DNA from: Heterodontus francisci
Lineage: Eukaryota
Direction: 5' to 3'
Assembly (NCBI RefSeq): GCF_036365525.1
Contig: NC_090395.1
Location: forward strand, 30,045,813 to 30,109,812
DNA: 64,000 bases
The position numbers were made by a program, and so were the translations under genes. This document shows positions 1 through 64,000 of the stretch, piece by piece. Below the pieces are notes generated by a model, which had not been told where the DNA came from, searched no databases, and saw only the letters and a program-made list of their open reading frames with translations. Within the stretch, counting starts at the first letter, position 1, and every line of letters begins with the position of its first letter.

Positions 1-3000
1 CCTCCCCTCCCTGGTCTCTAGTATAAGTCTCCTCCGCTCCCTGTTCACCAATCTCAGTCTCCTCCCCTCCCTGTTCTCCGATCTCACTCTCCTCCCATCC
101 CTGTTCTCCAATCTCAGTCTCCTCCCCTCCCTGTTCTCCAATCTCAGTCTCCTCCACTCCCTGTTCTCCTATTTCAGTCTTCTCCACTCACTGTTCTCCA
201 ATCTCAGTCTCCTCCCATCCCTGTTCTCCAATCTCAGTCTCCTCCCATCCCTGTTCTCCAATCTGAGTCACCACCCCTCCAAGTTCTCCAATCTCAGTCT
301 CCTCCCCTCCCTGTTCTCCAATATCAGTCTCCTCCCCTCCCTGTTCTCCAATCTCAGTCTCCTCCCATCCCTGTTCTCCAATCTCAGTCTCCTCCCATCC
401 CTGTTCTCCAATCTCAGTCTCCTCCCCTCCCTGTTCTCCAATATCAGTCTCCTCCCCTCCCTGTTCTCCTATCTCACTCTTCTCCACTCCCTGCTCACCA
501 ATCTCAGTCTCCTCCCCTCCCTGATCTCCAATCTCAGTCTCCTCCCCTCCCTGTTCTCCAATCTCAGTCTCCTCCCCTCCCTGTTCTCCTATCTCAGTCT
601 CCTCCCATCCCTGTTCTCCAATCTGAGTCTCCTCCCCTCCCTGTTCTCCAATATCAGTCTCCTCCCCTCCCTGTTCTCCAATCTCAATCTCCTCCCCTAC
701 CTGTTCTCCAATCTCAGTCTCCTCCCCTCCCTGTTCTCCAATATCATTCTCCTCCCCTCCCTGTTCTCCAATCTCAATCTCCTCCCCTCCCTGTTCTCCA
801 ATCTCATTCTCCTCCCATCCCTGTTCTCCAATCTCAGTCTCCTCCCCTCCCTGTTCTCCAATCTCAGTCTCCTCCCCTCCCTGTTCTCCAATCTCAGTCT
901 CCTCCCCTCCCTGTTCTCCAATCTCAGTCTCCTCCCCTCCCTGTTCTCCTATCTCAGTCTCCTCCCATCCCTGTTCTCCAATCTGAGTCTCCTCCCCTCC
1001 CTGTTCTCCAATATCAGTCTCCTCCCCTCCCTGTTCTCCAATCTCAATCTCCTCCCCTACCTGTTCTCCAATCTCAGTCTCCTCCCCTCCCTGTTCTCCA
1101 ATATCATTCTCCTCCCCTCCCTGTTCTCCAATCTCAATCTCCTCCCCTCCCTGTTCTCCAATCTCATTCTCCTCCCATCCCTGTTCTCCAATCTCAGTCT
1201 CCTCCCCTCCCTGTTCTCCAATCTCAGTCTCCTCCCCTCCCTGTTCTCCAATCTCAGTCTCCTCCCCTCCCTGTTCTCCAATCTCAGTCTCCTCCCCTCC
1301 CTGTTCTCCAATCTCAGTCTCCTCCCCTCCCTGTTCTCCAATCTCAGTCTTCTCCACTCCCTGTTCTCCAATCTCAGTCTCCTTCCCTCCCTGTTCTCCA
1401 ATCTCAGTCTCCTCCCCTCCCTGTTCTCCAATCTCAGTCTCCTCCCCTCCCTGTTCTCCTATCTCAGTCTCCTCCCATCCCTGTTCTCCAATCTGAGTCT
1501 CCTCCCCTCCCTGTCTCCAATCTCAGTCTGCTCCCCACCCTGTTCTCCAGTCTCAGTCTCCTCCCCTCCCTGTTCTCCAATCTCAGTCTCCTCCCCTCCC
1601 TATTCTCCAATTGCAGTCTCCTCCCCTCCCTGTTCTCCAATCTCAGGCTGCTCCCCTCCGTGTTCTCCAAAATCAGTCTCCTCCATTCCCTGTTCTCCAA
1701 TCTCAGTCTCCTCCCATCCCTGCTCTCCAATCTCAGTCTCCTCCCCTCCCTGTTCTCCACTCTCATCCTCCTCCCCTCCCTGTTCTCCAATCTCAGTCTT
1801 CTCCCCTCCCTGTTCTCCAATCTCAGTCTCCTCCCCTCCCTTTTCTCCAATCTCAGTCTCCTCCCCTCGCTGTTCTCCAATCTCAGTCTCCTCCCCTCCC
1901 TGGTCTCTAGTATAAGTCTCCTCCGCTCCCTGTTCACCAATCTCAGTCTCCTCCCCTCCCTGTTCTCCAATCTCACTCTCCTCCCATCCCTGTTCTCCAA
2001 TCTCAGTCTCCTCCCCTCCCTGTTCTCCAATCTCAGTCTCCTCCACTCCCTGTTCTCCTATTTCAGTCTTCTCCACTCACAGTTCTCCAATCTCAGTCTC
2101 CTCCCATCCCTGTTCTCCAATCTCAGTCTCCTCCCATCCCTGTTCTCCAATCTGAGTCACCACCCCTCCAAGTTCTCCAATCTCAGTCTCCTCCCCTCCC
2201 TGTTCTCCAATATCAGTCTCCTCCCCTCCCTGTTCTCCAATCTCAGTCTCCTCCCATCCCTGTTCTCCAATCTCAGTCTCCTCCCATCCCTGTTCTCCAA
2301 TCTCAGTCTCCTCCCCTCCCTGTTCTCCAATATCAGTCTCCTCCCCTCCCTGTTCTCCTATCTCACTCTTCTCCACTCCCTGCTCTCCAATCTCAGTCTC
2401 CTCCCCTCCCTGTTCTCCAATCTCAGTCTCCTCCCCTCCCTGTTCTCCAATCTCAGTCTCCTCCCCTCTCTGTTCTCCTATCTCAGTCTCCTCCCATCCC
2501 TGTTCTCCAATCTGAGTCTCCTCCCCTCCCTGTTCTCCAATATCAGTCTCCTCCCCTCCCTGTTCTCCAATCTCAATCTCCTCCCCTCCCTGTTCTTCAA
2601 TCTCAGTCTCCTCCCCTCCCTGTTCTCCAATATCATTCTCCTCCCCTCCCTGTTCTCCAATCTCAATCTCCTCCCCTCCCTGTTCTCCAATCTCAGTCTC
2701 CTCCACTCCCATTTCTCCTATCTCAGTCTCCTCCCCTCCCTGTTCTCCAATATCAGTCTCCTCCCCTCCCTGTTCTCCAATCTCATTCTCCTCCCCTCCC
2801 TGTTCTCCAATATCAGTCTCCGCCACTCCCATTTCTCCTATCTCAGTCTTCTCCACTCCCTGTTCTCCAATCTCAGTCTCCTCCCCTCCCTGTTCTACAA
2901 TCTCAGTCTCCACCACTCCCTGGTCTCCAATATCATTCTCCTCCCCTCCCTGTTCTCCAATATCAGTCTCCTCCTCTCCCCTTTCTCCAATCTCAGTCTC

Positions 3001-6000
3001 CTCCCCACCCTATTCTCCAATCTCAGTCTGCTCCACTCCATGTTCTCCAAATCTCAGTCTCCAACCCTCCCTGGTCTCTAGTATCAGTCTCCTACCCTCC
3101 CTGTTCTCCAATCGAAGTCTATTTCCCTCCCTGTTCTCCAATATCAGTCTCCTCCCCTCCCTGTTCTCCAATATCAGTCTCCTCCCCTCCCTGTTCTCCA
3201 ATCTCAATGTCCTCCCCTCCCTGTTCTCCAATCTAAGTCTCCTACCTCCCGGTTCTCCAATGTCAGTCTCCTCCCCTCCCTTTTCTCCAATCTCAATCTC
3301 CTCCCCTCCCTGTTCTCCAATATCAGTCTCCTCCACTCCCATTTCTCCTATCTCAGTCTTCTCCACTCCCTGTTCTCCAATCTCAGTCTCCTCCCGTCCC
3401 TGTTCCCCAATATCTGTCTCCTCCCCTCCCTGTTCTCCAATCTCAGTCTCCTCTCCTCCCTGTTCTTCAATATCAGTCTCCTCCCCTCCCTGTTCTCCAA
3501 TCTCAGTCTCCTCCCCTCCCTGTTCTCCAATCTCAGTCTCCTCCCCTCGCTGTTCTCCAATCTCAGTCTCCTCCCCTCCCTGGTCTCTAGTATAAGTCTC
3601 CTCCGCTCCCTGTTCACCAATCTCAGTCTCCTCCCCTCCCTGTTCTCCAATCTCACTCTCCTCCCATCCCTGTTCTCCAATCTCAGTCTCCTCCCCTCCC
3701 TGTTCTCCAATATCAGTCTCCTCCACTCCCTGTTCTCCTATTTCAGTCTTCTCCACTCACTGTTCTCCAATCTCAGTCTCCTCCCATCCCTGTTCTCCAA
3801 TCTCAGTCTCCTCCCATCCCTGTTCTCCAATCTGAGTCACCACCCCTCCAAGTTCTCCAATCTCAGTCTCCTCCCCTCCCTGTTCTCCAATATCAGTCTC
3901 CTCCCCTCCCTGTTCTCCAATCTCAGTCTCCTCCCATCCCTGTTCTCCAATCTCAGTCTCCTCCCATCCCTGTTCTCCAATCTCAGTCTCCTCCCCTCCC
4001 TGTTCTCCAATATCAGTCTCCTCCCCTCCCTGTTCTCCTATCTCACTCTTCTCCACTCCCTGCTCTCCAATCTCAGTCTCCTCCCCTCCCTGTTCTCCAA
4101 TATCAGTCTCCTCCCCTCCCTGTTCTCCTATCTCACTCTTCTCCACTCCCTGCTCTCCAATCTCAGTCTCCTCCCCTCCCTGTTCTCCAATCTCAGTCTC
4201 CTCCCCTCCCTGTTCTCCAATCTCAGTCTCCTCCCCTCTCTGTTCTCCTATCTCAGTCTCCTCCCATCCCTGTTCTCCAATCTGAGTCTCCTCCCCTCCC
4301 TGTTCTCCAATATCAGTCTCCTCCCCTCCCTTTTCTCCAATCTCAGTCTCCTCCCCTCCCTGTTCTCCAATATCATTCTCCTCCCCTCCCTGTTCTCCAA
4401 TCTCAATCTCCTCCCCTCCCTGTTCTCCAATCTCAGTCTCCTCCACTCCCATTTCTCCTATCTCAGTCTCCTCCCCTCCCTGTTCTCCAATATCAGTCTC
4501 CTCCCCTCCCTGTTCTCCAATCTCATTCTCCTCCCCTCCCTGTTCTCCAATATCAGTCTCCGCCACTCCCATTTCTCCTATCTCAGTCTTCTCCACTCCC
4601 TGTTCTCCAATCTCAGTCTCCTCCCCTCCCTGTTCTACAATCTCAGTCTCCACCACTCCCTGGTCTCCAATATCATTCTCCTCCCCTCCCTGTTCTCCAA
4701 TATCAGTCTCCTCCTCTCCCCTTTCTCCAATCTCAGTCTCCTCCCCACCCTATTCTCCAATCTCAGTCTGCTCCACTCCATGTTCTCCAAATCTCAGTCT
4801 CCAACCCTCCCTGGTCTCTAGTATCAGTCTCCTACCCTCCCTGTTCTCCAATCGAAGTCTATTTCCCTCCCTGTTCTCCAATATCAGTCTCCTCCCCTCC
4901 CTGTTCTCCAATATCAGTCTCCTCCCCTCCCTGTTCTCCAATCTCAATCTCCTCCCCTCCCTGTTCTCCAATCTAAGTCTCCTACCTCCCTGTTCTCCAA
5001 TGTCAGTCTCCTCCCCTCCCTTTTCTCCAATCTCAATCTCCTCCCCTCCCTGTTCTCCAATATCAGTCTCCTCCACTCCCATTTCTCCTATCTCAGTCTT
5101 CTCCACTCCCTGTTCTCCAATCTCAGTCTCCTCCCGTCCCTGTTCCCCAATATCTGTCTCCTCCCCTCCCTGTTCTCCAATCTCAGTCTCCTCTCCTCCC
5201 TGTTCTTCAATATCAGTCTCCTCCCCTCCCTGTTCTCCAATCTCAGTCTCCTCCCCTCCCTGTTCTCCAATCTCAGTCTCCTCCCCTCGCTGTTCTCCAA
5301 TCTCAGTCTCCTCCCCTCCCTGGTCTCTAGTATAAGTCTCCTCCGCTCCCTGTTCACCAATCTCAGTCTCCTCCCCTCCCTGTTCTCCGATCTCACTCTC
5401 CTCCCATCCCTGTTCTCCAATCTCAGTCTCCTCCCCTCCCTGGTCTCCAATCTCAGTCTCCTCCACTCCCTGTTCTCCTATTTCAGTCTTCTCCACTCCC
5501 TGTTCTCCAATCTCAGTCTCCTCCCATCCCTGTTCTCCAATCTCAGTCTCCTCCCATCCCTGTTCTTCAATCTGAGTCACCACCCCTCCAAGTTCTCCAA
5601 TATCTGTCTCCTCCCCTCGCTGTTCTCCAATCTCAGTCTCCTCCCCTCCCTGCTCTCCAATATCAGTCTCCTCCCCTCCCTGTTCTCCAATCTCAGTCTC
5701 CTCCCATCCCTGTTCTCCAATCTCATTCTCCTCCCATCCCTGTTCTCCAATCTCAGTCTCCTCCCCTCCCTGTTCTCCAATCTCATTCTCCTCCCCTCCC
5801 TGTTCTCCTATCTCAGTCTTCTCCACTCCCTGCTCTGCAATCTCAGTCTCCTCCACTCCCTGTTCTCCAATCTCAGTCTCCTCCCCTCCCTGTTCTCCAA
5901 TATCAGTCTCCTCCCCTCCCTGTTCTCCTATCTCAGTCTCCTCCATTCCCTGTTCTCCAATCTGAGTCTCCTCCCCTCCCTGTTCTCCAATATCAGTCTC

Positions 6001-9000
6001 CTTCCCTCCCTGTTCTCCAATCTCAATCTCCTCCCCTCCCTGTTCTCCAATCTCAGTCTCCTCCCCTCCCTGTTCTCCAATATCAGTCTCCTCCCCTCCC
6101 TGTTCTCCAATCTCAATCTCCTCCCCTCCCTTTTCTCCAATCTCAGTCTCCTCCACTCCCATTTCTCCTATCTCAGTCTCCTCCCCTCCCTGTTCTCCAA
6201 TATCAGTCTCCTCCCCTTCCTGTTCTCCAATATTAGTCTCCTCCCCTCCCTGTTCTCCAATCTCATTCTCCTCCCCTCCCTGTTCTCCAATATCAGTCTC
6301 CGCCACACCCATTTCTCCTATCTCAGTCTTCTCCACTCCCTGTTCTCCAATCTCAGTCTCCTCCCATGCCTGTTCTACAATCTCAGTCTCCACCACTCCC
6401 TGGTCTCCAATATCAGTCTCCTCCCCTCCCTGTTCTCCAATATCAGTCTCCTCCTCTCCCCTTTCTCCAATCTCAGTCTCCTCCCCACCCTATTCTCCAA
6501 TCTCAGTCTCGTCCACTCCATGTTCTCCAAATCTCAGTCTCCACCCCTCCCTGTTCTCTAGTATCAGTCTCCTACCCTCCCTGTTCTCCAATCTAACTCT
6601 ATTCCCCTCGCTGTTCTCCAATATCAGTCTCCTCCCCTCCCTCTTCTCCAATATCAGTCTCCTCCCCTCCCTGTTCTCCAATCTCAATCTCCTCCCCTCC
6701 CTGTTCTCCAATCTCAGTCTCCTCCCCTCCCTGTTCTCCAATATCAGTCTCCTCCCCTCCCTGTTCTCCAATCTCAATCTCCTCCCCTCCCTGTTCTCCA
6801 ATCTCAGTCTCCTCCACTCCCATTTCTCCTATCTCAGTCTTCTCCACTCCCTGTTCTCCAATCTCAGTCTCCTCCCGTCCCTGTTCCCCAATATCTGTCT
6901 CCTCCCCTCCCTGTTCTCCAATCTCAGTCTCCTCTCCTCCCTGTTCTTCAATATCAGTCTCCTCCCCTCCCTGTTCTCCAATCTCAGTCTCCTCCCCTCC
7001 CTGTTCTCCAATATCAGTCTCCTCCCCTCCCTGTTCTCCAATCTCAATCTCCTCCCGTCCCTGTTCTCCAATCTCAGTCTCCTCCACTCCCATTTCTCCT
7101 ATCTCAGTCTTCTCCACTCCCTGTTCTCCAATCTCAGTCTCCTCCCGTCCCTGTTCCCCAATATCTGTCTCCTCCCCTCCCTGTTCTCCAATCTCAGTCT
7201 CCTCTCCTCCCTGTTCTTCAATATCAGTCTCCTCCCCTCCCTGTTCTCCAATCTCAGTCTCCTCCCCTCCCTGTTCTCCAATCAGTCTTCTCCCCTCCCT
7301 GTTCTCCAATCTCAATCTCCTCCCCTCCCTGGTCTCTAGTATCAGTCTCCTACCCTCCCTGTTCTCTAATCTAAGTCTATTCCCCTCCCTGTTCTCCAAT
7401 ATCGGTCTCCTCCACTCCCATTTCTCCGATCTTAGTCTTCTCCACTCCCTGTTCTCCAATCTCAGTCTCCTCCCCTGCCTGTTCTCCAATCTCAGTCTCC
7501 TCCCCTCCCTGTTCTCCAATATCAGTCTCCTCCCCTCCCTGTTCTCCAATATCAGTCTCCTCCCCTCCCTGTTCTCCAATATTAGTCTCCTCCCCTCCCT
7601 GTTCTCCACTCTCATTCTCCTCCCCTCCCTGTTCTCCAATGTCAGTCTCCGCCACTCCCATTTCTCCTATCTCAGTCTTCTCCACTCCTTGTTCTCCAAT
7701 CTCAGTCTCCTCCCCTGCCTGTTCTACAATCTCATTCTCCACCGCTCCCTTGTCTCCAATATCAGTCTCCTCCCCTCCCTGTTCTCCAATATCAGTCTCC
7801 TCCTCTCCCCTTTCTCCAATCTCAGTCTCCTCCCCACCCTATTCTCCAATCTCAGTCTCGTCCAATCCATGTTCTCCAAATCTCAGTCTCCACCCCTCCC
7901 TGGTCTCTAGTATCAGTCTCCTACCCTCCCTGTTCTCCAATCTAAGTCTATTCCCCTCCCTGTTCTCCAATATCAGTCTCCTCCCCTCCCTGTTCTCCAA
8001 TATCAGTCTCCTCCCCTCCCTGTTCTCCAATCTCAATCTCCTCCCCTCCCTGTTCTCCAATCTCAGTCTCCTCCCCTCCCTGTTCTCCAATATCAGTCTC
8101 CTCCCCTCCCTGTTCTCCAATCTCAATCTCCTCCCCTCCCTGTTCTCCAATCTCAGTCTCCTCCACTCCCATTTCTCCTATCTCAGTCTTCTCCACTCCC
8201 TGTTCTCCAATCTCAGTCTCCTCCACTCCCATTTCTCCTATCTCAGTCTTCTCCACTCCCTGTTCTCCAATCTCAGTCTCCTCCCGTCCCTGTTCCCCAA
8301 TATCTGTCTCCTCCCCTCCCTGTTCTCCAATCCCAGTCTCCTCTCCTCCCTGTTCTTCAATATCAGTCTCCTCCCCTCCCTGTTCTCCAATCTCAGTCTC
8401 CTCCCCTCCCTGTTCTCCAATATCAGCCTCCTCCACTCCCTGTTCTCCAATCTCAATCTCCTCCCCTCCCTGGTCTCTAGTATCAGTCTCCTACCCTCCC
8501 TGTTCTCTAATCTAAGTCTATTCCCCTCCCTGTTCTCCAATATCAGTCTCCTCCACTCCCATTTCTCCGATCTTAGTCTTCTCCACTCCCTGTTCTCCAA
8601 TCTCAGTCTCCTCCCCTGCCTGTTCTCCAATCTCAGTCTCCTTCCCTCCCTGTTCTCCAATATCAGTCTCCTCCCCTCCCTGTTCTCCAATCTCAGTCTC
8701 CTCCCCTCCCTGTTCTCCAATATTAGTCTCCTCCCCTCCCTGTTCTCCAATCTCATTCTCCTCCCCTCCCTGTTCTCCAATGTCAGTCTCCGCCACTCCC
8801 ATTTCTCCTATCTCAGTCTTCTCCACTCCCTGTTCTCCAATCTCAGTCTCCTGCCCTGCCTGTTCTACAATCTCATTCTCCACCGCTCCCTTGTCTCCAA
8901 TATCAGTCTCCTCCCCTCCCTGTTCTCCAATATCAGTCTCCTCCTCTCCCCTTTCTCCAATCTCAGTCTCCTCCCCACCCTATTCTCCAATCTCAGTCTC

Positions 9001-10757
9001 GTCCACTCCATGTTCTCCAAATCTCAGTCTCCACCCCTCCCTGGTCTCTAGTATCAGTCTCCTCCCCTCCCTGTTCTCCAATCTAAGTCTATTCCCCTCC
9101 CTGTTCTCCAATATCAGTCTCCTCCCCTCCCTGTTCTCCAATATCAGTCTCCTCCCCTCCCTGTTCTCCAATCTCAATCTCCTCCCCTCCCTGTTCTCCA
9201 ATCTCAGTCTCCTCCCCTCCCTGTTCTCCAATATCAGTCTCCTCCCCTCCCTGTTCTCCAATCTCAATCTCCTCCCCTCCCTGTTCTCCAATCTCAGTCT
9301 CCTCCACTCCCATTTCTCCTATCTCAGTCTTCTCCACTCCCTGTTCTCCAATCTCAGTCTCCTCCACTCCCATTTCTCCTATCTCAGTCTTCTCCACTCC
9401 CTGTTCTCCAGTCTCAGTCTCCTCCCGTCCCTGTTCCCCAATATCTGTCTCCTCCCCTCCCTGTTCTCCAATCTCAGTCTCCTCTCCTCCCTGTTCTTCA
9501 ATATCAGTCTCCTCCCCTCCCTGTTCTCCAATCTCAGACTCCTCCCCTCCCTGTTCTCCAATATCAGCCTCCTCCACTCCCTGTTCTCCAATCTCAATCT
9601 CCTCCCCTCCCTGTTCTCCAATCTCAATCTCCTCCCCTCCCTGTTCTCCAATCTCAGTCTCCTCCACTCCCTGGTCTCCAATCTCAGTCTCTTCCCCTCC
9701 CTGTTCTCCAATATCAGTCTCCTCCACTCCCATTTCTCCGATCTTAGTCTTCTCCACTCCCTGTTCTCCAATCTCAGTCTCCTCCCCTGCCTGTTCTCCA
9801 ATCTCAGTCTCCTCCCCTCCCTGTTCTCCAATATCAGTCTCCTCCCCTCCCTGTTCTCCAATATCAGTCTCCTCCCCTCCCTGTTCTCCAATATTAGTCT
9901 CCACCTCTCCCTGTTCTCCAATCTCATTCTCCTCCCCTCCCTGTTCTCCAATATCAGTCTCCGCCACTCCCATTTCTCCTATCTCAGTCTTCTCCACTCC
10001 CTGTTCTCCAATCTCAGTCTCCTGCCCTGCCTGTTCTTCAATCTCATTCTCCACCGCTCCCTTGTCTCTAATATCAGTCTCCTCCCCTCCCTGTTCTCCA
10101 ATATCAGTCTCCTCCTCTCCCCTTTCTCCAATCTCAGTCTCCTCCCCACCCTATTCTCCAATCTCAGTCTCCTCCACTCCATGTTCTCCAAATCTCAGTC
10201 TCCACCCCTCCCTGGTCTCTAGTATCAGTCTCCTACCCTTCCTGTTCTCCAATCTAAGTCTATTCCCCTCCCTGTTCTCCAATATCATTCTCCTCCCCTC
10301 CCTGTTCTCCAATATCAGTCTCCTCCCCTCCCTGTTCTCCAATCTCAATCTCCTCCCCTCCCTGTTCTCCAATATCAGTCTCCTCCCCTCCCTGTTCTCC
10401 AATATCAGTCTCCTCCCCTCCCTGTTCTCCAATATCAGTCTCCTCCCCTCCCTGTTCTCCAATCTCAATCTCCTCCCCTCCCTGTTCTCCAATATCAGTC
10501 TCCTCCCCTCCCTGTTCTCCAATATCAGTCTCCTCCCCTCCCTGTTCTCCAATCTCAATCTCCTCCACTCCCTGTTCTCCAATCTCAGTCTCCTCCCCAT
10601 CCTGTTCTCCAATCTCAGTCTCCTCCCCTCCCTGTTCTTTTGCATCAGTCTCCTCCCCTCCCTGTTCTCTAATCTCAGTCTCCTCCCCTCCCTGTTCTCT
10701 AATCTCAGTCTCCTCCCCTCACTGTTCTCTAGTATCAGTCTCCTCCCCTCCCTGTAT
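1..10757. repeat. 30-bp tandem satellite/minisatellite, ~358 monomers, consensus CCAATCTCAGTCTCCTCCCCTCCCTGTTCT, with higher-order structure; continues off the left edge
   Basis: Direct 30-bp periodicity with occasional 28/29/31-bp monomers; degenerates at ~10640-10757. All ORFs here (EETEIGEQGG, RRLRLENREG, SNLSLLPSLF) are translations of the unit. Confidence 0.98.
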
Positions 10758-11029
10758 TATCGTATGTGTCCTTCTATTAAGTCCAATGAGGGCGTATTTC
10801 AAAGAACTTTCTGCAACATGGGAAATAAAATTTGTGAATCATTTCCAGATGAAATGAATTAAAATGCAGCGAATTGAAATTCAGCTTGTATGGATCCTTG
10901 ATTAGACCATATTTGGTCTCCACATTATAAAATGGAAAACATACAATCATAATTTGCAATTATGATACCAGAACTGAGAGGCTTTAACAGGAAATGTTCA
11001 ACAGGCTGGGCGGGGGAGGGGGCGTCTTT

Positions 11030-11188
11030 TCTCCAGATATGAGATATGTAGAGTTCTTTAAAATTGTGGATGTGTGTGATCGGGTAGACCCAGAGACACT
11101 TGTAGGAGAGTCCAAAGCTAGAGGCCATAAATATAAGATCGACTCTAATACATCGAATAGGGAATTCAGGGGAAAAATCGTTACCCCG
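11030..11188 (+). mobile_element. Old CR1 LINE 3' fragment, left part (split by a later LINE insertion)
   Basis: Translation FKIVDVCDRVDPETLVGESKARGHKYKI..NREFR resembles the CR1 ORF2 C-terminus (compare 20486-21100 'LDRVDVERLFPLVGESRTRGH'); continues at 11919. Confidence 0.75.
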
Positions 11189-11918
11189 AAAAGAGAGAAT
11201 CCAACCATCTCCTCTTGACATTCAGTGGGATTACGATCGCTGAATCCTCCACTATCAACATCCTAGGTGTTACCATTGACCAGAAACTGAACTGGAGTAG
11301 CCATCTAAATACTGTGGCTACAAGAGCAGGTCAGAGGCTAGGAATCCTGCAGCGAGTAACTCACCTCTTGACTCCCCAAAGCCTGTCCACCATCTACAAG
11401 GCACAAGTCAGGAGTGTGATGCAATATTCTCCACTTGCCTGGATGGGTGCAGCTCCAACAACACTCAAGAAGCTCGACACCATCCAGGACAAAGCAGCCC
11501 ACTTGTTTGGCACCCTATCTGCAAATATTCACTCCGTCCACCACCGACACACAGTGGCAGCAGTGTGTACCATCTGCAAGATGCACTGCAGCAATGCACC
11601 AAGGCTCCATCGACAGCATCTTCCAAACCCGTGACCTCTACCACCTAAAGGGACAAGGCAGCAGATGCATGGGAACACCACCACCTGCAAGTTCCCCTCC
11701 AAGTCACAAACCATCCTGACTTGGAACTATATCGCTGTTCCTTCACTGTCACTGTGTCAAAATCCTGGAACTCCCTTCCTAACAGCACTGTGGGTGTACC
11801 TACCTCACATGGACTGCAGCGGTTCATGAATGCAGCTCACCACCACCTTCTCAAGGGCATTTCGGGATGGACAATAAATGCTGGCAACGCCCACATCTCA
11901 TGTACGAATAAAAAAAAC
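11189..11918 (+). mobile_element. 5'-truncated copy of the tRNA-headed LINE family (RT C-terminus, 3' UTR, A tail)
   Basis: ORF 11215-11634 GVTIDQKLNWSSH..YKAQVRSVMQYSPLAW matches 37956-38405; ends ..cccacatctcatgtacgaataaaaaaaa. Confidence 0.9.
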
Positions 11919-12130
11919 TCAGAGCCTGGTTAAACTGTGGAACTCACTGCCACAAGAAGTAGTTGAGGTGACCAGCAGAGTTGCATTTAAGGGGAAGTTA
12001 GATGAATACATGAAGGTGGGGGAAGAATTAGGATATGTTGAAGAGGTTAGATGAAGACGCTTGTGTGGAGCATAAATATTGGCATGGACCGGTTTAGCTG
12101 AATGTCCTGTGCTGTAAATTTGGTGTAATT
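11919..12130 (+). mobile_element. Old CR1 LINE 3' fragment, right part
   Basis: 'ctgtggaactcactgccacaagaagtagttgag' = LWNSLPQEVVE, followed by a CR1-type 3' UTR. Confidence 0.75.
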
Positions 12131-13144
12131 CGATGTAAGTTCTTGGTGATAATTAGAAACATAAATCCCAGATTTGAATGCAGCCTGGAAACCAGTGAAA
12201 TGATCAGATCTGGGGAAGGGGATTGAGATTATTATCATCACTGACTCATCGACAGAGAAACTTGAATCTGTGAAATGTTAGTTTTAGATGTTTAAAGTGC
12301 TTTCCAGGAAAGTAGAACAGATGCACTTTAAATAATGCTTTTCAGTGCAAAGAACTAACAGATTTAGGTCCCGATGGTTAAGTCGCACAGATGAGTTATA
12401 TTTAATGTGTTTTTCCAATTGCCATTTAATAATGACTGCAGTTAAAACAAATTACAAAGTAAGATGTGCGAATCTAAATGACACCAAAAGGTACAGCTGT
12501 CACCTTTGATTGATTTTCACAAAGGGTAGTATTCATGAAATGTAAAAGCAATTTTTCACTGGTTCGATGTTGACATGAGGGATAAATTATGCAGTGTTTA
12601 TCAAAAGGAATATTGGCACATGACATTATGTTCACCAATTATCAGAATGCCAAACAGCTCTTTAGAAAACATTAAACCTGTTTTTTTTCCCCTGATGAAT
12701 CAGTGTTTGCATTTGAGAAGCACCATTCATTTCAGTCTCATTAAATACAACAACCACTGGGACCCATCAAGTAAGTTTCTTTTCCCTAAAATGATTACTC
12801 CTGACTATTTTCAATTCTTAATAGTTTCCTGAAAGAGAATATCTTTAGGCGTTTAAAGACGTTTGGTAATGTAGTGGCTATGTTCCTGAATCCAAGGGAT
12901 TGGGACTAATAATCCTAGAAGGGAATATGGGCGTGAAATTGAGTTGCAAAGTGGTGCTCTGGAGGCCTACCGTGGGTTTCTGTGTGCACGATGCTCTGCT
13001 GGCTGTTTCCTCCATGGCCCGCAGCATTACTGAAGTGTACTGGTGCATCCAGATATGTCTCTGCCTGCAGCCGAAGACTTTTCATGCACGCGATCCTGGC
13101 ATTAGTAACCCGAATGGGCTGATGCAATGCCAGGGTACCAAATC

Positions 13145-13400
13145 TGGCTGTGACTCAGTAGATAGCACTCTCGCCTCTGAGTCAGAAGGTTGTGGGTTTA
13201 TCTCCCACTCCAGGGCTTGAGCACGACAATCAAGGCTGACACTCCAATGCAGTTCTCCGGGGGTGCGACACTGTTGGAGGTGCTGTCTTTTGATGAGATG
13301 TCAAACTGAAGCTCAGTTTGTCCTGTCAGGTGGATGTAAAAGATTCCACCGCACTATTTTGAAGAAGAGGAGCAAATAAATGTCCCATATCCCCCCCTAA
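13145..13400 (+). mobile_element. DeuSINE (SacSINE1-like), 3' truncated
   Basis: tRNA head 'gactcagtagatagcactctcgcctctgagtcagaaggttgtgggtt' and Deu-domain-like 'caggtggatgtaaaagattcc..cactattttgaagaagag'. Confidence 0.8.
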
Positions 13401-13856
13401 TACACTGCAAATAAATGGTCGCCCCGTTCCCTCCCATCCAAAGCACTTAAATTGCAGAGTTGACTTTTCCTCCCTCCAAATGCACAAAGTGCAGAGGTTG
13501 CTCCTTCTCCCCCACCCCACACTAAAAATCATAAGTTCCCCCATTCCACGCTTCAGTGGCGCCTGCTTTCCCTGGACGGGAAAACGAAGGCGCACGAGTG
13601 CCACCCATTGCACGGAAGATCCTGGATAGCCGGTAAGATTGCAGAGAATTGTAGGTAAATGTGTTCATGAGGTTTATTTAAATATTTAAAGTTGGGTCAC
13701 ATCACCAAGCAGCGGGGGGGGCCTGCCAGGGACCCTCACTGCCACATAGAAGATTGGGCCCGGCAATCCCAGTGTTGAGCTCCGTGGTGGGCTGCTGTGA
13801 TCTTGCGGCCCACCTTGCCACAGAGCCCAACGTCGGGATTCAACAAAATTCTGCCC
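13400..13856 (-). mobile_element. Harbinger-type MITE fragment related to 31543-32340
   Basis: Ends aaaattctgccc; 13670-13780 is reverse-complement similar to 31650-31750. Confidence 0.55.
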
Positions 13857-14688
13857 ATTGTGTGTCAACTTCTCCAGCAATAGACAGGACAGAACATCAG
13901 TGACTGTGTGCCACTGTCCTTGGGTAATGTGCTGAATAGCTGTAAGTTTACAGAGTTGTGAAGAGGTGTGTGTGCGGTTGGCATGATTGGAAGGTGTGTG
14001 TGCGTGAGGTGTGGTACAAGGATGTTAGGGGTGAGTCCTGAGTGTCAGGGTGTGTCCCTGGGTGAGTGATTGGGGTGAGGTGCATTGAGCAGTGTGAGAG
14101 GTGGGTGGTGCAGTGGGTCTGAGATGTGATGCTCAGATGCATTCGCTCACCTTGACCACCCAAGTGAGTTCACTAAACTTGCAGCACTGTTGCCATATCC
14201 TGGGTGTGACACTCTGGCCATTAACCATCTTTGCCAGCTGCTTCCATTCCCTTCATTCATGAAGGATTCCTGCGCCCTGGCAGAAACATGGCTTCTCTCC
14301 TTTCCTTCACTTATGCCAACAGTGCCTTTAGGCTAGCAGCACTGAAGTGCCTTTTCCCTGGTGTGCTGCAACATCTCCCTTGACCATGAGTGTTCCAAAG
14401 TGATTATCCAGCAGCCTGCTGAGCAATAATACAGCTTCCCTTTTATCGGGACTGTGCCGTTAAAAAGGGAAAGTTGTCTGGGGCACATAGTTTGAACACT
14501 GCTCAGGCGCCTGTGGTGCACAGAGGCCAATGGCAGCGCTACGGAGAGGAGTGCAGCACAAGATCCACTGGGGGTCACGCTACAATCATGGAAATGAGCT
14601 GGGTGCACCCGTCTCATTCTGACGTGGCACAGGATGGTTATGAATCATGACATCCGGCACAATAATGGGGCTATCCAATTTCCCAGCC

Positions 14689-14880
14689 TATGAGTTCAAA
14701 TCCCAAAAAAGGCTGTTTGAGAATATGAATTCAGTTTTGCAAAACCTGGAAATGTAAAGCTGGAATCAGTAAAAGTGATCTTAAAGCTGTGGATTTGTTG
14801 TTAAAGACACAACCATCTCACAAATGTCCTTACCCATCTAGTCTGTATGTGATTCCAGTCCTACACTAATATGGTTGACT
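14689..14880 (+). mobile_element. Old tRNA-SINE of the 28166 type, middle piece (head at ~12865-12928, tail at 18452-18575)
   Basis: 'gagttcaaatccc' B box ... 'atggttgact|cataactcc' rejoins across the LINE; tail 'aaatgctggctttgccagtgatgcccacat'. Confidence 0.7.
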
Positions 14881-15086
14881 TTTTTTAATTCATTCATGGT
14901 ATGTGGGCGTCACTGGCTAGGCCAGCATTTATTGCCCATCCCTAATTGCCCATGAGAAGGTGGTAGTGAGCTGCCTTCTTGAACCGCTGCAGTCCATCTG
15001 TGGTACACCCACAGTGCTGTTAGGAAGGGAGTTCCAGGATTTTGACCCAGCGACAGTGAAGGAACGGCGATATAGTTCCAAGTCAG

Positions 15087-15181
15087 TTCCGAAGAAGGGT
15101 CACTGACCCGAAACGTTAACTCTGCTTCTCTTTTCACAGATGCTGCCAGACCTGCTGAGTGGTTCCAGCATTTCTTGTTTT
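15087..15181 (+). mobile_element. 95-bp Penelope-derived insertion with a minimal hammerhead ribozyme core; 14-bp TSD
   Basis: CCGAAGA-A-GGGTC-ACT-GACCC-GAAACGTT; TSD tagttccaagtcag at 15073-86 and 15182-95; absent from LINE copy 2 at the equivalent site. Confidence 0.75.
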
Positions 15182-16228
15182 TAGTTCCAAGTCAGGATGT
15201 TGTGTGACTTGGAGGGGAACTTGCAGGTGGTTCCCATGTATTTGCTGCCCTTGTCCTTCTAGTTGGTAGAGGCTGCAGGTTTGGAAGGTGCTTTCCATGG
15301 AGCCTTGGTACAGTGCATCTTGTAGATGGCACACACTGCTGTCACTGTGTGTCGGTGGTGGAGGGAGTGACTGTTTGTAGATGGAGTGCCAATCAAGCGG
15401 GCTGCTTTGTCCTGGATGGTGTCAAGCTTCTTGAGTGTTGTTGGAGCTGCACCCATCCAGGCAAGTGGAGAGTATTCCATCACACTCCTGACTTGTGCCT
15501 TGTAGATAGTGGACAGGCTTTGGGGAGTCAGGAGGTGAGTTACTCACTGCAGGATTCCTAGCCTCTGACCTGGTATTTATGGTAACTCTAGGATGTTGAT
15601 AGTGGGGGATTCAGCGATAGTAATGCAATTGAATGTCAAGAGTAGATGGTTAGATTCTCTCTTGTTGGAGATGGTCATTGCTTGACACTTGTGTGGTGTG
15701 AATGTTACTTGCCACTTGTCAGCCTGGATATTGTCCAGGTCTTGCTGCTTTTCTACACAGACTGATTCAGTATCTGAGGAGTCACGAATGGTGCTGAACA
15801 TTGTGCAATCATCAGTGACCATCCCCATTTCTGACCTTAAGATTGAAGGAAGATCATTGATGAAGCAGCTGAAGATGGTTGGGCCTAGGACACAACCCTG
15901 AGGAACTTCTGCAGTGATGTCCTGGAGCTGAGATGATTGACCTCCAACAACCACAACCATCTTCCTTTGTGCTAGGTATGACTCCAACCAGTGGAGAGAT
16001 TTTCCCCAGATTCCCATTGACTTCAGTTTTGCTAGGGCTCCTTTGATGTCATACTCGGTCAAAAGCTGCCTTGATGTCAAGGGCAGTCACTCTCACCTGA
16101 CCTTTTGAGTTCTGCTGTTTTGTCCATGTTTGAACCAAGGTTGTAATGAGGTCAGGAGCTGAGTGGCCCTGGCAGAATCCAAACTGAGCTTTTTGTGCAC
16201 AGCACATACCTGGGCAATGTTCCACATT

Positions 16229-16588
16229 GGCGGCACAGTGGCGCAGTGGTTAGCACCGCAGCCTCACAGCTCCAGGGACCCGGGTTCGATTCCGGGTACT
16301 GCCTGTGTGGAGTTTGCAAGTTCTCCCTGTGTCTGCGTGGGTTTTCTCCGGGTGCTCCGGTTTCCTCCCACAAGCCAAAAGACTTGCAGGTTGATAGGTA
16401 AATTGGCCATTATAAAATTGTCACTAGTATAGGTAGGTGGTAGGGAAATATAGGGACAGGTGGGGATGTTTGGTAGGAATATGGGATTAGTGTAGGATTA
16501 GTATAAATGGGTGGTTGATGGTCGGCACAGACTCGGTGGGCCGAAAGGGCCTGTTTCAGTGCTGTATCTCTAATCTAATCTAATCTAA
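16229..16588 (+). mobile_element. HE1-type V-SINE
   Basis: A box tggcgcagtgg, B box ggttcgattcc, V-domain tgtgtggagtttgcaagttctccc..gctccggtttcctcccac, CR1-type tail gggccgaaagggcctgtttc, (TAATC)n end. Confidence 0.93.
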
Positions 16589-19247
16589 TTGCCGGGTAGA
16601 TGCCAGTGTTGTAGTTGTACTGGAACAGCTTGGCTAGGGGTGCGGCAAGTTCTGGAGCACAGGCCTTCAGTACAATTTCCGGAATATTGTCAGGGTCCAA
16701 AGCCTTTGCAGTATCCAGTGCCTTCAGTCTTTTCTTGATATCACGTGGAGTGAATCGAATTGGTTGAAGTCTGGCATCTGTGTTGCTGGGGACTTCAGGA
16801 GGAGGCTGAGATGGATCATTGACTCGGCACTTCTGGCTGAAGATTGTTGCAAATGCTTCAGCCTTATCTTTTGCACTGATGTGCTGGGCTCCCCCATCAT
16901 TGAGGATGGGGATATTTGTGGAGCCACCTCCTCCAGTTAGTTGTTTAATTGTCCACCACCATTCACGGCTGGATGTGGCAGGAGTGCAGAGCTTGGATCT
17001 GATCCGTTGGTTATGGGATCGCTTAGCTCTGTCTATCGCATGCTGCTTACGCAGTTTGGCACGCTAGTAGTCCTGTGTTGTAGCTTCACCAGGTTGAGAC
17101 CCCATTTTGAGATATGCCTGGTGCTGCTCCTGGCATGCCCTCCTGCACTCTTCATTGAACTCGGCTTGGTCTCCCGGTTTGATGGTAACGGTAGAGTGGG
17201 GGATATGCCGGGCCATGAGGTTACAGGTTGTGGTTGAGTACAATTCTGCTGCTGCTGATGGCTCACAGTGTGTCATAAATGCCCAGTTTTGCATTGCTAG
17301 ATCTGTTTGAAATCTATCCCATTTAGCACGGTGGTAGTACCACACAACACGATGGAGAGTATCCTCAATGTCAAGGCTGGACTACGTCTCCACAAGGACT
17401 GTGCAGTGGTCACTCCTGCCAAGACTGTCATGGATAGATGCATCTGCAACAGACAGATTGGTGAGGACAAGGTCAAGTATGTTTTTCCCTCTTGTTGGTT
17501 CCCTCACCATCTGCAGCATACCCAGTCTTGCAGCTATGTCCTTTTGGACTCGGCCGGCCCGGTCAGTAGTGATGTTACCGAGCCACTCTTGGTGATGGAC
17601 ATTGAAGTCCCCCACCCAGAGTACATTCTGCACCCTTGCCTCTCTCAGTGCTTCCTCCAAGTGCTGTTCAACATGGTGGAGTACTGACTCATCAGCTGAG
17701 GGAGGGCGGTCGGTGGTAATCAGCAGGAGGTTTCCTTACCCATGTTTGACCTGATGCTATGAGACTTCATGGGGTCCAGAGTCGATGTTGAGGACTCCCA
17801 GGGCAACTCCCTCCCCCCTGTGTACCACTGTGCCGCCACCTCTGCTGGGTCTGTCCTGCCAGTGGGACAGGACATACCCGGGGATGGTGATGGCAGTGTC
17901 TCAGACATTGTCTGTAAGATATGATTCCGTGAGTATGACTATGTCAGGCTGTTGCTTGACTAGTCTGTGGGACAGCTGTCCCAACTTTGACACAAGCCCC
18001 CAAATGTTAATAAGGAGGACTTTGCAGGGTCGACAGGGCTGGGTTTGCTGTTGTCGGTTCCAGTGCCTAGGTCGATGCCGGGTGGTCCATCCGGTTTCAT
18101 TCTTTTTTATTGACTTTGTAGTGGTTAGATACAACTGAGTGGCTTGCTAGGCCATTTCAGAGGGCATTTAAGTGTCAACCACATTACTGTGGGTCTGGAG
18201 TCACATGTAGGCCAGACCAGGTAAAGACAGCAGATTTCCTTCCCTAAAGCACATTAGTGAACCAGATGGGTTTTTACAATAATCGACAATGATTTCATTA
18301 TTAGACTAGATTAGACTAGATTCCAGATTTTATTATTTGAATTTTAATTCCACCTTATCTGTGGTGAGATTCAAACCCATTTCCCCAGAGCAATACCCTG
18401 AGTTTCTGGGTTACTAGTCCAGTGACAATACCACTGCCCCATCGCCTCCCCATAACTCCTTTTAACTGGCCTCTGAAGTCATTCAGTTACCACCACTTTC
18501 CCAGGGCAACAAGGGGTGGACATTAAATGCTGGCTTTGCCAGTGATGCCCACATGCCGAGAATTTATTTTAAAATAAATTTACATAAAAAGCATTCCATG
18601 TTTGTATGTTTCTGTTCATTAACATGAGGAATGTTAGTTGCTGATTGGTATAGGCCAACAGTACAACAGAGGAAATTTGACTTTGTGCACTATGCAATGA
18701 GTTGGCCTATATCAAATTTAAACACTCACAGCTGGCACAGACTGGATTAAATGCAGAGTAAAGCCTCCTCCACTCTGCTTCAATGATGTGTCTTAATCAC
18801 AACTACTGGAAAGGACTCTCCTTGACACCAGTGTGACATTCTTATTTCCCACACCATTTATCCTTGAGGCCTCTGTGAGTGGTGCTGCCAGTTGTAATGC
18901 TGAATGAGGGATGATATGCTATGGGCATGAATCCACCAGGGACTGAGCTCAATCTGTCCAATCTCACCACAGAGGATGCCTAATCTGAGTCTACCTTGGG
19001 AGTGACACTGGATACAAAAGTTGGGAAGTTCACCAGCATGATAACCCCCATCCTGATGAATAGAAAAAAATGACTCACAATGAATGTGACAAAACAATGG
19101 AACCACCAATTTTCATATTCCAATTGGTCAGCAGAAACTTTGCAAGACTTAATTTTACACAAAATGATAAAATAGCCCAGTCCACATGGAAACAAAAAAT
19201 AAATTTGAAAACCTTAACCTTTCTGGGGAAAAGGGCTTTTCCAGACA

Positions 19248-19625
19248 AGCTTGGGGTTAAGATTGCAGCTGGGCCCTAAGCTGCATATTGAACAAAAAAA
19301 TTGCTCTTACAAATATGGTGAATCAATGCCCTCGACACAAAATGACATACAGTGCAAGCGTAAATTGAATGTTGTCTTTCTTGGGCTGTGAGATTCATAA
19401 CAGATAACAATAATGACTTGTATTTATACAGTGCCTTTAATTCAAAAAGTGTCCCGAGGTGTTTCACAGCATCACTATGAAGCAAAATATAACACAGAGC
19501 CACATTGGGAGATATTTGGTCAGATGACCAAAAGTTTGGTGAAAGAAGTAGGTTTTACGGAGCGTCTTAAAGGGGAAATGTGAGGTAGAGAGACAAAGAG
19601 GTTTAGGGAGGGAATTCCAGAGCTA
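19248..19625 (-). repeat. Left arm of an inverted duplication (L2 3' end plus unique flank)
   Basis: Reverse complement matches 20199-20373 plus 23545-23738, including non-L2 flank; ORFs 19276-19503 and 23375-23731 share YKYKSLLLSVMNLTAQERQHSIY. Confidence 0.85.
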
Positions 19626-20373
19626 CTCCTCTCCAATTAAACATTGGGAAGACCGAAGCCATTGTCCTCAGTACCCTCTACAAACTCCATTCCCTCGCTA
19701 TTGACTCCATCCCCCTCTCCGGCAACTGTCTGAGGCTGAGCCAGACTGTTGCAAACTTGATATCATATCTGACCCCAAGTTGAGTTGCCCACCATACATC
19801 CGCGCCATTACTAAGACTGTTTATCTCCAACTCTGTAACATCACTGGACTCCACCCCTCCCTCTGCTCATCTGCTGCTGAAACCCTCATCCATGCCTGTG
19901 TTACCTCTGGACATGACTATTCAAATACACTACTGGCTGGCCTCCCACATTCTACCCTCTTTCCTGTTCACCTATCACCCCTGTACTCGCTGACATACAT
20001 TGACTCCTGGTCAAGCAATGCCTCAATCTTGAAATTCTCATCCTTGTTTTCATGTCCTTCCATGGCCTCACCCCTCCCTATCTCTGTAATCTCCTCTAGC
20101 CCTCTGTGATATCTGCACTCATCTAATTCTGGCCTTGAGCATTCTAATTTTAATCACTCTACCAATGGTGGCCGTGCCTTCAGCTGCCTAGGCCTTAAGC
20201 TCTGGAATTCCCTCCCTAAACCTCTTTGTCTCTCTACCTCACTTTTCCCCTTTAAGATGCTCCGTAAAACCTACCTCTTTGACCAAACTTTTGATCATCT
20301 GCCCTAATATCTCCCTATGTGGCTCTGTTATATTTTGATTCATAGTGATCCTGTGAAACATCTTGGGATACAT
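19626..20373 (+). mobile_element. L2 LINE 3' fragment; terminal ~40 bp at 23545-23583 after the CR1 insertion
   Basis: AETLIHACVTS..DYSNTLLAGLP; L2 3' UTR 'aaaacctacctctttgacc' and tail 'tataaatacaagtcattgttgtt'. Confidence 0.88.
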
Positions 20374-21331
20374 CATACGAACATATGAAAATATGAATTA
20401 GGAGCAGGAGTAGGCCACTCGGCCCCTTGAGCCTGCTCCGCCTTTCCATAAGTTCATGGCTGAACTGATTTCTCCACATTACCATCTACCCCCGATAATC
20501 TTTCACCCCCTTGCTTATCAAGAATCTATCTACCTCTGCCTTAAACATATTCAAAGAATCTGCTTCCACCGCCTTTTGAGGAAGAGAGTTCCAAGGACTC
20601 ACGACCCTCTGAGAGAAAAAATTTCTCCTCATCTCTGTCTTAAATGGGCGACCCCTTATTTTTAAACAGTGACCCCTAGTTCTAGATTCTCCCACAAGGG
20701 GAAACAACCTTTCCACATCCACCCTATCAAGACCCCTCAGGATCTTATATGTTTCAATCAAGTTGCCTCTTACTCTTCTAAATTCCAGCGGATACAAACC
20801 TAGCCTGTCCAATCTTTCCTCATAAGATAGATCGCCCATTCCGGGTATCAGTCTAGTAAACCTTCTTTGAACTGCTTCCAATGCATTTACATCCTTCCAT
20901 AAATAAGGAGACCAGTACTGTACACAGCACTCCAGATGTGGTCTTACCAATGCCCTGTAAAACTGAAGCATAACCACCCTACTTTTGTATTCAATTCCTC
21001 TCGCCATAAACGATATTCTACTGGCTTTCCTAATTACGTGCTGTACCTGCATACTAACCTTTTGCGATTCATGCACTAGGACACCCAGATCCCTCAGCAT
21101 CTCAGTGCTCTACAATCTCTCACTATTTAGATAATATGCTTCTTTTTTATTCTTCCTGCCAAAATGAACAACTTTGCATTTTCCCACATTATACTCCATC
21201 TGTCAGATTTTTGCCCACTCACTTAACCTATCTATATCCCTTTGTAGTCTCCTTACGTCCTCTAAACAACCTACTTTCCTATCTATCTTTGTATCATCAG
21301 CAAATTTAGCAACCATACCTTCGGTCCCTTT
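20374..21331 (-). mobile_element. CR1 LINE 3' part (outer element; upstream part at 23238-23544)
   Basis: ORF 20486-21100 RDLGVLVH..YRALVRPHLECCVQYWSP..; tail stem-loop 'gcaggagtaggccactcggccccttgagcctgc'. Confidence 0.92.
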
Positions 21332-23237
21332 ATTAGAACATTAGAACATTAGAACATTACAGCGCAGTACAGGCCCTTCGGCCCTCGATGTTGCGCCGAC
21401 CATCTGACCTACACTATTCCATTTTCATCCATATGTCTATCCAATGACCACTTAAATGCCCTTAAAGTTGGCGAGTCTACTACTGTTGCAGGCAGGGCGT
21501 TCCACGCCCCAACTACTCTCTGCGTAAAGAAACTACTTCTGACATCTGTCCTATATCTTTCACCCCTCAACTTAAAGCTATGTCCCCTCGTGTTTGCCAT
21601 CATCATCCGAGGAAAAAGACTCTCACTATCCACCCTATCTGACCCTCTGATTATCTTGTATGTCTCAATTAAGTCACCTCTCCTCCTCCTTCTCTCTAAC
21701 GAAAACAACCCCAAGTCCCTCAGCCTTTCCTCGTAAGACCTTCCTTCCATACCAGGCAACATCCTAGTAAATCTCCTCTGCACCCTTTCCAAAGCTTCCA
21801 CATCCTTCCTATAATGCGGTGACCAGAACTGCACGCAATACTCAAGGTGCGGCCTCACCAGAGTTTTGTACAGCTGCATCATGACCTCGTGGCTCCGAAA
21901 CTCGATCCCCCTACTAATAAAAGCTAACACACCATATGCCTTCTTAACAGCCCTATTAACCTGGGTAGCAACTTTCAGGGATTTATGTACCTGGACACCA
22001 AGATCTCTCTGCTCATCTACACTACCAAGAATCTTCCCATTAGCCCAGTACTCTGCATTGCTGTTACTCCTTCCAAAGTGAATCACCTCACACTTCTCCG
22101 CATTAAACTCCATTTGCCATCTCTCAGCCCAGCTCTGCAGCCTATCTATGTCCCTCTGTACCCTACAACACCCTTCGACACTATCCACAACTCCACCGAC
22201 CTTCGTGTCATCCGCAAATTTACTAACCCACCTTTCTACACCCTCATCCAGGTCATTTATAAAAATGACAAACAGCAGTGGCCCCAAAACAGAACCTTGC
22301 GGTACACCACTAGTAACTAAACTCCAGGATGAACATTTGCCATCAACCACCACCCTCTGTCTTCTTTCAGCCAGCCAATTTCTGATCCAAAGCTCTAAAT
22401 CACCTTCAACCCCATACTTCCGTATTTTCTGCAATAGCCTACCGTGGGGAACCTTATCAAACGCCTTACTGAAATCCATATACACCACATCCACGGCTTT
22501 ACCCTCATCCACCTGTTTGGTCACCTTCTCGAAAAACTCAATAAGGTTTGTGAGGCACGACCTACCTTTCACAAAACCGTGCTGACTATCGCAAATGAAC
22601 TTATTCTTTTCAAGATGATTATAAATCCTATCTCTTATAACCTTTTCCAACATTTTACCCACAACCGAAGTAAGGCTCACAGGTCTATAATTACCAGGGC
22701 TGTCTCTACTCCCCTTCTTGAACAAGGGGACAACATTTGCTATCCTCCAGTCCTCCGGCACTACTCCTGTCGACAATGACGACATAAAGATCAACAACAA
22801 CGGCTCTGCAATCTCCTCCCTGGCTTCCCAGAGAATCCTAGGATAAATCCCATCTGGCCCAGGGGACTTATCTATTTTCACTCTTTCCAAAATTGCTAAC
22901 ACCTCCTCCTTGTGAATCTCAATCCCATCAAGCCTAGTCGGCTGTATCTCAGTAATCTCCTCGGCAACATTTTCTTTCTCTACTGTAAATACTGACGAAA
23001 AATATTCATTTAACGCTTCCCCTATCTCCTCTGATTCCGCACACAACTTCCCACTACTATCCTTGATTGGCCCTGTTCTAACTCTTATCATTCTTTTATT
23101 CCTGATATACCTATCGAAAGCCTTAGGGTTTTCTTTGATCCTATCCGCCAATGACTTCTCGTGTCCTCTCCTTGCTCTTCTTAGCCGGGTTCATTACCCA
23201 GTACCAAATCCAATGTGGCATCGCCCCTGGTTGGCCT
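21332..23237 (-). mobile_element. Young 5'-truncated CR1 (HER1-like) LINE nested in the older CR1; uninterrupted 580-codon RT frame at 21409-23151
   Basis: KSPGPDG, QHGF, DFSKAFD, PQGSVLGP and KFADD motifs with no stops; (AATGTTCT)n tail at 21332-21358. Confidence 0.95.
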
Positions 23238-24196
23238 GTCATTTATATAAATTATAAAAAGTTGAGGCCCCAGCACTGATCCCTGTGGCACACCACTCAT
23301 TACATCTTGCCAACCAGAAAATGACCCATTTATGCCTACTCTCTGTTTCATGTTAGCTAATCAATCTTCTATCCATGCCAATATGTTACTCCCTACATCA
23401 TGAGCTTTTATTTTTTGAAATACCCTTTGATGTGGCACCTTATCAAATGCCTTCTGGAATTCTAAGTGTAATACAACCACCGGCTTCTCTTCATCCACAG
23501 CACATGCAACTCCCTCAAAGAACTCCAATAAATTGGTTAAATATTACATTAAAGGCACCGTATAAATACAAGTCATTGTTGTTATCTGTTATGAATCTCA
23601 CAGCCCAAGAAAGGCAACATTCAATTTATGTTTGCACTGTACGTCATTTCATGTCTAGGGCATTGCTTCATCATATTTGTAAGAGCAATTTTTCTTTAAA
23701 TGTGCAGCTTGGGACCCAGCTGCAATCTTAATCCCAAGTTCTGCTGCTCCAGACTTCTTTCCTGTCTGACCTCCCATTTCTAACCACATACTTTGGTGCT
23801 GGGGGCTGTTTGATCAGGTCCTTGGTGGCAGCCTCCTATCGTCCATCACCCGTTCCCGCTTACCAACCATGTAACTCTACCAGTCAGGTCCTGGTTGGAG
23901 ACTAGTGCCGATTGTGTAGATGAGGCCTGGAAGTTAAAATTTCCTGAGCCTCTCACTGCAAAAGGCTTGACAGCTTTCCAATGACATCGCCCCTGGCCTC
24001 ACAGATCTCACCCCTCTTTAAAACAAGCTCACCCCCAACCCCCCGCCAATCTTAGACTTGTTTTTGTTGTTTTTAAAAAAAAGTATTTTGCTTTCACAAA
24101 TGACTTCTATATCTGTTATTTGTTCCTTTTGCTGTGGAGTTGCCATTTTCTCCTCACCATTTGAAACAGGTCATAATAGGGTTCCCATTATTTTCC

Positions 24197-24322
24197 TAGT
24201 ATTCAGAACTGAATACCAGTTGGAGAGTGAGACAGACTCAGGGGACTCCTGCATTACCTGCCTGTTTTTTCTTGACTGTCTGACAGTCATCCATTTCCTC
24301 TCTCCCTGCGTACTCTTAAGCT
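24197..24322 (-). mobile_element. CR1 ORF1 fragment
   Basis: Minus-strand QVMQESPESVSLSNWYSVL resembles the vertebrate CR1 ORF1 'SNR(Y/F)SVL' segment. Confidence 0.55.
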
Positions 24323-24344
24323 CTGAGAATGAAACTTATCTGCA

Positions 24345-25133
24345 ATTTTTCAACCCATGCCAGCCTACAGCAAACTTGGATAATGAGCAGGCTTGGGCTG
24401 GGAATTTGCAGTTAACATTCATACTACGTAAGTTCCAGCTAATGACAATCTCCTAAAGAGAAAGCCCAAACACACCCTTTCAACTTTCAACAACACCAAC
24501 ACTGCTAGGTCTTCTGCCATCAACATCTTGGGGGTCACCACTCATCAGAAACCTAGCTAGACCAACATATCAATATCAGAGCAGGGTAGAACATTCTGGA
24601 ATGAACTGCTCTCCTCCTGACCCTTGAAAACTTCTCCACCATCTACAAGGCTCGAGTAGATCTGTACTGAAATACTCACCAATCATCTAAATGGGTGCAG
24701 CATCAACAACACTAGAGAAATGCAATGTGATCCAGGGTAAACCAGTCCACTTGGTTGGCACCCTTGCATCACTGGCACACTGTAGTTGAAGTGTATACTA
24801 TCTACAGGATGCATTGCAATAACTCATCAAGGTTATGTTGACAGCATCTCCCTGTCCGACAACCTCTACCACTGAGAAGGCCAAGGGCAGTAATACATAG
24901 AGGGAAACTTGAAGATGATGACGTTTTCTAAGTAAAACACGACCGCTGTTCCTTCATCGTAACTGGGTCAGTATCCAGGAATTCCCTGCATAACAATATT
25001 TTGGATGCACCATCACTAAATGGAATGCAATGGTGCAAAAAGTAGACCACCACTCCTCCGGAAAACTAGGGATAGCCATAAAATGTAATCTTGCTAGCAT
25101 CAAAGCATCCCAAGAACAAGTAATTTAAAAAAC
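24345..25133 (+). mobile_element. Older, diverged relative of the tRNA-headed LINE (3' part)
   Basis: Recognisable 'atcaacatcttgggggtcacc', 'tccaccatctacaaggctc', 'aatgggtgcagcatcaacaacact' and a similar tail. Confidence 0.75.
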
Positions 25134-26834
25134 AAACAGATAGCTAGTCTGAATGCTATCTTAGCAAATCCTTAGGTCAAATAATTAGGTTTTAATTGAT
25201 CTGGGCCAAGATACAGCAAAGACACCTCGTTGCCTTAAAGAGACATAAGTTGTGTACATCTATGTTTTAAAAGCACATATATTGCACATCACATGATCTC
25301 AAGATTCTGTTCTTAAACATAAATTCTTGAGAAGTGTGCTGTCATTTGAAAATAAAATGGAAAATGAAAGCAAATGGGGCTGAGGATTTCAGCCATGGAC
25401 TCAGTGCATGAGAAACTAGGCTGAAGCTGCAGGAAGCCTGAGGGAATATAGATTAGAATCCCAACTGTCAACCTGTGCCCTTTGATGAGTTTGAGGGTTT
25501 GAATAATGAATGAAAAGGAAACAAATTAAATTCCTCTAATGAAACCTGCCAGACTAAAGGATTTCGGTGAGTCACGCGACTGAAATAAGATTGAGTGAGT
25601 GATTGATCGAAAAACTTGAAAAGGCTGTCAATGGGGATTGATCGATTGACATGTTGGCTATACAAATTCCCAAGTGTGTTGCCAGTACTCTCTCCATATT
25701 CATTAGTTTCCTGCAAGCATGAATGCCAAATTACTTCCTCTTTTCTTTGACTAATTTTTGCACTTGCAAAGATTGAGGGATGTTACGGCTTGGAAATTGA
25801 ACACTTTACCCTATTTCAGGCTTCCAGTATTGGCATTGAGCATTCCCAGGTCAGCTATATAGTCTGTCAGAATCAGAGTAGTGCTCCCTTTATCCCAACA
25901 AAATTATAAGTGAGTGCACAAAGGAACATTTTCCCTAAGGTGTGCTTGTGATAGTGTCAGAAAGGCATCACTAACACAACAGTGTAGGACTTTCACCTCC
26001 TGCACTAGCTATCCTTGTGGCCCAATGAGTTTGGAAATAAGTGCCTTATTGGGAGTGTGTTTGTATTATGGGTGAACACCCTCTTGGAATGGATTGAAGC
26101 TACATTGTGTGCCAATTAAAGATGGACATGAGGAAACGGTGCTTCTCGTTTGCTAAATAACAAAAAACTACAACAATCTTAAGCAGGCATATCTTGGGGA
26201 GCTTATTAATTGATAAATGGCACTCCTACAATAGATGTATCCATTGAAACTTCTGTTTTACTAGCCACGGGAGAAGATTTGCATGTGTATCTCTGGTGTA
26301 TGTAGCAAAATCATGAATGTGCTTATAGTTTCACTTACAATTGTACAGAGGAAATATCCCATATCCCCTCTCTGCCTCATCTCTGCTTTATTCTAAATGT
26401 GGAAATTTTGCTCAGAGTACCTCATCTGTTGATTTGATGTTTAATGACCCTTTCTGGTCCAAGGTGTATCTGTCTGATAAAACTACTTTCCCTGATCCTA
26501 CCCTTTGCTGCCAGACTCAGGAAAATACAAATTTCTGGGAGTTTCAATTACTTAGGCTGTTGCAGTCTCATTTCATTAAGATAAGGCTGTTTGAGACCGT
26601 GCACAACTAATTAATTGCAAATCCCAAGTAATTTGGATTTAATTCTTAAAAGCTCAAATGTTATCCTTTTACTTGATTTTAGTGATTAAGTTTGAGGTTG
26701 AAGGCACACTGAACCAGATTAAATGATCACACAGTGTTGATGCTGTCTTGCAGCTAAACTATGCAAATGTTTGTCTTTTCATGCATTAGTTCCGACAGAA
26801 AGACATATTCGTAGTTTGAGCAGCTTGCATTCTG

Positions 26835-27022
26835 AGCAATACAGACTGCTAGGTCCAAGGTTTGATCCCTAGTCTGTGCTCAGTTAGCCAATCTAAGTAG
26901 GGAAACATTACAATTCACTTCACTGCTCCTGTGCCAGGGATCCTGGATTGCTATCCCACCAACAGGAACATGCATGAGCGAATATCAGGTGAGGACTTTG
27001 CCATGAAAACCCTACATGCCAA
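26835..27022 (+). mobile_element. Ancient AmnSINE2-like SINE relic
   Basis: 'ggtttgatccctagtctgtgctcagttagc..ttacaatt..tcctggattgctatcc..ggtgaggac' resembles my recollection of the AmnSINE2 consensus. Confidence 0.45.
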
Positions 27023-27044
27023 ATGGGAAATATTAATTTCATCA

Positions 27045-27955
27045 GTTGGAACCTTGCCTTAGACTTTTGTTGGAAATTCTTACAAATAACTTATTTTTAA
27101 AAAAACTGGTAGCCAAGATGGCCACTGCAATTTACATTTGAAACACCAAAAGACCAGATTGGTGACAACACGACTGACTCAAGCTAGCCAGAACAATGGG
27201 GTGCTCTGTGATTAAATTACCTGAAATGGCCTTATCAGTATGGTCGTCAAGGGCCATCGACACCCATTGACTTTGAAAGGGCCAACCTCTACCAAGTGTG
27301 ACTGGACAACTTGAGGGGTAAAGCCTTGAATATCAGAGAATCTACCAGAAGGACTTCATTAAAACACAAAAAAGCCATCCACAGAGCAGCTCTCTCTCTC
27401 TCCAGTAAAGATCCAAAGCCCTGCTGCAACTGATAAAGCCTCCAGACTACAGACCGCCACCACCAACAACTAGGGGACAAGGATCAAGCCCCCCTCTTCT
27501 GCCTTCTGGAACCTGAGAAGCAAGCCCGCAACCGTGCACTTGGCTCAGCAAGGACTTCAGGATTACACTTTCAACAGAGAACTCTGGGACTGATGTGCTG
27601 TATTTAAATTCCATTTATTCTGGACTCTAATCTGAATACCAAAGCTTTTTTCCGTGTGTGTGTGTGTTTGTGTGTGTGTAGCTCTCATGTGAATGTGTGC
27701 ATGAATGCATAGAGTATATTAGTAATTTTTAACTGGTTTAGAGTGTTATAAGTAATAAACCTACATCTTCTTTAAGCTCAAGGTAACCTGTCTGTTTGGT
27801 TCTTTTGCAATTATATTAGAGGAATAGGAGCAAGTGCTCACTGAGATGGTAAGTTCAATCATTGTGTTTAAAAGATAGGATAAACCCTGTTGTGGTGAAA
27901 GCAGAGAAGGGGCGAAAGGGGAGCCTGAGATTCGCTTGCTCACCCGGCCGTAACA
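27045..27955 (+). mobile_element. LTR-like element (probable solo LTR, left end uncertain)
   Basis: AATAAA at ~27754; ends ..cacccggccgtaaCA, whose reverse complement resembles the start of 41232-42124. Confidence 0.55.
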
Positions 27956-28165
27956 ACCTGTAATTATTGGCTTGCTCCCCATAGCTGATGATTTCAGCTT
28001 GCTGATGTGCAATGGCGAGGATGTCCTCCTGATCTTGGGAGTTGAGATCTTGGGAGTAGATCGGCAGAAATCCCAGATGTTGATTTACTACATTAAAGGT
28101 GTCATATAAATTCAAGTTGTTGCTATAAAAACTGGGGGACTGGGAGAAAGGCAAAGGGAGTTCCC

Positions 28166-28570
28166 GGAGATGGGGGTGCAGCGGTGATGGCGCTGAACTA
28201 GTAATCCAGAAGTCCAGACTAATGCTCTGGGGACATGGGTTCAAATCCCATCGTGGCAGCCGGTGGAATTTAAATTCAATTAATTAATAAAAATCTGGAA
28301 TTGAAAGCTAGGCTCAGTAATGGTGCCAGAAAACTATCATTGATTGGCAAAAAACCCATTTGGTTCACTAATGTCCTTCAGGGAAGGAAACCTGCTGTAC
28401 TTAACCTGGTCTGGCCTACATGTGACTCCAGACCTACAGTAATGTGGTTGACTCTTAATTGCTCTCTGAAATGGCCTAGCAAGCCATTTAGTTGTCAAGG
28501 ACAATTAGAGATGGGCAACAAATGCTGGCCTTGCCAGCGACTCCCACATCCCATGAAGGCATAACAAAAA
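28166..28570 (+). mobile_element. tRNA-derived SINE = 5' head plus 3' tail of the tRNA-headed LINE
   Basis: B box GGTTCAAATCC at 28238-48; 28166-28495 matches the reverse complement of 18131-18451; 28496-28570 matches the LINE 3' end (rc 37578-37650), including the GCTGGC-CTT-GCCAGC hairpin. Confidence 0.9.
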
Positions 28571-28849
28571 GTCGCTGTCCAAATTAATGGATGTAGAGTG
28601 AGCACTTGGGAGAGGTGGATCTGCTAGCTGAGGAACTATGCTGGAGGCCAGCATCAGTGTCTCCAGGCCAGGAAGGAAGTCAAAGGGCTGGAGAAGCTGG
28701 AGCTGTTCAAAGCTGATTCAACAGCAACATCCAAAGTTCAAACTTGTGTCCCTCACCTGCATTCAATTTTCAAATAACATCAGCACTGGGTCCAAATATT
28801 TGTTCTTTGCTTCTCCCAAATTGTGTCATTACAATCTCAGAAAGGTTTT

Positions 28850-29420
28850 CAAAAGGACTTAAATGGTGCCAGGGTATCGGCTATTGACTTTCATAGTACA
28901 CTTAATATGGTCACACACCAGCTGGCCATTGAGAGGGTGGACTTCCTTCTGGTTGTGGTACATCTCAGAATTGACCTGCAGTGTCCACAAAGCAAATTTT
29001 GTTCAGTCAATGGCACCCTGCCACGGGGAAGCCTGCCATCCTCACGAAGCTGTGTGCTCGCTCTGCCTGCTTTGCTCTGGCAAGCGGGAGTGAAATATAT
29101 TCAATTCTCTTTGCGTACAGAACCTCAGTGACCTCTCTTATACAACAGTGGACGGTGACCTGGGAGATGTTGCAAATATCACCTGCCCCGTCTGGAAGGA
29201 GCCAGATGCATTAAAGTTCACAGTCATCAACACCTTCACAGCCACTGGCAATGCTGTCCTCACCCTGATCTGAGACAGCACTTCAGGCAACAGGTGGCAG
29301 ATTTCAGTGAGCACCTCCTTAGTGAAGCGGAGCAGTCTGACATACTGTTCCTTACTGAAGTGGAGGTTGGTGAATTGCTCTCTGAAAACCCTGGCAGATA
29401 TGGCCTACATCTGAGAGCTT
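28850..29420 (-). pseudogene. Harbinger (HARBI1-like) DDE transposase remnant, part of an element spanning ~28600-29995
   Basis: Minus-strand motifs EQYVRLLRFTKEV, RTALPVAVKV, ASGSFQ, GFP..QGAID, NGQLVCDH, NSRYPG; frameshifted. Confidence 0.8.
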
Positions 29421-31104
29421 ATCTCCCCTCCTCTTCCTTCCTCTACAAGTAGTTTGTTCTCCTCTGTGCCACCTCTGCACATAATCTCTGTCATGCTGTA
29501 AGACAAGGAGGACACATACTGCTGCACCCATACCTGGGAGCAAGTGATATGTGCAGAATCCTTGAAGTCAGAAGCAAGGCCTTTAGCACATGCCATACCA
29601 CTCTCTGTAGACTTTAGCAATTTTAAATAATAGTACAAACCACTAAAACTCCGCAAACTCAGCAACAACCAGTAGAAATAAACCTGCAACAAAGCTGAAA
29701 GTAGCTGATGATTCCTTTAAATAGTACTGGTGGAGGATCTTGTCTGCTGCTGAATGTGTGCTCAGCTGTGCGAAGTTAGGAGAGGGCACTAGCTGCAAAG
29801 TTGTGTTCTAAAAGGAAGCAATGGTTTCCAATCAGCATTACACACTGATTGAATCACAATCTGCCTACCCTGCCTACTTCTGGTGTACGCTTCCTACTCT
29901 TGCATTAACGCCCTCACCAAAATGACATCCAGTACAGCCAGTACAAGATGTGTGCGCGTGCACTGCAGATACAATTTTGGAACCAAAATGGCACCCATAG
30001 TACTGCAAATACGTGGTATTCTGGAGCGTTGAAACCTTTGTAAGATTTAGAACCTTACTTATAATGTGTTCTTGGACCAGAAAATAAGAATTTGGACAAA
30101 GAGATACCTGAAGTAGTGATATCAGGATGATTTATTAAGGCTAACAACAACACTTAGCAAATCCAAGGCAGTTGATAGCCTAGTCCAGATGGCCTTTCCT
30201 CTCCACCGGCTTTAGTGGCACAAATGGCTCGTGACTCCTCTTCCCTTGTCTCTCGCTTTCTCATCTTGAATTCTGTGCGCCAAACCTCTCCAGCTCTGTT
30301 CCTTTATTCTTTGTAGTCAGTACACCGATTAGTTGGTTACATATTGCTGTTTCAATTGGTCCTGCCATTTCATTTGTCAGTACTTCTGTCTGTAAGTTAA
30401 TCATGATCACATGTGCAAAACAATCCATTAAAACCTTGAGGTACATTAGATCATACATTCCCAGCAAGACTCATCCTGCTTTTCTGTTAGATTTTGATCA
30501 CAACTTGTCACATAGTTTTCAATATCTGTTCTTTACTTTCCCTTTATCTGTTTATGTTATTAATCCATATCACAATGTAATTACGGGTGACTCAAACTTT
30601 GTAGGCAGCATTTTTTTTTCAGCAAAGTACACAGCTAAAATGAACTCATCATTGACCAAAAGCTTACATAAAACATATATATGAAAGTGCATGAAGCTCG
30701 TAATACAAAATATATAAAAAGACCAGAAAAATGACAGAATCAACTTTTTTTACACTTTGACTGAAAGAAATTCTCAGATGGACTCTTAGAATAGTATAAA
30801 AATGAATGGGAGGGAATGTCAGTAATGTTCTTTGACATGTATCACGTCAAGACTGCTGACATGAACATCTTCTTTCTCTGTTGCCTGTAAAGGGTCAATA
30901 ACTACTTGCACCTTTAATATAGGAAATATCCTAATATACATTTCAGAGGGAAGAGGAAAACAATGATTAGGAATGATAAAGGAATGGATGCAGAGCCATG
31001 TAAGGAGAGATTAGAAGGGGTAACCAAAAGTTTATTCAAGAAGATCAGTTTTAGGCATTGGTGAAGGTGGAGAGAGAAGTGGGCAAGCAGCAGGAGATTC
31101 AGAG

Positions 31105-31220
31105 AATACTTAGGAACAGGAGTAGGCTATTCAGCCCCTTGAGCCTATTCCACAATTCAATTAGATCATGGCTGATCTGTTTCTTAGTTCCATCTACCCA
31201 CTTGGTTCCATAACTTTTAA
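31105..31220 (-). mobile_element. CR1 3' tail fragment
   Basis: 'aggaacaggagtaggctattcagccccttgagcct' matches 20400-20440. Confidence 0.7.
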
Positions 31221-31542
31221 GCAGCCACTGCAGGCCCTTTAAAATTAGTCATCCTTCCAGATCACCTGCCTCCAAATTGACCAGCTGCCTATTGGGAATG
31301 GGCTTCACACTGATAGCCTCGCTGAGTTAATATAAGCAGGGCTCAACAACGAAAATGGTATGGGATGACTCCTTTGGGTGGATACAGTGCTCATCGCCTG
31401 CCTATATCTGCTCTACCCCAGTATAGTCCCCATTGAGTCTAGAGATGAATGAAGCATTGGTAACGGTTCCAATGGTGGAGGAACTGAAGTCGGGGTGAAA
31501 GGCTGCAAGGATTAGGAGGTCGAAGTCTTCATAATGAATAAA

Positions 31543-32340
31543 GGGATGAATATTACAGCCCCCCCCCACCCCCGACTTCGGGGGTCCTGGCGGGGTTGGT
31601 GGGGGGGGCCAGAAAATGCCTCTGGCAGAGGCCTGCCACGGGCCTCGATGCCGGTAAGGCCCGGCCTGATATTACGTGCGGCGGCAAGGCCTCGTGGTGG
31701 CCCCCCCGCCGCTCGGTGAAGGGAGCCACATTTAAATATTAAAATTTATTTAAACAAATGAATTGATTACTTACCCGCTCCTGCCATCTGTTCCGGGGTG
31801 ATATTGGTGCCGGTGGCCAGCACTCCTGCACCTTCAGATACCCGTTCGGGGATCCAAGGTGGAACACTGGTGGGGAGGGGGGAGCATGTAGTGAGTGGGT
31901 GGGGGGTGGGTAGCGCTGCCAGAGTTATTTGATTGGTGTCAGGGATGATAGGAAGGGGTAAAGATGAAAGTTTATGGGGCGGGGGGGGGGGAAGGTCAGG
32001 CGCACAAGGTAGGTATTTTGGGGGGGGGAAGGGCAAGGAATTAAATCTATAGCTGTTGGGAGGGGGAAGAGGGACGAGATCAAGAAATTTCATTTTTAAA
32101 AAATGATTTCCCTTTAAAAGTTAAAATGATGGGGCTTGACGCCCCTTAAAAATGGTGTCAGCACCTGCGCAAAGGCTGCTGACTCCATTGCTGCGACAGA
32201 CTGCCCGCCCCATCCACGTCATCGGGGAAGCGCGTACGGTCCACCCCAACCATTTAAATGAGCCGCCGCATTTAATATCGCGGGGGCTCCGTGTTTACAT
32301 CTGCTGCCAATTTTCACGGTGGCAATGTAAAATCCAGCCC
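31543..32340. mobile_element. Harbinger-type MITE, 798 bp
   Basis: TIRs gggatgaatattac / gtaaaatccagccc; 3-bp AAA on both sides; GC-rich interior with G-runs. Confidence 0.75.
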
Positions 32341-34260
32341 AAAGTGTGGGGTTTGGCTCAGCTCAGAGTTGATCAGGAAGCTGAAGTTTAGTAAGGACTG
32401 TTAAGATCAGCCGGGTCTCCACATCACAGGAATCCCCAGGTTTACTTTGCGGCAGGTGCACAACACACCCACCCCTTCCATTAAAATCAGGCCCATTAAC
32501 TCATCTGTTCTTTCCTCGCGAGTGACTGACCTGCTGAATGTTTCCAGAATTTCCTATTTGTGTTTCAATGCTTTTGTCTTTCGCATTTCGGAACTTTATT
32601 AGATAATCCTCAGTTGTCCTTCTCTGAGGTGTCAGTCAGGCTTCTTCTTAAAGGTGTAATGAACCCCGACTCAACCACATTCCTCTGGAATTCTGTGCCA
32701 CGTGTGCACTATTCTGTGGGAATACTTCAGAGGAAATGATTTACTTCACAGGAAAAGCCTGATCCTGATGTGGAGGTTATGACATGGCTGCCTTTCTCAA
32801 CCTTGTGTGTTTTTGGCCAAAGGATGGAATGAGGGCAGAGTGCAGTCGGGGCAAGAGAGGGAACAAGAAATCCATTGAAAGGAATGTTGGCAAACTGGAA
32901 GAATCCAAAAACAGTCATCAATGAACTAGAGAGATAATCCTGAGACCACTGAGCTAGTAACAGGTCGCTCTCTGTCTTTTTTGAATGGTGAGACTGTTTA
33001 GACTCTTTATCACGGTGGCAGAAACGTTTTCTCATGGTATCCTCTGATCAGAGCAGCATGAATACCCTTTCTAATGCAAATTCCTCCCTGTTATGTGGAT
33101 TTTGCGTTTTTTGGCTGGTCAATTATTTGGCATCAAAAAGCTTTCACTAAAAGACACTCGTCACTGTTTTGAGGGAGTGATCATGAAATGCATTCAAAGT
33201 TTTTTTCGGACAGGCATTGTCTCAGAATTGATTTCTGAAACTTATTATTACCTCAGTCTGAAACCATGAAAGCCAAAATAAGAAATCTGTCACCAGAATC
33301 ATGTTTAAGTGTTAGATATTGCAGTGTGTAGATGGAACCTTACTCTCATAGGTTGTCCAGTTAATGGCTTCTGTTAGGGGCAAACAATGTTTGAAATTTC
33401 AATGGCTAGGAGTTTCCACATGATTTCTGCCTACAAAGAGGTGGAATCCAGACAGAATGAAATGAAATGACGCAAAGGATCATGGAATTTTGGGGGTAAG
33501 TGAGTCGCGCCCACTGGAGTTTCCGCCATCTTTTATACAGACTCAAAAGTCCCTGAAGTCCTTGCCCAAAAAACTGGCCACATCCTCCAGGCAGAATGCT
33601 GAGTTTCCACACATTACACCCATCCAGGGATGTTCATCACATTGTGCCCAGAATTTCAGGAACCATGGCAAGCAGAGCTAAAGGAATCCATCGTTAATGA
33701 CCTGCAGCTACTATGACCAGTCAATTGAAGCCTCTTTCAGGTTTGGTTCTGATATTGATGTCACAATTACTTTAAATTCAGTTTAAATGAGTTCAAATTA
33801 ATCTGCCCTTTGTACAATGAGATCTGTGACCAACAGTCAATTGAAACCACTGATTGGCCTGTCCCTTCAGCTGCAGCAATAACTTGAACATGTTTTCCAT
33901 TTAAATTAGTTTAAAGTCAATAATCTTAAGGGCTCATTGGCCATGTTCCAGTTAATAGTTGATTATAATCAATAACGTTGCTTATGCACTTATTCGTGGG
34001 AGATTTTACTTTCAGGTTTATGCTAATAAATAGAAACTTGTGCGTAACTCCACCTAGGCAAAACCAGCGCAGTGTCCAGTGCATTCTGGACCATTTTACT
34101 GATTGCTCCCCTAGCAGTAAATTCAGGCCTTTGGATATATTGATGGCTTATCAATGAAGCAGCTTCCATAGTTTATGAATGTGATCAAATTGTTAAGGAA
34201 ATCATTTCTTGCTCTTGAAGAGAATGTTGACCTCTTCAAACAGTGTCAAGACATGACTGC

Positions 34261-34355
34261 GATGAAAGGTCACTGACCTGAAACGTTATCTCTGCTTCTC
34301 TCTCCACAGACGCTGCCAGACCTGCTGAGTATTTCCAGCACTTTTTGTTTTTATT
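34261..34355 (+). mobile_element. 95-bp hammerhead-core Penelope-derived insertion; 15-bp TSD
   Basis: GATGA-A-AGGTC-ACT-GACCT-GAAACGTT; TSD tcaagacatgactgc at 34246-60 and 34356-70. Confidence 0.75.
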
Positions 34356-35484
34356 TCAAGACATGACTGCACAGGTTGTATGTGCGTTGTCTTCAGCTGT
34401 ACTGGAACCAAATCATAGAAGTTGCTTCTTTATTGGTTGAAGAGAGTTGCTTCAGCTGTGGGTTTCCACTGCTCAGGTCTCATGCACGTCTGGCACCAAC
34501 CGTTGCCATATTCATTAAGATCAGCCATTCGAAAGATTTGGTTAAAGTGGATCTTCCCAGCTATCAGCCTTAACTAACTTGGCAGATATACATTGGGTGT
34601 TTGAGACCAGCATCCCTCCAAGCTCAGTGTGAAAACAGCCAAAGGAGTGAAACCTACCTTACCTTAGTATAAACAGATTAGGTTTGGTAGCTTCATGACA
34701 TGAGATTTATATCAAACTTGTGGTTTTGACCATAACACCAAAACTACTAAAGTCTTGGGGCACACATTGCATCCAACCACTTGTCTTTGGGATTGAAATT
34801 CCATCGTACAACCTTAGTACTAATTAACACATTCTTATGACATTTCTTTGCTGGCTATTTTAAGTATTCATTTCTTAATTTTTCAGATGGAAGGACTTCA
34901 CATGGGTGTGAATATGCAGCTTACTAAAGTTGCAAACCGTAATTTACACCTATTTGCATCTGGAATACGGTGTAGTATGGTGTTGAAAGTGCCTGTGTAC
35001 ATGACAAAACTCACTTTGAATTGCCTGGCACAACATATTTTCAAATGTGTACAGGTAGTGAGTATTTACCATATTGTGTGGAATAATTACTTAACATTAT
35101 TGAGAAGAATCTAAAATGCTACTATCCTGAAGATTACTGTGAGATACCAACATTATGCATGATGTCAGTCACCAGTTCCATTTTGCCTATTTTATTATAC
35201 ATGCTGGGGATCCACCTTCATCTGTGATGTGCATCTGGTGGATGACAGGAAAAGTGGCGGCCGGGGGGAATCCATTCTAATCACGTCGATAATGTTGATC
35301 GGAGGCCCAATCAATTTTGGCCTCTTATGAATTTCAGTGGCAGGCTGCCCAATGCTAATCATATTGCTTATAGCAACTCACCATTTGGGAGGGCTGGGAA
35401 ATCCAACGGCAGTGTTGCCAGTTAAAGGCAGCCTGCGCTTCAAAAAGAAAAGGTGGGATTTTCAATGGTAGAGTGGAGAAACTA

Positions 35485-36560
35485 TAGATCTTCTCCTCTT
35501 CTCCTCAGGTAGTCCCTCGGGGACGCGGATGACATTCTTCCACTCCAGGGTTGTGGGTCCTTAGGTGACTGAAAAGTCCAATTCTGGATCCGCACACTCT
35601 GCCACATGTGGGGCTTAGTGAGGTGAGTGAATGGGATGCTCGAATTTCCGAACACTTCTTCCGCTGTTTGCACTTGGTCACTGCCTGGGCATGTCGACGT
35701 TGTTCGAACTGGCTGGCACCTTTGCAGATGCTTCTTCTCCATTTTGGACAGTCTCGGGCAAGAGATTTCCATGAATCAGTGGAGATGTCACATTTTTTCA
35801 CGGAGGCTTTAAGGACATCGTGGTAGCCTCTTGCCATGACTCAGCTCGGAGTAGAAAGCTTGTTTTGGGACATTTGTATCAGGCATGCTGACAATGTCGC
35901 CCACCCAACATAACTGACTTGACATGACCAGTGTCTCGATTCTGGGGATGTTGGCCTGAGAGAGGACACTGATATTGGAGCGCCTGTCCTGCCACTAAAT
36001 TTGCAGGATCTTGTGGAGGCACCACTGGTGATATCTCTCCAGGGCTTTGAGATGTCTGCTGTACAGTATCCATGTTTCCGACGCGTACAGGAGGGCAGAT
36101 AACACTGCAGCCCTGTTAAACACTCTTTTCCTCAGACGAACAAAGACACTGGAGGTGATGCTGAGTTTCATCATTGATGTCATAGAGTCATAGAGAGATA
36201 CAGCACTGAAACAGGCCCTTTGGCCCACTGAGTCTGTGCCGACCAACAACCACCCCTTTACACTAATCCTACATTAATCCCACATTTCCTACCATTCTCC
36301 TATCACCTATCTACACTAGGGGCAATTTACAATGGCCAAATTACCTATCAACCTGCAAGTCTTTGGCTGTGGGAGGAAACCAGAGCACCCGGTGGAAACC
36401 CACACGGTCACAGGGAGAACTTGCAAACTCCGCACAGGCAGTACCCAGAACTGAACCCGGGTCACTGGGGCTGTGAGGCTGCGGTGCTAACTACTGTGCT
36501 ACCCTCTTTTGTTTACCTTAGCTGAGAGGAGGCTCCCAAGGTATGAAAAACTATAGGTAT
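35485..36560 (-). mobile_element. RTE-clade LINE 3' fragment, interrupted by HE1
   Basis: LLYASETW..LERYHQWCLHKILQI and C-terminal C2H2 motif PTCGRVCGSRIGLFSHLRTH. Confidence 0.88.
36181..36504 (-). mobile_element. HE1-type V-SINE
   Basis: Reverse complement of the 16229 family. Confidence 0.9.
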
Positions 36561-36649
36561 ATTGATGACGTCTAGGGTACCCCTATTTTCAGATACTGCT
36601 GTGGTGGTGTTTACTGGAGAAGTCAGGACCAGGAAGGAAAATAAAAAAA

Positions 36650-37066
36650 TTATCTTTTATTTATGTAGCGCCTTTCATGACCTCAGAACATCCCAAAGTG
36701 CTTTATAGCAATGAGGTACTTTGTAGGAAACGTAGCAGCCAATTTGAGTTCAGCAAGATTCCACAAACAGCAATGTGATACTGACCAGATAATTTGTTTT
36801 AGTGAGTTTGATGAGGGGTAAATAATGTCGAGGACACCAGAAAGAACTCCCCGCTCTTCAAAATAGTAACCCGAGATCTCTTACATCTGAAAATGCAGAC
36901 AGGGCCCTGCCTTAATGTTGCATTTGAAAGATGGCACCTCCAACAGTGCAGCACTCACTCAGTTCTGCGTTTGAGTGTCAGCTGAGATTTTGTCTTAAGT
37001 CTCTATCATAGGGCTTGAACACAGAACTTTCTGAAAGGTGAGGGTGCTACCATTGAGATAAGGCTG
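36650..37066 (-). mobile_element. DeuSINE (SacSINE1-like) with L2-type tail, near full length
   Basis: Reverse complement shows tRNA head, Deu domain and tail 'gaaaggcgctacataa'. Confidence 0.8.
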
Positions 37067-37571
37067 AACCAAAAGAGGTCTTGTTTCCATGCCAAATAAG
37101 CCAGTATACTTGGAGACAGGTGATGGAACAAGTCAATATCAGCATCATTGTTCCCAGCATCTGACAACAGTGCTCCAAAAAATGTAATGACCGTACCAGG
37201 ACTGCCAAAGTAAGATTCCTCTTGACAGCTTTCTTACAATTAATAAAACACTGCACTACCACACTTGTCGCACCGCACTAACAGTTCTCCTGTCCCCTGC
37301 AGCACAAGTCCCTTCTCCAGTGACACTTTGCTACACTTCCATCTGCCCACGTTCACCTGCTATTGTTCTCATAACTGGCACAAACAATATGTTTGGAGAT
37401 GGATTAACTGTCCCATTGATACTTCACTCTCCAAATGCTTTTTTTCATCCAACAACTTTCCCTCCTGCACGTATTTTCTGCCTGTTACTCTCAACCTGCA
37501 CACTATGTTAAGCTGTCTTGCACAGCTTCATAACCCTTTCATTGCCACACACTAACCCACTTCCACTTTGT

Positions 37572-40500
37572 TTTTTTAAATTTATTCATTCATGGGATGT
37601 GGGCGTCGCTGTCTAGGCCAGCATTTATTGCCCATCCCTAAATGCCCTTGAGAAGGTGGTGGTGAGCTGCCTTCTTGAACCGCTGCAGTCCATTTGGGGT
37701 AGGTACACCCATAGTGCTGTTAGGAAGGGAGTTCCAGGATTTTGACTCAGCGACAGTGAAGGAACGGTGATATAGTTCCAAGTCAGGATGGTGTTTGACT
37801 TGGAGGGGAACTTGCAGGTGATGGTGTTCCCATGCATTTACTGCTCTTGTCCTTCTAGTTGTTAGAGGTCGTGGGTTTAGAAGGTGCTGTCTAAGGAGCT
37901 TTGGTGCATTGCTGCAGTGCATCTTGTAGATGGTACACACTGCTGCCATTGTGTGTCAGTGGTGGAGGGAGTGAATGTTTGTGGATGAGATGCCAATCAA
38001 GCGGGCTGCTTTGCCCTGGATGGTGTCGAGCTTCTTGAGTGTTGTTGGAGTGGCACCCATCCAGGCAAGTGGAGAGTATTCCATCACACTCCTGACTTGT
38101 GCTTTGTAAATGGTGGACAGGCTTTGGGGAGTCAGGAGGTGAGTTACTCGCCTCAGGATTCCTAGCCTCTGACCTGCTCTTGTAGCCACAGTATTTATAT
38201 GGCTACTCCAGTTCAGTTTCTGGTCAATGGTAGCCCCTAGGATGTTGATAGTGGGGGATTCAGCAATGGTAATGTCATTGAATGTCAAGGGGAGATGGTT
38301 AGATTCTCTCTTGTTGGAGATGGTCATTGCCTGGCACTTGTGTGGCGTGAATGTTACTTGCCACTTATCAGCCCAAGCCTGGATGTTGTCCAGGTCTTGC
38401 TGCATTTCTGCATGGACTGCTTCAGTATCTTAGGAATCATGCATGGTGCTGAACATTGTGCAATCATCAGCGAACATCCCCACTTCTGACCTTATGATTG
38501 AAGGAAGGTCATTGATGAAGCAGCTGAAGATGGTTGGATGGCACAGTGGCATAGTCGTTAGCACCGCTGCCTCACAGCTCCAGCGACCCGGGTTCAGTTC
38601 TGGGTACTGCCTGTGTGGAGTTTGCAAGTTCTCCCTGTGTCTGCGTGGGTTTCCACTGGGTGCTCCGGTTTCCTCCCACAGCCAAAGACTTGCAGGTTGA
38701 TAGATAAATTGGTCATTGTAAATTGCCCCGAGTCTAGGTAGGTGGTAGGAGAATGGTGGGGATGTGGTAGAGAATATGGGGTTAATGTAGGATTAGTATA
38801 AATGGGTGGTTGTTGGTTGGCACAGACTCGGTGGGCCGAAGGGCCTGTTTCAGTGCTGAATCTCTAAATAAAATATAAAAACCATCTTCCTTTGCGCTAG
38901 GTATGACTCCAGCCAGTGGAGGGTATTCCCATTGACCTCAGTTTTGCTTGGGCTCCTTGATGCCATACTTGGTCAAATGCTGCCTTGATGTCAAGGGCAG
39001 TCACTCTCACCTCACCGCTTGAATTCAGCTCTTTTGTCCATGTTTGGACCAAGGCTGTAATGAGGTCAGTAGCTGAGTGGCCCTGGCGGAACCCAAACTG
39101 AGCATCACTGAGCAGGTTATTGCTAAGCAAGTGCCACTTGACAGCACTGTCAATGACACCTTCCATTACTTTACTGATGATTGAGAGTAGGCTGATGGGG
39201 CGGTAATAGGCCGGGTTGGACTTGTCCTGCTTTTTGTGTACAGGACATACCTGGGCAATTTTTCACATTGCAGGGTAGATGCCAGTGTTGTAGCTGTACT
39301 GGAACAGCTTGGCTAGGGGTGCGGCAAGTTCTGGAGCACAGGTCTTCAGTACTATTGCTGGAATATTGTCAGGACCCATAGCCTTTGCAGTATCCAGTGC
39401 CCTCAGTCGTTTCTTGATATCACGCGGAGTGAATCGAATTGGCTGAAGTCTGGCATCTGTGATGCTGGGGACTTCAGGAGGAGGCCGAGATGAATCATCA
39501 ACTCAACGCTTCTGGCTGAAGATTGTTGCAAATGCTTCAGCCTTATCTTTCGCAGCGATGTGCTGGGCTCCCCCATCATTGAGGATGGGGATATTTGTGG
39601 AGCCACCTCCTCCAGTTAGTTGTTTAATTGTCCACCACCATTCACGGCTGGATGTGGCAGGACTGCAGAGCTTGGATCTGATCTGTTGGTTATGGGATCG
39701 CTTAGCTCTGTCTATCGCATGCTGCTTATGCAGTTTGGCACGCAGCTAGTCCTGTGTTGTAGTTTCACCAGGTTGACACCTCATTTTGAGGTATGCCTGA
39801 TGCTGCTCCTGGCATGCCCTCCTGCACTCTTCATTGAACAAAGGTTGGTCTCCTGGCTTGATGGTAATGGTAGAGTGGGGGATATGCCGGGCCATGAGGT
39901 TACAGATTGTTGTTGAGTACAACTCTGCTGCTGCTGATGGCCCCACAGTGCCTCATGGATGCCCAGTTTTGCATTGCTAGATCTGTTCGAAATCTATCCC
40001 ATTTAGCACGGTGGTAGTACCACACAACACGATAGAGGGTATCCTCAATGTGAAGGCGGGACAAGGACTGTGCATTGGTCACTCCTACCAATACAGTCAT
40101 GGACAGATGCATCTGTGGCAGGCAGATTGGTGATGACGAGGTCAAATATGTTTTCCCCTCTTGTTGGTTCCCTCACTACCTGCCGCATACCCAGTCTAGC
40201 AGATATGTCCTTTAGGACTTGGCCAGTAGTGGTGCTACCAAGCTACTCTTGGTGATGGACATTGAAATCCTCCACCCAGAGTACATTCTGCACCCTTGCC
40301 CCCCTCAGTGCTTCCTCCAAATGCTGTTCATCATGGAGGAGTACTGACTCATCAGCTGAGGGAGGGCGGTAGGTGGTAATCAGCAGGAGGTTTCCTTGCT
40401 CATGTTTGACCTGATGCCATGAGATTTCATGGGGTCCACAGTTGATGTTGAGGACTCCCAGGGCAACTCCCTCCCGACTGTATACCACTGTGCCGCCACC

Positions 40501-41060
40501 TCTGGTGAGTCTAGACATACTGGGGGATGGTGATGGCAGTGTCTGGGACATTGTCTGTCAGGTATGATTCCGTGAGTTTGACTATGTCAGGCTGTTGCTT
40601 GACTAGTCTGTGGGACAGCTCTCCCAACTTTGGCATAAGCCCCCAAATGTTAGTAAGGAGGACTTTGCAGGGTGGACAAGGCTGGGTTTGCCATTGTCAT
40701 TTCTGGTGCCTAGATCACTGCCGGGTTTCATTTTATTGACTTCGTAGCGGTTAGATACAACTGAATGGCTTGCTAGGCCATTTCATAGGGCTTGTAAGAG
40801 TCAACCACATTGCTGTGTGTGTGGAGTCACATGTAAGCCAGCAGATTTCCTTCCCTAAGGGGCATTAGTGAACCAGATGGGTTTTTAATAACAACCGACA
40901 ATGGTTTAATAGCCATCATTAGATGGCTTTTAATTCCAGATTTATTAATTGAATTCAAATTCCACCTTATCTGTGGTGAAATTCAAACCCATTTCCCCAG
41001 AGCAATATCCTGGGTCTCTGGGTTACTGGTCCAGTGACAATACCACCACCCCACCACCAC
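37572..41060 (-). mobile_element. Near-full-length tRNA-headed APE-RT LINE; copy 2
   Basis: Colinear with 14881-18451; YRPP, EDFNVHH, QFGFR, LDIKAAFD, FADD motifs; head at ~40757-41060. Confidence 0.92.
38538..38880 (+). mobile_element. HE1-type V-SINE replacing ~70 bp of the host LINE
   Basis: HE1 sequence; LINE bases equivalent to 15883-15954 are missing at this site. Confidence 0.9.
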
Positions 41061-41231
41061 AGGGCACAATAAAAGGCCAAAACTAGGAAAAGGTGCAACC
41101 ATGTCGCAAACTCTTGCTTTAATTGAGATAACAACTATCAACATTATTGGCAGAAGAAGGAGGTACAGTGTTAATGTAATCTCCCATAACCAGTCCTTAC
41201 CGTATAACCCTTGCCATTCCCCTGTTTATAC

Positions 41232-42124
41232 TATTACGACCAGGTGGGAAGCGGTCTAGGGGTTTCCTCTCAGCCTTTGCCTGGTTTAACCGTAACAGGG
41301 TTTAATTTTAAAACACCGTGTTTTTAGCTCCCCCTCAGTGAATCCTTGTTCACTGCTCCAATTGTAAGGCAAAGAAATCAAACAGGTTTCCTTAGATTTA
41401 AAAAAGAAAGGTAGAAGTTTATTCATCTTAAACTCTAATCCAGTTAACAACTACAAATATGCGATGCGACCACGCTAGCATGCATACACGATAAACACAC
41501 ATGCAGATAGAGACAGAAAAAGTCGAAGGAATAAAGGGGTAAAGTTTGATGCAATATCTGGTAGTTACAGTTCTTTAAGTTCAATGTGGAGTCTTTGGTT
41601 GCCAGTAAGTCTTGCAATTTGTTGGGGCCCAGTTCACGCTTCAACTTGTTCTGATGTAGGAGTCTTTTCTCTCTTGAGGTTAATGTGTCTTCTGGTGGGG
41701 AGAAAACGAGAGAGAGAGAGGGGCTTCCTTGTTCCAGCTTCAGTTGCACACTGCCTTCTGTTCCTCACTGTGTGGCACAATTCAAAAAACCCCAGTTTGC
41801 CCAGCAGGTTAGTCATGTGACCAGCTCCTTATTTGGAACAGTCTCTCCTGCGAGGTGTGTGGATTGTATTACCTTAGCAGGTTCTGGAATGTGCTTCCTT
41901 ACACCTTCAATGTCTGGTGATCAAAATCCATTTGGGTTACTTGGAGCAGGGAATAGTCCTTTGTTTTCACAAGCAGCATTCTCTTAGTATGCAAATGTCC
42001 TTCCAGCCCAGTGTCTGGTGATCTTCAAACAAGTCATTTCTTCACTCCAGCAACAGTTTAAAATCAATGTTCATATGACAAAATTAATATGCCTCATTCT
42101 TGGCAGGTGGGGGTCTGCATGACA
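41232..42124 (-). mobile_element. Solo LTR, 893 bp, 4-bp TSD ATAC
   Basis: tattacgacc...gcatgaCA termini; ATAC at 41228-31 and 42125-28. Confidence 0.75.
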
Positions 42125-42669
42125 ATACTCACTCACTATTTTCCTATCTTGACTTTTTCGTATATTACAAATAACTGACCTAAAATCTTGAGAGATGTGG
42201 AGCAGAGGTGAGGGTACCTCAATTTCCGCCTGGACCGGTTGCCAGAAAACTGGAAAATGGACATTCACAATGGATGGATATCACACATGTGAAGTATATC
42301 TCCAATATGTCTACTGAATGCAGGATAGCCCTATCAACAAAGGATTCTTAAATTAAAACCATTTAAAGAATGACTGATGCAGAGGAACTTTAAAATGAGT
42401 GGCTGGAAGGTTACCTTCTCTAATTTAAGGGCCCTGCTGTATTCAGTTCTGGTTCCATCTGCTCACAGCAGCTACTGGATTGATGCACAGTGGGTTGGCG
42501 CATCAGTCAATTCCCCAGGTCTATTAAGTTCAATCATGGCCCAGTAGGGAGGTATTTGGCTTCTGTTCAGTATCACTTCAGGAGAAGACTGGAAAAATAA
42601 TGAAAGAGCATCCCTGGGCCCATAAGATGCAGGCATTAACAGATAAAAACTAAAATGTAATTCTTACAT

Positions 42670-42872
42670 ACGGAACTTTCACCCCTGGGACCCTGATTCA
42701 AATCCAACCTATCCAAATGAGGTGACAATCTCCTATGCCTGCTGACTGCGAGAAAAAAAAGACATTTATATACACCTTTCAAAACCTCAAGATGTCCCAA
42801 TGTGCTTTACAGCCAATGAAATACTTTGTAGGGAGCTTATATGAAATGAGTTTGGCCCATCTCAGTCCAGCC
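42670..42872 (+). mobile_element. LF-SINE-like relic split by an inverted L2-type SINE tail (42752-42830)
   Basis: 'ctttcacccctgggaccctgattcaaatcca' and 'ttatatgaaatgagtttggcccatctcagtccag' resemble recalled LF-SINE segments. Confidence 0.5.
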
Positions 42873-44257
42873 GACAGCAATGGGATGAAGGATGGGATAC
42901 CATTCTGAATTTGGGATCTATGTGCATTATTGAAGGAGAAAGAGAGAAAAGGTGGAGCATTAACTGTGCTATATCTGATCTAAGAGAGTCTGATCTTGAC
43001 ATTGGCTGCTCAAGTTGGAAAATGTGTCACTCCCAGCACCAATATTCCTCACTAGAAGTGTTTTACCCTAATGACTAACTGGGCCTGAGGTATCACCTCA
43101 AATCAGATTAATAACACCTTAGTGACTGGGAGTGCCAAGAATTCTATAGTTTATTTTTCACTGAGCTGGTATGTGAAGTGACTTTTGGGCAGACAATTGA
43201 TTCAAGAATGTGACAATTAGTACTTTATTGAAACAAACAGATTTTGTCTGCTTTTATGAAACCTGCTGCACATTGCGATAACCACCCGACCCATTCGGAC
43301 ATTTCACCCTTCGGTGATGGGAAGAATCTTAATGATATAATCTGAAGTGATTTGGAGGTCCTGCCATGTCTTCTGTTTAATTGGAATCCTTCAGGAGAGA
43401 CAATAAGGGACGACATACTCTTCTGAAACCATGATTAATATGTAGGAAGTGACAAAAAAGCTGTCACTTATCCATGTTAAAAATATTCCACTGACAGATT
43501 CATTTTAATTCTGCAGAGCGACTCACTCAGCTGTCAGTGAAGACAAGAGGCCAGCCTAATGCCAATCAGTTTGTAAAATGACTGTTAAAAGCCCTGGTTA
43601 AATGCTGTGCTGGAACCAAGTCCTTATTTTAGTGTAGAGCTTTTTTAGAGGCCAATTATCACAGTGCAGTTACAGCACAATCCTTGCTAGCTTTCTACAA
43701 GTTATATGCACAGTTTTATGTCATTGAGTGCTGGGTAAAATGATTTTGAATTTCTACATTTATTGTAGGACAGAGGACTTGGGATGCTGAGGGACAACAG
43801 ATTAACGACCAATTAATCATCTGCATTATAATTAGAATTTGTGGTTTTGTGATTTAATATAGCAAAGTGATTAACTCTGATAAAGCTGTTTTTTTAGGGG
43901 ATTCAATAAAAAGATGTTCATTTCAGATAAGCTGCCCATTTTTTTAATGTAGATTCTTTATACACTCAGTTGACCACATTGCAACACTGGAGCTAATTTT
44001 GACTCAAGCTTCCATTTTTGGTTGCCTCTGAGAAACCGTGAAAGAATTGGGGGGTTGGTCATTTAGAACAGATTTATTTATTTGGGGTACTTAACTTTTC
44101 ATTGTTTCCTCACTTTTTTTTCACTTTCTTAAACTATGCATCACCTGTGACCGTGAGAGTACAAAGCTCCCAAAAAATACACACACGTGGCCAGCATGTG
44201 CAGCTGGCGAGCCTGGATGCAGGCCGTGTGAACCCACGTCAAGGTGATCTTGAAGGG

Positions 44258-44875
44258 AAAACATGGACACTGTACAGCAGACATCTCAAAGCCCTGGAGA
44301 GATATCACCAGCAGTGCCTCCGCAAGATCCTGCAAATTCAGTGGCAGGACAGGTGCTCCAATATCAGTGTCCTCTCTCAGGCCAACATCCCCAGTATTGA
44401 AACACTGGTCATGGCTAGTTAGTTATGTGGGCAGGCCACATCATCCGCATGCCTGACGCAAGACTCCCAAAACAAATTTTCTATTATGAGCTGCGCCACG
44501 GCAAGACGCTACCAGGAGAGCAGAGGAAATGCTACCAGGATGTCCTGAAAGCTTTCCTGAAAAAATGTGACATTTCCACTGATTCGTGGGAATCTCTTGC
44601 CCGAAACCATCCAAAATGGAGAAGAAGCATCTGCAAAGGTACCAGCCAGTTCGAACAACGTCGACATGCCCAGGCAGTGATAAAGTGCAAACAGCGGAAG
44701 GAGCATTCGGAATTTCGAGCATCCCATTCACTCGCCTCCCCAAACACCACCTGCCCCACCTGTGGCTGAGTGTGCAGATCCACAATTGGACTATTCAGTC
44801 ACCTAAGGATCCACAAACCTGGAGTGGAAGAAAGTCATCCTCGTTCCTGAGGGACTGACTAAGAGAGAGAGAGAC
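44258..44875 (+). mobile_element. RTE-clade LINE 3' fragment
   Basis: WTLYSRHLKALERYHQQCLRKIL, WAGHIIRMPDARLPKQIFY, CPTCG; (GA)n tail; same family as 35485. Confidence 0.9.
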
Positions 44876-45529
44876 AAAGCTCCCAGGTCTAGACATGTGC
44901 AATTCCAAATCAGCTCGTAAATGTATCCCAAGGACCACTTTCTCTCCATTCTATCCTTATGCCTCCCATAGACAGAAGAAAGGAGAGGAGAGCTAGGGAG
45001 AGCGCAGAGCAGCAGCAGAGGGAGGGGAAGAAAGCTCTTATGTAGGACACATGGTCTGTTAAAAATTGTTGTTTAACCATATTCTATGGAAACTCAAACA
45101 TTAAGGGGCCCATACTTATCTCTTAACTATTACAGTTCTCTCCAATGCTGGCGGCATTCTAACTGGATTGTTAAATATTAGTTTTAAGATGTAACTATCA
45201 CATCTATGCTGCATGGTGCTTTGGAACCTGGAGATTCCTATCAGAATTTCTGTACAGCTCCATCTGTTGCAGTCTTTAGGACATGCATTTTTAATATTTA
45301 ATTTTTAAAAATTTATAAGTAAATTTGTTTTTAGAACTGTTTTCAACCTTCTCAGGCTTTCCCTTATCCCGCACTATGACGTCTGGCCTCAGCCTTTTTT
45401 ATTTGGCTATCCATTGAACATGGGGAGGGAAGGTCAAGTGTAAAAGGGGTTAGTGGACAGGGCATAATTGGATTAGGCACTGCAGACATAATTCCAATCC
45501 CCAGTATAAAGCTATATATTATATATTGG

Positions 45530-45820
45530 GGGCTGGCGCAGTGGTTAGCATCGCAGCCTCACAGCTCCAGTGACCCAGGTTCGGTTCTGGGTACTGCCTG
45601 TGCGTGGGTTTTCACCGGGTGCTCTGGTTTCCTCCTACAGCCAAAGACTTGCAGGTTGATAGGTAAATTGGCCATTGTAAATTGCCCCTAGTGGTAGGAG
45701 AATGGTGGGGATGTGGTAGGGAATATGGGATTAATGTAGGATTAGTATAAATGGGTGGTTGTTGGTTAGCACAGACTCAGTGGGCCGAAGGGCCTGTTTC
45801 AGTGCTGTATCACTCTATTA
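45530..45820 (+). mobile_element. HE1-type V-SINE with a small internal deletion
   Basis: HE1 head and tail; lacks 'tggagtttgcaagttctccctgtg'. Confidence 0.88.
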
Positions 45821-47495
45821 CAACTTAATTTTTCTATAATACTTTGACAAACCTTATGGTATTTTGTTAAGCATCGGTGATTGGAATATGAGTTTCTCTG
45901 CAGTATAGGCTGAGGAGCTGGGCAATACCAAACTGACGTGTTAAGTAAGGTGCCCTCACTGGTAAGAAGGTGTAACTACAGGGTGATAAATTTACATCTG
46001 GCTGAGGGGTAATGACACCTTCCTCCGAGGTGAAAGCTCCCCGCTTGGCTCTATCTTCCATCAATTGCATCGCTCAGATAGTCGCAGTGATGTCACCACA
46101 TCACATCTTGGTTAGTCCCCTTACTCCTCTAGTACTCTCTCCGCCTTTGAGCTTTGCACTTTGTTCCACCCCTCATCTTTCATTCAAAAGCCTTATACTC
46201 TATCACCCACCAACACCACCCCTGCCCCCCCCTCCTCTACAGTACCAGGCCACGTTTTCACTGAGACAACTTCACTGCTTTCCTTCCTCAGCCTCTGCAC
46301 TTCTAACTCAATTCATCACGCTTTCTCCCCTCTAAGTTGAATGCTGCCTTATCCTCCCTTAATCTCTCCATATAAACTCTCCAACCTATATTTATGGCAA
46401 CCCGTTCACCTTGCCATCTCACCTGGCCTTGATACGATGGGGGTAGCAATCACATATAAGGCCATCTCTGATCATTCTCCAGCCACATCCCTGTTTACTC
46501 TTCCAACCGTACTTCCTTCAGTGTCCATCCCAGAAGAAACTCTCTCCCAATTCACTTACAGTAGCACATTCAAAATCCCAACTGTATAGCCTTTGGTCCT
46601 CCATTCACGACAACATTTCTGCAGCTATCGATCTGCTCAGCTACACCCTAACCTCAGATGCCCTAGTCCCCATTAAAACCATTACCCTCTTTCACCCTAG
46701 CCATTCCTCTGGTACAGCCCTCATCTCTGCTCTCTTAAGTCCAAGGAAGGCAGACTTGAAAGGATATGGCAGACAACCTGTTTAGCCATTCATTGCTGGA
46801 CCATATAAAGCACTATTGGGTCCTGCTCTCATCTAGCAAAACTGCTCACTATTTATCCTGGAATGCAAAGAAAACCTCTGGCTTCTTTTTTCTACAGCAG
46901 TCTCCTCCTCTCCTCCACACTCACCTCCAACAAGTGCAAGGACCTCATGGATTTCTTTGTCAATAAAATTGAGATCATCCAATCTGCTGTCTCTGCCACC
47001 TCCTTCCCTTCCCCTAGCCCACTGGGACAAACTTTCTCTGAGGTCCCCTCTGTCCTAGCTCTGAATTTGCATCTTTCTGTAGTTTCTCTCCTATCTCCCC
47101 TCATGCCCTCTTGAAGCTTATCTTGTCCATGAGACCCACCTCCTGCTCCCTCGACCTTATTTCCATTAAACTGCTGAACACCCAACTTCCCTTCCTAGCT
47201 CCCATGTTAGCTGATATTGTTAATGGTTCTCTCACCCCAGGTACTATCTCCCTTTCCTTCAAATCTGCCGCTATCATGCCTCTTGTCCAAAAATCTAAAC
47301 CTTTTCATTGTAAGTACTGCTCCATCTCCAAACTCTAAATCCTCTCCAAAGTCCTTGAACATGTTGTCACCTCCCAAATCCACACCTATCTTTCCTGGAA
47401 TTTCACGTTTGAATCCCTCCAATTATGTTTCCAATTACTTGCCACAGTACTGAAACGACTGTAATCAGAGTCACAAATGACATCCTGGGTGACTG

Positions 47496-47700
47496 TTGTT
47501 GTATATTGTTGTCACCTATTGAGTGTTGTCTACAAAAGTCTTGGGTTCCTTGTTGGGCTAAAGAATAAGTCTCCACAAGCCTGTCTCGCCACATCTATCT
47601 TCTTCCCAGCTTAATCCCCATGTGACTATCCCATCATCACAGTGGGCGGGGTTTACTCTCTGTCTCAAACATTAACTCTTTCAGGCCCTTATATTATAAC
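47496..47700. mobile_element. Short solo LTR inside L2, related to 58693-58933
   Basis: tgttgtata start; shares 'catcatcacagtggg(c/a)gg..ttactc' with 58870; L2 resumes at 'tgtgacaa'. Confidence 0.55.
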
Positions 47701-48410
47701 TGTGACAAAATCAAGCTAACCCTTCTCATCCCCTCGACCTGTCTGCAGCCTTTGACATGATTGCCCACACTATCCTTCTCCAATGTTGTCCGGCTGGGTG
47801 GAACTGTTCTCGCCTGGTTCCATTCTTATTTATCTAATTGTAGCCAGAGAATGGCTGCTCTTTCCATTCATGCTTTTACCTCCAGTATCCCCCCAAGGAT
47901 CAATCCTTGGCCCCCTCCATTTCTCATCTTACATGCTTCTCTTCAGCAACATCATCCAAAAACACAGTGTCAGTTTCCACGTATACACTGACAGCACCCA
48001 GCTCTACCTCACCACCACCGCTTTTGATCCCTGCACTGTCTCTAATTTGTCAGACTGTTTGTCTGACATCTGGTATTGGAAAAGCAGAAATTTCCTCCAA
48101 ATAACTATTGGGAAGGATGCAACCATTGACTTTGGTCCCCACCACACTCCGTTCCCTAGCAATTGACTCCATCTCTCTCCCTGGCAACTGTCTGAAGTGG
48201 AACCAGCACTAAGACTGTTTATTTCTACCTCTGTAACATCACTTGACTCTGCCCCTGCTTCAGCCTGTCGGCTGCTGAAACCCTCATCCATTCCTATGTT
48301 ATCTCTAGACTTGACAATTCCAATGCACTTCTGGCTGGCCTCCCACATTCTACCCCCAATAAACTTGAAGTCATCCCAAACTCTGATGCCTATGTCCTAA
48401 CTCACACCAA

Positions 48411-49111
48411 GGGCTGGATATTATTCCGGCGACAGGGGTCCCGGTGGCAGGCCGGAAGGTGGTGGGGAGAACCTGCCTCGGGCCTCCGTCGAACTCTGTT
48501 TGCTATTTCACAGTGGACAGCCAATTAACTGCCTGCTGTCAGGGACACTGTCCCTTTAAGTGACAAGCTCTCACCTCCAGAGCTGCTAGCCAATAGGAGG
48601 CCCTGCAGTACGAAGACTGGAGAAGACCCTGGGACAAGCAAGTAGGGTCGTGGTCACTGGGGCCAGTCAGGCACACCCGGCAATGGGTTATTGGGGGGTT
48701 GAGATTGGTGAGAGTCGGGGGGGGGGGGGGGGGGGGGGGGATCTTCCCGGGGGAGGGGGTGGTGATCACTGCTAGGGGACACTCCGGGGGCCCTGGATTG
48801 CCCCCAAAAGAGGGACCCTCCCCCGACCCCACTAGGAGGCTGCCAAGCTTTACCTGATGACGTCTCCCCGTGGTGGCAGGCCCCTCCACCTTCTACAAAA
48901 TTAAGGTGGAGGCAGGAAAAGGCCCTTAGGAGGCCAATAATTGGACACCTAAGGGCCTCAATTAGCCTCGCGCAGGAAAACCATCCTCGGCCTTACCCTG
49001 CCCAGACAAAATGGCAGAGGGCCAGGGCAGCATTGGGAATGGCACCCCCTGCCATGTTGTTTGCCCCCCTGCCTTTGTTTTTGCTTCCAAGGGCAACACC
49101 AAATTCTGCCT
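48411..49111. mobile_element. Harbinger-type MITE inside L2
   Basis: Termini gggctggatatt / aaattctgcct; CAA/CAG flanks; L2 is colinear across it. Confidence 0.7.
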
Positions 49112-49844
49112 CAGGTTTTGTTCAGCCATTGCCCCTGTTCTCACTGAACTACATTGGCTCCTGGTTAAGCAATGCCTCGATTTTAAAATTCTCATCCTTG
49201 TTTTCAAATTCCTCCATGGCTTCATCCCTCCCTCTGTCTGTAAACTCCTCCGTCCCCACAACCCTCCTAGAAATCCAGCCCCTTGATTTTAATCGCTCCA
49301 CTATTTGTGGTCATTCCTTCAGCTGCTGAGGCCCTAACTTCTGGGATCCCTCCAAAAACCTCCACTCTTCACCTCTCTTTCCTGCTTTAGATGCTCCTTA
49401 AAACCTATCTCTTTGACCAAGCTTTTGGTCATCTTTTCTAATATCTGTTATGTGGCTTGGTCCCAAATTTTGTTTTCGATCCTGTGAGACACTTTGTAGC
49501 ATTTTCTTATGTTAAAGGTGCTATATAAATACAAACTATTGTTGTTATTACATAGATAATTTCCATATAAATGTGAATGTAGGCATCATTTGCTGAAGTC
49601 TTTGGAGTGAGGCTTGAATACGTAACCTTCTGAGTCCAGAGAGTATTACCACTGAGCTGCAGTTGACACAGTTCATACCACAAATAACTAAGACCATTAT
49701 AAATATGTTAGAACTTGTTTGTAACTTCGAACTTTTTCTTTTGCAGTTTTAAGATGTGCCCTATCTAGGTGATTCGGACTCTGCCTTGCTTCTGCCTGTG
49801 TTTGTTGATTGGCACAGCCAAGGTTCGGTGGGCAGCATTCTATT

Positions 49845-49947
49845 TTCTGATGAAAGGTCCATCGAACTGAAATGTTAACTCTGTTTCTCTCTCCACAGCT
49901 GCTGCCTGACCTGCTGAGTATTTCCAGCACTTCTTGTTTTATTTCAG
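49845..49947 (+). mobile_element. Third hammerhead-core Penelope-derived fragment
   Basis: CTGATGA-AAGGTC..GAAATGTTAAC with the same downstream body. Confidence 0.65.
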
Positions 49948-49959
49948 CTTGTCCTGCTC

Positions 49960-50507
49960 TGCGTCTTCTCTGCTCATTCTCCCAGTCATGCTATTGGCCA
50001 AGGGGAATGCAAACTACTGGACCCCTGTCTGGGAGCAAGTGATCTGAGAAGAATCCTTGAAGTCAGGACAATGTCCTTCAGCACATGCTATGTCACTCCC
50101 TGTAGACTTCAGTAACTTTAAATAACACTGGAAACCACCAAACACTTCTACAATCATAGCAGCCAGTGGAACTCAATCTGCAACCAACCTGGACATAGTT
50201 GATGATCCCTTTAAATAGTGCTGGTGGGTTGTCCTTTCTCCTGCTGAATGTATGTTCAGCTGTGCAAGGTTAAGAGTCGACATCAGTGAGAATGTTGAAC
50301 TCCAAAGTAGCCACGCTGCCATTAAATCAGCATTGTGTGCGGAGTGACATCACGATCTGCCTACTCTGCTACTTTAAGCTAACGCCCTCATCAAAATGGT
50401 GTGAACAACACCCGTAGTATGCTTGCTAGCTGCGAACGCCATTTTGGAAGCAAAACGGTACATGTAGCATAGAAAAAACAGGTGCTATGCATCTGAATTT
50501 TGCAGCC
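49960..50507 (-). mobile_element. Harbinger terminal fragment homologous to 29530-29990
   Basis: Shared 'gggagcaagtgat..gaatccttgaagtca..cacatgc' and 'tttaaatagt.ctggtgg'; ends gaattttgcagcc. Confidence 0.6.
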
Positions 50508-51104
50508 ATTCTCTCTGGTTATAACCAGCACAAATGTCTTAAATCCATTCTCTCTGGCTATGAATTTAATTAAAATGCATAAGGAGTAATTTTCCAAGCA
50601 CGCTTTGGCATTGGGAAACCTTGTCCACTGCCAGCAGAAAATTACTTGGTTCATATGTGCTGGTGATCTGCACTCACATGGAAAATTATCCTGCAGAACA
50701 GCCATATAACAGGGAGAGAGGTGCAGCCTTACTTGGAGAAGACACAATGAATGACCAGCATGGCAAATGGAAATGGTGCAGTAGGAGGAATTGTTTTGGA
50801 TTTGGGCTCAATTAATCATTGAGACAGAAACCTAGTCTGGAATTTAGTCAAATGCTTTGATTTGCCATTTTTCTGAGTGTTAAATGAGGTCATTATAGTC
50901 TGGAGTACAGCACAGGAAAGGATTCACAGTTTTCATACTGGGAACATGGAAACTCACAAATAACCAAGAATGGTAGTTGATAACTGTTACACGAAGCAGA
51001 ATCTATATTCTCGAACATACATAAACCAATCATCAGCAAGGAACTAAATACAAAAATTACAATCTCTGCAGCTGATTGCTGATTACTCTCCCTCCTTCAT
51101 AATT

Positions 51105-51335
51105 GGAAGCATAAAACACAAAGCATAATAAATAGGAGCAGGAGTAGGTCATACAGCCCCTCGAGCCTGCTCTGCCATTCAATAAAATCATCGATGCTGA
51201 TCTAACACAACTCCAGTTTCCTGCTCTATCCCTTTATCTCTTGATTCCCTTAGTGCCCAAAAAATCTATCAATCTCAGTCTTGAGATCCACAGTCCCCTT
51301 GGATAGAGAACTCCAAAACGTCACAACCCTCTGAA
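51105..51335 (-). mobile_element. CR1 3' fragment
   Basis: 'ggagcaggagtagg..cagcccctcgagcctgctc' tail plus adjacent ORF2 end. Confidence 0.7.
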
Positions 51336-51529
51336 TGGAGAGGAAAACCAGGTGGGATCCAGAAACTTGAGAGGGAGAATTTTAACCTAACAGAGTGAGT
51401 GGGTTTGAGAGTGGACAAGTGGTTAAAAGCACTGAAATTAACGACACATCAACAAAGCATTCCAGTCACAGACACCCATTGCTCGACTTTAAGTCTTGTC
51501 TTATCATTCACCACAAGTGAGAAGGCCAG

Positions 51530-54500
51530 TGCTGTACGATTGCTTTAAGAGTGATGTCCCTTTAAGAACTCAGTATGCTAATGAGCTAAGTACCAGGATG
51601 TAGTCACGTGACTAGAAGCCATAGTCACTCTGCATTGGAACACCCTAAACAAAGGTTTAGTATATAGTTTGCTCTGTATTTTATAGACTAGTTTAACTGT
51701 TAATAAACCCCGTAGAGATAATTTAGGAGCTGGAATCCACGTACCTCATTGTGTTGCTTAAGATAACACAAAGAAACTCATGACATGGTGGCAGTAGTGG
51801 TGAGGAGACAAGATATAAGCTTGAGGATCATGGGTAAAACAGCTGTGAAAGCGAACCTTCCTACAGCCAAAAGAGAGAAAGTTCAAAAAAAAATATTGGC
51901 TCAAACAGTGGAAAGAAGAAAAAACTTATTTTCAGCTGTGGAAGACAGAGCACTGAATGACAGGCTGCAAATAAATTCCTGTGATCAGGTGAGTCATTGT
52001 GCCGATGGTTGAGGAATCCTGGTTTTAAAAAAAAGCTTTAAAGTACTTAAAAATTTGATTTTTAAAGGCTCCATGGGAGGAAGAAAAGAAAATGGGGAAA
52101 ACCCAATTCTTCTCTCAGCTGATTGAGGTTGGTGCCATTACAGGAGGCGTCTGAAAAAAAAGCACAGGAAATCCCGAACACAGCACAGTCTCCGTTCACA
52201 CAGCCAAAGCTGGAAAAAAATTAAACCAGTAAAGCGTGAAAAAGATAAATAAACTCTAGCAAAAAAAAGCAAAGAGGAACACCTTGAAAGGCCTATCAAA
52301 GCAGCTCGCTTAGAAAAAAATAATTTCTTAAAGGGGAAACAGTGCAGGGTTAGTGGCGCTGTGGTTAGCACCGCAGCCTCACAGCTCCAGCGACCCGGGT
52401 TCAATTCTGGGTACTGCCTGTGTGGAGTTTGCAAGTTCTTCCTGTGTCTGCGTGGGTTTCCTTCGGGTGCTCCGGTTTCCTCCCACATGCCAAAGACTTG
52501 CAGGTTGATAGGTAAATTGGCCATTATAAATTGCCCCTAGTATAGGTAGGTGGTAGGGAAATATAGGGACAGGTGGGGATGTGGTAGGAATATGGGATTA
52601 GTGTAGGATTAGTATAAATGGGTGGTTGATGGTCGGCACAGACTTGGTGGGCTGAAGGGCCTGTTTCAGTGCTGTATCTCTAAACTAAACTAAACTAAAC
52701 TAAGTATAGTGCTGAAGACACACACATAGCTGAACAAAGTTAACTATAGAGCAGAAAACAAAAGAACAGCAGAAGGATAGATATCAAATTTCCCAGCATG
52801 AATTGGAAGGCCGTTGTTATCCTATCAGAGTTCGAACCTGTTAAACAAAGAATGCAGTTATGCTTCATAGACCAAGTGGTTACAGAACCAGAGAAACAGG
52901 CTGTGAAAATACTGATAGCAGTTGGAAATGAGGGGTTATTCAGAATCAATACCTCTGACTTATCTGAAGAGGACCAGACAGACCTACAAAGATATGGAAA
53001 GTGCTAGAAAATCAGCTTCGGGTAAGAGTGAATTTTAGAATTCATCTGCTGGAATTGATGTCCTACAGGCAACAGCCACAGGAATCAATAGATCAATTCA
53101 TCAGCAGATGCCATAGTAAGGGCAATGAATGTGATTTTTCAGAAGCTGAGCTGTTGGATGAATAATGGAACTGGTGATTGTTTCAACACATATTGAAACG
53201 TTTCAAAAAGAAGTCTTGGGGAAAAAGAAAGGTCACAGCATTGATGCGCTGCTAGAAGATGGCAGGAAATACAAAGCCATTGTAGCTGGATAATAGCATT
53301 TGCAAGCACTGGGTGCAGCTGACAGTATCGACATGGTAACCAGGTTGCAAAAAGCAAGCAAGCCATGTGGTACGTGCAGCTTGTACAACTCACTGTGAAG
53401 TTGTCCTGCATTTCAATATCTGTGCAAGGCATGCAGTACAAAAGGACACTGGCCCGCCTATGGAAGAAATCTGGCTCCAAAGACGCAGCTAGAGGTCACA
53501 ATAGGACACAAAGAAAAGACAGGTGCAGCAACATGGTAACAGCAGCAAGGAGAGCACCAGAGACTTTCATAAACGCATGCTGATACACAATGTCCACAGC
53601 GAAATAGACCTGAGATAAGACTCAGAGTGGAGCGATTCGCAGCCAGAAGACAAGCAGCCATTTCACATTGTGAACCTGACACATTGTGTTGATGAAATCA
53701 AACAACTGGAAGCTTTTACTACTATTAATATCATTGTCAGCAGAAACCCGTATGCTGCAGATCAAGGAAAAAGACCATCCTGGAAGTCGATGCCTCACAG
53801 AAAGTTCTAGGAGCGTGCATCCTGCAGGATGGCAAATCAATTGCGTTTGGGTCCAAAAGTTTATCCTCAACACAATCCAATTACTCAAACATAGAGCATA
53901 AACCACTTGCTTCGGTGTTTGGGATCACAAGGTTCCATACCTGCCTGTTCGGTAAGCAGTTCACTGTGGAAACCGACCACAAACCAATGGAGATGATATG
54001 CCGCAAACCATTGACAAGTGCACCACCTCGACTACAGCGACTTTTAGTGAAAGTACAGGTGTATGACTTCGACGTCTGCCACATACTGGGCACCAAAATG
54101 GTCACCTCGGATACGCTGTGCAGATTGCCAAATTTGAACAAGAATGAAGAAGTCCCACTGGATCTACAAATAGACAGCATGGGTATTGAGGTGGAAGATG
54201 TGCTCAAAATTGATTTATTGCATTTTGGTCAGCACAAATGCGACCAACTGCAATCAGAACCACAAATGAAGGCACCGTGAGAGTCATCATAGAAGGTTGG
54301 CCTGATGCGATAAAAGAAGTGCCAGAAACCCTTGGGTGCTTTTGGAGGAACCGAAGCCGAATTAAGAGAAGTGTGTAATACTCCAATTGCACGTAGCGGA
54401 CTCGAAAGAACACACTCTGATGAGGAGGGTGTGACGGAACAACAGGACAACATCTAACACATTGACAATACTTATGCAAGTCAAGTACAGCCAAAGGTGA

Positions 54501-56086
54501 AATCCACATCCTGAGAAGGTTATACCATAACAAGGTCTGGGAGAGTTGTCAAACCACTGAAACTCAAGAGGTGTAACCTTCAAAGGAAAACAAGTGATTG
54601 TGCCCAAAGCTCTCCGACAGGACATCTGTCACAATTTACTCCAAGGCCATATGGGTATAGAGTGAATGAGATGACTGGCACAAGACACTGTTTATTGGCC
54701 AGGGATCAGTGGTGACTTCGAAAGGTGAGTGAGGATGTGCGAGGCATGCCAGAGCCTCTGCACCCTAACGAGATTCCGTCAGTCCCTTGGTCCAAAATCA
54801 CCACTGATCTATTTACCATGAATGGAGATGACTTTATATTCATCACAGATTATTTCTCCAAATTTCCAATTGTCAGACAGCTAAAAGACACTTCAAGTGC
54901 GGTTGTTGCAGATACATTGAGTGCCATATTCAGTCTCTTCGGTGCACCTGAAGAAATTATTTCTGACACTGGGCCACAGTATACGGGCAGACCTTTCAGG
55001 GATACGTGTGCTAAATAGGGTGTAAACCATGTGACGACCTCATCGCATTACCCTAGTTCTAACAGTCTTGCCAAGCGCATGGTTCGCACAGTTAAATTGC
55101 TTATCCTGAAGTGTAGGCCAATGAAACAAGATTTTCGTGTTGCCATGCTCCACCTCAGAGCTACACCTACGGATATGGGCTTACCGTCAGCAGCAGAAAT
55201 CATATTTGGCAGACAAGTGCGAACGATTCTGCTAACCCATCATCTGTCCAAATTCTCCGAGATGCAGGAGACACTGCTCGAAAAACAAGGGAGAATGAAG
55301 ATGGTACATGCAGGGGCGGAACTACCTCAGCTACATGTAGGACAAAAAGTCAAGGTCATACACCCCACAATGAGAACGTGGTTACCTGCAGAGATATCCA
55401 AAATATGCAGTGAGCTTAGGTCTTATGAGGTTACAACACCTAACGGAGCAGTGTTGAGGAGGAACCAAAGCCGAATTAAGAGAAGTGTGTAATACTCCAA
55501 TTGCACATAGCGGACTCGAAAGAACACACTCTGACGAGGAGGGTGTGACGGAACAACAGGACAACATCTAACACATTGACAATACTTATGCAAGTCAAGT
55601 ACAGCCAAGGGTGAAATCCACATCCTGAGAAGGTTATACCATAACAAGGTCTGGGAGAGTTGTCAAACCACTGAAACGATATATGGATTCTTAAGCTTCT
55701 GCACTCGTAAATTTCACAATCCCTATCCTTATACTTGTAAATTTTGTTATCTCCATCCATGTATAACTAATTTTGATATTATCCAATTTTATGTGTTTTA
55801 CTTGCAGCATACAAGACTTATCTTTGGAAAGAAAGGGGATATTGTATGATTGCTTTAGCAGTGATGTATCTTTAAGTACTCAGTATGCTGATGAGCTAAG
55901 TACCAGGATGTAGTCACGTGACTAGAAGCCATAGTCACTCTGCACTGGAACACCCTAAACTAAGGTTCTGTATATAGTTTGCTTTGTATTGTATATACTA
56001 GTTTAATTGTTAATAAACTCTCTAGAGATCTTCAAGGAACTGGAATCCACGTACCTCAATGTGTTGCTTAAAAGAAACTCATGTCA
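51530..56086 (+). mobile_element. Gypsy/Ty3 LTR retrotransposon with both LTRs (51530-51785, 55840-56086); protease/RT deleted
   Basis: Paired LTRs, TSD gccag/gccac, PBS TGGTGGCAGTAGTGG (tRNA-Leu-like), PPT gaaagaaagggga; gag remnant, RNase H (FTVETDHKPM), integrase (TDYFSKFP, SDTGPQY). Confidence 0.92.
52350..52703 (+). mobile_element. HE1-type V-SINE nested in the Gypsy element
   Basis: HE1 sequence with a (TAAAC)n tail. Confidence 0.92.
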
Positions 56087-56229
56087 GCCACTTGCCAGGC
56101 AACAGGCAAAAATAGGCAATATGATGGAAACAAATAAGTTTTATGCAAATGAAACATTGAATAGAAACTTAATCTAAAATAATGTTAAACACCTACATAC
56201 ATACCCTTATGCAACTAGAATTTTTTAGT

Positions 56230-58178
56230 CTTCCTTTATCTGTTAGTCTTACTTGGTGCAACCTCTGTATCTTTAGCAGAGGTAGAGGCAGGCTGCTCAA
56301 ATCCCTGCTCTGACAGCTGAGATGCTCTTGGCTGACATTCTCTGGGTTTTGGAGCCTGTGAGGGTCCCAACAAAGATTACTTCACCTGCACCTGTGCAGG
56401 GACAAAGTCATCCATTGGGCCAGGAGGCGGCATGTTGGGCACTGACTGAGGGAGAGAGGTGGGAGCAGGTGAGAAGTGGAAGCATTTTGGACAGAGTCCC
56501 CACTTCCATGTCCCCTTCCTCCATCTTCCCTGTCTTGGGCCATCTGCACTTCCCTGCCGACAGTGATCTGAAGAGCACTCTGCTGCACATATGGGGCAAG
56601 GAAAAGCCACGGCTAGGTTTTCATCAATTCTATTTAAGGTAGCCTTCATAGCGTGCAGACCATTGGTGAGGACCAGCATGAACTGGTTTGATTGCTGCGT
56701 TTGATGCTCCATGCAGTTGACCAAAGTCAAAGATGTCATCGCGAAGGCCTGTAATATCATGGCACTCATGCTTGCGACAGACTCCTCCAATCTTTCTCCA
56801 AGCATGCACAGTGCGTTGGAAAGGCTGACCACCTCACACAATTTTTGCTTCTGCTCCAGAATTATCCTGTTTGTTGTCAAACCCCCGGGCCTTAGCATGT
56901 GCATCCAGCTGAGCAGAGCTTGGAGTGTCCTGCAACCTTCGACAGAGACCCTCCATTGCTGTCCATCTCCTTGCTCACATGTGATGTGTGAGACATGTGA
57001 AAACGTGTCTTGGAAGTCCCATTGATGCACCGTCTGCATGAGTCCTGGTGCAGTTCATCTTCAAAGAGAGTGATCCACTTGGAGGAGTCTTCATCCTCCT
57101 CCTGCAGCACCTCCTGTGGGCTGCTTGATGGGCCTGTGGAAGATGAAAGACCTGAATTAGAACTGCCAAGGTAAGAAGGTGTAAAGTCAACATTGTGCAT
57201 ATTTGCCTGATGGCAGCAGGTCATCATGAGTGAGTGTTGTATATGTGGCTGTTTGATATTTAATGATCATCAGGTAGATGGGAGGCCCCCAACTCTTCAT
57301 CTCTCATCGACAGCTATGCCAACTCTTCGCTGATCCCCAGCGCCTCCTCTGCAGCTGTCAGTATGGAGATAGCTGGTGGGCTACCTCCGGTTCTCTGCCT
57401 CTCTCTGGTATTCTGTGCTGTCTTTTCCCGCAAGGAGGGAAAGAAGAGACCTATGGGTGAGAGTATTGCAAAATGTTGATTTGATGGATGTACAATATCT
57501 GTTGAGAATCACTAAGGAATGGGTATGACACTGAATTAAGTAGAGGGTGAGTGTCACTGGTGGATGGTCAGATGGTGATGTGAAGCGGTGTGTAGACAGG
57601 GAAGGATGGATGTGCCTGCAAATTAAGTTGGTATGAGGAGGGATGTGCAGGAGTAGTCTTGGGAAGGCAGAATGAGGAGGGTTGGGGTTAGATGCACAGC
57701 AGGATGTACTTGAATGTGCTATGCCACTCACATTTCCTGACCTGATTAGATCATTAAACCTCCTCTGGTACTGTATCCAGGAGCATGGCAACACACTCCT
57801 GCTGCTAGCCTCCTCAGCAATCTCCAGCCATGCCTTCTTGTTCTCTGTGGCAGACGTCCTCCTCCTGTCGGCAGGGAAGAGAATCTTTTTGCAGGCCCTT
57901 ACAACCGGCAGCATCAGCTCTTGTGAGCTATCTGTGAAGTGAGGTGCAGCTGTGCAATGCTGGGAATCCATTGCTGAATTTTCTTCCTCTGTTCAAACAA
58001 CTGCACAATACTTCAACTGTCATTTTTGCAGTGTCCCTTTAGTTCAGCTGAAATAGACTCATGCGGGTCGTTGGCATACCTGCTCACACTAATCGATCGG
58101 GAACCCTGGAAGTCAGGTGCTAATGCAGTGATTGGGTTAAAAAAACCACTGATAAACACGCTGCTGAAATTTCTGTGT
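56230..58178 (-). mobile_element. Harbinger transposon arm with a multi-exon Myb/SANT-like accessory gene remnant
   Basis: From 57971: APHFTDSSQELML..ILFP..KKAWLEIAEEASSRSVLPCSWIQYQRRFNDL; further exon-like pieces at ~57290-57435 and 56380-57150. Confidence 0.72.
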
Positions 58179-58477
58179 CCTGCATGCACTACCAGGCTAC
58201 ACCACTCCCAGTGTGTCGCCAAGTTAAAATGCCACCCGTGGAGTCTCCACGTAGAATAACAACTACTGTCGCTATCCAACGGGTTCTTCAGCCACTAGAA
58301 CTTCCATATGTCCCAACTATGGCACATAATGTCTTAGCAGGTATGGTGAATGGGAGATCTTCCCCCACCAGAATTCCCATAATTCCCAGCCCCATTATGT
58401 CCAGGAAATCTCCAGATTTTGGTCATGTTCTTGGAAACTCTACAAATGTGGCCAACCTCCCAGAATAGCCCTCCTAT

Positions 58478-58692
58478 AGAATATACAGCAGAGAAACAGG
58501 CCTTTTAATCCAACCAGTTCATGCTGATGTTTATGCTCCACTCAAGCCTCTCCCATCCTTTCTCAACTAACTCTATCAGCATAATCTTTTGTTCCCTTCT
58601 CCCTCATATGCAATCGAGCTTTTCCTTAAATGCAACTATATTTACTTCAACCACTCCCTGTGGTAGCATGTTCCATATTTTCACAACTCTCT
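58478..58692 (-). mobile_element. CR1 3' fragment truncated by an LTR
   Basis: 'atagaatatacagcagagaaacaggcc' tail and 'caaccactccctgtggtagcatgttcca'. Confidence 0.65.
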
Positions 58693-61600
58693 GTTGTATG
58701 TTTGTTTAGTCTAGCTAGGAGAGATTACCAAGTCTTCGGTAAGTTTTAACAATAACTAGTTTATTACATATTAAGGAACTATATACGGCTTTACAGAAGT
58801 ATGTCTAACTCCACTGAAGCCATGTTGCTTCTCTTCCCTTCACGTCTCTCTCTCACATCATCTCTTACATCATCACAGTGGGAGGTGTTACTCACATTGT
58901 CTCAGTAGTAACCCGTTTAAACCCTTATACCACATCTACTGCCAAGCCTTTGTCCATATTTTTTGTGTACATTCATTTTTACTTTTATATGCTACCCCAT
59001 CTCCCCTCAAGTCTCTGGCATCACAGATTCAATCTGTCAGGAGGCTTCAACAACTCTCCCTGATTGTGTTGTTGTCAGACTTGGAAGATCAGTAGTCTGT
59101 CTCTGAACTCTTGTTTCTTGACTTGGACAGCCTTCATTGAGGTTTGTAGTATCTGGTGCTTTCTGAATTTCAAGTTGAACATCTGGTTCATCCAAATGAC
59201 GTCTTTAATAAATCGAAATAAGATTTCTGTTTCTTCTTAGAGTACATTCTGCAGTATGTGCTAAATAAGATCACTGTTGATTCTCATCTCTCTGGACGAT
59301 TACTCCTTCTCTGCCTTGGTCTCGTACCCATACCTTTTCTCCTTCCATCAACTTGGGTAGGTTCCTGGTATGGTATTTCCTATTATAATTATAAGCTCAT
59401 TGTTTTCGATAAGACTTTTCTCTGTCTTGAACACTCTGATAATCCTGGACTTCTAGCCCTGGAAGTAATTTTTTGGGTAGGATGGGAAGTTGTGTTCTGA
59501 GCTTCCTTCCCATCAACAGTTCTGATGGTGCTAATGCACATAGTGTCACGGTCCTGTAGTTATTTTGGGAATATGCGGTTTGCCTTTAAGGCTCGCAAGG
59601 ACTCAGTATTGCTTTAAGAGCCGGAAAGCCTCAGGAGTTATAGAAAGGTGCATTTTTGTTTGCCGATAGGAACAGCTATTTGGATTCTGCAATTCAAAGG
59701 GTGCATTCTCATTACCATAGATATAGCCACTGGGAGTGAGTCTGATGCGATACATTTGTTACAATTGAGTTTTGAACTGGCTTTTAGTGGAGACAGTTTG
59801 TTCTAACAGAACACAAACACAGAGGACACAGACAGCTGTGGTGTTCAGACACCTGAAAAAGAGCTCTCAATCATTTAAACTGAAGGAATAGGATTTTAGT
59901 CTGTTTTATTATTATCTCTCAAAATTCTAAGAAAAAGTCAAGCCAAAACAGAGATCTCTGGTAATTTAAATTGACGAAAGGGAAGTTAGACTTTGACAAT
60001 CTTTTATCCCTCAAAAACTCTACAGTCAGCTTGATTCCATTGAAAGAGTTTCTAAGTCGTTAATTATTGAAATTCGCTGGAGAAGGAAAGCAACATTCTA
60101 TGAGGACTTCAAGCAACAAACATTCTGTGAGGACTTGAAGCAACATTGGACTGTAAATTTGCAAGGACTCGAATTTTTTCTATTTTAAATGTTGTTATAT
60201 CTTCATAGTGTTTAAGAATTTAGTTCTTCTTATTAAAGAGTTGATTTGTTGATTTAAAGGCACCTAGTTTGGCTAGCCTCATTTGGGGGTTAATAGATAG
60301 TACAATTTGTTTGGGTCTTTCTTTAATTTGGAAAGTTTTTAAATGATATGTTAGCCAATCTGTGGAACGACAGGATTGAATTAACAGTGCATTGGTCCCA
60401 CCACAATCAGAATTGTATATTTTGATTGGGGGCTTTGACAGGAGCGTTTGGTTGTAACAATAGCAATGGAGTAGATCTGTACTTTAGGAGTGCTGTTTGA
60501 AAATCTTCATTCTTCTTTAACAGTGCTTTGATAGTTCTGACTCCTCTTTCAGCTTCACTGTTGAACTGAGGACATCTAGGGGAACTTGTAAGATGTACAA
60601 ATCCACAGTTTTCCACAAAGTGCATGAAGCAGTTTGCAAATTGTAGACCATTATTGGAGACAACCTGGTCAGGAATGCCATGTGTTGCAAAGATCTCCTT
60701 TAAAGCTCGAATGACTGTCTCAGTAGTTATTGTGTACAAACGTTTGACTTTGATCCACCTGGAAAAATAATCAATGACAATCAAGTAGGATTTCCCATTA
60801 AACATGAACAGATCCATCCTCAGACATGCTCACGGTCTGGTTGGAAATTGGGTTGAGATAAGGTGTTTCCTCTGGTCTGGTCTGTGTAATGCGTATACCT
60901 GGCAATTAGAAATCATCTGATCTATAGATCTCGATATTCCCGTCCACCACCTGGACAACTGAGCCCGTGCTCTGCATTTCGTGATACTCATGTGACCGTG
61001 GTGTATTTTCTCCAGGATGTCTGCCTGAAGTGAGACTGAAATCACCAGCCTCTCGTCATATGCCAGCAAATCATCCACAATAGTAAAGTGCTTTCCGTGC
61101 TCAAAGAAGATTTTCATCACTGTACCACTGGGACGCTGCTGTGGCCAACTTTACGTGCAATTTTGGCAGATATGGATGCATTCTTCATTTTGCATCTGAG
61201 CATGACTAATTTCTTGGAGCCTTTTTGAGCTTGCCGGCCATTGTGATGCAGTGAACTGAGAATATGACTCAATCTCATTAATGAAGTTAACATCCTGTTG
61301 TGTAGGATGGTCAATGGTGTCTCTGGACAATGTATCTGCTGTCGTTTGCATCTTGCCCTGTATATATACCGTTTCATAAGTGAATGGCATTAATCTCAAC
61401 CGGAACCTCTGGATTCTCGGAGGCATTCCAGTGAGTTCCTTTTCATCAAGCAAGGAAACTAGGGGTTTGTGTTCTGTCTTTATGATGACCTTTAAGCCAA
61501 TGATGTAATCTGAGAACTTTTTGCAAGCCCTTAGACAATGCTCGAGATGCATAATAAACTGGTCTGTGACATCCACCTGGCTGATCTTGAAAAAGGACTG

Positions 61601-62990
61601 TCCCTATCCTTGTAGATGAGGCATCTGCTGTAATTGTGGTTGGTAGTGAGCGGTTATAATGGACTAAGATATCTGGTGAAATTAACATTTCCTTGATTCT
61701 TTGAAATGTCTGCTCCTGATGTGCATTCCAACACCATGCTTGAGATTTCCTTAATAGTCGTCTTAAGGGATCAGTAACTTGCGCTAGATTGGGCAGAAAT
61801 TTTGCCAACTGATCAACCATTCCAAGGAATCGTTGAAGATTCTGTAGAACATACAGTGTGTCCAATATCTGCTTTCCCTTGTACTGGAGTGTTGCCTGTA
61901 GCTTTCCCTTGACTTTCAGTTCAGTCCCTCCTGGGCCATGTAACTGAGTTTCTGTTGGTTGCAGGCAATGCATTGATAACCACAGTTCGTTGTCTGATAA
62001 AACCATTACACATGCTCCAGTGTCTAGCCTAATGTTGGTGAAATGTCCGTGACATATATATCTGCAGTCCAGAATGCATGATTAGGGTCATTGATCTCGC
62101 CAAGAAAGTTTTTTGATTTCTCTTCTGATGGAGATTGTTCAACTTCATTAAAAGCTCTATGCATGTGAAGAATTGTCCGTTAGAACCTGTGAAAGTAGAG
62201 GTTTTATTTTGGCACATCTTCCCAAAGTGGCCAACTTTCTGGCCGTGAAAACATTCAGCTTTGTTTGCAGGACACTGTTTGTGCCTATGGGTCTTTTTGG
62301 CACCAAAGTGCTGGCAGGGTTTTATGGCGTCTTGCACTTTTCCTCTCAAGTGTACCTCCTTTTCTGGTGCTCCTTTTATAGTCCTGTGCTTCAGGAACTG
62401 TATGGTCACTGCAGGTTTCCTGAACCAAGGTATTTCTTCACCTCTCAGGATTGCTCTGTTCTGCTTACAGACCTCTGCTTGTCTCACCAGCTATATTGCT
62501 TTTTCCAGGGTGAGGTTTTTCTTTAGAATGCAATAAAACTGATAGGGATTCATCAGCAATACCTACTGCAATCTACTGCAATGCGGTCTTGTATTAATTC
62601 TGCTTTTAGGTCTCCATATTCGCATCCTTCAACTAGCCTATGAAGGTCATTAATAAAGCATCTACCTGTTCACCTGGTTTCTGAAGCCTTCTGTTAAATT
62701 TGGCCCTTTCTAGAATCTTGTTGCTCCTCAGGTTGAAATAATTATCAAAGGCTTTTAAGACTTCTTCAAATTTATCTGATGTCTCATTAATGCCTTGTCT
62801 TGCAATCACATTGTCTGCTATAGCTCCTATGGAATTAAGTAATGTGCTGACTTGTTCTGCTTCAGAGTTTCTGCCTAATTTTGAAGCAATTCTGTACCTC
62901 AAAAATCTTTTTCTCCAAAGTAACCAGTTTTGAGTTTCATTTGGTCCTTCCATATGCAAACCTCTCTGGTAGTGTAAATTTAAGATCCAT
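58693..62990 (-). mobile_element. Gypsy/Ty3 LTR retrotransposon (3' LTR 58693-58933; gag, PR, RNase H, IN; RT largely deleted)
   Basis: gag WLLWRKRFLRY with zinc-knuckle remnants, protease LDTGA at ~62010-62030, LQRFLGMV, ADASS, integrase H-H-C and IDYFSRW..NGLQF..AERGVRTIK; 5' LTR not seen in the window. Confidence 0.9.
59544..60459. mobile_element. Solo LTR, 916 bp, 4-bp TSD ATAG, inserted in the integrase
   Basis: TGTCAC...GTAACA termini; ATAG at 59540-43 and 60460-63; removal restores YRSTPLL|CALAPSELLMGRKLRT. Confidence 0.88.
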
Positions 62991-63004
62991 GGCTTTTCTA
63001 AGCT

Positions 63005-63414
63005 TTCTGTTTTCCCTGGAGTGAAGGAGGCTGAGAGGGGACGTGATAGAGGGATATAAAATTATGAGAGGCATAGATAGGGTAGATAGCCAGAGTCTGT
63101 TTCCCATGGTAGGGGTGACTTAAACTAGAGGGCATAGATTTAAGGTGAGAGGGAGGAGGTTTAAAGGGGATCAAAGGGATACATTTTTCACACAAAGAAT
63201 AGTGGGTATCTGGACTGAGCTGCCAGAGGAGGTGGTGGAGGCAGGAACAGTAGCGACATTTAAGAGGCATCTGGACAGGTACTTGAATGAGCAAGGCATA
63301 GAGGTATATGGATTTATTGCAGGCAGATGGGATTAGTATAGATAGGCATTATGGTTGGCATTGACGCGGTGGGCCGAAGGGCCTGTTTCTATGCTGTACG
63401 ACTCTATGACTCTA
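63005..63414 (+). mobile_element. CR1/HER1-like 3' fragment
   Basis: FFTQRIVGIWTELPEEVVEAGT; tail gggccgaagggcctgtttc..gctgta shared with HE1; (GACTCTAT)n end. Confidence 0.88.
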
Positions 63415-64000
63415 GGTAGCTATTCTAAATTTTCCTTCCAGTATTGGAAGTTTTCCTGCGCTGCTCAGCCTTGCACTGACTCCTGATGTCTTTCCCTAGG
63501 AAATCTCTCTGCTAGACTAGGTATTTATTTCTTGAATGCAGCTTTGCAACATTATTTCAACAATCTCTTCACTTCCTTCCCCTGGATTATCGAGTATTTG
63601 CAGTCACTTTTTTATCACGCTGCCTTGCAGTCACCACATGTAATGGCACCGACCTTGGATCCGCCCTTTCTAGGGATCTGGCTTTCCTGGTGCTGCCTGC
63701 CAAGTGCGCCATTAAAATCAATTTTGTACCCTTTTTTAAGGGTTTCTCACCAGATCCCCAACCTTTGCTTGGTTCTCCGACTCAAAGCCTACAATCGCTA
63801 CACTGGGATTTTTTTTTCACAGACCACCCCCCTCTGTGGTGCAGCCTGAATGCCTCTACAAGCTGACTCCACAACTCTCCGTGTCTCCACTTGGTCCCTG
63901 AGGCAGTCCTGGAGGTCCTCACAGCCTCTTCTCGAGTTCTGCAGTTTTGGCGCAACGATTTCAGGTCTGACTTTCCAAACTCTTTTAAAGGTGTTTTTCA

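Follow-up and report, generated by a model that had tools for sequence, protein, structure and literature searches.

The window analysed here is a 64,000-nt stretch of the Heterodontus francisci genome (contig NC_090395.1, forward strand). It contains a 405-nt SINE in which a 330-nt tRNA-type head and body directly abut a 75-nt tail. Every part of this SINE falls within sequence that matches a LINE family present in the same window. The coordinates of both elements and of their relatives are listed in Table 1.

Table 1. SINE and LINE features of the window. Positions count from the first letter of the window.
Feature	Positions	Strand	Remarks
SINE copy, 405 nt	28166–28570	+	tRNA-type head, body and Zenon tail
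tRNA-like part of the SINE	28166–28260	+	A box and B box
Body of the SINE	28261–28495	+	same type of sequence as the Zenon 5' UTR
Head/tail junction	28495–28496	+	one among several nested junctions of the family
Zenon-derived tail of the SINE	28496–28570	+	last three ORF codons, stop codon (28506–28508), 3' stem-loop, short A tail
Zenon LINE copy A	14876–18449	−	full length, decayed; head (18449–18131), endonuclease-RT ORF, tail
Zenon LINE copy B	37581–41059	−	full length, decayed; head (41059–40757), ORF, tail
Zenon copy C	11191–11921	+	5'-truncated, limited to the RT end and tail; gives no information on the head
Old LINE relative	24368–25099	+	5'-truncated, about 65% identical, related tail
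Older SINE, probable first piece	12862–12925	+	weak, 1/500 shuffles; missed by nhmmer
Older SINE, middle piece (B box to body)	14688–14875	+	0/500 shuffles
Older SINE, body end, junction and longer Zenon tail	18447–18580	+	0/500 shuffles

The head was scored against consensus patterns of the A and B boxes. The A box (28174–28184) has two mismatches and the B box (28238–28248) has none. Rfam gives a weak match to the tRNA/tmRNA clan (28217–28252, E 0.027, below the gathering score), ARAGORN does not call the head as a tRNA and its predicted fold is not significant (z −1.5). The putative tRNA derivation of the head rests on the boxes and the arm pattern. With this head, a LINE-derived tail containing a stem-loop and many copies, the element has the properties of a tRNA-derived SINE (SINE2). 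No target-site duplication is seen around positions 28166–28570. The first-pass annotation had stressed that the SINE has no TTTT. This is true of all 405 nt, but 0.8–1.1 such runs are expected by chance and none at all occurs with P 0.3–0.4, so that the absence is uninformative on Pol III transcription. A purine-rich motif of ~13 nt in the body (28380–28395) is similar to the conserved RTE 5' UTR/Ceph motif shown in the supplement of PMC5786205, a likeness that may be chance.

The SINE follows the LINE head up to position 28495 and switches to the LINE tail at 28495/28496, as proposed in the first pass. Positions 28166–28495 align with LINE A (18446–18131, −) at 78% identity (E 1e-69) and the head aligns with LINE B (41052–40757, −) at 73% (E 7e-48). 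Positions 28492–28573 align with both LINE ends (14958–14877 and 37654–37582) at 84–86% over 73–82 nt. The last 125 nt of the body are 87–92% identical to the LINE copies, whereas similarity is lowest in the tRNA part (66–70%). Segment scores are 52–65 for the tRNA part, 61–78 for the middle, 115–193 for the 3' body and 90–93 for the tail, compared to maxima of 24–30 in 200 shuffles. Three HE1 SINEs served as unrelated tRNA-SINE controls. Against these, the SINE head scores 16–20, which is the shuffle level, whereas its likeness to the LINE heads is far above it; this argues against generic tRNA similarity. HE1 shares only its tail with the CR1 of the window, as had been noted, and the CR1 copy concerned ends near 21300–21420. 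An uninterrupted CR1-type RT frame of 593 codons, with a tail matching HE1, lies at 21409–23190 (−) and was used as control for runs of four T (T4 runs, see below).

LINE copies A and B each contain one broken ORF with the Pfam domains Exo_endo_phos and RVT_1 and no ORF1. The endonuclease starts about 110 nt past the head, the 3' ends are A-rich and the lengths without inserts are 3119 and 3133 nt. Over aligned sites the two heads are 89% alike. LINE A sits inside the older SINE and is interrupted by HE1 (16232–16588) and by a 95-nt insert (15087–15181); LINE B is interrupted by HE1 (about 38540–38885). Both full-length copies carry the HE1 SINE in antisense orientation in the RT region, at differing positions. 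The 95-nt insert, in the LINE A tail region, is one of three copies of a 95–110-nt repeat (the others at 34260–34366 and 49845–49946). Elsewhere, the window holds a tandem array (1–10860, 30-bp unit, about 350 copies) with long low-complexity open frames on both strands, and decayed LTR-retrotransposon pieces (RNase H, integrase) together with a Myb/SANT frame at 53729–55492 (+), 60407–63061 (−) and 57381–57992 (−).

Judged by sequence motifs, the LINE in the window is an elasmobranch Zenon of the CR1 group. In Supplementary Table 2 of PMC13343379, motifs from the window match six and five rows, all Zenon, and two spellings of the B box match five rows, all elasmobranch Zenon. The first 400 nt of ten vertebrate Zenon consensuses from this source were compared by eye. 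All seven elasmobranch consensuses, from five species including a ray, open with the head followed by the ORF, and the A and B boxes are intact in most of them. The two hagfish consensuses and the one from coelacanth start without the head; these starts are partly of low confidence and may be incomplete. The elasmobranch Zenon-1 entries (CarCar, RhiTyp, ScyCan, SquAca, HypSab) match the window LINEs in their 5' sequence by eye. They also share with LINE A and B a length of about 3.3 kb, the lack of ORF1, the endonuclease and RT, and an A tail (PMC13343379). The words 'tRNA', 'promoter', 'polymerase III' and 'non-autonomous' do not occur in the main text of PMC13343379, where the head and the derived SINE are unremarked.

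Protein comparison points in the same direction. Among 20 proteins with at least 50% identity to the endonuclease query, four (P0010, P0012, P0053 and P0075, all whale-shark gene models) have head-derived peptides upstream of the endonuclease. The remaining 16 have no such peptide and are uninformative, as they mostly begin within the ORF or after host exons. Two distant proteins, P0030 and P0052, have short matches to head B that are apparently due to chance. Close protein relatives of the LINE with a named source come from the sharks Heptranchias, Pristiophorus, Heterodontus, Cetorhinus and Rhincodon. An RT tree built without named Zenon references leaves the deep nodes unresolved and the ESM Atlas returns generic endonuclease-RT clusters only. 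Scans for related loci gave six distant RT loci, and no P0169-related loci in viral or prokaryote genomes. The head motif has no locus in viral contigs and six in metagenome contigs, all of them chance bacterial-type matches with no wider similarity.

The first-pass annotation had considered that the two headed LINEs might be chance chimeras. Both full-length copies of the window are headed (2/2). Since all seven elasmobranch consensuses and four whale-shark loci carry it as well, the tRNA-type head is a family trait of elasmobranch Zenon. Chance chimerism is refuted by the seven headed consensuses. That the LINEs are chimeras, or that the likeness of the heads is generic, is extremely improbable; no supporting point was found for either.

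The SINE forms a family of many copies with one structure. Four of 24 listed sequencing runs (three coded organisms, two of the runs guessed to be RNA) were aligned to LINE copy B at 80% likeness. Among the joints listed (15 of about 16,900), the skip 37650/40759 is present in all four runs (15, 8, 10 and 13 contigs) and agrees with the junction of the window SINE within about 2 nt; the older SINE of the window adds a further copy. A longer-tailed skip, 37678/40755, is likewise among the joints listed for all four runs (16, 5, 10 and 1 contigs), and further tail entries in this set are 37643, 37665 and 37670. Joints at 40795 are alignment effects of the divergence of copy B, where the intervening letters are given. 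Accordingly, the junction position, whose constancy across SINE copies was in question, is not fixed: among the joints listed, it ranges over 5 nt on the head side and 35 nt on the tail side, with the shorter forms nested in the longest. Such nesting is compatible with a single origin and later trimming, and also with a deletion hotspot.

No contig among the joints listed connects the head to the ORF, hence the run data alone do not show headed LINEs. Read depth over the head, which is a measure neither of copy number nor of expression, has no step between head and ORF in the DNA run X1 and is higher in the head than in the adjacent ORF in the two guessed-RNA runs. In the elasmobranch Zenon consensuses, CAA occurs 2–3 nt past the end of the head, and both main tail entries begin with TCAA. 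The run data give one shared letter at the junction, and for the two main joints the intervening letters are not given; the putative T/CAA microhomology is thus taken from the consensuses. In run X5, from organism B, the HE1 insert has hardly any depth, whereas the Zenon body, the head and the two main SINE junctions are all present. Organism B is therefore probably distant from the species of the window.

The older SINE is split by LINE A, and its tail is about 10 nt longer than that of the young copy. It had been placed at 12865–18575 in the first pass and read as a sign that the SINE lineage is old. The copy itself is real, with two pieces never equalled in the shuffles, but its first piece is weak (Table 1). 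Between the first and the middle piece lies a 1.76-kb insertion (12929–14687) that is flanked by TAT at either end and whose ends form an imperfect inverted repeat. It is possibly a decayed PIF/Harbinger-type transposon; tblastn of the insertion with the Myb/SANT ORF of the window gave nothing significant.

The SINE was not cut down from copies A or B, since these two share 40 head sites against it, compared to 20 and 26 sites for the other pairings. In line with this, the SINE head is 73–78% identical to the local LINE heads, versus 89% between the LINE heads. Fifteen sites group the two SINEs against A and B (other groupings, 8 and 5). By eye, both SINEs of the window have a longer body segment and several states of the Squalus Zenon. 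The segment and these states are missing from A and B and from the three galeomorph consensuses (white shark, catshark, whale shark). Just 5' of the B box the young SINE is galeomorph-like in the same by-eye comparison. On these sequence states, the SINE appears to have split early from the LINE line and not from the resident A/B subfamily. The states fit an old deletion, and equally a SINE that is older than the LINE head.

Identification of the body as a Deu domain, with the SINE as SacSINE1, was considered and rejected. The published SacSINE1 head and Deu sequences, as printed in the supplement of PMC5786205, do not match the SINE. The best Deu motif matches have 10/21 and 7/17 mismatches, which is the shuffle level, and the SacSINE1-head motif has 10/22 mismatches. 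In the SINE as in the heads of LINE A and B, none of these motifs, nor those of CORE, V and Meta, rises above the shuffle level. These tests use short motifs, with a positive control for V only, whose motif matches the five HE1 copies and nothing else. As the body matches none of the four known SINE domains by motif, nothing here suggests an independent SINE origin. SacSINE1/DeuSINE elements of cartilaginous fishes resemble the present element as tRNA-headed shark SINEs of similar size, but they have a different head, a Deu domain and an L2 tail (PMC5499810).

Derivatives that join the head and tail of a LINE by deletion are already known, namely Persaeus, RIME and Bov-A. The closest parallel in structure is Persaeus of Lepidoptera, a SIDE of 260–390 nt that is non-autonomous and has the 5' and 3' ends of Zenon (PMC6740152). 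Its 3' part includes the end of the ORF, its breakpoints are variable, and its partner is a single-ORF LINE of 3.3 kb, all as in the shark. According to the same text, such Zenon deletion derivatives arose at least four times in Lepidoptera, with 5-bp microhomology. Unlike the shark SINE, Persaeus is described there without tRNA homology or a Pol III promoter and has the ORF start and a variable central region. The shark SINE and its LINE, on the other hand, both carry the A/B-box head, and the parts of the SINE directly abut. The shark SINE thus has both LINE ends with the centre missing, as a SIDE does, but its A and B boxes set it apart from SIDEs, which have no small-RNA head or Pol III promoter.

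Other composite SINEs share the arrangement in part. Bov-tA, AfroSINE, CoeSINE4 and SINE2_Gav consist of a tRNA head followed by LINE 5' and LINE 3' sequence, but in these cases the derivative acquired the head, which its partner LINE does not have (PMC5786205). Kojima proposed that SINE bodies derive from LINE 5' ends, and found this for RTE and Vingi only. The heliconiine ZenoSINE (PMC6685494) and bivalve HCD-SINEs with CR1-Zenon tails (PMC11481361) have a Zenon tail as well; they are described as sharing the tail only, with heads of other origin.

The SINE is, with moderate probability, a non-autonomous retrotransposon that originated by internal deletion of a tRNA-headed Zenon LINE. Before the divergence of sharks and rays, 5' switching would have given an ORF1-less Zenon its tRNA-derived 5' end, including the A and B boxes; such switching is documented for plant RTE LINEs (bioRxiv 2022.11.04.512097). 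A template jump or deletion at a short T/CAA microhomology would then have joined the 330-nt 5' region to the last ORF codons. The product would have been complete at once, with an internal promoter, the body and an RT-recognition tail. Thereafter, the SINE lineage would have spread alone, with the junction shortened in nested steps, and diverged from the A/B LINE subfamily, for which the sequences give partial evidence. The first-pass annotation had left open whether the SINE arose by deletion or the LINE by fusion of an ORF to the SINE. Of these, deletion is favoured, although one does not exclude the other: since hagfish, coelacanth and lepidopteran Zenons are without the head, Zenon's own tRNA head must have been fused onto it.

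The order of events may also have differed. The deletion could have occurred in a headless Zenon, with the tRNA head joined to the derivative and later passed back to the LINE by template switching in the 5' UTR. The tRNA gain on the derivative is the Okada-Hamada/Kojima route, each step is documented (PMC5786205, PMC6740152), and the flush junction is explained equally well. The SINEs also appear older in head state than A and B, and the low similarity of the tRNA part relative to the 3' body is a further point in favour. Such a return of the head is nevertheless unlikely, as it demands one extra event and the headed LINE would have had to replace all others in every elasmobranch sampled (7/7 consensuses), and neither a headless elasmobranch Zenon nor a headless derivative is seen among the sequences compared. 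That the junction itself is a LINE deletion, irrespective of whether the LINE or the derivative gained the head first, is likely.

Alternatively, the LINE may have received head and body from an old tRNA SINE whose body was unrelated to Zenon and whose tail was borrowed from it, so that in effect an RT ORF was fused behind a SINE. Tail exchange by template switching is common among SINEs (PMC4824008 and PMC5499810). Furthermore, the head-side boundary varies by only 5 nt among the listed junctions, like that of a conserved SINE module, and the 3' body is strongly conserved. The LINE, however, must have captured the SINE to within about 5 nt of the boundary between body and tail. By motif, none of the known conserved SINE domains is recognizable in the body, and the SINE-paper supplements searched do not contain it; the initial support for this origin, an assumed Deu/SacSINE1 identity, failed. 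Precedence of the SINE is accordingly quite unlikely, and origin by deletion from a headed Zenon is preferred.

In a stringent SINE, Pol III transcription starts from internal promoter boxes and the reverse transcriptase of a partner LINE acts in trans on the shared tail. Most likely, the present element would be an ordinary member of this class, transcribed by Pol III from its A and B boxes and mobilized in trans by the Zenon endonuclease-RT. From what is known of the family, this enzyme would bind the 3' stem-loop of the SINE and insert it by target-primed reverse transcription.

The LINE itself might also be a Pol III transcript; the intact boxes of most consensuses speak for this, and T4 runs bear on it. 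Copy A has one T4 run and copy B none in about 3.1 kb, where about five are expected by base shuffling (P 0.03 and 0.017; A and B are not independent). The CR1 of the window has nine in 1.8 kb. Dinucleotide and synonymous-codon null models give P 0.06–0.39, with one codon null at 0.044. The depletion is therefore borderline (P 0.017–0.39, depending on the null model). The old LINE relative is equally TT-poor over 526 nt, whatever its head type, and the LINE shows no specific avoidance of the TTT codon (Fisher P 0.13–0.86).

At its start, the ORF of LINE A lacks an in-frame ATG. The conserved ATG nearby lies in another frame, where it opens 46 codons that overlap the long ORF (18146–17960, −; also in the published consensuses). 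By eye, the long ORF is open back to ATG-GCC-TAG-CAA at the body end in copy A and in the white shark, catshark and stingray consensuses; this frame relation fails in those of whale shark and Squalus. Predicted folding of the 3' body does not exceed that of shuffled sequence (z −0.5, −0.3 and +1.5), which gives no support for an IRES-like fold. Relatives at 44–54% identity also seem to be compact, with a single ORF that has its own Met (976 aa, for a contig of 3433 nt), and ORF1 is missing from all Zenons surveyed in PMC13343379. Loss of ORF1 is therefore older than the head. In cell assays, Pol III-made Alu does not need ORF1 whereas Pol II-made Alu does (PMC2666806), a result that would be compatible with a Pol III reading of Zenon. 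On the whole, elasmobranch Zenon is rather unlikely to be an autonomous coding Pol III transcript with neither cap nor in-frame AUG, whose body recruits ribosomes and which yields SINEs by one deletion. If this were true, the SINE would keep the ribosome-recruiting body to meet newly made RT.

No description of a tRNA-headed Zenon or of its SINE was found in the literature searched, and a motif search of paper full texts gave three matches, all irrelevant. The Zenon consensus sequences are already published; new is a Persaeus-like deletion derivative that is also a tRNA SINE, which it is because the parent LINE wears a tRNA head. In repeat annotation, the SINE will be masked as Zenon and Zenon as the SINE. 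The direction of events is testable with existing shark and ray genomes, and Zenon can be named as a specific candidate for a Pol III transcript that codes for protein. SINEs are usually viewed as assembled from separate parts, with bodies of uncertain origin. In the present case, the head and body of the SINE are contained in full in a living LINE of the CR1 group, so that the birth of a SINE by one deletion is possible in principle.

Follow-up and report, generated by a model that had tools for sequence, protein, structure and literature searches.

A 3.3-kb shark LINE family with a tRNA-Thr-derived head and a T-run-depleted sense strand, probably transcribed by RNA polymerase III

The element at positions 37,572 to 41,060 of the analysed window (the whole 64,000-nucleotide stretch of Heterodontus francisci DNA, NC_090395.1:30045813-30109812) is a worn copy of an abundant retrotransposon family of sharks, about 3.3 kb in length. 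The architecture of the family, a single-ORF APE-RT LINE with a tRNA-Thr-derived head carrying A and B boxes, and the purge of T-runs from its sense strand can be read directly in the aligned copies, and both suggest that the element is likely transcribed by Pol III from its head, to which we give a probability of about 0.7. With somewhat less confidence, the family may be regarded as an autonomous protein-coding retrotransposon whose 3.3-kb uncapped mRNA would be made by Pol III and translated without an in-frame AUG, which would be present in thousands of copies in sharks and would be the parent of SINE families by internal deletion, possibly including the older SINE of the window. The features on which this reading is based are the following (coordinates counted from the first letter of the window):

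37581..41058, minus strand: copy 2 of the tRNA-headed LINE, decayed (family positions 6-3282; about 70 bp of LINE missing at the HE1 insertion site)
40970..41060 (approximate bounds), minus strand: tRNA-derived part of the copy 2 head, aligned with a genomic tRNA-Thr(AGT) gene
41043..41053, minus strand: A box of copy 2, decayed, TGGGGTGGTGG (canonical in the family)
40979..40989, minus strand: B box of copy 2, decayed, GGTTTGAATTT (family version GGTTCRAATCC)
40757..40969, minus strand: non-tRNA body of the copy 2 head, common to the SINEs; a 12-base core motif of Deu is absent
40603..40731, minus strand: remnant in copy 2 of a 46-codon AUG ORF, upstream, in another phase and overlapping the long frame
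37638..40765, minus strand: single APE-endonuclease/RT frame of copy 2, broken (975 codon columns in the family)
38538..38879, plus strand: HE1-type SINE, antisense insert foreign to the LINE
37572..37660, minus strand: 3' tail of copy 2, common to the SINEs (AATAAA at 37624-37629, followed by TGAA repeats and a run of A)
14880..18451, minus strand: copy 1, full-length at its 5' end, with two nested inserts and a deletion of about 125 bp
18431..18441 and 18367..18377, minus strand: A box and B box of copy 1
11191..11917, plus strand: copy 3, 5'-truncated (family positions 2551-3287)
28166..28575, plus strand: older SINE, head 78-82% identical, joined at about position 315 to the last ~80 bp of the LINE
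24368..25082, plus strand: old 3' piece from a related LINE (64% identity)

Copy 2 matches the natural copy L090 with 89% and 94% identity in blastn. Copies 1 and 2 each hold an antisense HE1-type SINE at a different site (16232-16588 and 38538-38879, respectively), a name taken from the sequence-only reading. A nested arrangement is found at another locus (L276), where a headed copy lies inside a copy of the older SINE and an HE1 lies inside the headed copy. An isolated tail fragment, inverted, is also found at 18489-18577, 40 bp upstream of the 5' end of copy 1. Elsewhere in the window there is a 10.7-kb tandem array (1-10755) with a unit of about 30 bp, which produces long spurious ORFs, as well as ORF remnants at 53729-55492, 61151-62490 and 56377-57992 that resemble, by eye, pieces of a Gypsy-type pol and a transposon protein of a Myb/SANT-like type.

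The position of the head at the beginning of the element was established in two ways. A search with the head itself found at least 40 places, of which 30 were examined (three of these loci being one triplicated locus). All 30 begin at the same bases and have unrelated flanks; 15 continue into the LINE body and the other 15 jump to the LINE tail. A sample not selected for the head was obtained using only the endonuclease sequence as query, and 38 of its 39 other matches were analysed (the 39th starts at 195). Sixteen of them reach positions 1-6, two begin at 29 and 20 are 5'-truncated at 111-630, and no upstream sequence abutting the element is shared among the 38 copies. Most 3' ends lie at 3262-3287, the truncation sites are scattered and there are no LTRs. 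Full-length copies thus start at the tRNA head in both the head-picked and the endonuclease-picked loci, as the sequence-only reading had proposed, and judged by these alignments the head is the true 5' end of the LINE family. The 45 single-piece natural copies differ from the column majority by 4.1% on average (range 2.8-5.9%), and the family looks inactive at present, its closest copy being 2.8% off that majority.

It could be argued that the join between head and body is accidental, either because SINEs were inserted at LINE 5' ends or because one chimeric master was copied passively by another LINE. What speaks for such an origin is that, in 36 full-length copies, head and body together are not flanked by any target-site duplication of at least 8 bp (matches of 5-7 bp occur in nine of them, and none in the other 27). 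However, dozens of unlinked copies, and an older subfamily as well, have exactly the same junction without any gap, head and body are not separated by a SINE tail, the ORF has been under purifying selection while headed, and a contig from a more distant organism (run X21, record 25) spans the junction. An accidental join is therefore very improbable, and in the main refuted. In four public runs there are contigs that cover the element; those labelled as RNA (X15 and X17) may hold DNA, and the contigs are silent on starts, strands and caps.

The first ~90 bp of the family heads align to a genomic tRNA-Thr(AGT) gene in L255. The 7-base anticodon loop is identical, the acceptor stem has been lost and 20 nt have been inserted in the variable arm, between the anticodon arm and the B box. 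The alignment score is 41, compared with a maximum of 32 in shuffled sequences; this score alone is insufficient to name the donor, since the HE1 head reaches 40, and it is the identity of the anticodon loop that points to tRNA-Thr(AGT). A tRNA-like head of about 320 bp had been described from the window, and such a head is indeed present; nevertheless, only the first ~90 of its 315 bp are tRNA-derived, the rest being a SINE-type body. In the family, columns 11-21 correspond to the A box and columns 75-85 to the B box. The motifs previously quoted for copy 1 are as they were given, and the SINE at 28166 has GGTTCAAATCC; the box positions were also right, but the boxes of the family are better than the decayed window copies had suggested. 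A strict A+B pattern, built from what we take to be the consensus, is fitted by 42 of the 45 full-length copies and by neither of the window copies, while in the controls it was fitted by one of 45 relatives with upstream DNA and by one of 45 reverse strands. L176, the sole relative in which A+B-like boxes were seen, contains 16 T4, and the rate of such boxes among the relatives equals that on the reverse strand.

An LF-SINE identity for the head was considered and provisionally set aside, and a SacSINE1/DeuSINE identity was dropped after a test with a single 12-base Deu core motif. This motif, as given in the accessible part of the supplement of PMC7245038, was unmatched in the family head with up to three mismatches and in the window heads with up to two.

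The tRNA-like piece might also act as an RNA element, its 5' end being set by an RNase P cut or the piece serving to recruit ribosomes, with the RNA made by Pol II. The sharp 5' ends are consistent with this, and so is the lack of an in-frame AUG, which requires an unusual translation in any case. On the other hand, the loss of the acceptor stem and the 20-nt insertion in the variable arm speak against it. Moreover, the head in the window escaped detection by ARAGORN (with a lowered threshold the output was noise), its folding is no better than that of shuffled sequences (z -0.72), and the purge of T-runs would be left unexplained. This makes an RNA element improbable. Related to this, Rfam gave no tRNA match in the head, with only a weak 15-bit T-arm match in the SINE.

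The depletion of T-runs is the second line of evidence. According to the accessible text of PMC8466645, the shortest Pol III terminators are TTTT and TVTTT. The counts of sense T4 runs made earlier in the window are all right: copy 2 has none in 37581-38532 and 38881-41060, copy 1, its HE1 insert excluded, has a single one, at 16061, a site that is AAAT in copy 2, and the copy at 11189-11918 has none. In the family, the sense strand taken column by column (3,285 columns) contains no TTTT, no TVTTT and six TTT, whereas A, C and G each have 8-14 four-base runs. The 73 copies (206,512 bp) hold 24 sense T4 runs versus 853 A4 runs, and 30 of the 42 copies over 3 kb have no sense T4 at all; in the natural copies, 16 T4 were observed where 217 were expected. 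The older subfamily has no T4 in 3,267 columns (eight copies projected on a young copy, one segment being itself young).

Within the ORF, the absence of TTTT is not significant by itself under synonymous shuffling (0 versus 2.1 expected, P 0.08-0.11); because the ORF is so T-poor, zero TTTT alone lies within chance, and the TTTT count as sole proof was rejected (P about 0.09). Runs of three or more T are, however, strongly depleted (4 versus 12.8 expected, P 0.0003; versus 16.7 under a second null, reached in 0 of 3,000 shuffles), whereas runs of A, C and G are at their nulls, and only 5 of 1,000 synonymous shuffles (0.5%) lack both TTTT and TVTTT. The avoidance of sense T4 previously proposed thus stands for T runs of three or more and for the two terminators jointly, although not for TTTT taken alone. 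The depletion is also visible at codon junctions, where a T-starting codon follows NTT codons in 0 of 44 cases versus 24 of 184 after other NTN codons. From these counts, the purge of T-runs is real and family-wide. Splice-acceptor avoidance was ruled out as its cause, pyrimidine tracts being undepleted (22 versus 20).

The earlier comparison had been made with the neighbouring CR1 ORF at 21409-23151. Its nine sense T4 runs were counted correctly, but the comparison is confounded by composition (T 0.26, expected 9.0), and for this reason an RTE-type family was used as control instead (clade assigned by eye; T 0.218, matching in composition; 17 of 20 loci aligned). This family has 6 T4 and 28 T3 runs in 3,909 columns, 81 T4 versus 90 expected in its natural copies, and 6 TVTTT versus 6.0 expected; its TT is slightly depleted (131 versus 141.5, P 0.01). 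In the same RTE-type family (L229-L248, about 3.9 kb), TA is strongly depleted (73, with 113 expected from synonymous shuffles). The T4 counts of other CR1 copies reach or exceed expectation in 5 of 6 ORFs of one comparison and in 8 of 8 copies of another. Among 80 metagenome loci taken as relatives, 66 have an ORF of at least 450 codons, mostly distant; all 66 contain two or more T4, and their T3 ratios range between 0.62 and 1.26, versus 0.24 in the focal family. Head-less LINEs are therefore unpurged in the RTE, CR1 and relative ORFs, the control within the same RT group being L114 alone, the sole full relative ORF with DNA in that group (4 T4, ratio 0.83). Two short relative fragments are T3-poor (L164, 4 versus 10; L109, 20 versus 34). 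The CR1 family itself, at 21409-23190, has an intact stretch of 593 codons and at least 39 copies at 99-100% identity, and it has probably been active recently, unlike the headed LINE.

The T-poverty could also have arisen under another pressure, such as a nuclease acting on UU/UA or a mutation bias of the lineage, in an element whose head is its real 5' end but acts as a Pol II promoter or as a passenger, or which is copied from read-through transcripts. Several data point in this direction: isolated TT at codon junctions is depleted as well (5 versus 15.8), which is explained by no known terminator; TA is mildly depleted in the focal ORF (105 versus 123); an AATAAA lies about 40 nt ahead of the 3' end of the family; and LINEs are held to be Pol II transcripts in the accessible text of PMC5786205. 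Nevertheless, the RTE and CR1 families of the same genome have retained their T-runs, the purge coincides with the sole family that has canonical A and B boxes, spaced as for initiation by Pol III, and it has lasted across two subfamilies. A Pol II origin of this kind is unlikely, although it weighs more than the RNA element and the accidental join. Pol III transcription, by comparison, would account at once for boxes of canonical form, for a start some 10 nt ahead of the A box, for the loss of both kinds of terminator from this family only and for the supply of SINEs.

Besides the AATAAA, in 21 of the 74 young tails the A run is immediately preceded by 4-8 consecutive T (for example L035, L057, L060 and L063). 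The tails of the older SINE have a T-run before the A run in 5 of 17 cases and AACAAA in place of AATAAA. This layout resembles the polyadenylation signal plus terminator of some Pol III SINEs, although the T-runs may also grow after insertion.

The long reading frame is open across columns 308-3233, which makes 975 codons in one frame. Pfam domains in its translation (P0001) are PF14529 and PF03372, of the APE endonuclease, and PF00078, of the reverse transcriptase, and a natural open stretch of 956 amino acids exists in L209 (P0041). Phe accounts for 18 of the 975 codons, compared with 3.0-5.7% in eight full-length homologs. There is no AUG in the long frame up to column 900, that is, none before the endonuclease. 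A 46-codon ORF started by AUG (columns 354-492) overlaps, out of phase, the beginning of the long frame, and the older subfamily has retained it; at the head-body junction there is also a near-cognate UUG in frame. The sequence-only reading had the head running almost directly into one APE-RT frame in an element of about 3.3 kb, with no room for ORF1. This holds, ORF1 being absent between the head and the APE-RT frame, and the overlapping 46-codon ORF has to be added to it. Many homologs sit on contigs of 3-4 kb and may likewise have no ORF1. Pol III transcripts can retrotranspose without ORF1p according to the accessible text of PMC2666806, and because they do not need it, the lack of ORF1 fits transcription of this family by Pol III.

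The closest relatives are about 40-49% identical; in the RT comparison, unnamed ORFs, one of them from lancelet, reach 44-49% identity. A quick tree of 83 RT rows, built without named reference elements, places the element in a 30-row group (support 97) together with unnamed ORFs and a lancelet protein and apart from two shark CR1 rows. The domains, the truncation pattern, the fixed 3' end and the purifying selection identify the family as an APE-type non-LTR retrotransposon. Its RT, separate from that of shark CR1, and the lack of ORF1 place it outside the CR1 clade in the strict sense. As for SINE2, the element has the tRNA head with A and B boxes, but by its sequence it is not short and non-coding (3.3 kb, with a 975-codon frame). 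The closest protein matches of the LINE are shark gene models. Pieces of its protein lie inside predicted host gene models of several sharks (P0002, P0006, P0018, P0024, P0027, P0030, P0035, P0037, P0038 and P0040); they are probably annotation artefacts, and these fragments place the LINE family in other shark lineages. No relative was found in viral contigs.

Transcription from the head would proceed as follows. TFIIIC would bind the A and B boxes, and Pol III would initiate some 10 nt before the A box and transcribe 3.3 kb, as far as the first T-run in the tail or past it. A master with an internal terminator would give an RNA without the 3' tail needed by the RT and would leave no offspring, by which T-runs would be purged. 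The uncapped RNA would be translated through a non-AUG start or by a shift out of the overlapping short ORF, and the LINE protein would use target-primed reverse transcription to place a copy of its own RNA in the genome. The promoter being already of SINE type, any deletion sparing head and tail would yield a ready-made SINE.

Such deletions recur among the loci analysed. Seventeen loci of SINE length (about 390-490 bp) join the young LINE head, with 91-93% identity, to the tail at about ten junctions, four of which recur at 2-4 unlinked places, and several retain LINE-only bases past position 315. These bases and junctions identify the young SINEs as internal-deletion offspring of the LINE; being short and non-coding, the derivatives of about 390-490 bp agree with the definition of SINE2. 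In the older SINE, about position 315 is joined directly to position 3208. Of the 29 further top matches of this SINE, none continues into a LINE body, but one locus (L268) has a head of the old type followed by LINE-like bases and then by the tail.

A search with an older copy as query showed that 8-9 of 30 loci belong to an older subfamily with the same head and junction, whose heads have several states in common with the older SINE. Between the two subfamilies, 16 of the 22 fixed differences in the ORF are at third positions, a pattern indicating that purifying selection maintained the ORF of the head-bearing lineage through both of them. Together with the shared head, these third-position differences imply that the headed form is the replicating unit on which selection for the protein has acted. 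The older SINE fits a deletion from an older headed LINE, because its head homology stops exactly where the tail starts, and it may have been derived in this way. It had been proposed that the LINE captured a SINE/tRNA promoter. A tRNA head does stand at the 5' end, but the direction is not established: the young SINEs are derived from the LINE, the older one may be too, and capture of a SINE head by a LINE is possible.

In the usual division of retrotransposons, LINEs are coding elements transcribed by Pol II and SINEs are non-coding elements transcribed by Pol III. If the interpretation proposed here is true, long replication from a tRNA promoter would break this division. The family would also be a natural example of an mRNA of several kilobases made by Pol III, and cap-independent, non-AUG translation of a LINE protein would become testable. 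It would agree with the dispensability of ORF1p for Pol III transcripts (PMC2666806, accessible text). The family also shows a direct route to new SINEs, observed about ten times here. No description of a LINE with a tRNA head was found in the literature searched; Repbase, Dfam and most subscription papers lay outside this search, so the family may already have a code name.

Several known systems are related to this family in different ways. The closest group is presumably that of the single-ORF APE-RT LINEs (CR1/L2/Crack), with which it shares one frame for APE and RT, 5' truncation, the lack of clear target-site duplications and a short repeat tail in common with SINEs. It differs from them by the tRNA-derived head with A and B boxes and by the purge of T-runs, and in the quick tree it falls outside the shark CR1 branch. 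R2 is a Pol I co-transcript and is uncapped. Both R2 and this family are single-ORF LINEs, translation from uncapped RNA being here only proposed; on the other hand, polymerase, endonuclease type and target differ, and R2 has no tRNA head. A ribozyme of R2 is noted in PMC5786205 (accessible part).

The shark SINE2 families (HE1, SacSINE1 and SINE2-1_CM), as far as the accessible parts of PMC5499810 and PMC3747384 describe them, are alike in their tRNA head with A and B boxes, middle body and LINE-type tail, whereas the element described here has a coding frame of 2.9 kb and its head lacks the Deu core motif (PMC7245038, accessible part of the supplement); HE1 is a separate repeat of the window. 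TRE5-A from Dictyostelium is also a LINE linked with the Pol III machinery, but it uses TFIIIB/TFIIIC for the choice of insertion sites near tRNA genes, and the reference list of the source (PMC3159450, accessible text) cites Pol II promoters for TRE5-A.

Finally, the bipartite non-autonomous LINEs, and the SINEs built on them, of RTE, Ingi, Vingi and R2 are likewise formed by internal deletion with the 5' and 3' ends of the LINE retained. In the accessible text of PMC5786205, autonomous LINEs are made by Pol II and SINEs are unable to encode protein (section 23); the small-RNA head of the bipartite systems is added later and the parent LINE is taken as a Pol II product. In the shark family, by contrast, the tRNA head is already part of the autonomous parent, and a deletion is enough to yield a SINE.
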